From positions 19,688,150 through 19,752,149 of the forward strand of contig NC_134026.1 of assembly GCF_964204645.1 (NCBI RefSeq): a stretch of DNA of 64,000 nucleotides, written 5' to 3'. Of this stretch, positions 1 to 64,000 are shown one piece after another. The notes below the pieces were generated by a model that had not been told where the DNA came from, did no database searches, and worked only from the letters and a program-made list of their open reading frames with translations. This stretch comes from Tubulanus polymorphus. Lineage: Eukaryota > Animalia > Nemertea. A program made the position numbers and the translations under genes. The stretch's first letter is position 1. Each line of letters opens with the position of its first letter.

Positions 1-363
1 CGGGGATCGAAATGTACGGTCAGATCTAAGATTTCCACAAGGTATGAGGTATTAGAAAAGTGCTAAAATTACTAAAGTTACACCGGGGTACACCTATATG
101 TTAAATTAGATACCTTCGATGATCGCGTTTATAACATTACAAAACCTATGGCCAGCTATGAAATCTTGTTCAAATAACATCTAATATCACATATAGAATT
201 TGACGTTTTCAAATATTGTGCGAAGTTAAGAAGGGATCAGAGCTACCGAGATGAACACTCATTATTCCAGCGATTACCGGAAACGGATGTTTTGCGAGAC
301 TGTTGCTCAATTCATCGGATATAATGTGCGCTAATAAGACTTTGTCCTCGTTTCAAGACTCAC

Positions 364-3300
364 CTCAAGAATGACAGTCCAGCCGACGAAATCCAGAAAA
401 GCGGCTTCTGGATTATGCGGGAAGTCCTGCCTATGGCTGTAGTCTTTCGGGTAGCCATTGTCCAGATGGAAACGATGTTCATTGCTGTTGTATCTATAAC
501 GCCACAGTTTTCTACCTGTAGTTCAAAGAAAGCGATATTTGTTCAGTCCATAACCATTTTCCATTGGAACAAAAGTATCAAATCGCTATTCAATTACGAT
601 TAGATAATTGGCTTCACGCACACATTCGAATGCGAAATGTGATATTGCCAAACGACAGGGATCTCACCTCCGAAAACTAGAGCGCTTTCCGTGCGTTTGT
701 CGTACACCGCAGCTTGTATCGGTTGACCCGGTTCCGGAATCATCACATCTCTGACGTCAGTTTTCCGTTCGACACCGCTTCTATCGGATAATTCGTATAC
801 CGTGTTTTCGTGGAACGCATAGGTCAATCCATCAGGGGCTGTAATATGACAAACGTCTTTCTATTTAAAAAATCGTAAGTTCGTCGTCCATCTCGTCCAT
901 TTCATGCGCTGGAGAGTTGCCAGAGAGTGTTGCCAGAAGCGCGTCGCGAAGACGTATGCACTGAGAACGTGGTATTATAACTCGCAACTAAATGATGCAT
1001 AAGTACATATAATTTTCTTAGAGTTTAGAGCTCTCTACACGTAGAAAGTAGTACATGTCAAAACGCGTATGGAGAGGAATAGTTGAAACCTTGAAAAACA
1101 AGATGTGAAGCTAGATTTCAACAACTACCGAAGGAAAATTCAGCATACAACTTTCAATGAAACGATATTGGGCATTAATCATCAATGAAGATACTGACTA
1201 GATATAACGGCATCGAATGAGCCCTGACATGGTCCTGAGCCTGGTCTCATAGTTTTAGGTTCGTTTGGCTTGGCGGTCGTCCGTGGAACTGGACCACCCT
1301 TCTTACCTAGAATGAATATATATATATATATATATATATATGTTTTGAAAGTATAGAATATTTTGGTCAATGTTATCTGACTCATCCTCTAGTCCTTCTT
1401 TGTAATTAGGCATACACGCTCTTGTGATCTTATCGTCTAAAATTTTTTAAATAGAGAAGTTAAAGAATTTGAATTGAGAGTTCTCAAATATAGTGATGAG
1501 GACTATTTCCGACCTGAATTGCTTTTGCGTTAAGTTGGACTCACCATACAGCGATTGAATAGCGCGGACATCGTCGTCGGGAAGTCGAAATTCTTCAAAG
1601 CTCGTATAGCCTTGATACCACGGCGCCATAAGGGCCTCGGGGACTTCTGAGTGGGATAGTCCCAGACCGTGTCCGAGTTCGTGCGCGGCGACGATACGAA
1701 GGTTCGTTCCGTCGTCCGATCCTTCCGTCCACGTCTCATCCTCGTCGAAATGCGCGCGTCCATCTTCCGGGTAGAAACAGTGGGCCAAAGTACCACCTGG
1801 AATTTTACGGCACTGGCGGCATAGAGAAAATGTGTACGATAATATCATCGATTTAATGATGTCGTTAAGTACCTGGTCCGTCGAATGGATAACCGCAGCC
1901 GTGTTCGAATGGGCCGAATCCAAGTTCAAAATCCGCTTTAGCGTTCCTTGACACTTCACTGAATTCTATATTTGTCACTTCGTGCCAATAATTAAAAGCC
2001 CGTTCGAAAGCAATTCTATGATTGATCAAAGATAAATGCATATGGTGTACATGGCGATTTTTTAGCATACAGATAATTACCGAAGTTTTCGCTATATTTT
2101 TAGATATGTATTTCATCGATCATTGTAGACTTCTGTAATGATTTTTTTTCATTTTTGAAAAACGGTAATTTAAGCGATTTTGCTGCAATAGTTTTACTGG
2201 TCTTTTTTCCTTCAGTTTATATAATGCCCTACATAGTCACCTTTGCTCATTTTCCGGCATGTCCGGCGAGAAGTTAAGAATCTTCCATGTAAACGTATCT
2301 TTCGGCCATTTGTCTAGAAATTAGTGTCAAGATACGTATTAATTCGACGATAGAGATAAAAGGGAAATCATTTAGCTATTAAGGATTATCAATTTCATAG
2401 TTGCGGAACTTGATCGAACATAGTCGATACATTGTCGATTAAAGAAAAGTATGATTAAGCACGAAAAGCCTCATTCTTCAAACAGAAAATGTACTTGCAA
2501 TAATTGTAAAATCTTTTCAAAGGTATCCCGACGGATGGAGTTTACGTACTAAATGTTTCGTACATATCTGGAACAGCGAGATTAGGGGTTGACGTTTTCC
2601 TATCAGGCATGCCACAACGAGGAGCAGCCATTTTGGTTATTGTTTCCGTGTCAAGGACGCCGGTCTCCGGAAGCATGGCCATATGCTGAAATTCTCTGAA
2701 AAGTTTTCGCTGTTTAGAAAACACTCTCGTGGAAAATGTGCGTTCGATGCTTTTATCTATTAGCGATTATCTTTATCAGGTCATGTGGTTAGAATTTGCT
2801 TTATTTAACGAAGTAGCAACTGCAATAGACAACCTTATAGACAATCCCGAAATAGATTTGACCATTCCTTTCATTACAGATTATCAAGATGATATTTCGA
2901 CGGAACGATTACGTTTGACCTTTGACAGCCAGTCGATGAAATTCATAAAGAACAACATGCTTCCGTTCGGAAGTAGTTCCCGTTGCGGAAATCTCCAACC
3001 CCCTTCGAAAGTAGATGCTTACTTGATTGCCTTCCTTCTAGCGACATAGCTGTGTTGGCCCTTGGCTCCTGGCGGTAGCGTTTCCAAATAGCCGTAACGT
3101 TCCAGATAGCCCTATGTTAAAATATAGTGAAATCCCACTGGTGGGGTCGGTTCATTTGAAGAAGCCGTTTCTATTGAGCCCGATGTGAGCCTTGGTGCAT
3201 TCATTCTTTCATATCTATAGAACATTACTATCACTTTACTAGAGAAACGGAAATCGACGTAAGTATCTTGGATATAACTTATATCATCCATAAAAATCGA

Positions 3301-4018
3301 TTTGGAAAAATTTTGTTTCGTTAATACGCAGCAAAATCTCAAAATTCTACAAATTGTTGGAAAACGTTAACACGTTGCGAGGTCACGTGCCGATAATATC
3401 AAATGTAAAACAAAGGGTTAATGGTTGGTTATGGCGATATTTCATGTTTCATTAACATTTAGAAGTAACTGACATGATGGCACCAATGTCGAAGGCCTTT
3501 TTGGTTACTCTGAGTACGAACTTTTTTCCAAGAAAAAAAGTAGGTGGCTAAAGGGAAAAAAAGTAAAAAAAAGAGGTTTTTTATAATAGGCTTTTTGAAA
3601 TTGAAGGAACAGAAAAAAAATTAAAATTGTGATGAAACAAAATAATGATGGAAGGAATGAAAAACAGAACTAACTCTTTTCGCAAATCACGAAAATTAAA
3701 AAATCACAAATTGAAAATTCCGATGAGCATAACTTAGAGATTGAAAGTACTGATGTAAACACGAAGGAGGATTTTTTATTTAATCATTTTTGCAGAATTC
3801 CCCGGATCCGTACTCCAGATAATTAAAAAAGACTGGCCTATATGCCCGCATTCCTTATTCAAATTTTTATGCATCATCGGGAGCTAAAAGATCTTACGTA
3901 TATATCCATTCTCAATATTGTTACTCACGTCCGGATCGACTGTTTTATTCAGATTTCGGCAATCGACAGTGACACCTAAAAAGGCCGCTGCGGCTACAAC
4001 GAATACGACTGCATTCAT
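364..4018 (-). CDS. Secreted matrix metalloproteinase (M10A) with hemopexin domain; multi-exon, 3' end probably beyond the window start
   Basis: ATG at 4018 with signal peptide [20 protein letters not shown]; prodomain YLERYGYL (~3023-3111); cysteine switch PRCGMPD (~2545-2696); catalytic exons ~1873-2016 and ~1546-1797 with [11 protein letters not shown] zinc motif and ALMAP Met-turn; Pro-rich hinge then hemopexin-like exons (C..SFDAV, ~666-840, ~364-516 with DNGYPK). GT-AG junctions. Confidence 0.93.
1315..1341. repeat. (TA)n microsatellite in an MMP intron
   Basis: Directly visible. Confidence 0.9.
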
Positions 4019-5089
4019 CTTCGACGTTCAAAAATGCTCTACTCAACTTACGGCTATGGTTTCTAATTTATTCGATTGTTTGGACTGTTTGCGCAGACTG
4101 CGTTTACCCGTTACGTGTTTTCAAACGTTGTTAACATGACAGATTCGAATATATTCGACAGCTACAAGTGCATTTTTACAATTAATTTCTATCATAGCGG
4201 ATATGTTCGATCGACATGACATATATAAAAAATGACTGATGTGTCATTTTGAATAAAATGCGTAGGGTGTTGCCCTAATTTACTCCCACCATTTCTAACA
4301 TTTAATCTCCCCCTTTTATATTTGCCTTTGCAATTTCGTACTTCCATATGTTTCTCGCGAATCATTTTCTTCTGTTTTCGACGTTGTTTGATTACTTCAT
4401 ATTCATGTGTCCAAGTAATGAAAAAAAAGTTAATATGTAATTGGCATTTGATTTGAAATATAGGGAGCGTTCAAATAGTACGTACGGCAAATTTTGCTGT
4501 TTTTTTTTTTAAATCCGCCTACCCCCTTATACGATCTCGGTACTCATTTTTGACCCCCAACCGATTTTGTAAGAACCCCTCAACCACGAATTGCATAATG
4601 TTATTGTTGGCCTACCTTCAATTTGAAAAACGCTCAGAAAGTCACTAGAATTCAATAGCGACGATGTGTCTATTAAATAAAATCGCGTAAATCGATGATA
4701 TTAGGATACTGTAATCTAATATTTCGTATCAATGTTTGACGTAATTTTGGATCTCTCGTCGCGTCAGTATACGTAATATTTACTTAAGAGACGCCCTATC
4801 AGAAAAGTACGCATATTTTTCTTTGAAAACGTAGCTTTCGTCGGGAACGTATAAACTACTTTAATTTGGGAAGATAAAGACCAACAAGGCATATATAAGA
4901 CTAAAAATTGGTTTTCGAAATGGCATATATTCATGTGTAGATATGGATATGTCATGTGTAGATATGGATATGTAGTGTGATAGTTGAATCAATTTAAGAT
5001 CCATCGCTAATGGTGCCAATGAATATAATTTGATATAAATGTCATATGGTTCCACTGTTCTCACATTTATTCCCACTACGGCATCATTT

Positions 5090-8000
5090 TCACGGATTTG
5101 CTGTATAATAACACATGTTATAGGAATGATATTGTAGATTCGGTCCTGAAGTTTTCGGATGGCAACCCGTTGGTACCGGGGGCCGATTATTCGGCGGAGG
5201 CCCGGCGAAGTTATTGAAATGGTATTGTTCCTCGGTGGCCGTCATTCCCGCTACGGATTGACAAGTCCCAGAGCCATAGACGAATAGGTAAAACGACTTA
5301 TCGGTCGGTAATTTTATGGGATTAGAAATTGCCGAGCTGTCGTTCATACAGCAAAAATTGATTGAAGTTCTTTGAGGATCATATGTGCCAGTCGGAAAAA
5401 CTCCAGTATTGGTGTTTAGACGGGAAGTGTCGTCAACCCATTCAACTGTTCCATCGTGCAAACCTTTATAGAATTCAAAATACTTAAGTTAGTTTTACGA
5501 TAGTTCCTCGGATAAGTTATATGCAATAATTTCATACCTTTTGGGCAGTTTTTGTACATGAATATACAGTAGGAACCAGCAGGCCATTCGGTAGACACAG
5601 GCTTAATCGCGTCGCTGGTTTTCATGCAAAATCTCTGCGTTATATCCGTCGTAGAAAAGGAACCGGGGGGAAAATGTATTCCGGGAGTGAATTGCCCGGC
5701 GTCCCTGGACGTTCCCTTTTGAAACCTTTCTCCTTTTTGCCAGTTGAATCCGAAGGAACTCGGGCAGCCCTCGTCCGTTTCGTACAGCCCGTACGTACCC
5801 GTTGGCCATTTAACTAAAAGAAACGTGGTAAATGAAGTAACTTTCAGATATTAATAACATCTCATTTCAAACCAGTTTTAATCATAATCTTGATGAAACA
5901 ATCTGCCCGTGTCGCCACGTTGGATACAAGTCCGAAAGGTTTCCGTGAGCTTAAGTTCATTTCAACGTTTCGACTACTTTCGTAGTCATCCTCAGCAAAA
6001 CTGTATTCGGCATTGAACAGAGTATACACATAAGGTGAATACAGTATTCCCGACTATAAGCGCGAGGATAGCCGAAACGTGGAAATGGACTCTACGGGCG
6101 GATCCAGCCAACCGCTATTACCGCTGGGGCGTATTCACGTTTGTAGAAGTGCCCTTCTATTTTTCAACTTCTGGTAGAAGTTATTAAAATGGTCAATTTG
6201 AATAATCGAAAATCACAACAAACTTCATGTTTCTTTAAGATTCCATCCAATTCGTTCACATTGAAATGAAACGATTGGAGGTTTTTATGATATCTCATTT
6301 TCTCTTTGCGTCCACCTTAGAATGCAAATATTGAATCTTTGATAGTCGATGAAGGTTAAAAGATAAGACGCCTTCTCCTTGAACGCGTGCTCGTAATTAA
6401 AATCCTAATGTAATAAGCCGTTATAAGACGTGATGAGTAATAAACTTGTCATAATATCACATGAATTCGAACTGATTCGAGGATTATTATTCGTGAAATC
6501 GTTCGTATTTTAGTCGAATACGTGACAAGACCAATCGGATCGGCTGCTGCCGCATAGCCGTATATCGGATTAACGCGAATGAAACGACTGACATGTCAAC
6601 CGTAATGAAACCCACAAATCGACGACTTATACACGTCAATTATTTACTACTTAGAAATTCAGTTAATCTTATTTCGCTGTTGATATTATTTTCACATCGC
6701 TACCGGGTGTTACGGTGAAGTCATATTTTCAACAACTGGCGTCACCAACCGAGGGCAGGTCCAAACGAACTAGGAAGGTTCGAACCAAATATACCAGAGG
6801 CGAATTCATCCTGTCAAATTAGATTAAATTTGATTTTCCAAATCGTAATTTGCTGGTCGTGTGTCCAAATCAGATTCACACAACAGGGTAGATTTGACGA
6901 TTTGTTCAAAACCGCTGACACTGTCCCTGGTTATTGACTATTATGTCGACAACACATGAGTTTTCAGTTTCACTTTTTGAGTTTTTGACCAGTTTTTGAT
7001 CAGTTTTCCTAAAAGCTAGGAGCAGCTTTGATAGGGTTTTTCCATTTGATAACCATTTGATTATGAATTCTAAAACAACCAGGGGACATACGTATCGAGT
7101 TTTCAACAACAGCTAAGAAGAGCATGTTCTTTTAATGGCAGAAACCTTCTTGTGAAAAAGAAATTGTGAGTCCGCCATCTTTGAATCGCATCAAATCGTA
7201 TCAAATCAACCTCCGGTGGAGATTCGATGATTTGATATTATGCATTTGAAATCGCGTTGAATCAAAACATTTTACCAAATCAAATTTGATTATGCCAGGA
7301 TGAATACGATTTTATCTAAAATTCCAATCTGATATGAGAGGATAAATTCGCCTCAAGACTACAAATGGCGTCCATGCACGTCTCACCAAATGGCATGTTG
7401 CCCGCGAAATCCAGAAACTTAAAAAAAGGGTGAACCAGATATATTGGGATACAACACCTGAGGAAAGCAACTTTAAAGAGAGTAACAAATATTGACAATA
7501 CATGCAAATTTGATTTCCTTGATTTGAATAAACGCTGTCTTGATCTTTAGTAAACCTTGTTAAAATATCAATTCTCAGAAATCAGATATTTTGATTGGTT
7601 TAAACATGTATGTTTCAACTGGTCGACATATCTGATGTCAGTGAAATTTTACATTTTTTGAAGGGCTGATTAGTATTTCATCAGATCGATCCCTACAGAT
7701 GGCCTTCTGCTGACAACGGAATAACAATTCGACAACTTCTTTTTCCAGATTTCAAAATATCAGTTCAGAGCTTTTTCGCGTATTCTGAAGTTTGAAAAAC
7801 TCGTAGCGGTTTTCTCTATCCCATCCCTTTACTTGATAGCACAACGATGAGGTCATTGCAATCGGTGGAAAAATAAAGTATTTTCTCGATCAATAATCAA
7901 GATCGATTCTCGATCTTCCGAAGGTCACTTGGTAATAAAGGTATTGAATTATTCGCTTTTGATTTGGTGCTGTTCGAACTCGACAAGCAGAACGGGCGGA

Positions 8001-8928
8001 GATCTTAACGGTGATTTAATAAGCACGTTTGACATGAAAATACGCTTTAATACTAGAATCGATCTGTGGCTTAGATTTTTGTTTTTCAAAAGGTTTTATC
8101 GAACATAAACGGATCATTCGTTCGTAAATCATCGTATTACCGTTACCACGCGAGAAGGTTGACTTGACGCTGAACCCAACTAGCTGCGTACTAACATAAA
8201 CCATTAGGCCGGTAGAAAAAATTCCAATTATTTGCTTCGATTTAATAAAGAAAAATATTCGACTGCTGACCAAACAACTATATCTGTACTTGCATTTCCG
8301 ATTTCAAAACCAAACCCTGTTTCGCTCCCGGCAGATGTGGTGGGTTTGTAAGGGACTCCAAATCAAAACATCAAATCAAACGAAATCTACCTAACAAATA
8401 AATAACAGGGTCAATCCCTATTCTATGATGAAGAAATTATAATCAAGACTATGGGTATCAGGGAATGAATCAATAGTCTTTTTTGTTTTGGTTTATTGCA
8501 GGTAACTTGAATGCATTTGGAATACGGTTAAGTAACCTCACTCTGCAATACGTAACCTCTTTTAGATCGAAAAAAGTTCTTCAGTGTCCAGTTCCAAACT
8601 TACCCGCATCCGGATTGTGGTCGGCATAGAAGGCCAAATCAGTTACCGATATATTAGCGTTGCTACCAGAATCTGTATACATCCAAAGTTTGCATTCTTT
8701 GCCCGCTCTCTCGTACGTAAATCCGACGCATGTCTCGATAATCGTCGTGCACAGCGAGGCACAACCCAATTTCGTATCGGTCGAGTTCGTGCTCAGTTCG
8801 GCCCACGGGTACGCGCCGGCGGGAACTTTTCGATACATCGTTTCTCGCCGCAAAGCGGTCATATTCGCGACGAACCCCGTCGATAGCAAGGTCCAGAAAG
8901 TTATTCTTACAAACGGCGAGGAAGCCAT
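5090..8928 (-). CDS. Secreted PAN/Apple + ApeC (apextrin C-terminal) domain protein, 3 exons
   Basis: Exon 8604-8928: hydrophobic leader and PAN-like CASLC...CVGFTY...C.L. Exon 5538-5813: KWPTGTYGL...GCP...FCMK...WPAGSYCIF...CP. Exon 5090-5463: ...FPTGTYD...INFCC...PIKLPTDKSFYLF...CQSVAG...CYY. These are ApeC signatures. Both introns are phase-1 GT-AG and keep the frame. Confidence 0.75.
5960..5998 (-). ncRNA. Minimal hammerhead-ribozyme-like motif (Penelope-type)
   Basis: Minus strand CTGAGGA-T-GACTAC-GAAA-GTAGTC-GAAAC-GTT: intact core boxes and a perfect stem II; stem I is poorly paired. Confidence 0.5.
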
Positions 8929-11900
8929 TATTTCGACTCGATACGCCGGCGAGTGGGATATCTATACGAAATCCAAAAATCTCACGCAGACGACACGCGA
9001 GTGACAAACGAAAGATTTGTAACTGAAAATGATCGTAGGTGATGACATTCGGCGTTATATATTTGATTGATTGCGAATTCAAACGTATTAGGCCCATACG
9101 GTAGATCGGGCAGTCGTTCCTCTACAGATGGCTTGGTAACTAGATATAATGATTGATCGTTGATACCTTGCTTCCTTGCGCTTGCGAGAATCGAAGGCGA
9201 TTTTAAGCGTCGAAACGAGCTTTTTCGGTTAATCCTTGCAAATTGAATCATCCCGCGATTTGGTTTATCCGCGTCACCGTTAATTAAACAAGTAAATGTT
9301 CCTACAAATAAATCACTTCGCTCCGAGGCAGGCATTCTTGCAATTACATGTATAATATTTCATAGATGGAAAAACTGTCCATAAGATGTAGGTACGCATA
9401 TATTACATGTATAGTCCTTATCTCAAATAACTGAGGAAGTCAATTTTAATATGCCCTCTCTTTGGCATCAATAATGAAAACGCCAATTAAATCCAAAAAC
9501 ACTGAATGCACTTTCGCGTGATAGGTTTGGCTTTTATAGCTTTTTAGAACGTGCATTAAAGTCAGAGAAACATCTTGGTCGTTTCCTGACGCAGCTTTCC
9601 AAATCCTTGTGGAGTCTATGCATGCCTTGCGCGCGTGAATACGGATCGTAAATTTCATTTCCCACAAACGTCTACCGTCATCACCTCTAAACCACTGTCC
9701 CTTTTCTTTAGAAGGTCCCCTATCAGCGCAATCAGCAAATTGGTGAACGCGTATTAGGTGCTACATTGTTTTGGTGTTCAGAGGTTATCGGTGCCAAAAC
9801 TCTCCCAACCTAACTCCGGTACAATGGCGACCCGCTGAATTTGAGGTATGATCCCCTGGCTGGTCAATTTCTAGTATGGTTGAACCTCGTTAATACGATT
9901 CTGTTAAAGGCGAAACAGTTTATTGCGATGATTTCCAGCATGATCGTAGGTAGAGAGTCTAGATAATTCAAAATCCATAGAAGCAAAAAAGTACAAATCT
10001 CATTTTCTAATGAGTAATTTATATTTATCATAGCGAACGTTTTCGGGAGTTACATTTTCCCTCTTCAAGCATAGCGCAAGTGATTAAAAATTAAATTTAA
10101 TCACTTGCGCTATGCCTGAAGATGGGATAATGTAACTCCCGAAAACGCCTGTGTGTGCGCGTGTGCGCGAGTACTTTTCTACTTGTAAAAAAAATTGGAA
10201 GAAATTGCGAGAACAATTTCAACAATGCGAATCTAATGGCTAAAAAGGGCTTATAGTCAGTGCAAACAGGCAGATTTAAAAACACGGGAAATCCGCGTGC
10301 GAGATGCATGGTGTTTTCAGTTACACCAGACCGGTAGGGTGGGATCGTATCAGTATCTAGCTTCGCAAAGAACCAGTGTTTGATGTTACCGCATAGTTGG
10401 GTACACTAGGATCGTAGAGCGACGGAGATGACCGTGGATTCAAATCACTTCCAGGACTGAGTGAACATCTCACTGTCAGTGACTTATCGTTGGTGGTAAG
10501 CTTTCATAATTTCATGTGCCGTGGTTTGGGAATTACGCAATCGTGAAAAAGAACCACAGACAGATTACTGACTTCTTACGTACGTAGCTGCGTATATTTT
10601 GAAATTTTGATTTCAAAAAATGACACTAAGGAACTATCACTGCCTGAGAAAAGCAAACAATATTTCAGGAAATAAATATCTTTATTTGTTAAACGGTTCC
10701 AAAAACTATTAAACAACTATTTTAAAAACAAAAACCCCTTACACAAACCAATGCATACGTACTCTGCAGTTTCACGATATTGCGGGCTAAGATTTGACTT
10801 AATATATATCGAAAAACGAAATAATTTTAGGATCATATTGATAACCCAACAATTGTATGGAACTGGACCCAGATCTAAGTAGTGTACCGAAATTTAAAAT
10901 AGTACGATCAAAATGACAAAAATCTTATATCCCAATAAAAAATTGCAAATATCATAAAATGACTCTAATCATATTTACCTCCCGAACCTATAGAATAGGA
11001 TATGTACATAACTATGAAATAACTCGCCCCAGTTTCACAGTATATGTGATACATAATGTAACCAGGAAAATGTAACATTTTCCTGGAGCTTCAAGTTTAA
11101 TTCATCATGATTATACAGTACTGATGAATGAAACTTTGAATGACAGTAGTTTTGGGAAACGGGCTGGTGGTCTTGGAGCAAATCTTGGAGGTAAACCATG
11201 ACTATTACACATCTATCCTGGGGGTGTGACCTTGTACATACAATCATGCACATATAAACTAGGTTTTTAACACATTTGCCGCTGACTTCAAGATGTCTCT
11301 TAGCTTTGGTTCGGCCATCATTGCCACTACAAGTGATTTCTTAGCTGATGCTTCATATTCACAGTATGATATTGGAATGACACATTTCCTGATTAGCTGG
11401 CAATGCGAACGAACTCTGCTTCATTCCAAGTGCTCATTCGTCAATCATGAACTATGGACGACTGTGTACTAGCTCTATCGCCAACTACGAGATAACGGGT
11501 AGTAGCAACTGGAATTCTAATATCGTCCAGTAAAGTTAATCGTAAAGTTAAGCCATAGAATTGTAAACTGAAGGGAATGCAGACTCTATTACTGTTCATT
11601 TGTCTTGGTGCAAACTATGAAATTCCACAGCCCCCAGCACCCTACTGGTCATGATAAACAATAGATTCTCGGTAATATTTTTTCAAGATTTGAAAAATTC
11701 TAAAGACTTAAACAAATCTTGAAAAACGGCAACCAGTCTAGAAAACCTATTGTTCATTGCTAACAGTGAGTGGGCTGAACAAAACACAAGAATACTAGAG
11801 CATTTTTGAGGAGTCGGCCATCGCTTCATTTCACATTCCTACTGTTAAGCTGTAACCTGAGAATATTGTAAATATTCGATGTACAATGTATTCTAAAAAT

Positions 11901-11939
11901 GCACCAAATAACAACAGTTTTCACCTATGATATGCGCAG

Positions 11940-14900
11940 TTACACCGGACTCTTATCGGATACTGGTGTTGTTGACACGGGAGGCTTTTGTTTAAACGTG
12001 ATCCAGGTGTATACTACACTTCCCAAAGCGCTGAAATGAAGAAATAAAGAACGGTTTACCATCTCTTCTGTTAGATAGTGGTCACACTAATAAACTGAAA
12101 TGGTCGGTACTAAAAGATTTAAGTAACATCCATACCTGATATTAAGTCCTATAAAATTGACCATTGAAAATACGTAATCACCCCCTATGAACATTCCTAT
12201 GTAAGTCACAAGTAAATTCTACAAAGAAAAACACAATCATTATTTCGAGTGTTATTTTTAGTTTCTGGATTTGAACCTGAATGGCCAGTGACAGGGAATT
12301 GACTAATCACAGACACATTTCTAAACGCATTATGCAATGCTGAATCTAGTTAAACTCCAAACTCTAATAGTTTCTGTACCATTTGACTCAGGTTAAAGAG
12401 AATATTTAGCGATGTATGGACATTTGATATTTAGGTGAAGATCTATGTCATCTGACTCGAGGGGTAAAACATTGGAATAAACTACCAGTAGAGCTAAAGG
12501 CGGATATAGAAGTTGACATGATAAAAACTCACTACGTACAAATCTAAAGACAAAACCATCATTCAAAAAAACGCACCTGACAATAATCTCTCGTTAAGAG
12601 TTCAAAACGTTGTGTACTCTGTTTTTAATTTTTAATCTTGAAATATTTTTGAATGATAATTTCGTTTTTAAATTTGTACAAGTGGGTTTTTATCAAATTA
12701 TCTATTCTCCACATTTGAGAGTGGCTATTCTACTACGAACAAATGATAACTGTTCATTATCATCACATTTATGAATTGGTGTTATACCTTGAGCACTCCG
12801 ACTATAGTAGTGGTCAATGCCGAGTTGTATAAAGTACACAGTACTATTGAATACATCAGTACAAAACCCATACCGCAAGACATCAGGAACTGTACAGTAA
12901 ACATCGGATTGCTCCAACTCTCAAATGCCAGCACCTGCAATTACAGCGACACTATCAGAAAATAATGGGGATATTGATCGATAACTGAATGACGGTATTC
13001 AAGAGATGCATGGACAAGATTATTGCCTTCCTCTATTATTGATCCATTCATATTTGAAATCTATTTCTAAAGACCATTAAATTTTGAGTGCTCCCTTTTA
13101 ATGTAAAGATACATCTTCAACTAGGGGTCCAGGGACACTATGCCGACTTAGCAAGTAGTTTGAAATGCTCAGCAATATGAAAATTTCACAATTCAATGCC
13201 CCCTGGTGAATATATACAGTAGTTATAGCAATGTAGGCAGAAATTCTTTGATTTTCTCGAGTTTTGAGAACCATTGCAATGTAGAGGCACAATGGAACAC
13301 GTAGCAATAACTTACAGATTTAAATTCTCCATTGATGAAGATGACTAGAGTGGCAGGAATAAGCATGAACAACGCATTATAATAAAGCAGACCGTATTTT
13401 CCAAGATTCTGAAAAAAATGTATCGAATTCCGTCATTACATGTATAAATTCAATTAACAAGTGACAAGCACGAACATAAGTATCAATTACTTTACTACAA
13501 TAAACCTCGCCTAACTCGGAAAAATTGGAACCAGTAAATTAAGTCTGACTAGAGTAAAGTCGAGAAAAGGATGGGAGAAAATGTTCGCAAGCCACATAAA
13601 TGATTTCATTTTTGTCCAAGTTAATCCAAGTTGACCGTATCCAAGCAAGCTGAGGTTTACTGTAATTCCACATATACTGTACTGGTACTATTAATCATAG
13701 AAAAATTGTTAATGAATTTTAAATTTCACAGTAGCAGCAACGAATAGATTCAGAAAAAAAAGTTTTCCGCAAAAACTGCATGAAAAAACCCTTTTCACCA
13801 TGCTCGGTATTTAGATGGTAAAATCGCTACATAACTGAAGCCGAGATAAAACTGCTTGGATTTGAATTAAACCTCCACTGCGGTAATTGGAACCTGAAGG
13901 CATTGCGAACTGTCACGGAATGAAACCTTGCCATGTGTTGTGATGTGGCTTGGACCTAGCTATTCGAGCAATCAGGACCGACATCCGCATCCACTTTCTT
14001 CTTGTTCGAAATTTGATTCAGGGTTGTTGTAAATGAACTATGTAATTAAACCAACAACTCTAGAACTTGGTCTAGAACATCAGCCGCGTTTGTTTGGCCG
14101 AGCATGTCAACTGACACCTGGAAAACGGCATCAAGATTTGAACTTCAATTATGACCGCCCAGGATCACCTCGCAGCAGGATCAGCCGAGGATGAGGCCAT
14201 ATTATTGTGACCAAGCCTCAGTCAGTTAGTACTAACGTGAGTTTCCAATTTAATGGCAAATCGAACCAAAAGTTTTGATTCCCATAACAGAAAACTTCTA
14301 ACCATTGACTCTCAGTTCATGTTCAAACTTAGCACCGGTCAGGGCAGTATGGCAGGGTTTCATACCGTGGATGAACCTCGCAATGGCATCAGGCTTCAAT
14401 TCCAGTTAGGGATGAAGGGTGTGGTGAATGAAAAACAAAAGATATTTTCCACCTTTGTATACTTTCCATAATCTTCATCACCCTAAATTTCAAAGATGAT
14501 GATCATCATCATCATCATGAAAAAATAAATTTCAGGTTAGATTTCACCCTAAATGAATCTAACCCATATATCGATGTTAGTAGCTATGATGTGGCCGTAA
14601 TTAGCCACTAGTCAACCAACATTTGAGTGGTTGGCCTGGTCATAATGTAAAGCACATCCAAAGCGTAAAGACCATCTTGACATACCTTGGTGTCCAGTTT
14701 TTTCTTCGTATAAACGCCGTTCAAAGCTGTGCACAGATCATTCAGTAAAATGAATACATATCCTTTGAGGTCAAATGCCAAATCATCGCTTAGAATGAAA
14801 TATGAAAATTTAAATATATAATCTATAACATTACTGACAGTATGGTTAATGACTATGGTTTATCTACTGACCTAGCAGCTATCAAAGCACCGATAATCAT

Positions 14901-16942
14901 AGAGGCAACAGTTAATTTGATGGTCAAGGAAGCCACTTTACTGAAAAATAAACCGCTCACGATTATTTTCAAAATCTGGTCCCACAGTTATTAGATTTGT
15001 CACATAAGGATATGGGGTCGTCGATTTATCAAGTAAGCGAAGGGGTCTAATAAAAATACGTTCTAAAGGGGGCCTGCTATATCTGAATATCTGAAATTAT
15101 GCAGAGACAAAGTGACAATAAAGAAACATAGGCTAGGGGTAATAAGTACCCATACTGAACTACTGCTAAAAAGTTTCTTCAAGGACCAATTATAGATGAA
15201 TTAGCAATGGTATTATCTTAAATTATACGTCTTTTACTAACTAAATCATCTTTGAAATAATCGACAACTGAATTTACAACTTACCCAATTAAAATCTGTT
15301 CGAAAATCATAGTGAGTAAAATTGTGAACCTTCTTAGCACCGTAAACATTGGTAAACTGAAATTTTTAGAAAAAAATTCCAAAAATCAATAACTTAGCTA
15401 TCAAAACTGCTTGAATGAATAATAATTGATCGGAAAATCACCTCAACTTCTGTGTACCCGCCAACCCAAAAACCATATTCGCCAAATAAATCAATGGCAA
15501 AGGAAATATCTGAAAAATATTGAAAATCTGTTGACTTTTCATTCATCTCAACCACATTCGATTCAACTTGCAGAACAAAATCCATACCTGTACAATAGTT
15601 TCTTTGGAGCAGTCAGGAAAATGAATCATTTTTAACCTTTTGGCAATAAAAAGCACGACAATTGTTGTAATTAGCTGAAAAAGATCATTGACAAGGGTGT
15701 AACTAAACATTTTTAGTAAAGATGACTATCTGGTGTCTGCTCAACCAAATTTACATACCAGTACTAGATATAGTTCCACAATTGTGAACTAAGATTTGAC
15801 TCGAGTTTACTCATTGAAAATTGAACTGATTTTAAGTCTCGAGTTAATTCTAACTCGCAACTACGGAGCTGGATCCAGATGTATCGATCCTGAAGACCAA
15901 AAAGCTATTTCAAGAATAATGCTCCTTGATGAAGATCAAACATAAATCAGACAAGATTTACGGGACTATAAATAAAACATGGCAGAATCTGTCACTGAAT
16001 ATTATATATATGTCAAAGGGAAACATTTATCTTTTTTTTGTGCCATATACACTCAGTACCAGGGCCTAGACAATGGATGGTAATAATCAATAACCTACCT
16101 GGCCAAGAGCAAGAAACTGGAAGGACGGAAACCTAAAAAAATCACAAAACATATGAACTGATTTACATAGCCTAATGGGTTTAAAAATAGTGATGGGTTA
16201 GGATTACGAATTGCTTCTTAGAGATTGCCCAGACTGGATTATGGGAAGGTGGGTGTAAATAAATAACCCTATGTGTTAGTGTCACTAGGATGTTTCCTGT
16301 AGGTCTTAGAAACTTTTTGTATGACAAACCAATTATAAAAGGGCATTCTCTTTTGACAAAAAAATACCCTGAATTGCACACTTATTTGATAGACAGCGCC
16401 AATTTCAGATTTCTCTCATTTTAGGGCTATCAATTAAGATATTGGCTATACTTAAGCCTGCATAAAAACATGGTGAAGGATTAGGGTTAAGGCTAGGTTA
16501 GGCTTCACTTAATCTACACCAATTTATTGAATATTTATGGAGAGACTTAGTGGACGGTACCTTATTCATATAGCCTGCAACACTTTAGAATTAAAAGGCC
16601 TCAAGAAATACGACAATTTCCCATTGCATTGGGTGGTCACGCATCAACTATAGATATCTACCATCCTATGGTCATCGGATATAAAGGGTATGTTAAGGGC
16701 TGGGACATTTTTGGGGCCTTTCAGGGTTATGCCTATGGAGTAATATATAATTGATTGAATTGGACAATTTCGAATGCGGGTGCGTAGACATTTTTTGAGG
16801 TTTTTGGAGACGTTTCATACTTGTAACTGGTGAGCACCACTTTATTCACTACTATTATGATAAACGAAGAGATGCCATAGAACAGAGCACCGAATAATCG
16901 TTGCGATAACACGGGTACTGCAACGCCGGACCGAGTCTCCAT
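11940..16942 (-). CDS. SLC35D1: SLC35D-family UDP-sugar transporter (SLC35D1/D2, Fringe connection-like), ~11 exons
   Basis: Spliced translation [27 protein letters not shown]|[11 protein letters not shown]|...|[22 protein letters not shown]|[19 protein letters not shown]|...|[17 protein letters not shown]...|[14 protein letters not shown]|...[14 protein letters not shown]|[15 protein letters not shown]|SALGSVVY; stop TAA at 11940-11942. Paralog (D1 vs D2) is not resolvable by eye. Confidence 0.9.
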
Positions 16943-17269
16943 CCTGATGTGCCACGAATTATTCCTCTCCCGGAGGGTGCTGCCACCTATGCAATCAAAA
17001 AATGATTGACAGTTAGTTAATTGCGTGAGAAACGCACGGGGTTTCGGAAACAAAACTTCTTCCTTTTGTTTAGCCAGAATTCCACGTATCGAAATAATTC
17101 CTCGACATTTTCATACAGTATTTACAGAGAAATTAATTTTTGAGTTAAAGACTAAAATGTTCATACCATTTTGTTCGATATGAAATTTACTTACGGCGCC
17201 CTCAGCGCTTCCGTACGTTTCCCAAAAATGGCAGCGTCCTGGCGATGACGTTTCGGAACGGATTTTGAC
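16943..17269. promoter_or_regulatory. Left part of the SLC35D/GIPC bidirectional promoter, split by the MULE insertion
   Basis: CpG-rich segment upstream of the SLC35D ATG with a YY1-like AAAATGGC (~17225) and half-CRE ATGACG (~17245). Removing the transposon leaves ~406 bp between the two divergent start codons. Confidence 0.55.
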
Positions 17270-17972
17270 GCAAAAGGTTGAAAGCCTGTTTTGGTCGATG
17301 GCGAGTGACGTCACTAGTACAAATTCCGAGCGGTTCGAATCCCACAATACGCCAAAATCACTACGGCCGCTCTGAGCGCACATCGCATTTCAACGTTGCC
17401 GTTTAATAATTGTAAAATAACTAATAATAGTTTAAGTTTTATAAGGGTTAGAAGTACATTGTATTTACTGCTAGTGTATGTATATATCATGTACGGTTGC
17501 GAGAAATCCCTGCCCTGGTTAAACAGTAAGTCCACTAAATCTTTAAATTTTAAGTTGTTTAATGAAACTATTATTGTTTTAAATTGTTAAAACTGCAAAC
17601 TATGGTTGTCGAAGATGCACCTTCTTCACATCCTTTGAAATCCTGGATAGCATCGCTGTCGGCAAAGACCTTCAGGTCTGTCTTCAACGGCACATCGCTT
17701 TGGAACAAGCGACTACTGTGTTATCAAATCTGAACTAGGTAAAAAAATGTTCCCCAAAAATAAAGACAAGTAAACGGATTAATTTGAGGTTTGAATGTTT
17801 TTGTTTATTTGTTGGTTCAAATCGAACCCTCGTCATCCTGATCTCCATAAATCTAAGAAAAGTATTCGCACACTTAAAACAATAAAATACGAGCAATAAG
17901 CAATAACATCAGACTGGAGTAAGTAACTTTACTTAATTCACAGATACAATCCTACACAAAACAATAGCTATT

Positions 17973-18212
17973 CAGTGGCGGATCCACCCCTCTATTTTTA
18001 CCGATGTAGCCGCAAATCTATGCGTTACTGAGTAAAAACCGAATGAAATCTTTCTATTAAGTAATGCTCAGAATGCACCTGCTTGCATCTATTTTTCCAA
18101 AAAATTTTTAGGAAGGGTCTTCGCGTTATCGGTGCTTGCTCTGGAATGGCTTACAGCCATCTGTTGTTGCTTTCATTTGCCCCCCCCCCTTCAAAATGCT
18201 GGATCCGCCCCT
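17973..18212. mobile_element. Short MITE relic (CAG(G/T)GGCGGATCC termini), nested in the MULE
   Basis: CAGTGGCGGATCCA at 17973 and TGGATCCGCCCCTG ending at 18212; related ends near 27810-28070 and ~6095. Confidence 0.55.
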
Positions 18213-18344
18213 GAGTGCAGACAAAATGATCGACAAAGACATACAGAACTCTAAAACAACAGTTAACAATTTAAGCAACGATAGACAAAACAGATAGCTG
18301 ATTACTTTACAAACCTGTTGTCAGAACCTTAATTATTTTTACAT

Positions 18345-18890
18345 GTACATACAGAGGACTGTTAACAATTCAACCAATGAAATTGCGATAGAGATACAGA
18401 ACATACAGCTTTAACAGTAAACAATGCAACCAATGAAATTGCGATAGAGATACAGAACATACAGCTTTAACAGTAAACCATGCAACCAATGAATTGCGAT
18501 TAACTAAGACCTACGAGCAATTATCAAGTTTGATAATTGCTCGTAGCTAAGACATACAGGACAAACAGGACTAACTTAATTGCGATAGACATACAGGACA
18601 TACAGGATTAACAGTAGACAATTCAACCAACGAATTGCGATTAACTAAGACATACAGGACTAAACCACAGGACATACAGGACTAACAGTAGACAATTCAA
18701 CAACCAATGAATTGCGATTAACTAAGACATACAGGACATACAGGACTAACTTAATTGCGATAGACATACAGGACTAACAGTAAACAATGCAACCAATGAA
18801 TTGCGATCGCGATCACAAAGACATACAGGACAAACAGGAATAAACCACAGTAAATTGCGATAAAAAAGACATACAGGACTAACTGCAGTA
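18345..18890. repeat. Modular subterminal minisatellite inside the MULE (CAACCAATGAATTGCGAT / ACATACAGGAC / TAACAGTA modules)
   Basis: About 9-10 imperfect units built from the same short modules. Confidence 0.85.
18504..18553. mobile_element. 36-bp palindromic insertion with 7-bp TSD (transposon footprint or micro-element)
   Basis: CTAAGAC|CTACGAGCAATTATCAA-GT-TTGATAATTGCTCGTAG|CTAAGAC. Neighbouring minisatellite units show the empty site TAACTAAGACATACAGG. Confidence 0.8.
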
Positions 18891-19661
18891 AATATATAGG
18901 GCCTTAGGAATGCAAAATTCATTCATTTTGTCATTTGTAAACATTCCACAACTTATTTCATTATGTCATTTCCAGTTTTCAAAGGGAATTTTCTTAACTT
19001 CAGATGCCTCGAGGACATAAACATATAGAAAGATCTGTCCCAAAAAAATGTCAAGTGTCTTTCATAGTGCAATGGGCCCTGGTTTCCACGTTTATATATC
19101 ACATATAAAATTCTACAGAAACAATCAATGAATAAGTGAAAATTTACGAATAACAAACAAGACATTCAAGCAGTTGAGTAAGTTAAAATGGGACCAATCT
19201 ATATATATTATATATGGATTATACAATTTAATCAGGGACAGCCTTGAACCGAGGTTGATGTGTCCATACACTCTCTTCATACACTCTCTGAACATGCATG
19301 TATGTATACTGCTGCCAATTGATGATAAGTCAAGGATGTTGAAGTTCTAGACATGGTCAGAATCATCCAGAGACATCGGCACGCATCACAATAACTGATG
19401 ATTTTGCAGTAACCTGTAACATAAAAAATCAAGCGGTAATCTATTCACAAAATATATTTTCCTGAAAGAAAAAACCTGAAATAGAGCACTATAAACACCA
19501 GTGCATATACATCGCTTCTTAACCTTATATATAATCGAGTAAATATATAGGTGACTAAGTGACGGTCATTATAGGCTTCTACGTTCACCATGGGAAATGA
19601 AAATATTTCTAATGTCAGGGATTCATTCGAAACCCGATCAATAATATTCTATACAAACTAT

Positions 19662-22600
19662 TTAGGAAATCGGGTCACAATGAAAACAAAACCACCTGAT
19701 ATGTTCAGGAGGAGCCTCATTGATTGGAGCACATTTCCAATGATACCATCTATGGCAATTATCACATTCAATTGAGAATGTGGACTTTTTCTTAGGATTA
19801 GCATTGCATTTTTTGTGGCAGACAGGGCAGGTTTCAGCAACTAACTGAGAAGGGGTTTTTTCAACTTTTGATGACAAAAGATTATCTAGTTTCAATTTTG
19901 CTAGGTTTTGGAGGCCTGCATTTCCAGGTTGATCTATAAGAATTTCTAATTCTTTTTCAGAATTGGAATTATTGATTTCTGTAATAGGAGAACTGTTGAG
20001 ATAATCATCTCTATTATTATAATCGATTACAATAGATTTTTTCTTATGATGATTATGTTCAATACGAATGTGCTTTTGAAGGAATGTTTCACTTGCATAT
20101 GAATTAATAACCCCATCTGCCCAACAAATAGCACATGAGATAGGTTTCAAAGATGAATGAGAAGTGGATATGTGCCTATCTAGTTCCCTGCGACATGAAC
20201 AAAGATATGGAGGATTTATTTTGTCTTTAATACAAAAGGAACAGACAATACTTTTTTCAAATAAAACAGACTTCGAGTCATTTTTAACAACTGGTATTGA
20301 CTTAATATCTTTTGGTTTGGTATCTTTTGATTTTTTTGGTAAGGATGATTTATTCTGACTTAAAATATCTGCTGAAAATTCGATATCATTGCCAGGATCT
20401 GGATCAGTGGAGTCTATGGTTTCAATTTCTGATATTTTAGCTTTTTTACCTAGTTTGATAGCAGCATTTTCAACCATAGCAGAAAAGGATACACCTCTGT
20501 TAGCAGGTCTAATTATCTTTCGCCCTCCGTGTCTTGCATTCTCAGCATCTTTAGGCATTGTAACCTTAGGGCAGTAAGGGTCTATCACTTCAAGTTCAGG
20601 AAGGTTTATGGCAACCTGATTGTCCTTGATTGGACCCTCAGCACGCCTATGAGCCATATTGTGAGGTTGTCGTTTGGCAGGTCGTCCGCTTATTAACTTA
20701 ATTCCACAGTGGCTTTCATTATGTAAAATACTTAGAATGTGCCCTTTCCGAGCAGCATTGATATCATTCGAGCTAGCAATGTGGGAATGATCTTTTAACT
20801 TATCAATGAGGGTAGATGAAACAGAAATATTTTGTCGAGTAAAATTGTAAGTTGGCAGAGGCTCCACAATGTGGAATTTATATGCATCAATTAAAGCCTT
20901 CGTTGTGGTTATATTGTTTTTTTGGGCAAAACAGGCAAAAAGATGTTTGCAAAAATATGGTTGTCCAATCATTATAAAAGCTTCACAAGTACATATACCT
21001 AGTTTCAAATTGATTAAATGGCAATTACCATCTACGTATGAAAGACAATTTTCAGGAACGATTGTAATAACGTAATTGAATAAGATACGACTGGATATTG
21101 AATCTAAATTTCCTATGTACCTTCGGCATTTTTTTGAAATGTCATATGAATGTTCCTCGGATATTGATACTTTATCGGGGAATCTTTCTTCTAAAACATC
21201 AAGCTGATTGAATGTATATTGAGTATCACCATTGAAAAAATTATCATTATCTTCTAACCTATTTAAGTTCTTTCGTGAAGAACTCTTCACAACAAACCAA
21301 TTAGTTTCTTCATCATATTTTAAAATCTCATTATTCTGTAATAAATCAAAGGCTCTTTTGCAACACTTTTCTATCTTTTCAAGGTGACGTATATTCTTAA
21401 CTCGTTGGTCAAGTTGCTTAAATTGGAGATTGTTCATATTTGTCGCTTTGATCTCATCATTAAAAACATTTTCAAACAGTAATCGTACAAAAGATGATAT
21501 CAGTTTATTTAGGTGTCCACTTAAGTAGACATCATCTATTTGTTTGAATTTGCGCTCAGTAATATTATCAGTTAATAGCAAAGGGTTATTTCTGTTAGAT
21601 TGGTCTGACTGATAAATTGATTCAGCATTGAATGCCCCAGACCAAATTTGGGAATTAAACCAATTCTTCTTTAGGTAATCAATAAATAATGTTTTTGTAT
21701 CTTGCGACATAAGGTCTAAAGAAATATCATTCTCAATAAAACTAATAAATGAATTGGCTATATCAGTTCTAGAGGAAGCATCCCATGATCTCATAATGCA
21801 TTTGAAACCAGTTTCTAGAGGCTTGCAAAATAAGCGAAGTTCTTGATTTTCATTCATGAAGCGACGAATACACTGCAGGACATGAAAATTACATAGTACT
21901 GATTTAAGATTATTGTCAGATGCTCCTTGCTTTAGACTTGCATCTTTATCATGTTGTACAAAAGGACAAAATCTAGATGTTGATGAACATGGCTTGATTC
22001 TGAAAAAACCATTGCCATCATTAAATATATAGAATTCAGATGGATGATTACATTTTTCGTCTTTACATGGTGTATTGGCTAGAACTAACTGGATGGTAGT
22101 TGCATGAGTAGCCCCCCCTTCATCACTACTAATTGATGCAGCAGCAATACGTCCTTCATTTTTGTTGTCTGCAAAAGTTACAAATGAAGTTTTGAATTTC
22201 CACGAATTGAAATCATGTTTCACGTCAATACCAATGACAGATTGTCCAAAGTTGGATAAATGTTCCAGAGAACGAGGATCAGAGAGAATAATGTGATAAT
22301 TACGTTTGAGTGTGGCATCCCCTCGTTGAAATAAAAGGACAGATTCATAGTTACCCTCTAATAATTTTTCAGTATTTCTCCAATCAGAACTTAGAATAGG
22401 TATTTCGTCTTGAGATTTCATATGTAATTTTATCGAAGATTTATCAATATATTTCAATCTATTTGAAATTTGATCTAGGGTATGGTCATGACCGGCGCCA
22501 TCATTTACATTTGATACATGAAGGTTATTGTGAGCATTGGTGGCAGAAAGAACCTTCATTGCTGTGGCTTTCATCATGACTCTATTTTCATCCCATCTAT

Positions 22601-25398
22601 CTCTAGTAGATAAATTAGGTCGCTTTTTAATTTGTAAAGGAATATTGTCATGATATTGACCATTAAGTGGTTTGCTGAAGATTCTCCACTTGGATAAATC
22701 AGTACTAAATAATACAAGTTTCGTTGCCCAATAACACATAAAATGAGGGTGAATTAATTTTTTTGGCTCAAACTGCTGCCTTAACTTCACAGGACGATCA
22801 CGTTTATTCTTCAGCTTATAGTTGTAACAGTTGGAACAAAGTGTTTCACCATCAGCATTTTTCCTCCATTTGTTAGACATGGTAATGGAGCAATGAATAC
22901 ATTGTTTATCATTTAAAACAACGTCAATTTGACATGAGGGACAATTAGTGATGTTACTGGACATATTCAACTTTGAAAGATAATATCCACATGATGATTT
23001 ACAAACTGAAGACTTTGACGAACATTTTATGAGCATTTCTGCAGCCACAAATTGAGAAGTATCCTCAACAATTGGCTCAATAAATTCAAATTTATTATCT
23101 AATCTATGGGTTTGCCAATTCTTTTTTAATGTTAAGGAAGCTTTCATCGTTGTCTGGTTACCAACAAATGAAGGCCGCACATTCTTATGCAGACGAACTG
23201 TTTTTGTAAAATCAAAAGTGAATCTATCGAAATAATATTTTGTGTCAGCACCAGTCATTACTTCCCCATTTTCAACCCATTCATCACTAAGTGGATTCTG
23301 GTTGTTGAGGTATTTCTTGATAGTGTCAATGGCTACCTGGTCATTTGTACCTTGGTCTGTACAATGAAAACTTTTATACTTCGTCTTACTGCCAGTTGAA
23401 TGAAAAGCAACTTCAAGATAATGCTTTCCTCTCCTGATGCGATGGGAGATAGTAGTTTTAGAACCATTAATATGGGAAGTTAATGGTTCAGCTGAATTTA
23501 GAGTTAATGAGGATTGAGGATTCAAAATTGAGGATGTAGATTCAGGTGTAGATTCATTATTCGAAATTGGTGTAGATTCAGGTGTAGATTTAATAGTCAA
23601 AATTGGTGCAGATTCACTATTCGAAATTGGTGTAGATTCATTAGTCAAAATTGGTGCAGATTCACTATTCGAAATTGGTGTTGATTCAGGTGTTGATTCA
23701 TTAGTCAAAATTGGTGCAGATTCACTATTTGAAATTGGTGTTGATTCATTAGTCAAAATTGCTGCAGATTCATAATTCGAAATTGGTGTAGATTCAAGTG
23801 TTGATTCATTATTCAAAATTGGTGTAGATTTAGATTTGGCTGTAGTTAAGACTGATTTGCTTTTTTTAGGGGCAATATAAGAGTCTGACATCTTTAATTC
23901 AGAACTAGCTAGTGTATTATTTGACTCAGTTGATCGTTTATGTCTCTGTCTGCGAGATAATCGTGATATCTTAGAGAAAGTAGTACTATTAGCAGTAGGT
24001 TGAGATGACTTTGAGAAGAGTTGAGTAATATCAATTAGATGTTTCATAAGCCAATTAATCAATATCAATCTAACAAAATCAGAATAGTTAGAAATGTTCT
24101 TAAGATAAGATAATTCATTGGGAGATGAAAATACACTTGAAATATCCTTTTCATAATAGGTTGCAATGCAAGCACCAATTAATGTAGCAGGGCCACAGAC
24201 AGATGAACATGATTGGAGTGGGTAATAACTAGTACAATTATTACTACATACATGCACTGAATTTTCAGTAACAAAATGAGGATCATGGAGGTGGATATAA
24301 ACAGGATCAGGGCAATTCAAACCTTTCAAAACAGATCTTAAATGATTTTTAAATTCCCTTGGACAATCCCATGCTAGTGTATCAGCATAACACAGTTTGT
24401 TACTTTTTGGGTAAAAAACTGCTAGTGCATAATGATTGGCAACAACATGTCCATAAGAATTTAGAAATACGAAATCGTTTTGGGTGCCAACATGCAGGAA
24501 AAAAATTAGTTTATCACAACTTATGAGTGGATTAGGACCGAATCTTTTATATAAATTTGAAACATATTTCTTAGCATCAAATGTAAGTGGCATCATAAAT
24601 GCATGAATATTACAGTACTGTTCATTTATCATAGATGCAAAAGCATTTAACACAGATCCTTCAAACCATTTTTGATTAGTCATCGTCTGAAGTTCTGATA
24701 CAGATACGCTATTATTATTACCAACTGGAAATTGTTGAGAGGGTTTTAAGGAAAAGAGCATATTTGAAAATGCTTGAATCTGTTCCCAATCGACTGAATC
24801 AGTGGGGCTTAAAGGCTTACTATTTACCCAAAGATTCATGGCAAAAAGATCTTGTTGTTTGGTTTTAGCATAATGTAAGAAAAGAAACCTATTAATCTGA
24901 TCAATAGAATAGCAGCCTGTATCGAGTCTCACATGGATATTAATGGAAGGGTCACGGACAATCCTTGACTGCATCTGTGCTTTTATGTCCTCCAACTGAT
25001 TTTTGTGGGGCATAGTGGGGGCATCATCAGCCAAATGACATGAATTAGACATGTCACAAATTCTGAATGACGTGACCTTTGATGGCATAACAGGAGGAAT
25101 TTTCAAAAACTGATAGTCATTGAGGCACATTTCTGTTGGATTGTAACTAAAATTTCTTCTACATACATGTTCATCATCAGAATCATTCTCATCACTATCA
25201 TCAATTATGATTGGTTCGATACCTCCACCACCTGTGATACTTAGCTGTTTTTTGTTTTCCATCCAGCTATCTTCCTGCATCTTTAATCTTTCTATCCTTT
25301 CTTTCGAACTATCTTCCTGCATCTTTTCTGCTTCCTCTATCGTTCCTTCCGAGAAATTGTCACAAGCCGCGTCCTTTCCTTCTTCCTCCATTGTCCGC
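19662..25398 (-). CDS. MULE transposase polyprotein, terminal exon (~1,911 aa): Ulp1/C48 protease, STP repeat, GATA ZnF, MULE DDE, SWIM, 2x C2H2, PHD
   Basis: Ulp1-like KWFEGSVLNAF...HYALAV...YADTL...LQSCSSVCG (~24170-24700); GATA CIHC-x17-CSNC (~22795-22901); DDE core IGIDVKH / QHDKD / LCNFH / TDNITE (~21550-22240); SWIM CTC...CKH (~20940-21000); two C2H2 (~20060-20245); PHD CPVC...CDNC..WYH.KC...WFCFHC (~19675-19830). Splice acceptor tttcag at 25399-25404. Confidence 0.9.
23535..23830 (-). repeat. Coding tandem repeat (ESTPISNSESAPILTN-like units) forming a linker in the transposase
   Basis: Repeated GATTCA...CGAAATTGGTG / TAGTCAAAATTGGTGCA units, about 6 copies, all frame-preserving. Confidence 0.85.
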
Positions 25399-25559
25399 CT
25401 GAAATACACATTATCAACTCACTTTTTTTAGACATATGAATAGATAGAGTATGAAATTACCCATATAGGCCTAACATAAAACATGGGTATCTCTGAGTCA
25501 TTTGCATTAAGTCATTTAGATTTGTAGGTACTAAATTAATTGAATTATGTTGTACTTAC

Positions 25560-27355
25560 ATTTCAGTATGGTTTAAACTAACATGGTCTAGAAGATCTTT
25601 CCAATTGGTGAATTCAACTCCGCAAAAACATGTCGAGTCAGCAGGATCCGTCTGTGGATGAATAACCTAATGTGGAAGAGCACATTAATCTGTTTTTGCT
25701 TCAACATCTAAGCAAAAATAACAAAAATGAACCCGCGTCTCGCAGAAAGGGCATCAAACTTACATGTTCCACTGACTTCCTTTTTCTGTTAAATCTTTTA
25801 GTATTGTGACAACTTCTATTGTAGCATCCCTGAATATGAAAACAAAGCTTTACAGCATAAATCATACCAATACCAATGAATTTCTATAATTTCATTTCGA
25901 GAAACATATTACTCACGTTCTTAGTCTGATAAAAAGGAGTAAATAATTGAGGCTTTAAACAAATAGCAACACCAGCCACATCAATTTTAGTCATGTACTG
26001 GAAAAAAAAGACAGATTTGTGCATGCACAGCCTTTAGGTAATTGTGAAATAAAAGTGACCAAACTAATATTAAATCATAAGTTCTTGAGATGATATGTAC
26101 CTGGTCGAATGTGAAAAAGGCTCTTTGATCTTCACAACAGAATTGTTTCCTTGTATGATGCGCAACGTCAAAACTGCTATACTGGATTGAAGGATACAAA
26201 AAACTGTTAAAATATATCTAACTTTATAAAGATAAATCACGTACAAATCACTTAGGAAAACAACTTTACCACTATTGTTGAATCATCCCATGCTCTTGCT
26301 TGATCATCCTTCAATTTGTTTTTTGCTATCAGCTATCAATATGATTCATTAATTCAATGCAAGGATTTTGAATAAAGTGGTTTCGTATTCAAGTTATAAA
26401 AACTAATTGCAAATCATTCATTTTCTAGGATATCAATGCTAAATGATTACCTTTCGTCGATGGACTGCTCTACTTCTTTGCATCTTTTCAATCTCATATG
26501 GAAAGTATTGAGGGCACCTGATTAAGAATCATTCATTATTTCCAGTACAATCATAAAATTTATGTAGTTTGCATACCTGGTAATTGGATAAAATAATGCA
26601 ATTCTACGTACATTTCATCTTCATTTTTCAATAGCAGTAGTTCCATTATCCTGTTATTTATGAACTGATTTCCCTTACGGCTGGGGTGTAACAAGTCAGT
26701 CCTAGATCACAAAATTTAGAAAAAAACAAGTTAGTTTAAATCGCGAAAAAATGCACATAACCTACTGGGCTTATTAAGATTAAACGATTACTTACGGTGA
26801 AAGGAGATCTCTTGAGAAGTGAAAATCAACGAACTTTACACCAAGTGTAAAGCATTCGCGGTGCAGCATTTCATTGTAATGAAATATTTTTGTGTCAGCA
26901 TCGAAACTTTAAAAAAGAAAGAAATTTAAAAATCATTACATCGATCATAAATATAGTACTTCAAGAAAAATCTATTCTTGATACTTACTCATCACATCGA
27001 GGAAAAAGAGCTGGTACAATGATGGTCCCAGTACATTTATAGAGCAACAATCGAATTAATTCAACGTGTCTTCGCAGAACAATCTCAAGCGGGACATCAC
27101 GCGTCATATTATTTGTTCCAACATGGACGATTAGTTGTTCCACATTCAGCATCTTCACCTTTTTCAATTCTGTAATATACAACTAATCAGTAACCCAATG
27201 AAAATGAACAATATAAATCAGTACTGAACCGAGAAATTACCTTCCATCAATGTTTCAATGGTTCCTCCGGGGCACACGATCCTTGTCCATTCAAATAAGC
27301 CTACACCATCTAGCCCAGCATACTTTAAAATGCTGTCTGCTACGAGACCAATACG
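25560..27355 (-). CDS. Upstream exons of the MULE gene: SGNH/GDSL hydrolase domain plus C2H2-type fingers
   Basis: Exons 27241-27355 (IGLVADSILK block I; CPGGTI block II), 26989-27169 (LIVHVGTNN block III), 26796-26906, 26612-26701 (DLLHPSRKG block V), 26451-26517, 26270-26332, 26101-26181, 25917-25997, 25764-25829, 25560-25666 (CFCG..F....L..H....H). All are GT-AG and in frame with the terminal exon. A candidate start micro-exon ending in ATG|GT lies at 28292-28310. Confidence 0.75.
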
Positions 27356-29548
27356 CTACAAAAAAGATTATTTGTCAGTCTCAGGCCAATATCACAGGGA
27401 GGTGTGAGAGAGCACACTGGTTACTGTAAGACCCTACTACATGCAAAAGAAGTGACACATATATGTATATCAATGTGATAGAATTGATTGAAAAAATTGT
27501 GCATAATAGTAGCTAGTGCCCAAAAATAGAACACAGTGTTATTGAAGTGAAAATTTCTAAAATCCTCTGAAGCGGTGCTTATTTGGTAGCTACATGGGTA
27601 TTCTAATTGAATAAGCATAAAGATAAGCGTGCACACACAGTAGCCTATGCATAAACAAGGGCCAGTTTCACCTTCACCTAAAAGTCCTGCAGTGTGAAGA
27701 CTAACTTGTTCACCTAAACCACCTCTACCAGGCTGTGGAAGGCCTAACATCAGGCACTAAATTAAAAGATTCCTCTAAATCAAATTATCTATAAACATCC
27801 TCTTAATTGCAGGCAGACTGATTCAGGGAGGGGTGCAGCCCAAAATAGGGCATACATATCAGTATCATATATAATTAAAAATCAAAAGGGCACCAGATCA
27901 TCAGAAAACATAATACCTATATTTTGGAAGTAGGCCTACAGAGAACATGTTTTGGAATATAAGCTTTTTAAAAATACTTGTTGATATTTTTAATTTTTCC
28001 TTTAAATTTCATTGCGACTTAAAAGTTTTAAGGGGTGTACACCCCTGTATACTCTCCTGATCTGCCCCTGAATTGCCACTTAACAAAATTTCTCAGCTTA
28101 ATTGTTGGCTAACTAGCTCAGTGAAACTGGGACCAGACCTAATGCATACACCCTCAGTGGCCAGGGCCAGGATTAAACAGTTAGGCTACGTATATAAATA
28201 AAGGAATGAAAAGTACTTATCCTGAAATTGGTTAGGCTATCTATCTGCAACAAGAAATACATTTTCATTGACTCTGAATACAGGGAACTACCATTCTTCT
28301 GTTTCGAGGCCTTAAAATTTATTGTTTATTTTTTGTTGCTGGATTTGGAATGGTTGTTGGAATATTTAAGGCCTAGTAGGTGGTGACTGTGTACGGGCAA
28401 CATAGGCCTATACCCAGTGGCATGGCAATGGCATGCCACTGGGTACCCACTACTGCACTATAGTATACTGCCTACGGCTACTGCGACTGGTGGTTCGGTT
28501 GGCAGAAATTACTTTTTAACATGGGGGGGGGGGAGGGGGGAAGTAAGCGTGGATGAAGACAAATTAATTTAGCCGAGTAAGTAGCAAGCAAGTAAAGTAG
28601 TGGCAGTACAGTAGGCCTAGCGACAATGTGAGTGTGGTGGTAACGTGGCCGTGGTGGCAATAACAAGACTCCAAAACTGGCAAAAGCCAAAATTAAAAAG
28701 CCCTGCCGCCGCGCGGTCGCGACGCCTCGCCTGCACCACCGTGTAGGGTAACTCCACGTAATTTCGGAAGACCACGTAATTTCGGAAGTTTTCTTCTACG
28801 GCCTCTCAGCAGTCGCGTAGAGGGAATACCTATTCGGACGAGCTTAAATTTGAAAAAGGGGAGGTAGGTTGGTATTTCCTGGGAATTCCACGGAAATCCG
28901 CGCCGTTTTGATGACGTAGTACGCATTTCTTCCCGGCACACGAAACCAGCGAAGCAGGAGATAAAAATCGGTCATGTAAGTACATTATTGATTGCCCCAT
29001 TTTTACGGCATTTCGCGGCCAGCTGTTATGTAAACACTACTAAGAAGTTCTAGGAAGTAAAAAGTTTGTTTATAAACATTCATTCGCTATTGGAATACGG
29101 TCATTGATGAAATATCAGCGATTTTTAGAAACTCGCTCGCCTACACATAATTTCGGATATCGTATACCCGGTTATTCTGGCTCGTTCACGTAATTTCGGA
29201 AGTTCCGAATTTATGTATAGATGGTATTTGTGTGTGTTTTCTCGGTAGTCTATCATCAAACAGGCCTTTTTCTGAGATAACTGTCACAAAAGAGTGCATA
29301 CTGAAAACAAATGCAAATTGATTCATCATTTTAGCCCCAGAGCCTAGGCCTATAACCTAGTCTCCATAACACAGTTATCAGTAGGCCTAAATTATGAAAA
29401 TGCCATTCTGAGATCAGGTTGTAACTAATAACATGTGATGATATTTACTAAGGAAAATAATTAAGGCTTATTTATAAAAGAAAATGAATTCATTTTATTA
29501 TTATTTTTATAATCAACATGATATTTACAATGTTTTTTATTTTTAAGT

Positions 29549-32500
29549 ATGTCAAAAGTGTATCGGCGTTGGACAGAAGTGCAAATGGGTGAAGCTGTTG
29601 AGGCTGTTCAGAATGGGATGTCAATATTATCGGCAGCAAAAAACTTTGGCGTACCAAAATCAACATTACATGACCGAATAAGTGGGAAAATTCCTGCAGG
29701 AAGGAAACTAGGTCGACCGACGAATCTGTCTGAGGCAGATGAATCAAAACTTGCGGATTTCGCGAAAAACCGTGCAGACCTCGGTTACGGTTTTTCAAAG
29801 GGAAATCTATTGAAATATGCGGGTGATCTCGCCTTAAAAAGGGGGACACCATTTAAACAGGTAGGCCAACGATTTTCACTAAAAGGTTGTTGTTTATCCC
29901 TTATAATTAATACTGGTATATATATTTTACTTTTAGATTATCCCGAGTGACCAGTTCTGGGCTGGCTTTAAAACTAGAAACCCCACTGTTGCACTCCGAA
30001 AGCCAGAGGGCACTGCGGCAATCCGACATCAGTGCATGAATGTTAAGAAGGTTGGAATGTTCTTTAGATCGGCCACAAAAGTATTGCTAAATGCTCAACC
30101 GATGCATATTTGGAATCTCGATGAAACTGGCGTTCAGTTTTCTCATGTCCCCGGAAAAATTGTTGCACGGTAGGCTTTGAACTAAATTAGCCTATCATTT
30201 AAATACTTCAACTGTTGGTCTATAAATAGCCCTTATCAAACCCAAGTTATTAAGCCCAGCAATATTCTAATGAGTTGTTGAAGTATTTTTAATTTCCGAC
30301 TATCAGCAATCATCCAGATACAGAAACTCAATACCACAGTCATAAAACAACAGATTTAGGAATGAACGTTATAACGATGAAAATTTTATTTTCAAAACTC
30401 TTATTTACAGAAAAGGGAGCAAGTATGTTCAATCTCGAATCAGCGGCAATCGCGAAACAGTTACGATCATGGCATGTGGAAATGCTGCTGGGCAGATGCT
30501 GGCCCCTAACGTTATTTTTAAGGGCAAGACGGCAGCATCATTACTCTCAGTTGACACAATGAACGCACCGGCAGGTACGACAGTTTCTGTATCGGAGAGT
30601 GGTTGGACGAAACAGGTAATTAGTTGTCAGTCACATTTTGAATCAGGCTCCTGAAGTGAAAAGCATTGTCAAATTTCATGTATTCATGATTTCAACAGGG
30701 AATTGCAACGATTTGGTTTAAGAAAAATTTTTTACCTGCTATTGGAGCGGCTCGTCCACAGATTTTGATATCCGATGGACATAACAGCCACAATTTTCTT
30801 GAATTGGTCGAGCTGGCAAGAGAAAATGGAGTAACACTGTTAGAATTACCAGAACATACCTCACATTGGTTGCAACCTTTAGATCGGTAAACACACTTCT
30901 TACAGATTTTATTAAAGAATACATCTTCCAATGAAATTAGACCTCAACTGACTAATTAATGTTTCACTTTCTTTGAAGATCATGCTTTAAGACATTGAAA
31001 GCATCATGGAATCGCCTATGTTTGAATTTTCATAACGAAAATCCGGGACGTATAGTGAACAAAAGTTGTTTCTTTGAGATCTTCAGACCAACATGGCTCA
31101 GTATAACCCCGGAGAACCTTATAAATGGTTTTCGAGCATGTGGTCTTTTTCCATTCAATCCCGAGATCATTCCCAAGGAAGCTTTTTTACCATCAAGCAC
31201 AAGAGTTGCTGATGTGGTGAGTTACTGAATAATAAGTAACCCGTATTGCCCTTAATTGAGGTTAACTGTACCTACATGTTTTTTTTTATAATGGGTTATA
31301 GGTATCAGATCCTACAATTGAAACGATGCAAGATCCATTTTCAGGATTATCGAAGGTATTTTTCTCGTAAAACTTGCACAAAAATCTAAAATATATCTAA
31401 GAGAACCTAGTTCCATATATATTATCAAATGTAAAGATGAAAAAAAAAAATTTTCTTCACATTACTTTTTACTTAGGAATCTGCATCTAATGTATTGACA
31501 ACAGTTGAAAAACCATTTCGTGAGGTGTGAATAGTGATTTAATTTCACTTCAACTTTTTTATGATTAATTTAATTTGTTTAGATTGTTTTTGGACTAATG
31601 ACCTGTTCGAGTGTTTGTTGCATTGTGTGTTACAGTTTCTAACCTTTTTCATGATCATTGATTTTTTCAGTCTCTCAAGTCCAAGCACAATATATCCTTT
31701 TCAAAATGATAATTGCAGATTTTATTGATGATTTCAAATGGATGAGATATTTTAATTTGTGAATTGTTTTATAATCTTCTCAATCAGTGGTTGACCATAT
31801 TATTTTGTAGACACTGCCTATAACTATCGATGGTCATTCCATTGCCTTAAAGGCAATGGAATCAGCCATTTCCTCGGAAATGAAGAAAAAATTTGAAGAA
31901 CGATACACCGAAGGCTGTGACTTGACTAATGATGCACTGTATTCAGCATGGAAAATTTTGAAAACTAAATCATCAGCTGAAGTTATCGATAGCTTCCCGA
32001 TCGAAAATAACTCATCCCCAGGTAAGAGTTAAGATCATTTTTAAAATAATGATAATACTTATTCGCCATGTAAATATGCAGTATAAATAATATATAATTA
32101 CAAACAAATTGCATATACTTACTGATTAATTTTGATGTACTTAGCTGATCCCGACAATGATGTGCTGGATTATCCCGTACTGATGCCAACTGAAAAGAAA
32201 AGAAAACGCGATGATAAGCGTTATTTCATTCTAACTGCGGATGATGCATATGCAAATGCGGTTTCAAAACAGAAGTTGAAAGAACAAAAAGAAAAGGAAA
32301 AACTAGAAAGAAGGAAAAAGAAATGTTTGACAACGGTAAGTTTAAGAACAGTTCTACGATTCATATCAAACGGTGAAAAACACACATCATAAAGAAATTA
32401 ATTCAATAATTAATAAAAACTCTTGCAGGCTTCAACAAGACCACAAAATGGAACTTGCTCCATTAATCCTGTAAGTTGAAAAAGATCTCTTGAAATGAGC

Positions 32501-33286
32501 AAATTTAATGAAAATAATATTCATACTTTGTATTCCTTTATTGTTCAGGCTCCATCAAGACCAGACAAGGAAAAATTAGCCGTAGTTCATGTGAGTAAAA
32601 AAATATGTTATATGTGTTCACTTTCGTCAGTTTATTTGTAATATGAGTAACTGAGGTACCCGGTAACCGGTAGGCTAAAATTATATATAAGTTTATTGAA
32701 CAAAAATTAAACCGTTTAATTAAAATTTCATATTGAGAATGGCTATAATGTGTAATTCTGAATTTCAGGATCCTGTGCCTGAGACAAGTGGTGTCAACAT
32801 GGTTTACGAAATCAACATAAGGTAAATAACTTGCTGCGCTTCTAAATATAAAATATAAATATCTAGTCACTAGTGATGAATAATTTATTTGTACCGGGGT
32901 ACTTACTTTGTAGTGAAGGTTCATATATTGCCCTTTATCAGGAAGGTGAGAAGCGCAGGAAGCACTTATACTTTGGAGTGGTATGTATTAATCGGCTGAA
33001 TTATTTTATCTGAAAGGAAAAATACAATTCTCCTGTGATTGTTATGTTTAACTGCTTGCAGATTCTAGAGATATTGGACTTCGGAGAAGTAATATCCGTT
33101 CAGTTTCTTGAACAACACTGCAAGAAAAATTTATTCGTTTGGCCCGATGTGGATATTATCGAAGAGCATCCCGTTGAGAATGTACTGAACAACTTGAAAC
33201 CGCCTGAGGTGGTAAATACGAGGATGCAGATGGCATTTCAAGTTGATGAATTTTCAAAGACTTGCGATTTGTTCGCTTGCATGTAA
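29549..33286 (+). CDS. pogo-type transposase (HTH_psq + CENP-B/Tc5 HTH + DDE_1) split into ~14-15 exons
   Basis: Exon 29549-29860 HTH_psq ([36 protein letters not shown]); 29937-30169 IWNLDETG; 30411-30615 [10 protein letters not shown]...PNVIFKGK...SGW; 30699-30886 SDGHNSH...[13 protein letters not shown] (35 residues between D2 and D3); 30979-31216 [12 protein letters not shown]. The small downstream exons to the stop at 33286 are less certain. Confidence 0.88.
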
Positions 33287-33344
33287 TAGGCTTACTACGT
33301 TTTGTTACGTAGAGAGGCCTTAAAGTTGTATTGCTATTGTATTG

Positions 33345-33555
33345 TATATACGTGTGTGCGTGTGCGTGTATCTATGTATGTGTGTATGTATTTATGTATG
33401 TGTGTATGTATTTATGTATGCGTGTATGTAGTTACCAAGTATTTATGTATATATTTATGTATGTGTGTATGTATGTATGTATTTACCAAGTATTTATGTA
33501 TGTGTGTATGTATTTATGTATGTATGTATGTGTATATATGTAGGCCTATGTATGT
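33345..33555. repeat. (TATG)n/(TG)n compound microsatellite in the pogo 3' region
   Basis: Directly visible low-complexity repeat. Confidence 0.9.
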
Positions 33556-34608
33556 TTGTTTTTTGTTACTCTTTTTGTTACTCATCTAGTCTTAAAAATG
33601 TTTATAAATAGTGCAATAAAAATTTATTACTTTCTGTTACGCCTTTTAGGCCTACATTACATGTTAGTTAATCAGTTTATTACATGTACCTTCTCGACGG
33701 TTGCTGCATTTCTAACGGTCTTCCTTTTATCTTGGTGAATTGGGATTACCATATCCACCATCTAGTAGGCTGTAGAAATTCATACAATTGCTGGAAATTC
33801 CACTCGGATAAAAAAAATATTTATGGGATTCGAACCCAAATGGTGTCTTGTCCCTAGATGTTTCTGATCTAACCAGCTGTTACTAAATGCTGCCACCCCT
33901 GTAGAAGCAATTAGTATAACCCAAATACGTTCTAGCCTAGTTTCATAGAACGCATACACAAAAATAACGAATATATGCATTTCCGAATTTATGTTGACTA
34001 TTTCCGAAATTACGTAACCCGGGCTTCCGAAATTATGTTGTCTCTATAAATGTCTCATACTGGTAAGTTATTTTAATGGATATATTTCAAATCGATTCTG
34101 GAGTAATATTTGGAAGCAGAAATATCAGGCTGTAAAAATATCCACCTTCCAACGGCATTTGTTCATGTCGAAAATCATCCGTCAAAACAGCGCATCCGAA
34201 AATACCTTCCGAAATTACGTGGAGTTACCCTACGATCCTCGCGGCGTTCACCAGTGTTACCCAGTGAGTTTTTTATAATCTTGCAATCTACCTCTTTTTT
34301 CAAACCAATATTCCCACCAACTGGTCCGGAGACAAGCTTAACACGTTCGGAAAACATGATTCACAATCTTTTAATCAACAGCCAGCAAGAATACACTTGA
34401 CAGAAAATTCAAATTCAGCGGTTAACCGTTAAAAGTGAGTTGTTTAGCTGTGGGAGTAACAAAAAGGCGATCTTGATGACGTCACTAGCCATCGACCAAA
34501 ACAGGCTTTCAACCTTTTGCGATTTTGACAAATAAAATCGTTTTCTGGCGCGATTTCGATAGAATTTACCGACTTAGGAACCTCTCGTGGTCGAGTAGTT
34601 TGTTAAGA

Positions 34609-37600
34609 ATGTCGTTATTCGGAAAGAGGAAGGGCAAGAAGAAAGATTCGCCGCTTCAGGAACAACCGCCGTCTATGATGGACGGCGAATATGGCACCAC
34701 ACCCCAAAATCACCAGCAACAACAACAGCAACACGCTAATGGGTCTGCATCATCAGCAGCCGCGACAGGAGCAGCAGCAGAAGGCGACATGAACAAGGCA
34801 AGGCCAAAATTCCAGTTCCACTGCCAATTGGCGCAGGGCAGTCCGACCGGTATTATTAGCGGATTCACAAATGTTAAAGAACTCTATTTGAAGATTTCTG
34901 AATGTTACGGAATCGATGTGAAAATGGTAAGCATACTCCATGCCGATGAACAGGTTTACTTCCTTGTTTGTTTCTTGGAAAAATATGTATTTCTTTAATT
35001 TGATTCATTGACAAATATAAATGGTGTAGTTGGCCTAATAATAGCCTATTCATTATCAATCATGTATTCATCCATTCCATGCAGTAAAAGTGGTAGAACT
35101 TTTGGTATGAACTGCCGTACTCTTTAAGCCTGTTTCCATAGACTGTTGATATGACTGCAAGTAGAAACCCTCTTGTCCGGATCAGTCTTCTTTCACTTTC
35201 AATGAAGCCTAATCTGGACCATGAAAGTCTGATTCCATTGACTCTTATAGACTACTTTTACAATCCATTGTCTCCAGATGAGTCCAATTTCGTCCATTGA
35301 TCCAGATATTACTCTCAGCCCACCTATAAGCCTAACTTAAATAAATGTGAAATAGTGTTAAACCTGATTGGCATTCAGGAATTTGCGTCTCAGGAAATTC
35401 ACACGAAAAATCCTCATTATCATACGTAGCCTAATACTAATAGCTCATTGCCAGTTGATTTCTATGTAGGCCTATTACAAGTTTGTTATTCTGTAGTAAA
35501 CTCCAGGGTCCCTACAGGTCCTTGATTCCTTGTAAACCCCAATCTAAAAGAATATTTTTCAAGGTCCTTGTCGAATAGGCCTACCCTTTGATTTGAGTGA
35601 AGTGTCCAAAAGTCCTAGAAAACTCCTTGAATTTTGAGAATGGGAATTGGCAATCGGAAATTTAGGAAATTCACGCTGTAGGCAAACTTGTTCCTGTGTT
35701 AGTTTGTGTCTTTCACTGATTCTTTACTCAAAATCTTAGAAAAATATCCGGGTTCTTTCACTTGCGGGTTTGGATAGAATTTGGCATGCGGTTCTGTCAT
35801 TTTCATAGAGCCTAACAAATACTTGGGAATTTCATATAGGACGATGGTTATTTCTGTACAAAATTATGTAGTTCATCCAAAGCTGATGGGTGCAACTCCC
35901 ACCGCAACTGTTCTCGTGTAGACGAAGAAAAGAGCCAGGGAGTGGATTCGGGTGATTTTAGAGTAATGGGTGGCAGATTCAGGTGGTTCGAGTGCTAATG
36001 GGTTAATGAGGATTTCTCCTTTTCCTGAGCCCAGACAGTTACTGTAAAGTATAATGGTCCCGTTTGTCGACATCAGTTAACCGCCTATGTTACTGTACCA
36101 TTTGGAAAATATGTGTTAACGTGAAAAATCGGTAGAATTGGTATTTTAATGTGAAAAAGCGTGAAGAAAACCATGTGCAAAATGTGGTGTGCGAACTATC
36201 TAGGGTTCATCAATCCTTGCTGCCACTGCCGGTCCAGTCTTCTGTGACACGAGGTCGTTTCATCCGATGAGTAGATATCCGAGAATCAATCATATTGAGC
36301 ACTGTCTTCTGTGGCAGGGGTTCATTCATACCATGTGCGAAATCGAGTGTAATTTCATGAATCGGCCTTACGTGTCAGTTTTCATCAATTCAGCAGAAGC
36401 TGGTTTATAAAATGGGCCTTTTAGCTAACTACCATGGTAACAATGCTGATCAAAACCACGAAGCCTTTGTCATTGAAATTAAGTATTCATATTGATTATT
36501 ACGAAAATTCGTAATAGTTTCTACCTAATTCGATTTGTTGATTCAGCTAGAATAACAATGTTTCATAAGCCTAATAATAGCTTCACCATCTCATTCAGCT
36601 TCACCCCCATGGTCCTTTCTGAATATTCTTCAGACTGTGGAGATAGCCTATGTTCTTCAAATCACGTTGTAAAAAAGAGTTGTATTGACAAAGTAAACAG
36701 ATTGTTGGTTTCAATTGCCCTCAATCATGTGAAGCTATCCAACAAATAGGGTCTGAATTTCTGAAAATCATTCCATAAACACGGAGAACAGTGGCCGCGA
36801 GTTTTAGCATCAACTCAGATTTTCCGTGGCATGGAAACTTCGTGTTTGGTTTCTTGATGCTGTTTTGCCTGTCAAAACCGTACCTTAATCCAACTGAATG
36901 CAGCCCCTCGTACAATCAACAATTCATTTTGGAATAGATGACACTCATATACAACACATCAAGATGCTTGTGTATTAGATACATGTGTCTCGGCGCTACC
37001 GTCATAAGTTTGACGTGTGCGGATGTTTATTGATCGGTTAAATTTAGATCGAAATATAGCAATAAAAAGCAGTGACTATATATTGTTGGAGCGATTCAAG
37101 GTTCTAGACGTAGGTGCTTTGGGAATGGTTCCTCCGTCAGTCCTATCTGTGAGCTGGTAGACCTTTCTTCGTACTATCCACCTGTCGTTAAGGCCTGCGG
37201 TTTATCCTGGAGCAAGATCTGAGGGTGTTGCCAAATATTTTTAAAGAGTAATTAATGAGAAAAGAAGCAGTGCCGTTTTGACCCATTAGGCCTGCGGGAT
37301 TTCTAACAAAATTGTGCATTTTTATAAAAAAATGCCCTTTTATGTTTTATTTCTTTTTCAACAAAATAATATTTTGCCCTTTTTGAAAAAAAACCCTTCA
37401 GTTCAATGGACACTCAAAATTTCGAGGGTCTTACTGAAGTCTTGTAAGCCTGCTTAGAGCTAGTGTCAGTCATAGATAGTGTTAGGCTAAATTAGAACGT
37501 TCAGTTCGTCAGGAGATACATGTATTTCATTTAGACAGGCGTGGCCACACGCAGTCTTGTGGGTCTCTTACGATATTCTCAGATACTGCTGCGAGTTTTT

Positions 37601-40600
37601 CTTTTTTACAAACTAACTCAATGTCCTTCTGCACACGGATTCTTATTTAAACTTCGCTTTAGAAATCGATAGGATAAGGAAAAGATTTTCGCTTTTGAAA
37701 ATGCTGTACAATGCAGATGAGTATGAGCAACGTTTCACCTACTAGCCATCATCAGGCGTACTGATGAATTGTTGTATTTCTCACGTATATCTAACCCATC
37801 TACAAATTTTCAAGTTCGACCCCTTGATAACTAATATGCCTTTTCAGTTATGAAAAAATGCCATTGAATGTGTCACAAGACCTTCAAATGTAGGCAAGGA
37901 TCAGCCCCTATTAGATAAAGCTGAGTTTCATGATATGGGCCGATTATTATGGGGGGATCATTGTTATAATGTAGTCACATAGAGGGTGTTGTTCGGAAAA
38001 TGTTTATACAAGCCATAATCTTGTTGACCACTACTGACTGATTATGAGTCCGTGCGGCCATCGTGTAATCAAAGCGGCTTTCGAAAACACCTGTACAAGA
38101 CGTGAATATACGAATGTTAATCATATTCTTCGTCTCTCTCATACACGCGCGCGACTCAATTCATCCTCGATTTCTGACCACACCCTGACTAGTCTATATC
38201 GACACCGCGCAGAGCCGTAGTCGTACCTGAAGGTTTGATCTGATACACCGCGCATCATCACCTATAATAAGCCACGCGTCGCGGTGGTGGCACAGCTCCT
38301 CGATACACCGCTCTAGTTTATGTTGCCGCGGTGATGTACGGCACCGACGCATGCACCGAGTACAGACGGATACGTCGATTTCGCGTTAATTATCGCGATT
38401 GCCTAATTAGAACGTTTTGCGGGCGTCGTCCACCCTGCCCTTCGCCCCTCTCGCCCCACCCGCTATCTTTATGGTCGTTTGATTTGAAATGTATGAGGAT
38501 TTGTATTTCAGCCTCTTCCGAATAAATGCATTTTTACTGGCCTTGTTGATACCATTTAGGCCTATTAGCATTTATTGGTGAACGTTAGTCTTTAATGGAG
38601 TTCATCCATATAAAACTTTTTCGGCCATGTTTTTAAAGTCCCGGGCGAACTTCGGTTTTCGTAGCTAGTCGACTAGTGGTCGGAACTGATAACCGAAAGC
38701 ACTGTATGATTATAATGATAGTTCGTTCATAATGCATTTCACAAATGTTGACCATCTTGAACCTAGCATCGAACTACAGCAACTGTGGCATGCTCAATCA
38801 TGGTCGGCTATTTTCGGACCATAGTCTAGAGATAATAAGTTTTCTGATTTGAAATGGATTTCTGGTTTTTCGAATTTCCAACTTTTGACGCAATCGAATG
38901 AGACACTCTTGCTCTGGCATGAGCAGCCATCGGCCTTTGTTTCTTTGGGGGTTTCACCATTTTCAGGGTTTTGCCACTTATAACTAACTCTGTATAGTTC
39001 TGACCAACTGATTTTCGGTTTCATTTATTTCGACTGTATTTGACTAACTCTGATAACCGAAGTTGACCCAGTTCGTATGTGAATATTCTTCAAATTGAGT
39101 TTCTGTAGATACGTAATCAAAATCAGTTGTGTACAAGGCACAGTGTGATCAGTTCGATTGTTAAAAAAATAATCTGAAACATGGCTTCGCACTCCTTGGG
39201 TTTCATTGCTGTAGCCATTAGCCCCAACCCCCCCCTCCCGCCGTTCTCGCTATCTAGGGTTCAGGATTGCCTACGGCTAAAGCTCCTGCCAAACAAACCC
39301 TGGCTATGTCGAGAACGACATGTGTTGGTTCTCTTATATGATTTGTTGATGTTCCTCTTAAATGATTGGTTGCTGTTTCGCGCCATGTGTACTATACTGT
39401 AACCTACACTGTACATAATAAAGTTAGATGCTGTTTAGATTCACAAAATACAACATGCTCGTCGACTTTGCTCCTTCGGAACTGGTCAACTCTCTGTGGT
39501 GACAGTCACTCCATCACAGGCTACAGTTTCTATAGCACGCCAAACCCCCAATTCCCCCACGTCTACTACAGAGAAGTGCTTTTTCTGATCCTTTATGATG
39601 CAGGCTATATGCAGGAATAGATTTTTAAGGCGCATTTCCACATAGTAGAAAGTTTTGATTAATTCCAGACCCGTGATCTTGACTCTACCCGTTTTCTTGC
39701 TCTCAGCTTATATATCTGAATTGTCAATTCTGTAGTATTACGGAGTAGGTCAGCTGGCAGTGGTTTTTCAATTGGCTAGAGGTGTGATAAAGCCGATACA
39801 CTATTCATGACGCGTATGTAGATAACATGTCATTGCAGAAAGTGACAATGTTTGTCACCCTGTGCATCAAAAGGATGGACAAATCGTTATTTTTCCTAAA
39901 TTCTCGATAACACATGTCTTGGCAGTTTTTATGCAACCATACAAGTAAATATGAACAAAAGTTCTCGTAATTCAAAATGAACATGTTCATTTCGGTCTCA
40001 AATTCAATAGGCCTCTAGCTGAGATGGAGCTCAGCTCTCAAGTTTATCGATTCTGCCAAATTGACTAGATGGGCATCTGACGAGATCATATTCGGTCTTA
40101 ATAGTTACCACCTCTCCGCCTTCAAAAATAGAAATCTTAACACATAGTCAGTAGAGAATCTTAAGGCTTTTCTATAAGTGGTGCTCAGTCCTGAAGGTAA
40201 TTTCAACCTTCCCCGTCATTCACTACTTCATACTCATGAACTGCCTAAGAAACTAATAACCAAAACAGAATTGCTCCGGGAACACTTGAAGTCATGGTCC
40301 ATAAGGTAGTCCTACTCTACGTGGTCCAGGTACAAATAATGAAATTCTGAACTCGATCCCCAGCCCCAGTTTTCCAATTGTCTTAATTTACCTAAGTGTA
40401 CGGTTCGAAGCCCAGTACTAAGATGATTCAAACTTTAAAGAATTTATTGAGGCCATACAATGAATATCTTTTTTGTAAACTTTGCTTTTTCCCTCATGCT
40501 TTCTGCGTTCTTCAATAGGCCTATATGGCAATTACATAGCCTATGCATTATCTATGCATTACTAAGCGTTATCAGACTATGAGGTTATGTTTAGACTTCG

Positions 40601-43600
40601 CTCTCTTAGTATAGATTTTCAAGTCATCGTTCAACCAAATAGCCAATATCGATAATATAAGTGTTTACAGTCGAATCACAAATTGATTTGTTGGGCAATG
40701 GCTTGGTGCATGAACTTGCTGCTATCGCATCATTCATCCGTTTTCTGTAGCGGCATTTGCGCAAGATTCCAGGCTTAGGATGTACCATACTAATAGCCAC
40801 GTTCGCAGGAGATCGATTTTGGCCCTGAACAACTATTCGCATGTGTCCCATTGGGCCCGTGCCTGTTTAGCTGGACCAAAACTTCGAAACCAGACATCCG
40901 AGCATTTTTGGCATGGAACAACTGTTCACATGCGTGCCATAATTGGGCGCATGCCTGTTCGGCTGGACCAAAACATCGGACCAGGCAGGCCCGATCAAAT
41001 CTTTGTCACAGGTCAAAATTATTGCGTGTGAATTGCAACTGGTTCCGTAAGTGGCTCACTTCACTTAAACATTGTTTAGTATCAAGTGAGTGCTTGGTTT
41101 ACGTGTGAAGGTGCTCTCTGATTAGGCACGGGCCAAAGTTGACTTTGCCCTATCCGGGGCAATTTGGCGCGGGCCTAATTGTCTGTGTGTGATTGCAGCT
41201 TATGCGGTGCCGAATTTGCCAGAATGCTTCGTTTGCAGAGCGAGTTGCATTCACATGTGATTCAGCATTAAGTAAGCATACTCTCCTGTTGTGTACATTC
41301 GGTGTACAACTGTTACTAAGTTCCTGGCTAACGTGGGTGAAAACATGGTAAAGTAAGCGTCAAACCAAGCGACTACCCAGTGTTTTCAATAAGAAATTAG
41401 CAAGCCAGGTCCCTTTGAAAAACAGGAGGGTCCCATAATATGTCACAGTCCCGGAAATGAAAGCTGGTTTGAAAAAACAGGCGGGTCCTTTACAAACGAC
41501 AGACGGGTCTGGGACCTGGGACCTGGCTCATATTGAGAACACTGCTACCACGTTTTTTGATTGGTCAGACGTTTCCAACAAGAAAATTAATTTTAGAAAA
41601 TTATTTGACGCCTGCGAAAAAAATGTATAATTTCTGGGCTAAGCTAATGTGGAATTGCAAATTTGAAATCGAAGTTTTAAGAAATTTGGGGAATGATGAG
41701 ATTTGGCGATTGGGTAGATGATACAGCGGGTCTTCGACTCTAGTAGTGGTTTAAATTTTTTATTGAAAATTCTCAATAATTGATCGCGAACTTGCGACCG
41801 ACTTCATTTACTTATGCCTCTAAGCTGGTCTGCAAATTCATTGCCTCCGTGGTTGAAGAACGAGCTCTTCTGATGTCTGCTTCATCATGACTTCGAGCAT
41901 ATCGTGTGGCCTAGCCAGCCGGCCCTGGCCACCGGGGTTTGGCTGTCACTCGATATCCTAGAGTCTTGAGTCTGGGTGGGTTGAAGTAGACATTGTCATT
42001 TAAAATAACATGCTTATGTTGTATGAATTACCCGTGTGTCATGAATGTTGTATTAATTTATTTTAAAATTTGTATTTATTGAATTTGGGAATTTTATCCC
42101 GAAATTTCAATGTAATAAGGATCAATAAAGAATTGAATTGAATTGTCACCTAATACACATGCCATCAGAGGACGCGGAGCCGTATATGAATGGTGTATTA
42201 ATTTATTTTAAAATTTGTATTTATTGAATTTGGGAATTTTATCCCGAAATTTCAATGTAATAAGGATCAATAAAGAATTGAATTGAATTGTCACCTAATA
42301 CACATGCCATCAGAGGACGCGGAGCCGTATATGATAGCTATGCTATTATAAATTTCTAATCTCACGAAACCTGCATACTCCTTATATCAAACATATTTTC
42401 TGAAACGTTTGAATATTGAAATTATATGTTTACACATTTTCATATTGACCGCTCGTAGCCGCTGATAAAATTCACGCCGGCCCTACACACATCGTAGATA
42501 GCTTCGTCATTCCACCGGCATGCCCACGTCAGGGTCTGACTTTTATATCAGACTTCCAAATCGTGTATATATCCGCCATTTAACCGAATAATCCGATTTA
42601 CTTATCATTTCTATTTATGCCTGCCGCTTCTGATATAATCATACATCCTTTACTATTACAATACGTCTTCTAATGATATTCAATGCAATATAACATTTCG
42701 ATGTTCAAATATAGGTCATTATATAATCACAGGAAGCCATTCTACATCTATGTCAATAATATTTTGCCAGATAGCTTATTTGTGTACACATAGACCTGTG
42801 ACGTTTTGCACATCGATTTACGGCTGTCGTTTGTAAAATGACGCTGAATGGTTAACATTGTTTAGGTTTCATAATGGTAACGTTTTATAAGGCGTCAAAA
42901 AAATACTATTGAAAAACAGCTGCTTTCTAGCGAGCACCAAACATCCGAGGTCGACTGTGGGGGACTGGGGAGTACAGAAAATGTTACGAAATCTTGATGA
43001 TGCCTTCGGGCACACATTTTGTGAAATCCAAGAACCGCGGAATGTCAATGAAGATTAATCTGCTTGCAAACATGAATAAACCTCTGCATATTGGTATTTT
43101 AAGCCATGGATATGCCACCTATAGAAAGATCGACATCTCAAAATCTAATGAACGCATTCAACCATTTTGTTGCCTCAGAGTGGCTTCTTACCTTGAATTC
43201 AAGGAAAAGTCAGGGAATAATCTTTTGTTTAAAAAAGTCGAGGCATTTTGTGAAAAAGCTAAAAATCAGGGTAAAGTCACAGGGAGATTTCTTGCTAGAT
43301 GGTGTGTGAAAAAGATTTCCAATTGATTGATTGTCTTAATTGATTGCATTCTTAGTAGATCAATTAGTCATGGAAAACGATTAACGTATCAGGGGAAAGC
43401 AAGTCAAATAAAAGTGGCCACCCTGTAAGAACTGTTATCGAGCTGCCTTGTGGCTATATTAATTAACATACATTTCTCTCTCGTTCATTGCAGATATTGT
43501 TTTGCACGTTAAACACACACAAAGTGGATATGAATAAGTTGCTCGGCGGTCAGATTGCATTGGACGATTTCATATTCGCGCATGTGAAAGGACAAGCGAA

Positions 43601-46600
43601 GGAGATCGAAGTGTCGAAGGCCGAGGACGCGCTTGGCCTGACGATCACGGACAACGGCGACGGGTACGCGTTCATCAAACGCATCAAGCCCGGCAGTATT
43701 ATGGACAAGATCGATCTGATCTGCGAGGGCGATCACATCGAAAAAATAAACAACAAAGAGGTGAATAATTGCCGGCATTACACGGTGGCGAAAATGTTAA
43801 AGGATATCAAAAAGGGCGAAACATTCACTATTCGACTCGTCGAGCCGATGAAAAATTCACTGTGTAAGTGTTTTTGAAAATTTTTAGAAATTCCTGTCCA
43901 GTGAGTTGAATACGAGGCACGCCAATCTAGTGCATCTACATTTTGGTGCAGTGTATCGTTAGTTACTACTATTTCGGTACGTTTGACTGCTGTAGGTGCT
44001 GCCATCTTTCATTAGAGATAAAACAATGCAGTGTACTAGCAAAGTCCATCACTGATTTATACTCCGCACTGCGTTGTAGATGTACTGAAAGTGTTAACCA
44101 TCGCATAAATACTGCGGTCACCATACATTTTTAATTTTCACAATGTCAGTTATCCACTGGTTAATTTCTTCTTTTTTTTGTGAAAATAGGGATGATTTTC
44201 TTATTCATTTGATTCATTGATTTTTTCAAAATGTATACTTATCTGGTGTGTTCGTAAAAACCTACCAACCAACCGTTCACCTAGCCTCTGCGTGCACTTA
44301 GCTGTCAGGGATGGCTCCGTGGATATCCAAGTCTTGGCAATCGGATAAAACAAAGTCGATGATTACTGAGTTGATTACTCCGATTTTTGGAGGTCTAGTT
44401 CTATGAGAGAACATCATTGGCAGTGCTTTATTGGCAAGAGACCACTGTCTCCCCCGGCAGGGATTCAAACATGGCATCAAGACTGCCACGGTATGAAACC
44501 CTGCCACACGAGTGCGCAGCTACAGCTTAGAAATGTCATTATTCGCCAATCAGATTTATTTTAACCTGGGTTTTCCCATTTATTGCTCTGGTAGGTAAAA
44601 AATTTGCTTCAGCAATTATGCAATTAGCATAATTGCTGAAGCAGATTATGCAATTAGCAATCTGATTGGTGTTGCAAGTTTTCGTGCGGTAAACCTTCGC
44701 CTGTACCCAGGCACTCGGTCTAGTGTGGCAGGGTTTCGTACTGTGGCTTAGTTGAACGATGCCATCAGGTTCAAATCCCTGCCGAGGGAGGGTGGAGAGA
44801 CCGCTGCGCTTTGAAAAATTAAGTATGCATTCGTGATAGATTGTAATGATCGTGACTTCTTTACTTTTGAACAGCATATATCGGGCCGCCTTCTTCAAAG
44901 CGTAGAGGTGCCCCGAATCTAGGAACCGGAAAGGCCACTATTCGTCTGAGAGCAAATGGTAGCGCAAGTATGGAAAATGAGGTACGTATCGATTATTCGC
45001 TGACACTAGAGGATGTTTCTGCTGCTATGGACCATGATTGTTGCTCCAAAGTCACCCTCCTAACCAATTGATGAAACGCAATGTCTATGTTGTGACGATG
45101 TATAGAGAATCCCATACTAATATAACGAAAGATAAAGTCTGAAAAGTTTCCTTTCAGCTATAAATTTATTGATCCAACGTTTCGACTATAACCTAATAGT
45201 CATATTCAGGAATCACCCTCCTTTTTAGGGACTGTGCGGAGCCCCAGCAGGCCATTACGTTCACTTGTTGTTATCCATCAGTCGCTTGGCAGAATCTGGT
45301 ATTTTTGGAGACTTTTCATTATGCTTTGATGTATGATATTTGGTTTATGTATGTATCTGCCCTAGATGTGTCTGCTGCCTGAATGCTGGGCCGATTGGTA
45401 TCTATATGGCTGGCCTTTAGTCAATTTTGTTTTGGCAAAATGATTTTTGATTGAAAATGAAGTTTTGATTGGAAATTTTGAAGATGCGAAATTGTCTGAT
45501 CACTCTAGAGCCAATCAGATGGCTAGCCCTCGTGGAACAGGAAAATTCATTTTATATCTTGGCACTTTTCTTTGGTAGAATCTCGAAATAAGAGATGGGT
45601 ATTTTGGGAAGAGGTCTTTAACATATCAAGCAGGTTTTCGCATTCCCAGTCAATTGTTACACAGACAGTGTGGACATCTTAGTTTCATCAGTTCTCGTAT
45701 CTAGAGAATGCCAAAGTAAATATCGAGCATAATAAAAGTCTTGATATTCAGTAATAGTTAGCACTGTCATAACCGTAGGACTCATCTCGCATGGAATTGG
45801 GGCTTCGCAGTGTATTGTTCAAACCACTGGGGAAATTTAGATATTAATTGAAATGTATCAAATATTTCAATTTGTATTGGTGCCTACATATGCATGTTTT
45901 TGTAATCACAATCGATAGCAAAGTTGTAGTCCATGACATTGTCTAATGATTGTAAGGGCGTACTCTTTTATGACCTCCGAAGTCTCCGTCCGAAATCTCC
46001 GGTTGGCTCCACACAAAATCTGAATCACACCACCTCGACAGAAAGGAGGTTTCGGAGACTCCAAAAAGTCACGTGACCAATAAAAGAGTACGATTGGAGG
46101 CAAACGGATTCTCCGATCTGATAAAAGAGTTCGCCCTAAGGATTTTCAAGGTCATTGCGTTCCACGCATACATTCACCATAATTAGTAAACATTTCAAAT
46201 TGCCAACTTATGGGGTTATTTTTGGACTTTTCGGCCTAAACCTCATATGTAAACTAATCATTGAAGGTTTGTTTATGGATGTAACAGTATTCTGTAACAT
46301 AATACAAATTAATATCAATTGAAACGCTGAATGAGTCTTAAATATTTCTAGACTGTGTACAGCCAGAAATTAGAGTTATGAAAAATGCCGGGCACCAGAA
46401 AGTTGGTTTGGCGTTGTTAATAAAGTCAATACATCGGAATACCACTCTGGGCATTAGCACTAGCTTTTTCCCCACTTGATGGCAGAGTGAGAGCAACTTC
46501 AGCCATCAGGATTCAAGTCCATGAACACTAGTTACCAATGGCTCAAGCCACTTAGCTATAGTGCCTCTTATCAATTACCATGAGGATGTCTAAACCATTT

Positions 46601-47678
46601 GAAATGAGCTTCTGTTTTCATATTAGATTTCATACAAATCTTCTTCACTGCATTTCTACAATTCACTTGGGAATTTGATCATTCTATATGGGGAATTTAT
46701 GGAGACAGCTATCTTTTCTGTATGGGTTTTGATGTTTCATCTGCATATTTTATTCCTTTATCAAATGTTTCATGGTATATAAATATTTTTTTATAGTTTG
46801 ACAAAGCTGAACAATCAGCAATTAAGAAGATTGATGAACTGATAGAGAACTACCTGGGTGTTGCAGACGGTGTTTTAGGTAAGTAACTTCTGAGTGTGAT
46901 ATCGTTTCTTATGATATTCATAGCAAGGAATAATTTGACGGAATTAATGAATTAAAACTGAATCTGGATTGTAATGCTGTAGTGGGATGCAATGCAAAAG
47001 CAGAGACTGGTTGCATAGTCGAGGCCTTAGATATAATGCAGCAGCCTAAGTTTATTTTGGCTTAATTGCAAATCTGGACTATTTGCTAGCAAGCTTCTAG
47101 TTTTGAGAAACTCTAGAAGAGCCATCGACTGAGAAGCACTGCCACCACTATGATCTGAACCTGTTCGAGTTCTTGGTTAAGATTCTGCTATAGGGTAACA
47201 TGTTCGCTGATGACTACGAGACATCACCTAGTTCCGGTCCTTCCATCATTGCCACTGCCAGCCATTATCATAGCTGATCCTGCTTCTTATGCACTTGTTT
47301 CAATTTCGCAGTCTGGCAATCGGAATGATAGAATTCCTGATTGTTGGCGATGTGAACAAAACGTGTAAAAGCATTGAAAATGAACTGATTTTTATGTAAG
47401 AAGTGTAGAACTACGCGGAATACTGTGATGGTTTAAACCGCTCGGCCACTGCGAAAAATCGTTACCTGATCTTGTTGTTAATTTCAGCTCAAAGTATATG
47501 GGAAATCGGCAAGTCGAAGGATAATCCGAGTCAATTCGCGTTGGAGGTGGACAACAACTTCTCGGAGTTCGGCTTCTCCGACGAGATCGTGTTCGACATC
47601 TGGGGCGCTATCGGCGATGCGAAAAGCGGCCGACTAGCCGCTCAAGACGAAGCGATCGAATTCAACGAACAGTTTTAA
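34609..47678 (+). CDS. GIPC: GIPC PDZ-domain adaptor protein, 5 exons
   Basis: Exons 34609-34926 ([27 protein letters not shown]), 43494-43863 ([13 protein letters not shown]...[23 protein letters not shown]), 44875-44981 ([14 protein letters not shown]), 46797-46878 ([14 protein letters not shown]), 47488-47678 ([19 protein letters not shown]). Intron phases are consistent. Confidence 0.96.
41378..41544. mobile_element. Small MITE with CAGTGTT termini and apparent 5-bp TSD CTACC
   Basis: CAGTGTTTTCAATA ... TATTGAGAACACTG, with CTACC immediately outside both ends. Confidence 0.55.
42041..42334 (+). repeat. Near-perfect 145-bp tandem duplication containing a LINE-like 3' tail (AATAAA-(GAATT)n)
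   Basis: Copies start at 42041 and 42186; one visible mismatch. Confidence 0.85.
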
Positions 47679-48619
47679 CACGCAGCTCTCAGTTGTCGTT
47701 TCGCTCGCGCTCGTCCTCCGTCTGAATGAAGAATCGGACGTTCTTGAATAATGATAGTTATGATGTTAATAGAGAAAGTAACGATGATTGAAAAATGGCC
47801 ATTCGATAATTATGTGATAATAATGACGCAAGGTCCACTGTTCCATAATATATATACCTTGCCAAATCGGGGGAAATCTATCTAAAACCATCTTTAACCG
47901 TCTTGAAATGAAATGAATTGCGAGTTCACTACTGAATCATAAACTATGGCTATATTGCCGTACTGTTTGTTCTTTTTTGGCCAGGTAAGATATCTATGGA
48001 ATTCTTACACCTAGTATATGCGATGAAGTGGTATAACCATAGTTTACTGTATTGGAAAATTGTAGCTCTGTACTCTGTTGGCTTCGTGAACATAAAAGAA
48101 ACGTGGCCCTACAGGAGGAACATGGCGCATACCAAATATACAATGCTATACCATGCACGAAATACTTCTATGAACGGGAAGTCTTCAGCCTTGGACGTAC
48201 TAGCCGAATTTCGCTGGAATTCATTTGGGTCTGTGCTGAATATCAAATGGATAAATACATGCATATGAGATACTCTTTCTCGACGTCTGGTTTTTGGTAT
48301 TTATCTGATTGCGTTAAAATGGAATGAATGCTTGACTGTACGTATAGAACAAGTTCAATTCAGGGGAGTGCCGATTTAGCGTCAGGACGTCGGACATACC
48401 AGCCTGTATCCAGTGATGAAATTCGGCTAGTGCATCTGCGGTTCTATATTCTGTTGTCCAAATTTTGTTTTTGAAAGAGCAGCACTACACGTTTTCACAT
48501 GGAAATGAATGAAATTGGTGACTAAGAATTCTTGGACGTTGATAATGTAAATGTAAAATAATTTTATGAATTAGTAATTGGGACTGATTTGCGTAGTAGT
48601 GACCTAAGTCCTAAATCCC

Positions 48620-48925
48620 GGGGCCGGTTCCATAGTCGAGTGATCTTAAATCTTAAGACTGTTCTTTAAAGTTGTTAGATGGGCTATAGAACCGAGAAGG
48701 TCTGTCTTAGACTGGTCTTAAGTCTAAGCCATGACATCGGCACCAGTCCCTGAATCTTAAGACTAGTCCTAAGCCGTTAGGTTGGCTATAGAACTAAGAA
48801 TGACGGTTGTAGATTGGTCTTAAGGCTGAGCCATGACTTTGGAACCAGCTACTGGGTCTTAAGACTAGTCTTAAGTTGTTAGATCGGCTATAGAACTAAG
48901 AATAATGGTCTTTGACTGGTCTAAC
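48620..48925. repeat. About 3 tandem ~108-bp units of a TCTTAAGAC-rich hairpin repeat downstream of GIPC
   Basis: Repeated TCTTAAGACT...GTTAG.T.GGCTATAGAAC...GACTGGTCT(T)AAG units. Confidence 0.7.
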
Positions 48926-51900
48926 CGCGCAACATGCCCCTGGGGTTATAAAATAGTTGATTGAATACCATCGCTAGCTTGGCTCTTTGTATGTCTCGGA
49001 AAAGAGCGATTTGCACAAATTTGTTGTTGAATTTGATGCACTAATTTATGTAGAAATCGAATAATTCTGCGATTGGAGGGATATGCACGCGTCTATAAGT
49101 AATTCACGTATGTGTAAAACGCGTGGGATGCAAAAATGCGGAATGGAATCCGTATTTTTAATATCCGAATTTAAATTAACATTCCATTCGTGTTTATCTT
49201 TATATTTATCACACAGTAAAGCTGTTTAATCCGTATCACTCTGCAGAGGTTTAATGAGAAATCAAGGTCCATTCGTCCATGCTTCATGTCAGATTTATGA
49301 GAATTGTTACTTTGAAGTCATTGTGGGAAATGCATAGTGAACAGAAATTCATATCGTCTTTAGCCAATAAGAAATCGTAATTCATTTATTCAATGATATC
49401 CACTGTATGTAATACAACAGGCTAACTGATTAGTTCCACAGATTTTCTGGGCGGGTATTACCTTTAAGCCGGGGGCTAACTAAATTAAAAATTTGTTAAG
49501 TTGGCCCCCGGGTTAAAAGTAATACAAGTCTGTAAAACTGGCCCCTGGTTTCTAAGTTCAATCTAAATTTCAATTCCTGTAAAATCCATGGATTATCTGA
49601 TTATCGTTAAACTCATCGGAATTGAGCGGCTTTACCTGTACATATATTAGCAAATTATACACTTATCATGTAAAAAAATTGTGTCTTTCAAACTTATCAC
49701 ATTCCACCTTTTTCCGAGCGTTACGGTCGCCTCTGGGCCGCCGTCGTAACATTGGTTTTCAATACGCACCACATGAATCTGTCCAATAATTTACTGCACT
49801 GTCCATCAGGCATTCCGTCGTCTTTAAAACCGAAATGTAGTACTTATAAAAAGATATTTATATATATACATATACATATATATTTATTATGATTATGATT
49901 ATAATTATAATTGTATGTTTATTGTGATTCTTTTGTCAGTGATCGAGCTTTTTGCTTTCGAAATGTTACTTTGTATTTGGATGTTTCGAACGCGATCTGG
50001 TCGGCAGATAGATAGCGTTTTCAAGTTCGGTTATATACATATATACGAAATTTACCAATTCGTGGAATATTTTAAATTTGAACTAACCAACTGCACATGT
50101 GTCGCAATTTTAAATCGGATGTTACGTTATGGTCAACCTACGATCTAATTGAAATTATTATCAGAGTTAACTTGTTACAGATTAAATCGCATTCCAACCA
50201 GATGTAAAGTACTACTGCGGGTAGAGTCTACTCTCATTATGGTACCCTAAAAAGAATCAATAATACTCTTGAAATCGGACTTGTTTCTAAATCGACTACC
50301 ACTATTTTTTATGTCAACTTACTCCCATTGTGATGAATTTGTACTCTGAATGAAAATATCAAGTTAGCCAGCCCTAGACTCCAAGAAAACTCGACCTTTA
50401 GATTTGTTACAAGTATGTGTGAGCGATACCGGGTGTACAAACATATTTGATGTTTAGATGAAGCTTACATTCGAATTTTTGTAATAAGCCCGCTGCTAGG
50501 TCATTTAAGGTCACTTAGTGTCCGTAACCGAGGCCCAGCTTTATTAAAAAGTTATCCTTAAATCTTTTTGTTTAGTTGCTACTTCGGGTTTTCAACGAGG
50601 ACAACAATTCAAACCAAACAGTTTAAAGCATAAACTTTAGCGTGAAACTAGATCTAGGGAGGTCCCTGCTGGAAGGAACAAATTTCATCAATGGCGATAA
50701 ACTTAACATCGTTGTTGGGACAATGAAAATTTTTTTGAGATATGAAAATAATTTCTAGTAATAGCAATTAATGTACCGGTAGTATCTTTTGAAAATCATT
50801 TCAAATGTAGGTGCTATGTAATAAGATGCTTTCAGAGGGATACGACCTGCTTGCCACTCATATAGGATGATCTTCAGTCTCATGATGAAAGCAATGAATA
50901 ATTTACATTGGATTGGTTAAATTTTTTTTGTTTTGTGTGTTCAGAATTAAATCATCAGCGCTGTAGTAGTGCCTTAAAAATCTGTTTTCATGTATACTTT
51001 AAGTTGGTGTACTTATGAAAGTGCGAACGGATTCTACATCAAAGAAATATGATGATCATTTTGTGTTGCATATCAATGTTGTTGATGATATAATTATAAT
51101 GTCTTACTTTATTGAAAATATATACGAAATGAACACATCTTGCATGCAAAGATATGTAACAGTTGCTTTATGTCTTTTTCGGTTATTGGTTCTCAGGCTT
51201 CCGTGAGACCCGTATTATCGTACTGTCGGTGTGTGTGTCTTTCGGCTACTTAGCTTTGTTGCACTATATGCTCCTGTAGTGGCCAAGCCGAGGACCATAA
51301 TGATAATAGTGGGTCGATCTTGATGAAACTTGGGTTCAATGTTAGTATAGGTTTCTAGTGGTGCACTACAAAGAATGGGCCAAGTGCACCACCTAGTGCC
51401 AGAACTACGGGTAGGCACTAAAAATTGTCAGCGACATGACCATAACCGAGAAAGGGTTGAAATTCAGTAAGTTGTCTTTACACAATTTAGCTATTGGCCT
51501 TTGATATAACATATCAAAAATGCAATGGGAACTGACGCATGATAATTTCAGAGTTTTCGCAGGTTTCCTTTCACCTATTGATGAGAGAGGCCAGTAAGGG
51601 GATCCTTTACAAGGAATTGCCACCATCAGGCTTCGTGAACGTGATAGACAAAATCAGAGACCGATGGATGGTCAATCTGCTAGGGCAGATTTCATTTTTC
51701 ATAGTTGACTAGTGGTGGGAGCCAATAACTGAACGTGCTATATAGTTTGGTCTTGATGCATTTCGCATATTCGGCCATCTTGGACATAGGTCTGAACTAC
51801 TGCAACCGTGCGCAATCCTGTGGTCGACTTTTTCTGACAGACTGACATTCTGTTTCACTTAAATTGTGACAAGCTCTGAAAACCGAAATTCGCCCTGGCT

Positions 51901-52296
51901 GATCTTTCTTTCAATTGCCCAGATTTTGTTGGATCCATGCCCTCTGAAAATTGTTGCTCTATCATAGTGGTGGCCAAGCATCTGCACCTTTTTCGACTAG
52001 AAATTGGTGTGACCTAAGGTATATCTGCAATGGATGGTATATGGTATACATAGTAATTCATTTATTGGTCAGAAAACCATTTCAACATATCTCCAAGTTC
52101 AACAGATCCCACTTGAGCAAAGCGTACTGCATCTTTGTCCACTAACAATCAAGTCCAGTAGAAAAATCATAGGCTCTTCCAATAAAGACGAGGATTAGCA
52201 ATATATACAATCTTTATTCAAACAGATGGAAAATTTACAATGTCGTCAGAATAATTGAGAGACTAGAGCTGAAAAATCTTTTGGTCATTGTTTTTG

Positions 52297-55200
52297 TCAC
52301 CTCCTAGTGGATATATCTGCTATCGCACCTCTTTCTGCTAGTTTTTTCAGAATGTTGGCGATATTTCTACAGTCGTCTGAAATTGAGAAAGTTAAAACGA
52401 TACTAATGCTACACCAGGGTGGCCACTTTCCACCCATTTACAAATTCCCAGTTTTCCCCGATTTATCCAGTTTTCCTTGATTCATCATCTATGTGAATAC
52501 AAAAAAAACCCTGAATGAATCAAGAGAAATTTCTAGGGGTTTAAAATGTTACAATTCATTCATTTTTCATCGAGTCAGATATTGATAAAGAAACACTTTG
52601 TCAATAACATATCCGAATTCCCTGAGTTTTCCAGGTTTATGGTAAAATTCGTCAAACCCCCTGAGATTTCAGTACCCTGATTTTTCTGATTCCCTGAGTT
52701 TTCTAGGTCAGTGGCCACCCTATAAAACAGACAATTCTGAGCTTTATATGAAGCTATGTACAAAAGCATATTCCTGGAGAGATGTGCTGGAGGGGGAATT
52801 GAGACAGTAGGACACAAGTTGAGGTAGTGACATCACAGAATTTAATTTTTTTAACACCCTCTACCCGCTAAGCGCCACGTAGGGCATTATAAGCGGGTTT
52901 GATGTTTCTTTTTCCCAATGGGGAGAGACCAGAGAAGAACCTTCGACCAAGAAACTCTGTCGCCACCAGGGTTTGAACCCATAAACCCTGGATTGACGAG
53001 ACCAGTGACTGGCGGCTTAACACACTCGGCCACTGCGCCTCAAAGAATTTAAATCTACATCCATTATTGCAGCCTGGTGCTTTTTCACGTGACCTCAGCG
53101 TATCGGTGGTCGAACACAATCACATGACAGACCATCAAAGTTTGCAGGAACTATTGAAGTCCACCACGGAATTACAGTCAGACTGGGATAAGTTGTCGCC
53201 AATTTTGAGTCGCAATTCGTGCATATCCTGTTCAATCTACTAAGAGTAAGACGTTAATTTGGATAAGTCGTTAACATAATATGACGACTATGACTATGAC
53301 CAGCTATGACGACTTAAAACAGTTTGACTGAAAATGTATTTGTTTATATATCAATTTTCTATACAACTTTTTCACTGAAACTCACCGATGCCACTGTGGT
53401 GTCTACCTTCGTGTTGAATTCGTAGCATGTTCAGCATGTCCATCATTCCTTTTGGAAACGTTCCCGTCACACTGGAGTAAACCTGAAAAATACACAAGAG
53501 CTCAAAGTTAGTAATCTGTTCCTAAACAAAGAATTTTGATCCGTTGAAATAGATTTCATCTCCGGTCAAGATTCCACAATGTTTTATGAAGAGTTTTTAT
53601 CTATTGATAGATTGGATATGTAGAGCTCTATACGAAGCCTAATACCAGTGGTTATTTAACTTGTTTGGATACCGATAAAATAGCCTACCTTTTTGATGTT
53701 GATCCATTGGTTGAAATATTCCGAACATTCCATATCGAAATATTCGCATTGGCTGGGAAGCCTGCAAATAAATAAAAGCGAACTTCGATAAATGTGATAC
53801 AGTAACACAGGTAGAAGGCTTCAAAAGAATGCTGTCTCTATACCAGGTTGAAAGTTTGAAAAACAAGTAGGCATAGGCCTATACGAAGTGAATAAAGGCA
53901 TACACCAGTAAACAGTAAACCCCTATTTATTCAGTGAAGGTGAAATCAGTAAACTCGGTGGGCGATTTTACTAAAATGTTTTTGGTAAACCTTCAATTTT
54001 CCTGATTCTCAGCTCGGTATCCAGCCATCTCAGCGAGCTATTTACCGTCCCAGCGCAACCGAAAAGGCAGAGTCTAATGTTACAAATGAAAGCATCCATA
54101 GGGAAACAGCTTTGTTGCCAGAAATGATTATTGAATTTTATGTCGATACAGTTTATAAAGCCCGAGCAAATCTCGAATACATGTATAAACTTTATAAATA
54201 TTGACTTGAAATAAAGTTAATAACAGGACGATAAATAGCTGAAGTAGCCCTAGGCAAAGACAAGCATTCCATGGGCTGTTTCACAGAATTAATTCATTTA
54301 AGTTTAATCAGTACCAGCATTGTGTTATTGCGGTGAATGAGATTTAGTTATTCCGCGAAATGGGCCCCAGATCTATAACACCTCTGACAAATTTTAAGAA
54401 ATGGAATACTGGGGTACGTCAAATGCATTTCAAGTTTGACTTACATTGTTTTCAGATCCCAGTCGCCACAGGTAACAAATGCAGAATTTTGAAATGTTAA
54501 ATTGTGATCACTCCTCCATTGGTCGAATTCCTGAATAAGAAGAAAAGTGAATTAAACAGCAGCTAATTCATCTCATCAAGCCACAATGCCACCTACTAGA
54601 AATCGATTTCATAGAACAAAGTTTTTCAACAACAGGCAAAGAAAACTACATGTCTTTTGACCATAACTTCTCCAAATTCTTACCTTTAAGACCTCTTCTA
54701 TATGCGGCTGTCCATCGACCATATCTTGCACAATACCAGTTAACTACAGAGAAAATATACGAAAGGTTCAATGACCTTGAGACTCAAGAAAATCAAAAGT
54801 TCCAGAGTTTGGGAAAATGAAGCAAAAAGCGCCCACGACATGCTAGGGGATGATGTAGCTAGAAAAGTTATTAAGTTAATAGGTGCCATACATTTGCGCT
54901 TAAATATAATTCAGAATTCAAAATTTTGCACCAGGATTCAAAAAGTTTTGATATAAATCATATATCGAAAAACTAGGAGTTCAGTCATGTACATCGCATA
55001 AACCAGGGAAGTGTGATGAGATGGAATACGGACGCTATTGTGCAGCTCTTGTCGAATGTGCGTTGTAATTGCCCTAAAGCCGATAACGGTTCGTCGGCGA
55101 GCGCTTTGTTACGTAATGCGCCGATAAGCGATAACCAGCGAGATCGGGAATCTCCGTAATAATTCAGTTGTTTCCGAATATCGGTTTTTCATCCCATAAT

Positions 55201-58200
55201 AAACTTATATAAAAATTCCTCTGTAAACTGGTTAAACTCAACACCTGATTTCCCCTCATCAATTTTAGTCGATCAACTTGTATTCACAATTGTCTTAAAT
55301 TTAAGTGCCCCCTAGTTTGTCTCTTAACTGCTTCTCTTTAATCTGTTTTAGCGTGTTACTGTTTCTACGTTAATTTTCCTTTAGTTAGTATCATCTCTGA
55401 TTACTTGAATTAGTCTCTTTGTCTCTGGATTGTATATATCTCTCATAATTTCTGTAGTATTCATTATTTCTGAATATGACTATTAGGACATAGACGAAAC
55501 GTTGAATAAACTACTAACATTTTTGGACTTTTTCGTTATCATTGTGGGATTCTCTCTACATCGCTTCAGACGGATATAGGGTTTTATCAATCGTGATATC
55601 GGTTCTTTCCGCTGTATTAAAATGGCAACGGTTGTCAACGAAATTATAAATGATGACGATTTTGATGATCTATTCTTTGATAGTGACGAATTGGTTCAGA
55701 TCGATACGGAAATATTACGGGAATCCTCTGGATCAGGATCAACTAATTCGGCCGATTCTAGTGAGTGTTATTCCTTTTGAATCAATGAAATATCGGAATA
55801 GTTTCCACCTAATTGCAGGCACTTTATTCTTTCCTTTTCTTTTTCATATAGGTACTTCTCAGGCTCAGCTGAGACTGCGATCTGAACACGAGAAAACACA
55901 CATACAGGTATTTTTTACATTTATTTTTATAATCAATACAATCCTTTTAGGTTATAAAATAATAAACGAATACAGAAAATAATATATAAACATAATATAA
56001 AAAATCCAGATAAGTACACGTTAAAATAATAATCATTATTATTATTTTCGCAGGAACACTATATATTTGGAAAAGGCTATGACTGAAGTGATTAACCATC
56101 GAGTATTTAAATTCAGTTCAAATGGAATGGCAGCAGTACATTATGGAAAATCGATCGATAAAATTTTGACTACAAATACGTCGCCGTCCAGACTTGGAAT
56201 TAACCAGTGGTTTACATGTCCATTGTTTTAATTTGATAGTCACAGGGACAGTTTTTTTAACGTTTTTGTTCTTACGCCATTTTTGTAATTTGACACGACA
56301 CATATTACAGATATATATCGGGTACTGTTCAGTATCATCATCAAAATCAATGTTGAACAACTCCTTCACATGGCTTTTGAAATTATTTTTATCGATAGGA
56401 CGACGATCCGGAGGTTTCGCATTTTTTCCACACAATCGACAAAGATCCATGACTAAAAACAAGAAAAGGTTAATTAAATGAGATTGCTGATGCTATTTAG
56501 GCAACTTGGTTTATATGGGGGACAATAATTTGTAGGCCTAATGTAAGCGTTATCAAGTAACATTATTATGTAGTAAATACACATTTTAAAGATCATACTT
56601 CGTGTATATGTTTGTGTCGTAACATAGCAACATGACGTCAGAAACGAAAGCTGCGCGAGTCTGGGCCGAAATATTTGACATCTTCAAGGCCCAAATAACG
56701 CTAACCCGGAATCGGAACGAACTGGCAAAAACATATGTTTAACACATAAAAACAGACTTTAATCACAATATAAATACTTAATGTTCCGATACCGGGTTTC
56801 GGAGATATAGAAGAATAAAAATACATACCTTTTTGGACAAATTTTACGAGAAATTGTTGAATTTCAACCGATTTTCTAAAGAAAAATATGTGTATACACA
56901 GCCACTTCCACGTTGTTCAATGAACTGCAGTGCGCATGCGTAGTATCGATCGCAGAACATTTATCGGGCTAAAACTATTGCGGGTTGTTCTGCGACCGAA
57001 TCAAAGTTGATGTTGACTGGTGTTCAGCTGGTAACACACACTCGATAAGCGTAGCTTACTGCTGTTGCGTTAACCTTTGATGTACGGGCTGAATTGAATA
57101 GCCTACATCTGGCAATTAAAAGCGTCCGTATTCCATCTCATCACACTTCCCTGCATAAACTAAGCGTCCAATGACACCATGCTTATCACTTGGTAAAATG
57201 CCGTTAATCAATGACTTTGATACTCATTACAATCAAAATTATATAGCTCTCAGAATTCAAGCCAAAAATTATCTTTTTGGGCACAAAAAAATGTTACAGG
57301 ACGGCCATCTCGTGTCCGCCCGACCCAATTTCTCATAATGATAGGCCTTAAATCTAAAAGTTTCCCTTGAAAACCTCAAAAATGTCAAAAAATGGCTAAC
57401 AACAATGGCTACCAGTCAGCCATCTTGACTTTGAGCGGGACAGTTTTTTGGCCGCAGATGTGTCTAGGGTAGACATGTACAAACCAAATAATCCATATCT
57501 GATTCTTCAAAACTTTCAAAAATAACTGGATATGTTGAATGGATGCACAGACCGATAGACAATAGAAAGTGAATGCAATAGCCTGCTTGCTGGGTCTGCC
57601 ACCATGTAGTCTAACCCTTGTCTGGTAAATTCAGAATACCCAGTCACCTTTAGTGACTTGTATTCTGCATGTTTTACATACCTCAATACAGAAATCTGTC
57701 AGTTGTTTGTTGATTTTCGGCTGTACATACCGATGAAATTCAGCTTCAACCTCGAATGTTTTTCCATTTACTTTCAATACCGGAAACTCAATAATTTCCT
57801 AGAAAATATGATAATATGCTGAAATGAGTGGGCCAATAAGAATAAGATGCTGAAAAATACATAATATACAGGGCCTGGTTTTATAGACTGGTATTACCTT
57901 TAACCCGGGGGCTAACTAAACTCATTTTCAATTGAGTTACTCCCCGGGTTTAAGGTAATACCAGGCTTGGCTCTGAAAGTTGACACTCACTTGTACTAAT
58001 GCTGCATCACTTAAGATTTACCACATGGGTTATTAGCGTATCACAACTTTGAAGTTAAAATAACTTCATTTCACTTAGGCTAGCCCATCCAAAAAACCAA
58101 CGATTAGAAGGTCACTGAATGAGCCTATCGGTAAACCTACCTGAGGACGTAACCGAATGTTCCTCTCACACGTCGCCTCGAAGTCGAGGACCAAGTAATG

Positions 58201-58431
58201 CTCGAATGGTTGTGGCTTGATGACTGGCGCAGGTGGCGCGGCCGGGCCCCTGGCTCGATTCTTTCCGCGCTTCATCATGGCTCTTCTTCGTATCTCGTAT
58301 AAATTCGAAACGCTGTTGTACGACGTCGAAGATTTTGAACCGTATCGAGCGATTCCAATTGCGAAAACGGTGGCAGGACTGTTGTTGTTCCAGTGTATCG
58401 CCCGATTTAATAAACGAGTCACGACTGACAT
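52297..58431 (-). CDS. ERI3: ERI1-family 3'-5' exoribonuclease (ERI3-like), 7 exons
   Basis: Exons 58141-58431 (HYLVLDFEATC), 57682-57798 (EIIEFPVL...LTDFCIE), 54684-54743 (LTGIVQDMVD), 54445-54530 (FVTCGDWDLKTM), 53689-53761 (LPSQC...WINIKK), 53386-53482 (GRHHSGI), 52297-52376 (DDCRNIANI). Complete DEDDh motif. Confidence 0.93.
52415..52722. mobile_element. hAT-like MITE relic (CAGGGTGGCCACT termini)
   Basis: CAGGGTGGCCACT at 52415 and AGTGGCCACCCT near 52710-52721, with internal (CCCTGA) repeats; the same end also occurs at ~43413. Confidence 0.55.
52847..53041 (-). mobile_element. tRNA-derived SINE in ERI3 intron 6
   Basis: On the minus strand GGCGCAGTGGCCGAGTG (A-box-like) and GGTTCAAACC (B-box), followed by a non-tRNA body and an A-rich tail. 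Confidence 0.65.
55004..57153 (-). mobile_element. 2,150-bp non-autonomous TIR transposon with 7-bp TSD in ERI3 intron 2
   Basis: Perfect 33-bp TIRs CAGGGAAGTGTGATGAGATGGAATACGGACGCT (55004-55036; 57121-57153); CATAAAC duplicated at 54997-55003 and 57154-57160. Confidence 0.9.
56118..56450 (-). CDS. Short ORF or relic encoding a CxxC...P..ICxxC zinc finger (RAG1 N-terminal / Chapa / ZAD-like), inside the TIR element
   Basis: MDLCRLCGKNAK...VKELFNIDFDDDTEQYPIYICNMCRVKLQKW. No catalytic transposase domain is visible. Confidence 0.6.
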   Translation of the reverse strand: MDLCRLCGKNAKPPDRRPIDKNNFKSHVKELFNIDFDDDTEQYPIYICNMCRVKLQKWRKNKNVKKTVPVTIKLKQWTCKPLVNSKSGRRRICSQNFIDRFSIMYCCHSI

Positions 58432-58935
58432 ATCTCGATAACCTGTTTACAGTCAGTCACACTCACAACGTCTCAACAACAGACTCAGCAGCAGGGAAGA
58501 AGGGCAGTCCGAATTTGACGAATTGAATTTGTTGGTCTTGGAGGTTAAATGCAGTCAATATGGCGCGATGAATATAAATTCAAGCTAAAGTTGATTAAGC
58601 TATTTCGCAAGAGCATGACAAATTTTCACAATTTGAATTGTGCCGACTGAATGACATGTGCGCCAGTTAATATTGCGAGATCGTGATGTTTATTTTTTTA
58701 ATTTCCGGGTTGTTTATTTACTTCCGGGTTAGAGGTCTAAAATGAATATTCTCCACTCTAATTAAGTTAAAAACGATATAATAGAAACTGCGCTCTTCAT
58801 TTGTCGAATTTATTTTCTTAATCTTCAGCTTGTGCTTATCGTACTAATTGATTTGGTGTCGTCATGATTAAGAAAATCTGGAAAATGCATATTTTTACGA
58901 GACTAACGATGAGCTCATCCAAGATGGCCGCCGAT
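58432..58935. promoter_or_regulatory. Probable bidirectional promoter ERI3 / ZFYVE9-like
   Basis: Lies between divergent genes; tandem TTCCGGGT ETS-like motifs (~58703, ~58722), YY1-like AAGATGGCCGCC (58921), and a likely non-coding exon donor at ~58994. Confidence 0.5.
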
Positions 58936-59359
58936 CTAAATCTGAAAGTTGTTTTTCCACTTCAAAAACAACAGTTTTAACGCCTTAGAACTAGGTACGC
59001 TGCCTTAAATACCCCAGATTTTACCTCATCCGTTTGTACCTTTTTATCATGTTTACTATATGGGATTAATTTGATTTAAAACCGACTGGTATTCAGTTAA
59101 TTTCCTCAACTCTCTTTTAAGTCAAACTGATGACAGTGACTGACAGACCTTGGCTTATCATCAGACCAGGCAGAGAACTGACTCTGCTCGACTGACTGAG
59201 ACTGTTGTTCTCTCGTTTGTTGTTCCTTGTTTCATATGTCTTAACATGTAAATAGATGAGATCTAGGCCTAAATGATTGACTTGATAGCCATTAGTTTAA
59301 TTTCACCATAAATTTGAAATTTTTTATATGGAGGCAAGCATTTTAAAACATAACATTAA

Positions 59360-59789
59360 AGAAGTGGTTATTTAGCTGGATCCGGTTACCGACTTATAAA
59401 AGATATTTTGCTGGATCCATATATTATGTAACAATAAAATCATTGTATTGGGTTTAGGGTTAGGGTTTGGGTTTTGATAGGGTTAGTGTCAAGAGGATGA
59501 GAAGAGGGTCCAGAGGGTTCCGTTTCATAACTAGGGATAGGGTTAGGGTTAGGTGGGGCTATATGTAGTTAAAACATCTGCTCGGTAGTCGAGTTGGAAG
59601 ATGCTGGGCTAGTAATTTACTGGCCCGGGTTTGAGTCTCGCTATTTTCTCTTACTCTGTTCTCCAAACATCCGTCGAATTTTCTAAGTCGCGCACCTCTC
59701 TGCACACGCGTGGAGTAAATCAGCCAATTAGAGATGATATCCGGCAAAATATCGTTCAGAAGTCAGTAGATGGCAAAATAACCACTTCC
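59360..59789. mobile_element. Degenerate MITE with internal TTAGGG-like repeats
   Basis: GAAGTGGTTATTTAGC near 59361 and GCAAAATAACCACTTC near 59773-59788, flanked by TAA; (TTAGGG)-like arrays at 59451-59555. Confidence 0.5.
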
Positions 59790-60035
59790 TAATATAAATG
59801 TCTATTTATTTTTATCTGACATCAATCTTTTTGGGATAGGCCTATTTCTTTTAACTTTTGAACTTAAACTTTTGAATACATACCTCAATTTGGTCTTAAT
59901 AAATAGGACAGACGAAAATAGATAGACTATAATCTATATACGAGATATTGTCAATTGAGCTGATATACTGAAATTGAATAGCCCTATTATCTTATTTTTC
60001 TTGCAGTAAAAAAAAAACACTGAAATAGTGGAAAC

Positions 60036-63000
60036 ATGGAGAAGTTTACGGTTGACTTGGATAAAGTGTTGGATGATTTTGAAGATGGTAAGACAGGAGT
60101 ATTATATCCAAAGACAGGGTTTAAGGAAAGATCCACACCTCTTGTAGCCTAATCGATGTAATCTATTGAATTTGATTTCTTTGTCTAGGACTCGGAATGT
60201 CTCCAGCGGTGCATCAATCCACTAGAAAGTGTCGGGATTGTGAAAATTTTTATCTTTCTCAAATTGATTGGCTCACAAAGTTCATTTCAGTGAATATTTG
60301 TGATGAGTCTGCATTTTAGAATTACATAATCCAATGTCATATGATCCCCCTGTTTCAATATCTCATCAAACATCAATTTTCTCATTGATAAATCCATTAT
60401 CAGAAATCTATGGCCTACTGAATAAGAAAGTCAATATTATTTTTTGTATCAATTGAATAACCAATTAGTGGTTATTTTTTGGATTTGGAAGCCTTAACCC
60501 TTTCAAGGTTATCCTTATAAGTGCTGGGCCCAGTTTCACAAAAAGGTTTAACTCTTAAATCGATTTTTTAATTTCTTCATGAATTCAGTTTATCTTAAAT
60601 CGATTAAGGCCTTAATCCTTTTCGTGAAACTGGGCCCCGGAGATAATTTGATGACAATTTAAAAAATTCCATCAATACTGATTTATTGCATCTACACTAC
60701 GGTGCAATGTATTGTTAGTTATTAATATTTCAGTTATTAATATTTCACTTTGTTTGACAGGTGCTGCCGTCTTTCAATAAAGAATAAAACTAATTATAGG
60801 CCTACACCGCGATGCAATGTCCTAGTAAAGTCAAACCAATTTATACACTGCAGTGTAGATGCACTGAAAGGGTTAAAATGAAGTGTGCCAGTACCTAATA
60901 GTGTCTCCAGTAAACTGTTTGCCTAAAACAATTCTTTTAGAAATTCCTAACTTCGAAAAGCAGTTGATTTAAAGAATGATTAACGATACGATTACTTATA
61001 GCTGAGGAAGAAAACAGAATTCACACCATCTCGATGGCAGACTCTGAAAATGCAAATCCATCAAATAATATTGTACCAGTACTCAATAATAATAACCTGC
61101 AGCAGCGGCAACAGGATTTAGGCGTTGTCCGTTGCAGAAACAATTTGAACGAATGCGTCAATATAGAAGACGGTGCAGCTGAATCAAACCAAAATTCGGA
61201 TGAAACGACGCACGACGAGACAAAGGAATCAACGAATAATAATTTCCAACAGATATCGACTGCGGAAACTGCGAACGATAATGCCTCGCTATCTTCTGAC
61301 GACGGTTACAAGATACAAAATAATCACGCGATGGACGTCACGGACTACGCTAATTTCGTAAACGCGTTTCGATTCGAAAACGGTTCACCTGCGGGTGGTG
61401 GCGACGGTTCGGAGCGCGAGAAAGCCGACGCAGCCGTCGACCAAGCTCCGACGAATAAGATCGAAGCGGCGATTGGTATCGAAACCGAAGATCGGAACGA
61501 TGATTTGCGTCCACTGAGCGATGCATCAGGCAAAATATCAAAAAATGAAATTAACGTTAACGCCGGCGCTTCGCCCGATCTTAGTTTAATCGAAACAATG
61601 GCGAGCATGTCCGTCGAGCTTGACCCGAAAAACGTCGCCTCTTCGGACGGCGCGCAGCGTGATGAAACTACCGAAGTAGCCGACGAGTGGGGTATGAATG
61701 ATGTCGATAACGCTCAATTGAATATAGATGGCGCAAGTACCGCGAATAAATCGGATAATATTCGCGACGATACGGAACGGTTAACCGATGTTAAAACGGA
61801 ACCGCCGGTTTCAGCAGTGGCGTTCGACGGCACGGCTATCGCCACTGCCGAGGAGACATCGGTGAAAAAGAACATGGCCGAATTCAACGCAAACAACGTC
61901 GCAGCCGTAGGCTTCATCAATACGAGTGACGTAGGCGTCGATGACGCCGAAATGGACGCGTATTTATCAGATTTGATGATTCCCGATAACGTTCCGTCTG
62001 CCCCACCCGCAACCGAGCACGCGACGACATCGCTCGCCAAGGAGATAACGAACACCGCGGAAGAACCGACCTCGGAGACTCGGTCACGACTAGTTGCTGA
62101 AAACGCCGCAGATGAGTCCGTCGATGCAGTCGCCTCTGAGGACATCAAATCAACGGAGGGTAACATTGGGAATCGCGGCGTCGACTCTCGTTTACCGCTG
62201 CAATCACCGTGCCCGTATTCGTATCCGATCACTACTCCGATTGAGAGTCCGCCGCGACTCGCCTCACCGCAGAATAATTCGTCGGAAAAAGTGGAGTATC
62301 TCGACAGTAAAATCGACCGAGCGGACGTTACGACTGCGACTTTTTCGCGATCGGATGATGACGCGTTCTTTCGAGGCGATCCTCGAAAAATCAACGAACT
62401 CGTCGACGTGATACGTAGCGATTCTCGAGAAGTACCGACCTGCATTCGGCCTAAAACGGCCGTTACCACAGTGACAGCCGCGACGCCCGTGCCGGCTGTA
62501 TCATCGGTCGCAGCGGTGCGGATACCGCGGCCTAATAGTCTGCTTGGATTATCGAAACCGATTTTACCGAACGAAATGTCGTGTTTCGTGGAGAAGCGCG
62601 ACAAAGACGGGGATGCAGCGTCCGGGGTTCGCGAAGATGTCGCGGACAGCTCGAGAACCGTCGTCTGCGTCAGAGATATTGACGATGATTCTATGCAGCC
62701 GGCACCGTCGTCGTTGTCCCCGTTGCGACCCCCCGGGTTAAGCCGGCCGGCCGCGCGGCCGAATTCGTTTCCGATGCCGTCGCCGACGAACAACAAACTA
62801 AAACGTCCGACGAGTTTGAATTTGATGCCGCGTGACTTCAATAGCGTTTCGGCGGCTTCCGGGAACGACGACGAATCGGGTGGCGCCGATTTATCTTCGG
62901 ATCTATCTAATGATCAAACTACTCCCCCGTCATCGCAACAATTACAGCAGCAGCAGCAGCAATCTGAATCGACCCCGGACGTAGAACCAACTCCTGATAT

Positions 63001-63791
63001 CGATGTCATGGGTGAGTAATGTATGAGTTTGAATAAGCGATGGATGCTGACCTTATTCGATTTCAAGAAAGGCAGAGGGCAAGTGGAAGTCAACGCCGCA
63101 TGAGGCAATAGAATAGCTCTTAAAATGCACCACGATATGCCCCATGAGTCCGGGGTAGTATAAAATCTGCAAGTTTTTGAATGTCAATTTGCCCTGAAAT
63201 TTCACGGGAAAATGAAAAATATTAGACCAATACCTAAAAAGGTTTGGATTTATGATAGTCCTCTGTATTTCTGAAAATGAGACTATTTTCCCAATTAGTT
63301 TACTTTCTGGGTGCCCATTTAATTGTATTTTGGGGGTTCCCCCTCCCTGAGTCAGATTCCACCCCTGCCTGTGCACCTGTTTGTGCATGCATTATTCGAG
63401 AAGGGACTTGACTTAAATGGCAGATATGATCATACTTCAAATCAGGAATTTTGTAGGCCTAAAAATCAACCTCAACTTGGTTCGGACTTATATGGCAGTT
63501 ATTAGGGTTAAAAAGTAGCAGTATCCCGGTAAAATTTTAATACGGTACGTTCTAAACCGAGTGTTACGAACATTTTCAGGTGTTACTACGAATACAGTTC
63601 CTCCGAATGTCGGCGGACCGGGGACCAGTCCGACCGTTCCGAATCCGCCGAGTCGGATTCAGGGTATCGTCTCGCAGCTGGGTAAAGTGGCGCCGATTTG
63701 GATTCCGGATTCGGAGGCGGCGTTTTGTATGATGTGCGACGCGCGGTTCACGTTCACTCGTAGGCGTCATCATTGCCGAGCGTGCGGAAAG
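60036..63791 (+). CDS. ZFYVE9: FYVE-domain endosomal protein, ZFYVE9 (SARA)/ZFYVE16 (endofin) family; 5' part only
   Basis: Exon 60036-60087 [17 protein letters not shown] (SARA/endofin N-terminal LDKVLDEFE-type motif); large disordered exon 61002-63011; exon 63580-63791 [38 protein letters not shown] (FYVE). Continues beyond the window. Confidence 0.9.
60526..60638. mobile_element. Short hairpin MITE (GGGCCCAGTTTCAC...GTGAAACTGGGCCC); related copies elsewhere
   Basis: Inverted termini. Similar ends at ~10768-10870, 15770-15878, 49432-49546, 50532-50655, 54272-54369 and 57871-57965. Confidence 0.65.
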
Positions 63792-63881
63792 GTAAATACC
63801 ATCGGACAAAATATATGTTAGGGCGTGTAATCTATTTTCTTGCTAGTCGAATACTTGCAACCATGCTAGAGAAAAGCAAAG

Positions 63882-63988
63882 TTAACCCCTTGGTTTTTGA
63901 GCCCAGATGCCAAGCTGTAACAAAAATTGCCACGTTAATTAACCCCTCGTTATTAACCCCGGATGCCAAGCTATAACAAAAATTGCCA
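63882..63988. repeat. Short imperfect tandem duplication (TTAACCCC...GATGCCAAGCT.TAACAAAAATTGCCA)
   Basis: Two copies of GATGCCAAGCT(G/A)TAACAAAAATTGCCA at ~63906 and ~63962. Confidence 0.7.
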
Positions 63989-64000
63989 TGATCGTCGAAT

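Follow-up and report, generated by a model that had tools for sequence, protein, structure and literature searches.

A likely autonomous and recently multiplied MULE transposon in Tubulanus polymorphus with predicted Ulp1-type protease, GATA-finger and PHD-finger domains and a splice-attachable SGNH module

The window (that is, the whole 64,000-nucleotide stretch of Tubulanus polymorphus DNA analyzed here) contains a Mutator-like element (MULE) that has likely multiplied recently and is likely autonomous. In our preferred reading, to which we assign a probability of roughly 0.6, its predicted Ulp1-type protease and its GATA and PHD fingers would strip silencing marks and steer the element to promoters, and an SGNH hydrolase, likely captured recently, can be attached to the transposase by splicing. 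The coordinates of all features are collected in Table 1.

A sequence-only reading of the window had proposed a MULE bounded by 44-bp terminal inverted repeats (TIRs) plus a 9-bp target-site duplication (TSD), and both can be recovered: the TIRs pair with one mismatch, and the TSD copies are identical (chance approximately 6e-6 at the composition of the window). These lengths fall within the 14–500 bp reported for MULE TIRs and the 8–11 bp given for MULE TSDs (PMC6446971). The element had also been called a giant of 17.3 kb, a span that is correct when an intact 5.5-kb pogo element is counted; the MULE proper measures 11.8 kb (17,251 − 5,487 = 11,764 bp), and at either size an autonomous element would exceed the 1.4–10 kb listed for arthropod MULEs (PMC13359780). 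The nested element is unrelated to the MULE and went unmentioned in that reading; its TA duplication, short TIRs, HTH_psq and DDE_1 domains and DDxD residues place it in the pogo group (Tc1/mariner), the DD35D spacing being counted on the predicted protein. The window copy is inserted 80 bp upstream of the ATG of a host GIPC-family gene, and the gene on the left flank has no match in Pfam or the PDB. The CpG observed/expected ratio is 0.98 across the whole window; CpG at the insertion site is, therefore, uninformative.

Near-identical annotated copies occur at 18 or more loci in T. polymorphus; 18 can be named, on at least 8 contigs (counted from proteins), of which 3 are full-length and 15 are partial and retain the 5′ part. 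Full-length copies differ from one another by 0 to 3 amino acids, which supports the youth that had been proposed for the family. One full-length locus, on a 244-kb contig, may be a haplotype duplicate. The near-perfect TIRs and exact TSD, the distribution of mostly truncated loci over several contigs, and the near-identity of the full-length copies all argue against a domesticated host gene or a segmental duplication in place of a mobile family. We regard such an origin as highly improbable, even though crab orthologues look domesticated and the ends were seen for the window copy alone, the other loci being known from protein records.

The transposase gene combines a terminal exon of 5,737 nt without a stop with ten upstream GT-AG exons joined in frame across introns of 71–161 nt. 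Both features had been read from the DNA, and the splice chain is matched exactly by T. polymorphus RefSeq models, with 0 mismatches in 2,196 aa to P0007 (LOC141900736/LOC141906750 isoform X1) and 3 aa differences at a third locus. The start of the gene had to be revised. The ATG micro-exon proposed earlier, which would give 2,233 aa, is in frame on paper, yet, among 17 Tubulanus records spanning the SGNH region, none starts with it. By contrast, the initial 22 aa of RefSeq P0032 (LOC141904359, another copy) are encoded exactly on the far side of the pogo element; this is most likely the first coding exon, with a predicted product of 2,254 aa. The pogo insertion has widened intron 1 of the window copy from 1.4 to 6.9 kb, which is the likely reason why the annotated transcripts of this copy start below the esterase serine.

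The gene has two tandem acceptors 5 nt apart. Acceptor 26181 keeps the SGNH–transposase fusion, and acceptor 26176 leads to two codons and a stop, resulting (with exon 1) in an SGNH-only protein of 233 aa; RefSeq P0009, P0028, and P0035 terminate in the latter manner as free SGNH proteins. The X2 isoforms in RefSeq are 1,995 aa long. Two candidates were dropped: an alternative donor at 26577, which brings a stop in exon 7 and is used by none of the RefSeq records examined, and a resemblance of exons 6–11 to the N-terminus of P0006 in a multiple alignment (score 31 versus a shuffle mean of 33.6).

Table 1. Features of the MULE, the nested pogo element and the flanking gene (window positions; aa numbering of the 2,254-aa model)
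Feature	Position	Strand	Basis
Left TSD, 9 bp	17261..17269	.	Sequence identical to 34521-34529
Left TIR, 44 bp	17270..17313	+	Single mismatch versus right TIR
Minisatellite-like repeats, 56-77 bp units, 3′ of transposase gene	18364..18898	.	Sequence
Exon 12, terminal, 5,737 nt	19662..25398	-	No stop inside; agrees with RefSeq P0007
C-terminal PHD finger, model aa 2200-2250	19677..19829	-	Pfam PHD 24.1 bits versus cutoff 24
Two C2H2-like fingers, aa 2062-2124	20055..20243	-	Pattern; own HMM in 17/19 full-length relatives
SWIM finger CxC-x11-CxH, aa 1812-1828	20943..20993	-	Pattern; Pfam SWIM weak in relatives
DDE catalytic core, D1401, D1493, C1512xxH1515, W1595, E1624	21483..22250	-	Conservation in relatives; Atlas neighbours
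Putative insert-type WRKY-GCM1 DNA-binding domain, aa 1048-1262; insert = CxxC pair + GATA finger	22641..23285	-	Conserved C..C..W..H pattern compared with the description in PMC1702500
GATA-type finger C-x2-C-x17-C-x2-C, aa 1176-1200	22827..22901	-	GATA1 E 1.3e-12; Pfam GATA E 0.003, below cutoff
Small unnamed domain, single copy here, at least 2 copies in many relatives	23289..23450	-	Comparison with relatives
Ser/Thr/Pro-rich tandem repeat linker, in frame	23545..23830	-	Repeat analysis
Ulp1/SENP-like (clan CE) cysteine protease, H665, D682, Q738, C744	24018..24737	-	Foldseek; residues
Exon 11, with N-terminal C2H2-like finger	25560..25666	-	Splice chain; finger pattern
Exons 6-10, linker	26517-26451, 26332-26270, 26181-26101, 25997-25917, 25829-25764	-	Splice chain
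Tandem acceptors 5 nt apart	26174..26181	-	Sequence; endings of RefSeq P0009, P0028, P0035
Exons 2-5, SGNH hydrolase	27355-27241, 27169-26989, 26906-26796, 26701-26612	-	Pfam, Atlas, residues
Alternative first exon	27672..27750	-	RefSeq model P0015 of another copy; in frame through acceptor 27339
ATG micro-exon of the sequence-only reading, in frame, unsupported	28292..28310	-	0/17 records
pogo/Tigger-type transposon, intact, 5,485 bp in length, with perfect TIRs of 25 bp and a TA duplication	28746..34230	+	Sequence; Pfam
pogo gene, 14 predicted exons, 686 aa, DD35D	29549-33286	+	HTH_psq E 1e-12, DDE_1 E 1.4e-7 (Pfam)
Exon 1 (most likely), coding portion of 22 aa, 120 bp inside right TIR	34292..34357	-	Exact match to first 22 aa of RefSeq P0032
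Right TIR, 44 bp	34477..34520	-	Single mismatch versus left TIR
Right TSD, 9 bp	34521..34529	.	Sequence identical to 17261-17269
Host GIPC-family gene, first coding exon, flanking	34609..34926	+	Pfam GIPC1_GH1 E 9e-13

MULE catalytic cores are described as having a (C/D)xxH motif 15–45 aa past the second Asp and a Trp ahead of the Glu (PMC5499845). Here, 19 aa separate the Cys of CxxH from the preceding second Asp, and the D-D-CxxH-W-E spacing fits that description. A SWIM finger (CxC..CxH) follows the core in 18/18 rows shown, and the top Atlas matches for the core are named MULE transposase (0.95 and 0.94). Together with the TSD, these features sustain both the MULE identity and the DDE domain claimed from the sequence, without a direct match of Pfam MULE (PF10551) to the window's own protein. 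Among 22 aligned relatives at E ≤ 0.1, two match MULE and five the ZSWIM RNaseH-like profile, and P0130, a distant member (family profile E 7e-16), passes the Pfam MULE cutoff (34.8 versus 27.6).

One might instead place the transposase in another SWIM/CxxH superfamily (e.g., Zisupton/KDZ, hAT, or a Rehavkus-like outgroup) outside the MULEs proper. The missing direct Pfam match would fit this placement, as would a Cys-rich addition of approximately 45 residues between the first and second Asp, a tree (its rows include no named reference MULEs) that sets the clade apart from Pfam-MULE-matching rows with support of 99/98, and the fact that Rehavkus is also listed with a 9-bp TSD, a PHD finger, and a 3′ minisatellite. 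We nevertheless consider it quite improbable, given the Atlas neighbours, the transitive Pfam MULE and ZSWIM RNaseH matches, the 9-bp TSD, and an order of putative WRKY-insert, DDE, and SWIM as in the MULEs of PMC1702500. Structure prediction contributed little: an AlphaFold model of a 799-aa core, built on a 4-sequence alignment, reached a pLDDT of 43, and this poor model had no Foldseek match at E ≤ 0.001, neither to a transposase nor to a WRKY fold, and only generic helical bundles in VIA-align (best Z 7.2), with no evidence for a new fold. A profile from 22 DDE-region sequences found one chance match in the PDB (E 2.1).

The GATA, C2H2, and PHD fingers named in the sequence-only reading are all supported (Table 1). 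The GATA finger has the expected cysteine spacing plus a basic tail, and it lies within a putative WRKY-GCM1 region whose Cys/Trp/His pattern fits, though the model (pLDDT 43) is too poor for a fold match. Compared with GATA1, it carries Lys for Leu and Ser for Asn at positions that we take to be the base contacts for WGATAR; judged from these residues, recognition of a GATA site by the finger is improbable. The PHD finger, present in 10/19 full-length relatives, has the TAF3 PHD as its best PDB sequence match (E 2.2e-9), with Ser at the position where the TAF3 finger has a Met next to its conserved Trp. That Met is presumably part of the methyl-lysine cage.

The Ulp1 protease, also proposed earlier, is supported through fold and residues. 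Foldseek gave 22 matches at E ≤ 0.001 for the protease model (pLDDT 54), the top rows among the matches listed all being SENP/Ulp1/NEDP1 (Ulp1 2hkp, E 2.2e-5, TM to target 0.53), and the His-Asp-Cys triad with its oxyanion Gln is present in every limpet and Tubulanus row displayed, as well as in P0005, P0006, and P0036. Pfam Peptidase_C48 does not match the window protein, and the family profile reaches yeast Ulp1 at E 0.009 only. It is conceivable, but in our view unlikely, that this domain is a self-processing protease splitting the product into esterase, protease, and transposase, and not a deSUMOylase acting against host silencing. Such processing has been proposed for OTU-bearing MULE proteins (PMC1702500), the protease is flanked by long low-complexity linkers, di-Gly sites (aa 399-402) fall between the N-terminal portion and the protease domain, and clan CE includes viral processing proteases (lower rows of the Foldseek list). 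However, the best structural matches are SUMO/NEDD8 proteases, the domain is retained with an intact Cys in DDE-less relatives (e.g., P0070 and P0078), and relatives with short N-termini would have little to release.

The SGNH domain, too, was correctly recognized: Pfam Lipase_GDSL_2 (PF13472) matches above its cutoff of 32.9 (P0009 39.2, P0032 35.0), an Atlas search agrees, and blocks I, II, III, and V are present in the window DNA (S30, G53, N80, D160, and H163), with Ala where Gly is usual in block I. The serine motif is found in 4/17 Tubulanus records covering the region, each from a partial copy, and in neither of the two full-length X1 proteins; in the window DNA, the serine is in frame via exon 1. 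The module has weak sequence matches to ZfL2-1 ORF1p, at E 0.013, and to Oskar OSK, at E 0.002. Outside Tubulanus, it is present in 0/166 records, and word-based searches, which are weak, found relatives in 0/662 longer candidates and in 2/158 of similar length, both Tubulanus copies. This absence is weak evidence since the gene calls in the assemblies of many relatives probably ignore introns. The esterase is likely a recently captured, young layer. The single self-contained polyprotein proposed earlier consists of two layers, a wider core and a Tubulanus-only SGNH part that is also modelled as a separate short protein.

The esterase may be passenger cargo, a host- or LINE-derived gene caught in the 5′ end and retained through the youth of the family, with the fusion a useless by-product of splicing; we give this somewhat less than even odds. 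Gene capture is known for MULEs (PMC6446971), the module is absent from the non-Tubulanus records, the serine is missing in 13/17 records, free-standing forms exist, GC3 is 0.40 in the SGNH exons versus 0.26 in the core, and an intron-rich SGNH part precedes a core in one exon. Yet all five residues are intact, one frame is held across eleven introns into the transposase and is followed by RefSeq models from several loci, LINE ORF1p and fish Helitrons are further places where SGNH enzymes recur, and the absence in relatives carries the caveat given above.

By sequence comparison, the Ulp1–GATA-in-WRKY/GCM–DDE–SWIM–C2H2–(PHD) core belongs to an older, wider clade that includes limpet and crustacean members; Ulp1, WRKY, DDE, and SWIM occur together in 19/166 non-Tubulanus records. 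Limpet relatives are present in several copies that are 99.4–99.9% identical, and the core is, therefore, mobile in a second phylum. Crab versions have lost the Ulp1 Cys, the second Asp, CxxH, and the Trp, and these members are catalytically dead and probably domesticated. At the DNA level, relatives were found at two short, distant loci in metagenome contigs, too short for TIRs, and at none in viral contigs.

Under the preferred reading, the TIRs would be bound by the putative WRKY-GCM1-type domain and the GATA finger inserted in it, and the DDE core would cut both ends via hairpins on the flanking DNA and join these ends to target DNA at a stagger of 9 bp, as expected from the family and from Muta1. 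SUMO takes part in piRNA/heterochromatin silencing (PMC10363806), and the predicted protease may free the transposase, or silencing factors bound to element chromatin, of SUMO (or NEDD8). The PHD finger may recognize histone H3 tails of active promoters; insertions of maize Mu are tightly placed at Pol II start sites (PMC7337890), and the promoter preference suggested here comes from a single insertion (n = 1), plant Mu also targeting start sites. Exon 1 with acceptor 26181 would yield the 2,254-aa fusion; acceptor 26176 would yield the free 233-aa esterase, with the 1,995-aa transposase then starting from the exon 9 Met.

A more far-reaching version is speculative, and we consider it unlikely. 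It would give this undescribed animal MULE clade a machine for counter-defence and targeting on one chain (a deSUMOylase, an end binder augmented by the GATA finger, and a TAF3-like promoter reader), to which the ribbon worm added a working SGNH enzyme under a 5-nt splice switch, tying the transposase to membranes or germline RNA like LINE ORF1 esterases or Oskar OSK, and from which crabs domesticated an enzyme-dead chromatin protein. Why SUMO/ubiquitin proteases are frequent in transposons is a question raised in PMC2836005, and the clade offers a clean test set, with copies that are intact and near-identical within both a nemertean and a limpet, dead crab versions, and DDE-less protease keepers. 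The PHD finger, as a candidate promoter reader carried by a Mutator transposase, is a lead on how these elements find start sites. The association of SGNH domains with mobile elements, known to date for LINEs, Helitrons, and rotifer retroelements, would be widened by one on a cut-and-paste transposase.

The architecture had not been recognized from described families. This is true in part: Ulp1 and PHD domains on MULE transposases are published, and we found no report in the literature of a GATA finger inserted in a MULE domain or of an SGNH domain in a MULE. Ulp1-bearing Mutator elements are described from hydra, lancelet, Arabidopsis, maize, rice, melon, and grape (PMC2836005, PMC2528002), those of hydra and lancelet being compared here by description only. 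Ginger1 likewise has a C48-type protease on the same chain as a DDE transposase, once with a PHD finger (PMC2836005, PMC2528002), but its protease is C-terminal, whereas that of Tubulanus lies N-terminally, has diverged too far for a Pfam C48 match, and is conserved in three phyla. Rehavkus resembles our element in its 9-bp TSD, TIR of 26–400 bp, one ORF, PHD finger, and minisatellite near the 3′ end; SWIM, GATA, and SGNH are absent from its table entry (PMC6446971), and it is set apart by this description only. Intact SGNH domains within transposons are found in ZfL2-1 ORF1p (PMC3905857) and in texim of fish Helitrons (PMC4021074), the latter also containing introns, but these reside in a retrotransposon and a rolling-circle element, respectively, separate from the transposase, whereas splicing can join the Tubulanus SGNH to a cut-and-paste transposase. 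The Aedes aegypti element Muta1, our model for the cleavage chemistry, shares the DDE, (C/D)xxH, Trp before Glu, and a long TSD, but at 504 aa (1,512-bp coding sequence) has no accessory enzymes as described (PMC5499845). The insert-type WRKY-GCM1 MULEs of Babu et al. 2006 (PMC1702500) share the order of DNA-binding domain, DDE, and SWIM, as well as a Trp conserved in the final strand, a Glu following strand 3, and a His following strand 5, and their Ciona and C. elegans members have a C-terminal PHD and additional classic fingers. The Tubulanus protein differs in lacking the second His of the HxH pair, in its N-terminal Ulp1 and SGNH domains and predicted length of 2,254 aa, and in an insert of approximately 95 aa with a GATA finger, compared with the 20–70 aa, or the Zn ribbon of GCM1, described there.

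The element is a real Mutator-like transposon (MULE), bounded, as the sequence-only reading held, by identical 9-bp target-site duplications (TSDs) and by 44-bp terminal inverted repeats (TIRs) with one mismatch. The proposed terminal exon is free of stops, and the chain of ten exons joined in frame recurs in a RefSeq protein, P0007 (isoform X1 of LOC141900736 and LOC141906750 of Tubulanus polymorphus), with no mismatches over its 2,196 aa. A search of GT-AG boundaries around the ten hand-picked exons gave 48 chains free of stops, the top-scoring one encoding 2,232 aa; since the exons were picked partly by frame, this search is circular by itself, and the independent check is the identity to P0007. 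At the inner end of both TIRs there is a TGACGTCA palindrome, which we take to be CRE-like.

Features of the element and of its surroundings (window positions)
Feature	Position	Strand	Observation
MULE	17261-34529	- (gene)	
TSD copies	17261-17269; 34521-34529		
Terminal exon	25398-19662	-	5,737 nt without a stop
First exon of P0032	34357-34292	-	Beyond the pogo element, 120 bp inside the right TIR
Alternative acceptors	26181; 26176	-	5 nt apart
Nested pogo	28746-34230	+ (gene)	Perfect 25-bp TIRs, TA on either side
Palindrome-ended short stretches	~27810-28070 (MULE intron 1); 17970-18215 (MULE 3' region)		By eye, look like miniature inverted-repeat insertions
Left host gene	Starts at 16942	-	Likely 5' untranslated exon to ~17240
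Inverted repeat pair	55004-57153		36 nt, 97% complementary, arms separated by 2,078 nt; probably marks a further small DNA transposon
Overlapping stop-free frames	60980-63019; 61714-62913	+; -	679 aa; 399 aa; GC-rich stretch; no Pfam match
Long-range inverted/direct repeat pairs	45169-55510; 49443-57967		45 nt, 87%; 94 nt, 83%; likely dispersed miniature elements

Its size should be read with care. The ends do lie 17.3 kb apart, but the MULE alone is smaller, at 11,764 bp after subtraction of the pogo and one TA. This pogo is an intact, intron-rich transposon within MULE intron 1, which measures 6,936 nt with it and 1,449 nt without it. Its gene has 14 predicted exons (13 introns) and encodes a stop-free DD35D protein of 686 aa with Pfam matches to HTH_psq (E 1e-12) and DDE_1 (E 1.4e-7); a 16-bp motif of its TIR occurs seven times near its ends.

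The start of the gene most likely differs from that first proposed. The ATG micro-exon at 28292-28310 is in frame, yet it begins none of the 17 Tubulanus records covering the region. The first 22 residues of P0032 (LOC141904359, a partial copy in RefSeq) are instead encoded exactly by an exon close to the right TIR, followed in P0032 by the exon at 27355, and the 12-exon model built on it encodes 2,254 aa (numbering used hereafter). Full-length annotated proteins begin at Met59, downstream of the SGNH serine S30, and the serine motif is found in 4/17 Tubulanus records, each from a partial copy; the pogo in intron 1 may be the cause of these low annotated starts. Use of acceptor 26181 retains the fusion, and use of 26176 adds two codons and then a stop, which is how the RefSeq proteins P0009, P0028, and P0035 terminate. 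X2 isoforms, 1,995 aa long and starting in exon 9, are also annotated at the full-length loci and presumably stem from acceptor 26176. Taken together, the dual acceptors, these protein endings, and the X2 isoforms indicate that the esterase can be free or fused.

Cluster look-ups placed copies at 18 named loci on at least eight contigs, three full-length and 15 partial, in searches biased toward 5' pieces. Two full-length proteins are identical and the third differs at 3 aa; the partial copies are nearly identical over their overlapping parts. One full-length locus, on a 244-kb contig, could be a haplotype duplicate. The element was thought to be young, and the near-identity of proteins at 18 loci, known from protein records, bears this out.

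Domain assignments were upheld to different degrees. The SGNH domain (aa 23-183) passes the Pfam Lipase_GDSL_2 cutoff in P0009 and P0032, and S30, G53, N80, D160, and H163 are all intact; it weakly matches Oskar OSK (E 0.002) and ZfL2-1 ORF1p (E 0.013), and its Atlas neighbours are GDSL proteins of roughly 200 aa, mostly eukaryotic. The Ulp1-like domain (aa 564-803) has no Pfam match, but its predicted fold (pLDDT 54) resembles Ulp1, SENP2, and NEDP1 (22 structural matches at E<=0.001, the best of them at E 2.2e-5), and the catalytic residues H665, D682, Q738, and C744 are present. At aa 1176-1200 the GATA finger, which matches GATA1 with E 1.3e-12, falls between the two conserved Cys of a putative insert-type WRKY-GCM1 domain, as judged by reading the residue pattern against the family description in PMC1702500. 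The DDE motif is complete (D1401, D1493, C1512xxH, W1595, E1624), although Pfam MULE is not matched directly; the two best Atlas clusters for the core are named MULE transposase (0.95 and 0.94; the second is 66% PF10551), and a distant relative, P0130, passes the Pfam MULE cutoff. SWIM, two C2H2-like fingers, and the PHD follow the core, and the PHD claim holds, with TAF3 its best match among solved structures (E 2.2e-9).

The insertion holds two divergent host genes 17 kb apart (window 16942-34609). On the plus strand, a GIPC-family gene (Pfam E 9e-13) has its ATG 80 bp downstream of the right TSD. The left gene has no Pfam or PDB match; it is presumably an SLC35D-type sugar-nucleotide transporter, a membrane protein. 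The flanking genes start divergently, which gives this single insertion site the look of a divergent promoter. In maize, Mu shows strong enrichment at Pol II start sites (PMC7337890).

A word search returned five clusters among 6,971 candidates, and a profile search 51 proteins at E<=1e-30. Named hosts (10/150 matches looked up) include the limpet Patella caerulea, the mantis shrimp Oratosquilla, the crabs Scylla and Portunus, and the prawn Palaemon; the limpet has eight locus tags with full-length proteins, in subgroups 99.4-99.9% identical. The domain HMMs were cut from a five-sequence alignment, so P0003-P0006 match them by construction. Ulp1, WRKY, DDE, and SWIM occur together in 19/166 non-Tubulanus records (nine from the limpet), accompanied by the GATA part in 18, the C2H2 pair in 17, and the PHD in 10. 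The SGNH domain was matched in none of the 166, among which the ENA, JGI, and Logan gene calls are probably intron-blind and would therefore miss spliced 5' exons. In a midpoint-rooted DDE tree of 36/47 rows (11 near-duplicates dropped), built without named references, the clade is separated from Pfam-MULE-matching rows with support 99/98.

Some relatives have lost catalytic residues. The crab members (P0039 and P0183-P0186, from Scylla, Portunus, and one ENA record; 87-95% mutually identical) keep GATA, SWIM, and C2H2, but their protease Cys is replaced, as are the second Asp, CxxH, and Trp of the DDE core, which makes a domesticated gene likely. Mantis-shrimp P0037 has lost the second Asp and retains the protease Cys. 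Nine records without DDE or SWIM (P0053, P0054, P0060, P0062, P0065, P0066, P0070, P0076, and P0078; one from Palaemon) retain WRKY/GATA and the C2H2 pair, with Ulp1 in seven, arranged as (Ulp1)-(small domain, up to at least seven copies)-WRKY/GATA-C2H2x2; the repeated domain has no Pfam name. These are candidate transposase-derived transcription factors. The ENA record P0041 carries two tandem Ulp1-like domains, the first degenerate at its N-terminal Trp, and P0061, probably a gene-model fusion, joins a LINE-type ORF2 (endonuclease, RT, RNase H) to a fragment of the clade's DNA-binding region.

The anatomy, the copies, and the intact catalytic residues are observed directly; the mechanism is predicted. 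By analogy with Aedes aegypti Muta1, described with hairpin excision and DDE joining (PMC5499845), the DDE core would excise the element via hairpins on flanking DNA and then join it to the target. The WRKY/GATA module may bind the TIRs, the PHD may read the H3 tail, and the protease could strip SUMO or NEDD8, countering SUMO-dependent silencing (for SUMO in silencing, see PMC10363806). That the protease is conserved in three phyla, and lost in crabs along with the DDE residues, speaks for a role in transposition. As for the SGNH module, it might be cargo, a tentative reading that we hold somewhat short of even odds; its role is the least certain part of the model.

The architecture had seemed unlike any described family, which is true of part of it. 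Among the literature matches listed, it is undescribed, and the clade is apparently so too, though Repbase, Dfam, subscription papers, or supplements could hold a member. Neither GATA nor SGNH appears among the ~50 MULE groups of Table 1 in PMC6446971; "GATA", "protease", and "peptidase" have no occurrences in the main text of PMC13359780, and passages from PMC9569675, PMC11417382, and bioRxiv 10.64898/2026.02.11.705288 contain nothing on this architecture. Ulp1, however, has been reported from Mutator elements in hydra, lancelet, and plants, and Ginger1 carries it alongside a PHD (PMC2836005, PMC2528002); the PHD is reported on MULE transposases of Ciona and C. elegans (PMC1702500) and in Rehavkus (PMC6446971, Table 1). 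SGNH/GDSL domains are reported in LINE ORF1p (PMC3905857), fish Helitrons (PMC4021074), and rotifer Terminons (PMC6431247). What appears new in the clade is the GATA finger inside the DNA-binding domain together with the N-terminal protease, and the SGNH domain is likely a lineage-specific addition in Tubulanus.

Follow-up and report, generated by a model that had tools for sequence, protein, structure and literature searches.

A probable ORF1p-type SGNH accessory module spliced to the giant transposase exon of a Mutator/Rehavkus-like DNA transposon in the ribbon worm Tubulanus polymorphus

The window studied here, a 64,000-nucleotide stretch of the genome of the ribbon worm Tubulanus polymorphus (contig NC_134026.1), contains a DNA transposon in which the presence of SGNH-encoding exons is confirmed. 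We consider it probable that an ORF1p-type SGNH domain is spliced to the giant transposase exon of this young, terminal inverted repeat (TIR)-bounded, Mutator/Rehavkus-like transposon, where it is predicted to form an N-terminal accessory module that binds lipids and is weakly hydrolytic.

Four minus-strand exons and all four motifs of the domain (VADSI, PGGT, HVGTNN, and DLLHP) were read in the sequence, as the first-pass annotation had proposed. Its lower limit of 26577 falls 35 bases inside the next intron, the true exon edge being 26612 according to a script and to the spliced contigs of sequencing run X4, which we took as an RNA or cDNA library for the sole reason that its contigs carry GT..AG joints. 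The motifs had also been placed across four exons; all four are indeed present, but they are spread over exons 1, 2, and 4 only.

27241..27355, minus strand: SGNH exon 1, with VADSI, PGGT, and Met59
26989..27169, minus strand: SGNH exon 2, with block III HVGTNN, seen in the X4 spliced contigs
26796..26906, minus strand: SGNH exon 3, holding the family-conserved Asn132
26612..26701, minus strand: SGNH exon 4, with block V DLLHP
27334-27332, minus strand: codon of Ser30 in block I VADSI, exon 1
27268-27266, minus strand: codon of Gly52 in block II PGGT, exon 1
27113-27111, minus strand: codon of Asn80 in block III, which also holds His76, exon 2
26697-26695 and 26688-26686, minus strand: codons of Asp160 and His163 in block V, exon 4

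Position 27110 is C in the spliced contig, which gives Asn81Asp and the reading GTND.

The annotated proteins P0009 and P0015, in which the exons are joined, match the Pfam model Lipase_GDSL_2 (PF13472) at 35.0 and 39.2 bits, respectively, above the cut-off of 32.9; single exons, each too short, gave a best E of 0.16 against Pfam. In an alignment of 48 rows, made of P0009 and 47 relatives picked by their likeness to it, the Asn80 column is invariant (48/48), that of Gly52 holds Gly in 47 rows, and that of Ser30 holds Ser in 46, with a gap in the other two; His163 is His in 44 rows, the remainder being gaps, and Asp160 is Asp in 33. Block I reads ADS, Ala replacing the Gly of GDS. Given the relatives' alignment, AlphaFold2 returned a model with a mean pLDDT of 78 and block means of ~90 or more over most of the domain; the model of P0009 obtained without an alignment was poor (pLDDT 41) and was set aside. 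A Foldseek search with the alignment-based model yielded 174 matches at E <= 0.001, and among the matches listed all were SGNH/GDSL hydrolases or design scaffolds, the best being 4rw0 (E 6.9e-9, TM 0.74 by target). Altogether, the modeled domain is an SGNH fold with the catalytic Ser, Gly, Asn, Asp, and His all in place, its activity being a prediction.

The assignment of this domain to the ORF1p type held up. The family profile matches the ORF1p of the zebrafish LINE ZfL2-1 at E 3.4e-39, versus 5e-21 for the best cellular or bacterial SGNH, and the transposon-specific His is kept: His76 in IVHVGTNN corresponds to H191 of ZfL2-1 and is His in 38/48 rows. Profile A2, built on the nearest relatives, scored 137.8 bits with the ZfL2-1 structure 4c1b and at most 78 bits with all others in the PDB; since the relatives were selected by likeness to P0009, the 4c1b score is the one independent piece of evidence for kinship. 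The profile of the 47 relatives built without P0009 scores P0009 at 136.7 bits. With P0009 as query, phmmer found two matches only in the PDB, the OSK domain of Oskar (E 0.03) and 4c1b (E 0.16), the alignment with the latter spanning blocks I to V.

The ribbon-worm domain thus has in common with the ORF1p esterases (CR1/L2/RTEX clades and some Penelope-like elements; ZfL2-1, 4c1b) the SGNH fold and the catalytic residues, and with ZfL2-1 the His before GTN, the Ile after Ser, the Thr in GTN, and the Leu before His. It differs in its setting, being the N-terminus of a DNA transposase gene and interrupted by three introns, whereas the ORF1p esterase is a C-terminal domain behind a coiled coil, upstream of the reverse transcriptase. 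It also differs from ZfL2-1 in having ADS for GDS and Pro for Ser228, the equivalent of S228 being Pro113 (exon 2) in a column that holds Ser in 35/48 rows. Schneider et al. (2013, PMC3905857) report the ZfL2-1 double mutant S228A/H191F as inactive, describe acidic phospholipid and liposome binding with low acetyl-esterase turnover for ZfL2-1 ORF1p, and discuss the LINE ORF1 SGNH esterase, in the context of retrotransposon RNP biology, as a membrane-targeting component that resembles Gag.

Identity between the ribbon-worm domain and any relative found is at most 36%. In a scan of 1.84 billion representatives, no clusters other than the two of the element itself fell below E 1e-10, and the next match stood at E 2.8e-7 with 33% identity; word-matching searches of proteins, queried with exon 2 or P0009, returned the element's own clusters only. 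Across 49 SGNH relatives, Pfam gave no match to reverse transcriptase, endonuclease, or CCHC, and nothing else was found in common with the transposase; metagenome contigs scanned for kin of the transposase (profile A1) and of the SGNH relative P0024 yielded none. Bdelloid Vesta LTR retrotransposons and Athena retroelements likewise have an SGNH/GDSL accessory with intact catalytic residues, shared between element classes (PMC5408684). Their GDSL esterases are separate ORF3s, whereas the ribbon-worm domain is fused to a DDE-type transposase, and the published tree places them apart from the LINE esterases (Rodriguez et al. 2017, PMC5408684). In contrast, the ribbon-worm domain sits with the LINE type. 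Oskar's OSK (PDB 5a4a, 5cd9), the best single-sequence PDB match of P0009, is also represented in Pfam, where its model scores 23 bits with P0015, under the cut-off of 27, and matches 11 of the 49 relatives. The OSK domain is without catalytic residues and binds RNA, whereas the ribbon-worm domain retains every catalytic residue.

The contig joints of X4 show the SGNH exons spliced through to the transposase exon. All 12 minus-strand joints are GT..AG and the spliced frame covers 2232 codons, the chain from the SGNH exons to the giant exon being assembled from several overlapping contigs, no single one of which spans it. Downstream of the SGNH exons, it comprises the following exons.

25560..26517, minus strand: six small linker exons (26517-26451, 26332-26270, 26181-26101, 25997-25917, 25829-25764, and 25666-25560), with GT..AG joints in X4, the same as in NCBI model P0013
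19662..25398, minus strand: last exon, 5737 nt including the stop codon, an open frame

The last linker exon (25666-25560) holds a C2H2-like CFCG..HVSLNH motif, an X4 joint sets the acceptor of the giant exon at 25398, and the translation from Met59 is identical to the T. polymorphus model P0013 at 2196/2196 residues. It is possible, though we hold it unlikely, that the SGNH exons mainly yield a separate short esterase of ~215 to 270 aa, an ORF1-like accessory made by alternative splicing, with the transposase fusion as a minor read-through form. NCBI models at several loci do stop soon after the domain: P0009 has 268 aa, and P0001, P0012, and P0015 end in ..STIVQF before the stop, consistent with an acceptor located 5 nt downstream of 26181. 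However, X4 has only the 26181/26270 joint, with the frame open into the transposase exon, and several of the short models come from copies that are truncated or carry deletions, among them P0002, which corresponds to a deletion of 993 bp in the genome, visible as a DNA-like joint 25888/26882 in run X2.

The esterase had been described as complete; this is so in that all four blocks are encoded, but in the transcripts seen, the first in-frame AUG comes only after the Ser and Gly blocks. A TAG directly before RIGLVADS closes the SGNH frame, so that the domain can be translated in full only with a coding exon ahead of it. The upstream exons are as follows.

27678..27756, minus strand: alternative 5' exon, X4 joint 27355/27678, contig depth 111.7
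28217..28244, minus strand: further alternative 5' exon, X4 joint 27756/28217, depth 32.3, upstream limit not fixed
34292..34357, minus strand: predicted first coding exon MFSERVKLVSGPVGGNIGLKKE, phase 0, GT donor

The exon at 27678-27756 contains an out-of-frame AUG, which opens an upstream ORF of 47 codons, and terminates with a TAG that is in frame with the SGNH domain, so that the first in-frame AUG is that of Met59 in exon 1, and a start there gives a product without the Ser and Gly blocks. Farther upstream, X4 contigs have loose ends at 28240 and 28244, whose 26 letters found no match within the window. The exon at 34357-34292 is a 100% tblastn match to residues 1-22 of P0009, and joining it to the 11 remaining coding exons produces 6765 nt and 2254 codons free of internal stops; its 34292/27355 join has as sole backing P0009, an NCBI model at another locus, the spliced-contig coverage examined having ended below 34292. 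Translation from the ATG of this exon would produce a 2254-aa protein with the entire domain.

Alternatively, the domain could be a vestige translated from Met59, deprived of its nucleophile and oxyanion Gly, a half-domain with no esterase role and at most a structural N-terminus. This we regard as rather improbable. The 5' exons in the spliced contigs close the frame before RIGLVADS, the full-length NCBI models begin at Met59, and the Ser228-to-Pro and Gly-to-Ala changes depart from the family. Yet the 36 codons ahead of Met59 are open, and the stretch before it keeps the family-conserved Asp29, Ser30, Ile31, Lys33, Cys50, Pro51, Gly52, Thr54, and Ile55; moreover, the element contains an exon with an in-frame ATG and a GT donor, and the gene model at another locus uses this exon.

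Inverted-repeat and sequence comparison uphold the proposal that the SGNH exons lie inside a DNA transposon, which is bounded by TIRs and a target site duplication (TSD).

17270-34520, gene on the minus strand: DNA transposon with 44-bp TIRs and a 9-bp TSD
17261..17269, no strand: left TSD copy GATTTTGAC, identical to 34521-34529
34521..34529, no strand: right TSD copy GATTTTGAC, identical to the left copy
17270..17313, plus strand: TIR at the element's 3' end (gene sense), 44-45 nt, 98% complementary to 34477-34521
34477..34520, minus strand: TIR at the element's 5' end (gene sense), 44-bp pair with 1 mismatch
18347..18874, no strand: subterminal tandem repeats between the stop codon and the 3' TIR, by TRF and self-blastn
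28746..34230, plus strand: nested pogo-like transposon, ~5.5 kb, inside the first intron of this copy

The element is ~11.76 kb long without the nested pogo-like insert, and if its terminal C/G is counted in the TIR, the TSD becomes 7 bp (ATTTTGA). At the left boundary, a single-copy DNA contig ends at 17269 and high-depth contigs begin at 17273. The tandem repeats are short (2 to 2.5 units) and lie ~1 kb from the 3' TIR; TRF reported two units at 18364-18737, one of 56 bp (x2.5) and one of 77 bp (x1.9), and self-blastn added diverged repeat copies within 18347-18874.

A DNA contig of 4109 nt covers 23737-27840 at a depth of 570.7, versus 27.7 for the unique flank, and ~21 near-identical copies are estimated from DNA depth. 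As this one contig, whose depth is ~20 times that of single-copy DNA, extends from the transposase exon across every SGNH exon, the SGNH domain is carried by the copies generally. NCBI models are found at at least 18 loci on several chromosome-size contigs, and the 2196-aa models common to three loci differ at 3 residues. Variants between copies over 25399-27355 amount to 4 exonic versus 6 intronic single-letter changes, plus 3 intronic indels, over ~960 exonic and ~1000 intronic bases, numbers too small to reveal selection; dN/dS is uninformative for copies this similar. The element is probably young and its transposase recently active. It is highly improbable that the SGNH exons are a recent host-gene fragment or an independent insertion beside the transposase and outside the element, since, although their gene-like exon-intron structure differs from that of the intronless 5.7-kb exon, they have the same DNA depth as the transposase exon within one contig, are enclosed by the TIRs, appear in gene models of many loci, and find only the element's own two clusters below E 1e-10 among the representatives scanned. 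Equal depth, TIR enclosure, and the many-locus models likewise contradict two of the three readings against which the first-pass annotation had set its proposal, namely, absence of the region from other copies and a recent host-gene origin.

The nested pogo-like transposon has inverted arms of 28 nt that match perfectly and include 25 nt of TIR, is flanked by TA at 28744-45 and 34231-32, and matches HTH_psq (2e-12) and DDE_1 (1e-7). Its DNA depth is ~180, versus ~600 for the host element, and the loose end behind 28745 (X1-X4) equals window positions 34233-34262; the insert is missing from most copies of the host element. The intron interruption of the SGNH domain had been read as a sign of old capture. 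Because the same spliced contigs also reveal at least 13 introns within the nested pogo-like transposon, introns are weak evidence of age. An opposite-strand joint 17313/28745 (X2, X3) was considered as a rearrangement and rejected, the last 41 letters of the contig being the right TIR placed on the left TIR.

The giant exon encodes a weak Ulp1-like region, a Ser/Thr-rich repeat, a GATA-type finger, a DDE-like core, a CxCx12CxH motif, C2H2 fingers, and a C-terminal PHD finger (Pfam PHD, 25 bits versus a cut-off of 24). Against the PDB, profile A1 of the transposase matched GATA (6e-13), TAF3 PHD (4e-10), and Ulp1 (0.0098). The MULE label first given to the element found no backing in the Pfam MULE and SWIM models: MULE (PF10551) and Transposase_mut gave no match at E <= 10 with the whole protein or with six pieces, and SWIM and C48 gave none in the giant-exon protein even when it was cut into pieces; Pfam scans of the element's large ORF also returned no reverse transcriptase. 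A Patella relative has a sub-threshold match to ZSWIM1-3_RNaseH-like (E 0.045), candidate motifs for a D, D, CxxH, E order followed by a SWIM finger (GIDVKHDF, HDKD, LCNFH, TDNITERKF, and CTCx12CKH) can be read by eye in the translation, and the Atlas feature neighbors of the transposase, no more than a lead, are MULE/SWIM clusters (0.92). Three proteins from other species are related to the transposase (two from Patella caerulea and one ENA protein), and their models include no SGNH.

The 9-bp TSD and 44-bp TIRs fit the Mutator/MULE range, for which the sections of Dupeyron et al. (2019, PMC6446971) used here give TSDs of 8-11 bp (the TSD being 7 bp under the alternative parsing). Table 1 of the same source describes Rehavkus as having a 9-bp TSD, TIRs of 26-400 bp, a single ORF with a PHD finger, and a minisatellite before the 3' TIR. 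Our element resembles it in its 9-bp TSD, a TIR length falling within 26-400 bp, a single transposase ORF that includes a PHD finger, tandem repeats ahead of the 3' TIR, and an invertebrate host. In the same sections (PMC6446971), the Rehavkus hosts given are arthropods and annelids, whereas the host here is a nemertean, and no esterase is given for Rehavkus; the ribbon-worm gene further differs by its 11 short 5' exons. By its anatomy, the element fits best with Rehavkus, a Mutator relative, as the closest described group.

Under our preferred reading of an SGNH module heading the transposase, the transposase would cut and paste the element, and the SGNH domain, possibly acquired from a retrotransposon lineage, would by analogy behave as ZfL2-1 ORF1p, binding acidic phospholipids with low acetyl-esterase turnover. 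Such behavior would mean that the domain brings the protein to membranes, e.g., the nuclear envelope, rather than acting on nucleic acid. A broader and quite speculative idea, to which we give little credence, is that the ORF1p-type esterase could be a portable mobility module, independent of reverse transcription and swapped among LINEs, Penelope-like elements, LTR elements, and DNA transposons, that would operate at membranes or at sites resembling germ granules, deliver transposon proteins to germline nuclei, and be needed for efficient cut-and-paste transposition. The germ-granule part of this idea draws on the likeness of the domain to Oskar's OSK.

In the collection of papers searched, we came across no published account of an SGNH domain carried by a Mutator or Rehavkus element. 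The finding extends the Rehavkus-like giant multi-domain transposases to nemerteans. A LINE-type esterase as an integral, spliced part of a DNA transposase suggests that the benefit it brings does not hinge on RNA packaging or reverse transcription, and a cut-and-paste element may offer a simpler system for asking what the esterase does for a mobile element.

The anatomy of the gene and of its host element could be established, with the following features in window coordinates.

17269/70-17313 and 34477-34520/21, inverted: TIR arms, 44-45 nt, 1 mismatch
Both flanks of the element: target duplication GATTTTGAC, 9 bp (7 bp if the terminal C/G is counted in the repeat)
28746-34230, plus strand: nested pogo-like transposon, 25-nt perfect TIRs, TA duplication, HTH_psq and DDE_1
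34357-34292, minus strand: predicted first coding exon, adjoining the 5' TIR inside the element, encoding MFSERVKLVSGPVGGNIGLKKE, with a GT donor and in phase with 27355
27678-27756 and 28217-28244, minus strand: alternative 5' exons, with an upstream ORF that runs, in another frame, into the beginning of the SGNH frame
27355-27241, 27169-26989, 26906-26796 and 26701-26612, minus strand: SGNH exons, from the joints of X4 contigs

Other copies were traced through annotated proteins and the contigs of four public sequencing runs (X1-X4). In X1, a DNA-like run, the flank contig reaching 17269 has a depth of 27.7 whereas contigs covering 19857-27840 have depths of 570-633, resulting in an estimate of ~21 copies of the host element; NCBI models of element pieces occur at 18 loci or more (a lower bound) on several chromosome-size contigs. 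A single 4109-nt contig (depth 570.7, 23737 to 27840) contains the start of the transposase exon together with all small and all SGNH exons; thus, the SGNH domain is no add-on of this copy, and its first-pass attribution to the element is upheld. In all four runs (X1-X4), contigs depart from the window at 28745 into letters identical to window 34233-34262. The DNA depth of the nested pogo-like element (~180) suggests ~6 to 7 copies, and the host element measures ~11.76 kb once this insert is subtracted. Moreover, a DNA-like joint of the X2 run, 25888|26882, matched by the NCBI model P0002, skips 993 bases with ends that are not intron-like; this form is an internal-deletion copy that lacks the latter half of the SGNH domain along with most of the linker exons. 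The element is located in or beside a GIPC-like host gene: next to its 5' TIR begins an open frame (34489-34998, plus strand) that contains a GIPC1-3 GH1 domain (E 5.6e-13). Elsewhere, the window holds an exon-like frame encoding a matrixin domain (Peptidase_M10; 1447-1965, minus strand, E 6.8e-31) and a 679-codon open frame without Pfam family (60980-63019, plus strand) opposed by a 399-codon frame (61714-62913, minus strand), the latter two at the onset of the window's most G+C-rich part (0.50, 62001-64000).

Window proteins matched NCBI models of the nemertean Tubulanus polymorphus. Translation of the window on the minus strand gave four frames carrying RIGLVADSI..CPGGTI, HVGTNN, a middle piece and DLLHPS, and the blocks VADSI, PGGT, HVGTNN and DLLHP of the first-pass annotation were all recovered. 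The exon limits are fixed by the joints of X4, a run taken as RNA or cDNA from these joints, since every skipped stretch starts with GT and stops with AG on the minus strand (contigs and script). The extent first given to the esterase, 26577..27355, therefore stands except for its lower limit, exon 4 ending at 26612. The 12 joints run from 27756|28217 and 27355|27678 through the four SGNH exons and a further six small ones to a last exon of 5737 nt; this chain was assembled from several overlapping contigs, no one of which contains it all. The open spliced frame has 2232 codons; from Met59 onward, it is identical to the model P0013 (2196/2196 residues) and differs by 3 residues from P0016, at another locus.

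A TAG stands immediately 5' of RIGLVADS in frame, whether the DNA is unspliced or exon 27355-27241 is joined to 27678-27756, and the first in-frame AUG of the 27678-27756 transcripts is Met59, downstream of blocks I and II. The same exon bears an out-of-frame AUG opening a 47-codon upstream ORF, which might limit transposase translation. No sequence of the window corresponds to the further upstream exon indicated by the loose ends at 28240 and 28244. We infer a start codon in the predicted exon 34357-34292: P0009, an NCBI model from another locus, joins precisely exons 34357-34292 and 27355-27241, and the coding sequence including this exon reaches 6765 nt (2254 codons). The 36 codons upstream of Met59 retain residues conserved in the family, as judged from A2, an alignment of P0009 and 47 of its 49 non-self relatives (fragments P0054 and P0065 omitted), which argues that these codons were probably translated until recently.

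Taken singly, the SGNH exons are too short and received no family assignment from Pfam; the joined-exon proteins P0009 (35.0 bits) and P0015 (39.2 bits) passed the PF13472 cut-off of 32.9 bits. A phmmer search of P0009 against 1.84 billion representatives returned 51 proteins at E ≤ 0.001, including 2 clusters of the element itself, the best match outside these having an E of 2.8e-7 and 33% identity. Asn80 (numbered from the exon-1 ATG) is identical in all A2 rows, Ser30, Gly52, Gly78, Asn132, His163 and Gly168 are conserved at ≥90%, and position 160 is Asp in 33/48. The AlphaFold2 model on A2 has a mean pLDDT of 78, with most of the domain at block means of ~90 or more. Foldseek gave it 174 PDB matches at E ≤ 0.001, headed by 4rw0 (TM 0.74 by target) and including, among the matches listed, PAF acetylhydrolase Ib, E. 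coli TAP, and ZfL2-1 ORF1p (22% identity).

Against PDB sequences, P0009 alone had two matches only, the Oskar OSK domain (E 0.03) and 4c1b (E 0.16), the structure of the zebrafish ZfL2-1 LINE ORF1p esterase, to which the alignment covers every block. With the A2 profile, 4c1b reached 137.8 bits (E 3.4e-39), and the runners-up, bacterial sialate O-acetylesterase and PAF-AH Ib, just ~78 bits. P0009 scores 136.7 bits with a profile of the 47 relatives from which it was left out, a value expected by construction because these relatives were chosen with P0009; the independent score is that of 4c1b. Schneider et al. 2013 (PMC3905857) place the ZfL2-1 active site at S143, G165, N195, D279, and H282 and describe H191 and S228 as conserved solely among transposon esterases. 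The Tubulanus domain shares the former (His76; His in 38/48 A2 rows), whereas it has Pro in place of the latter (Ser in 35/48). The ORF1p layout, a domain at or near the C terminus preceded by 100 or more residues, is found in 20/49 relatives, and Pfam over all 49 found neither reverse transcriptase (0) nor CCHC (0). An Atlas look-up likewise pointed to GDSL clusters of metazoans, a few of which include zf-CCHC or RT_RNaseH members; this is taken as a lead only.

Copies of the element diverge by ~0.1 to 0.2% at the protein level, and changes within the domain (L37I, E56V, N81D, R84C, and N184D) leave the catalytic residues untouched; block III reads GTND in the spliced contig. Introns are a poor guide to age in this case, as those spliced contigs also reveal 13 or more short GT..AG introns in the nested pogo-like gene. 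That the SGNH exons might be a recent host-gene fragment, a possibility raised at first pass, appears disfavored by sequence comparison, since all relatives lie at ≤36% identity and no closer Tubulanus protein was present among the 1.84 billion representatives.

The MULE label first given to the carrier found no support in Pfam, whose MULE and SWIM models, like C48, had no match on the giant protein. By eye, the last exon shows D, D, CxxH, E and CxCx12CxH in Mutator order, and the Atlas feature neighbors of this core are MULE/SWIM clusters at 0.92, again a lead only. The exon also encodes a GATA-type finger and a PHD finger (Pfam 25 bits, cut-off 24); a profile of four transposase relatives matched GATA (6e-13) and the TAF3 PHD (4e-10) in the PDB, along with a weak Ulp1 match (E 0.0098 across 49 positions). 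A Ser/Thr-rich tandem repeat of the protein (23512-23833, minus strand) separates the Ulp1-like region from the GATA finger; its units, such as ESTPISNSESAPILTN, are ~88 to 92% alike in DNA. The nearest described group, by its described structure, is Rehavkus, for which Dupeyron et al. 2019 (PMC6446971) report a 9-bp TSD, TIRs of 26 to 400 bp, one ORF, a PHD finger, and a minisatellite ahead of the 3' TIR, with arthropods and annelids as hosts. The Tubulanus element matches these structural points (TSD, TIR length, one ORF, PHD, and repeats near the 3' TIR, at 18364-18737). Transposase relatives at 36 to 41% identity come from Patella caerulea and one ENA record, and SGNH was absent from the models of both.

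GDSL esterases are known from LINE ORF1, Penelope-like elements, rotifer LTR elements, and Terminons, and Helitron capture of a host SGNH gene has been reported; the literature searched contained no report of a GDSL/SGNH esterase in Mutator or Rehavkus elements. We propose a cut-and-paste transposon whose single gene would encode a multidomain transposase, and we infer the activity and role of its SGNH domain from ZfL2-1 ORF1p, an esterase that, according to Schneider et al. 2013 (PMC3905857), binds acidic phospholipids and slowly turns over small acyl esters. By analogy, the predicted N-terminal domain would likewise bind acidic phospholipids and may slowly hydrolyze small acyl esters. Such lipid binding could take the transposase to membranes, e.g., the nuclear envelope.
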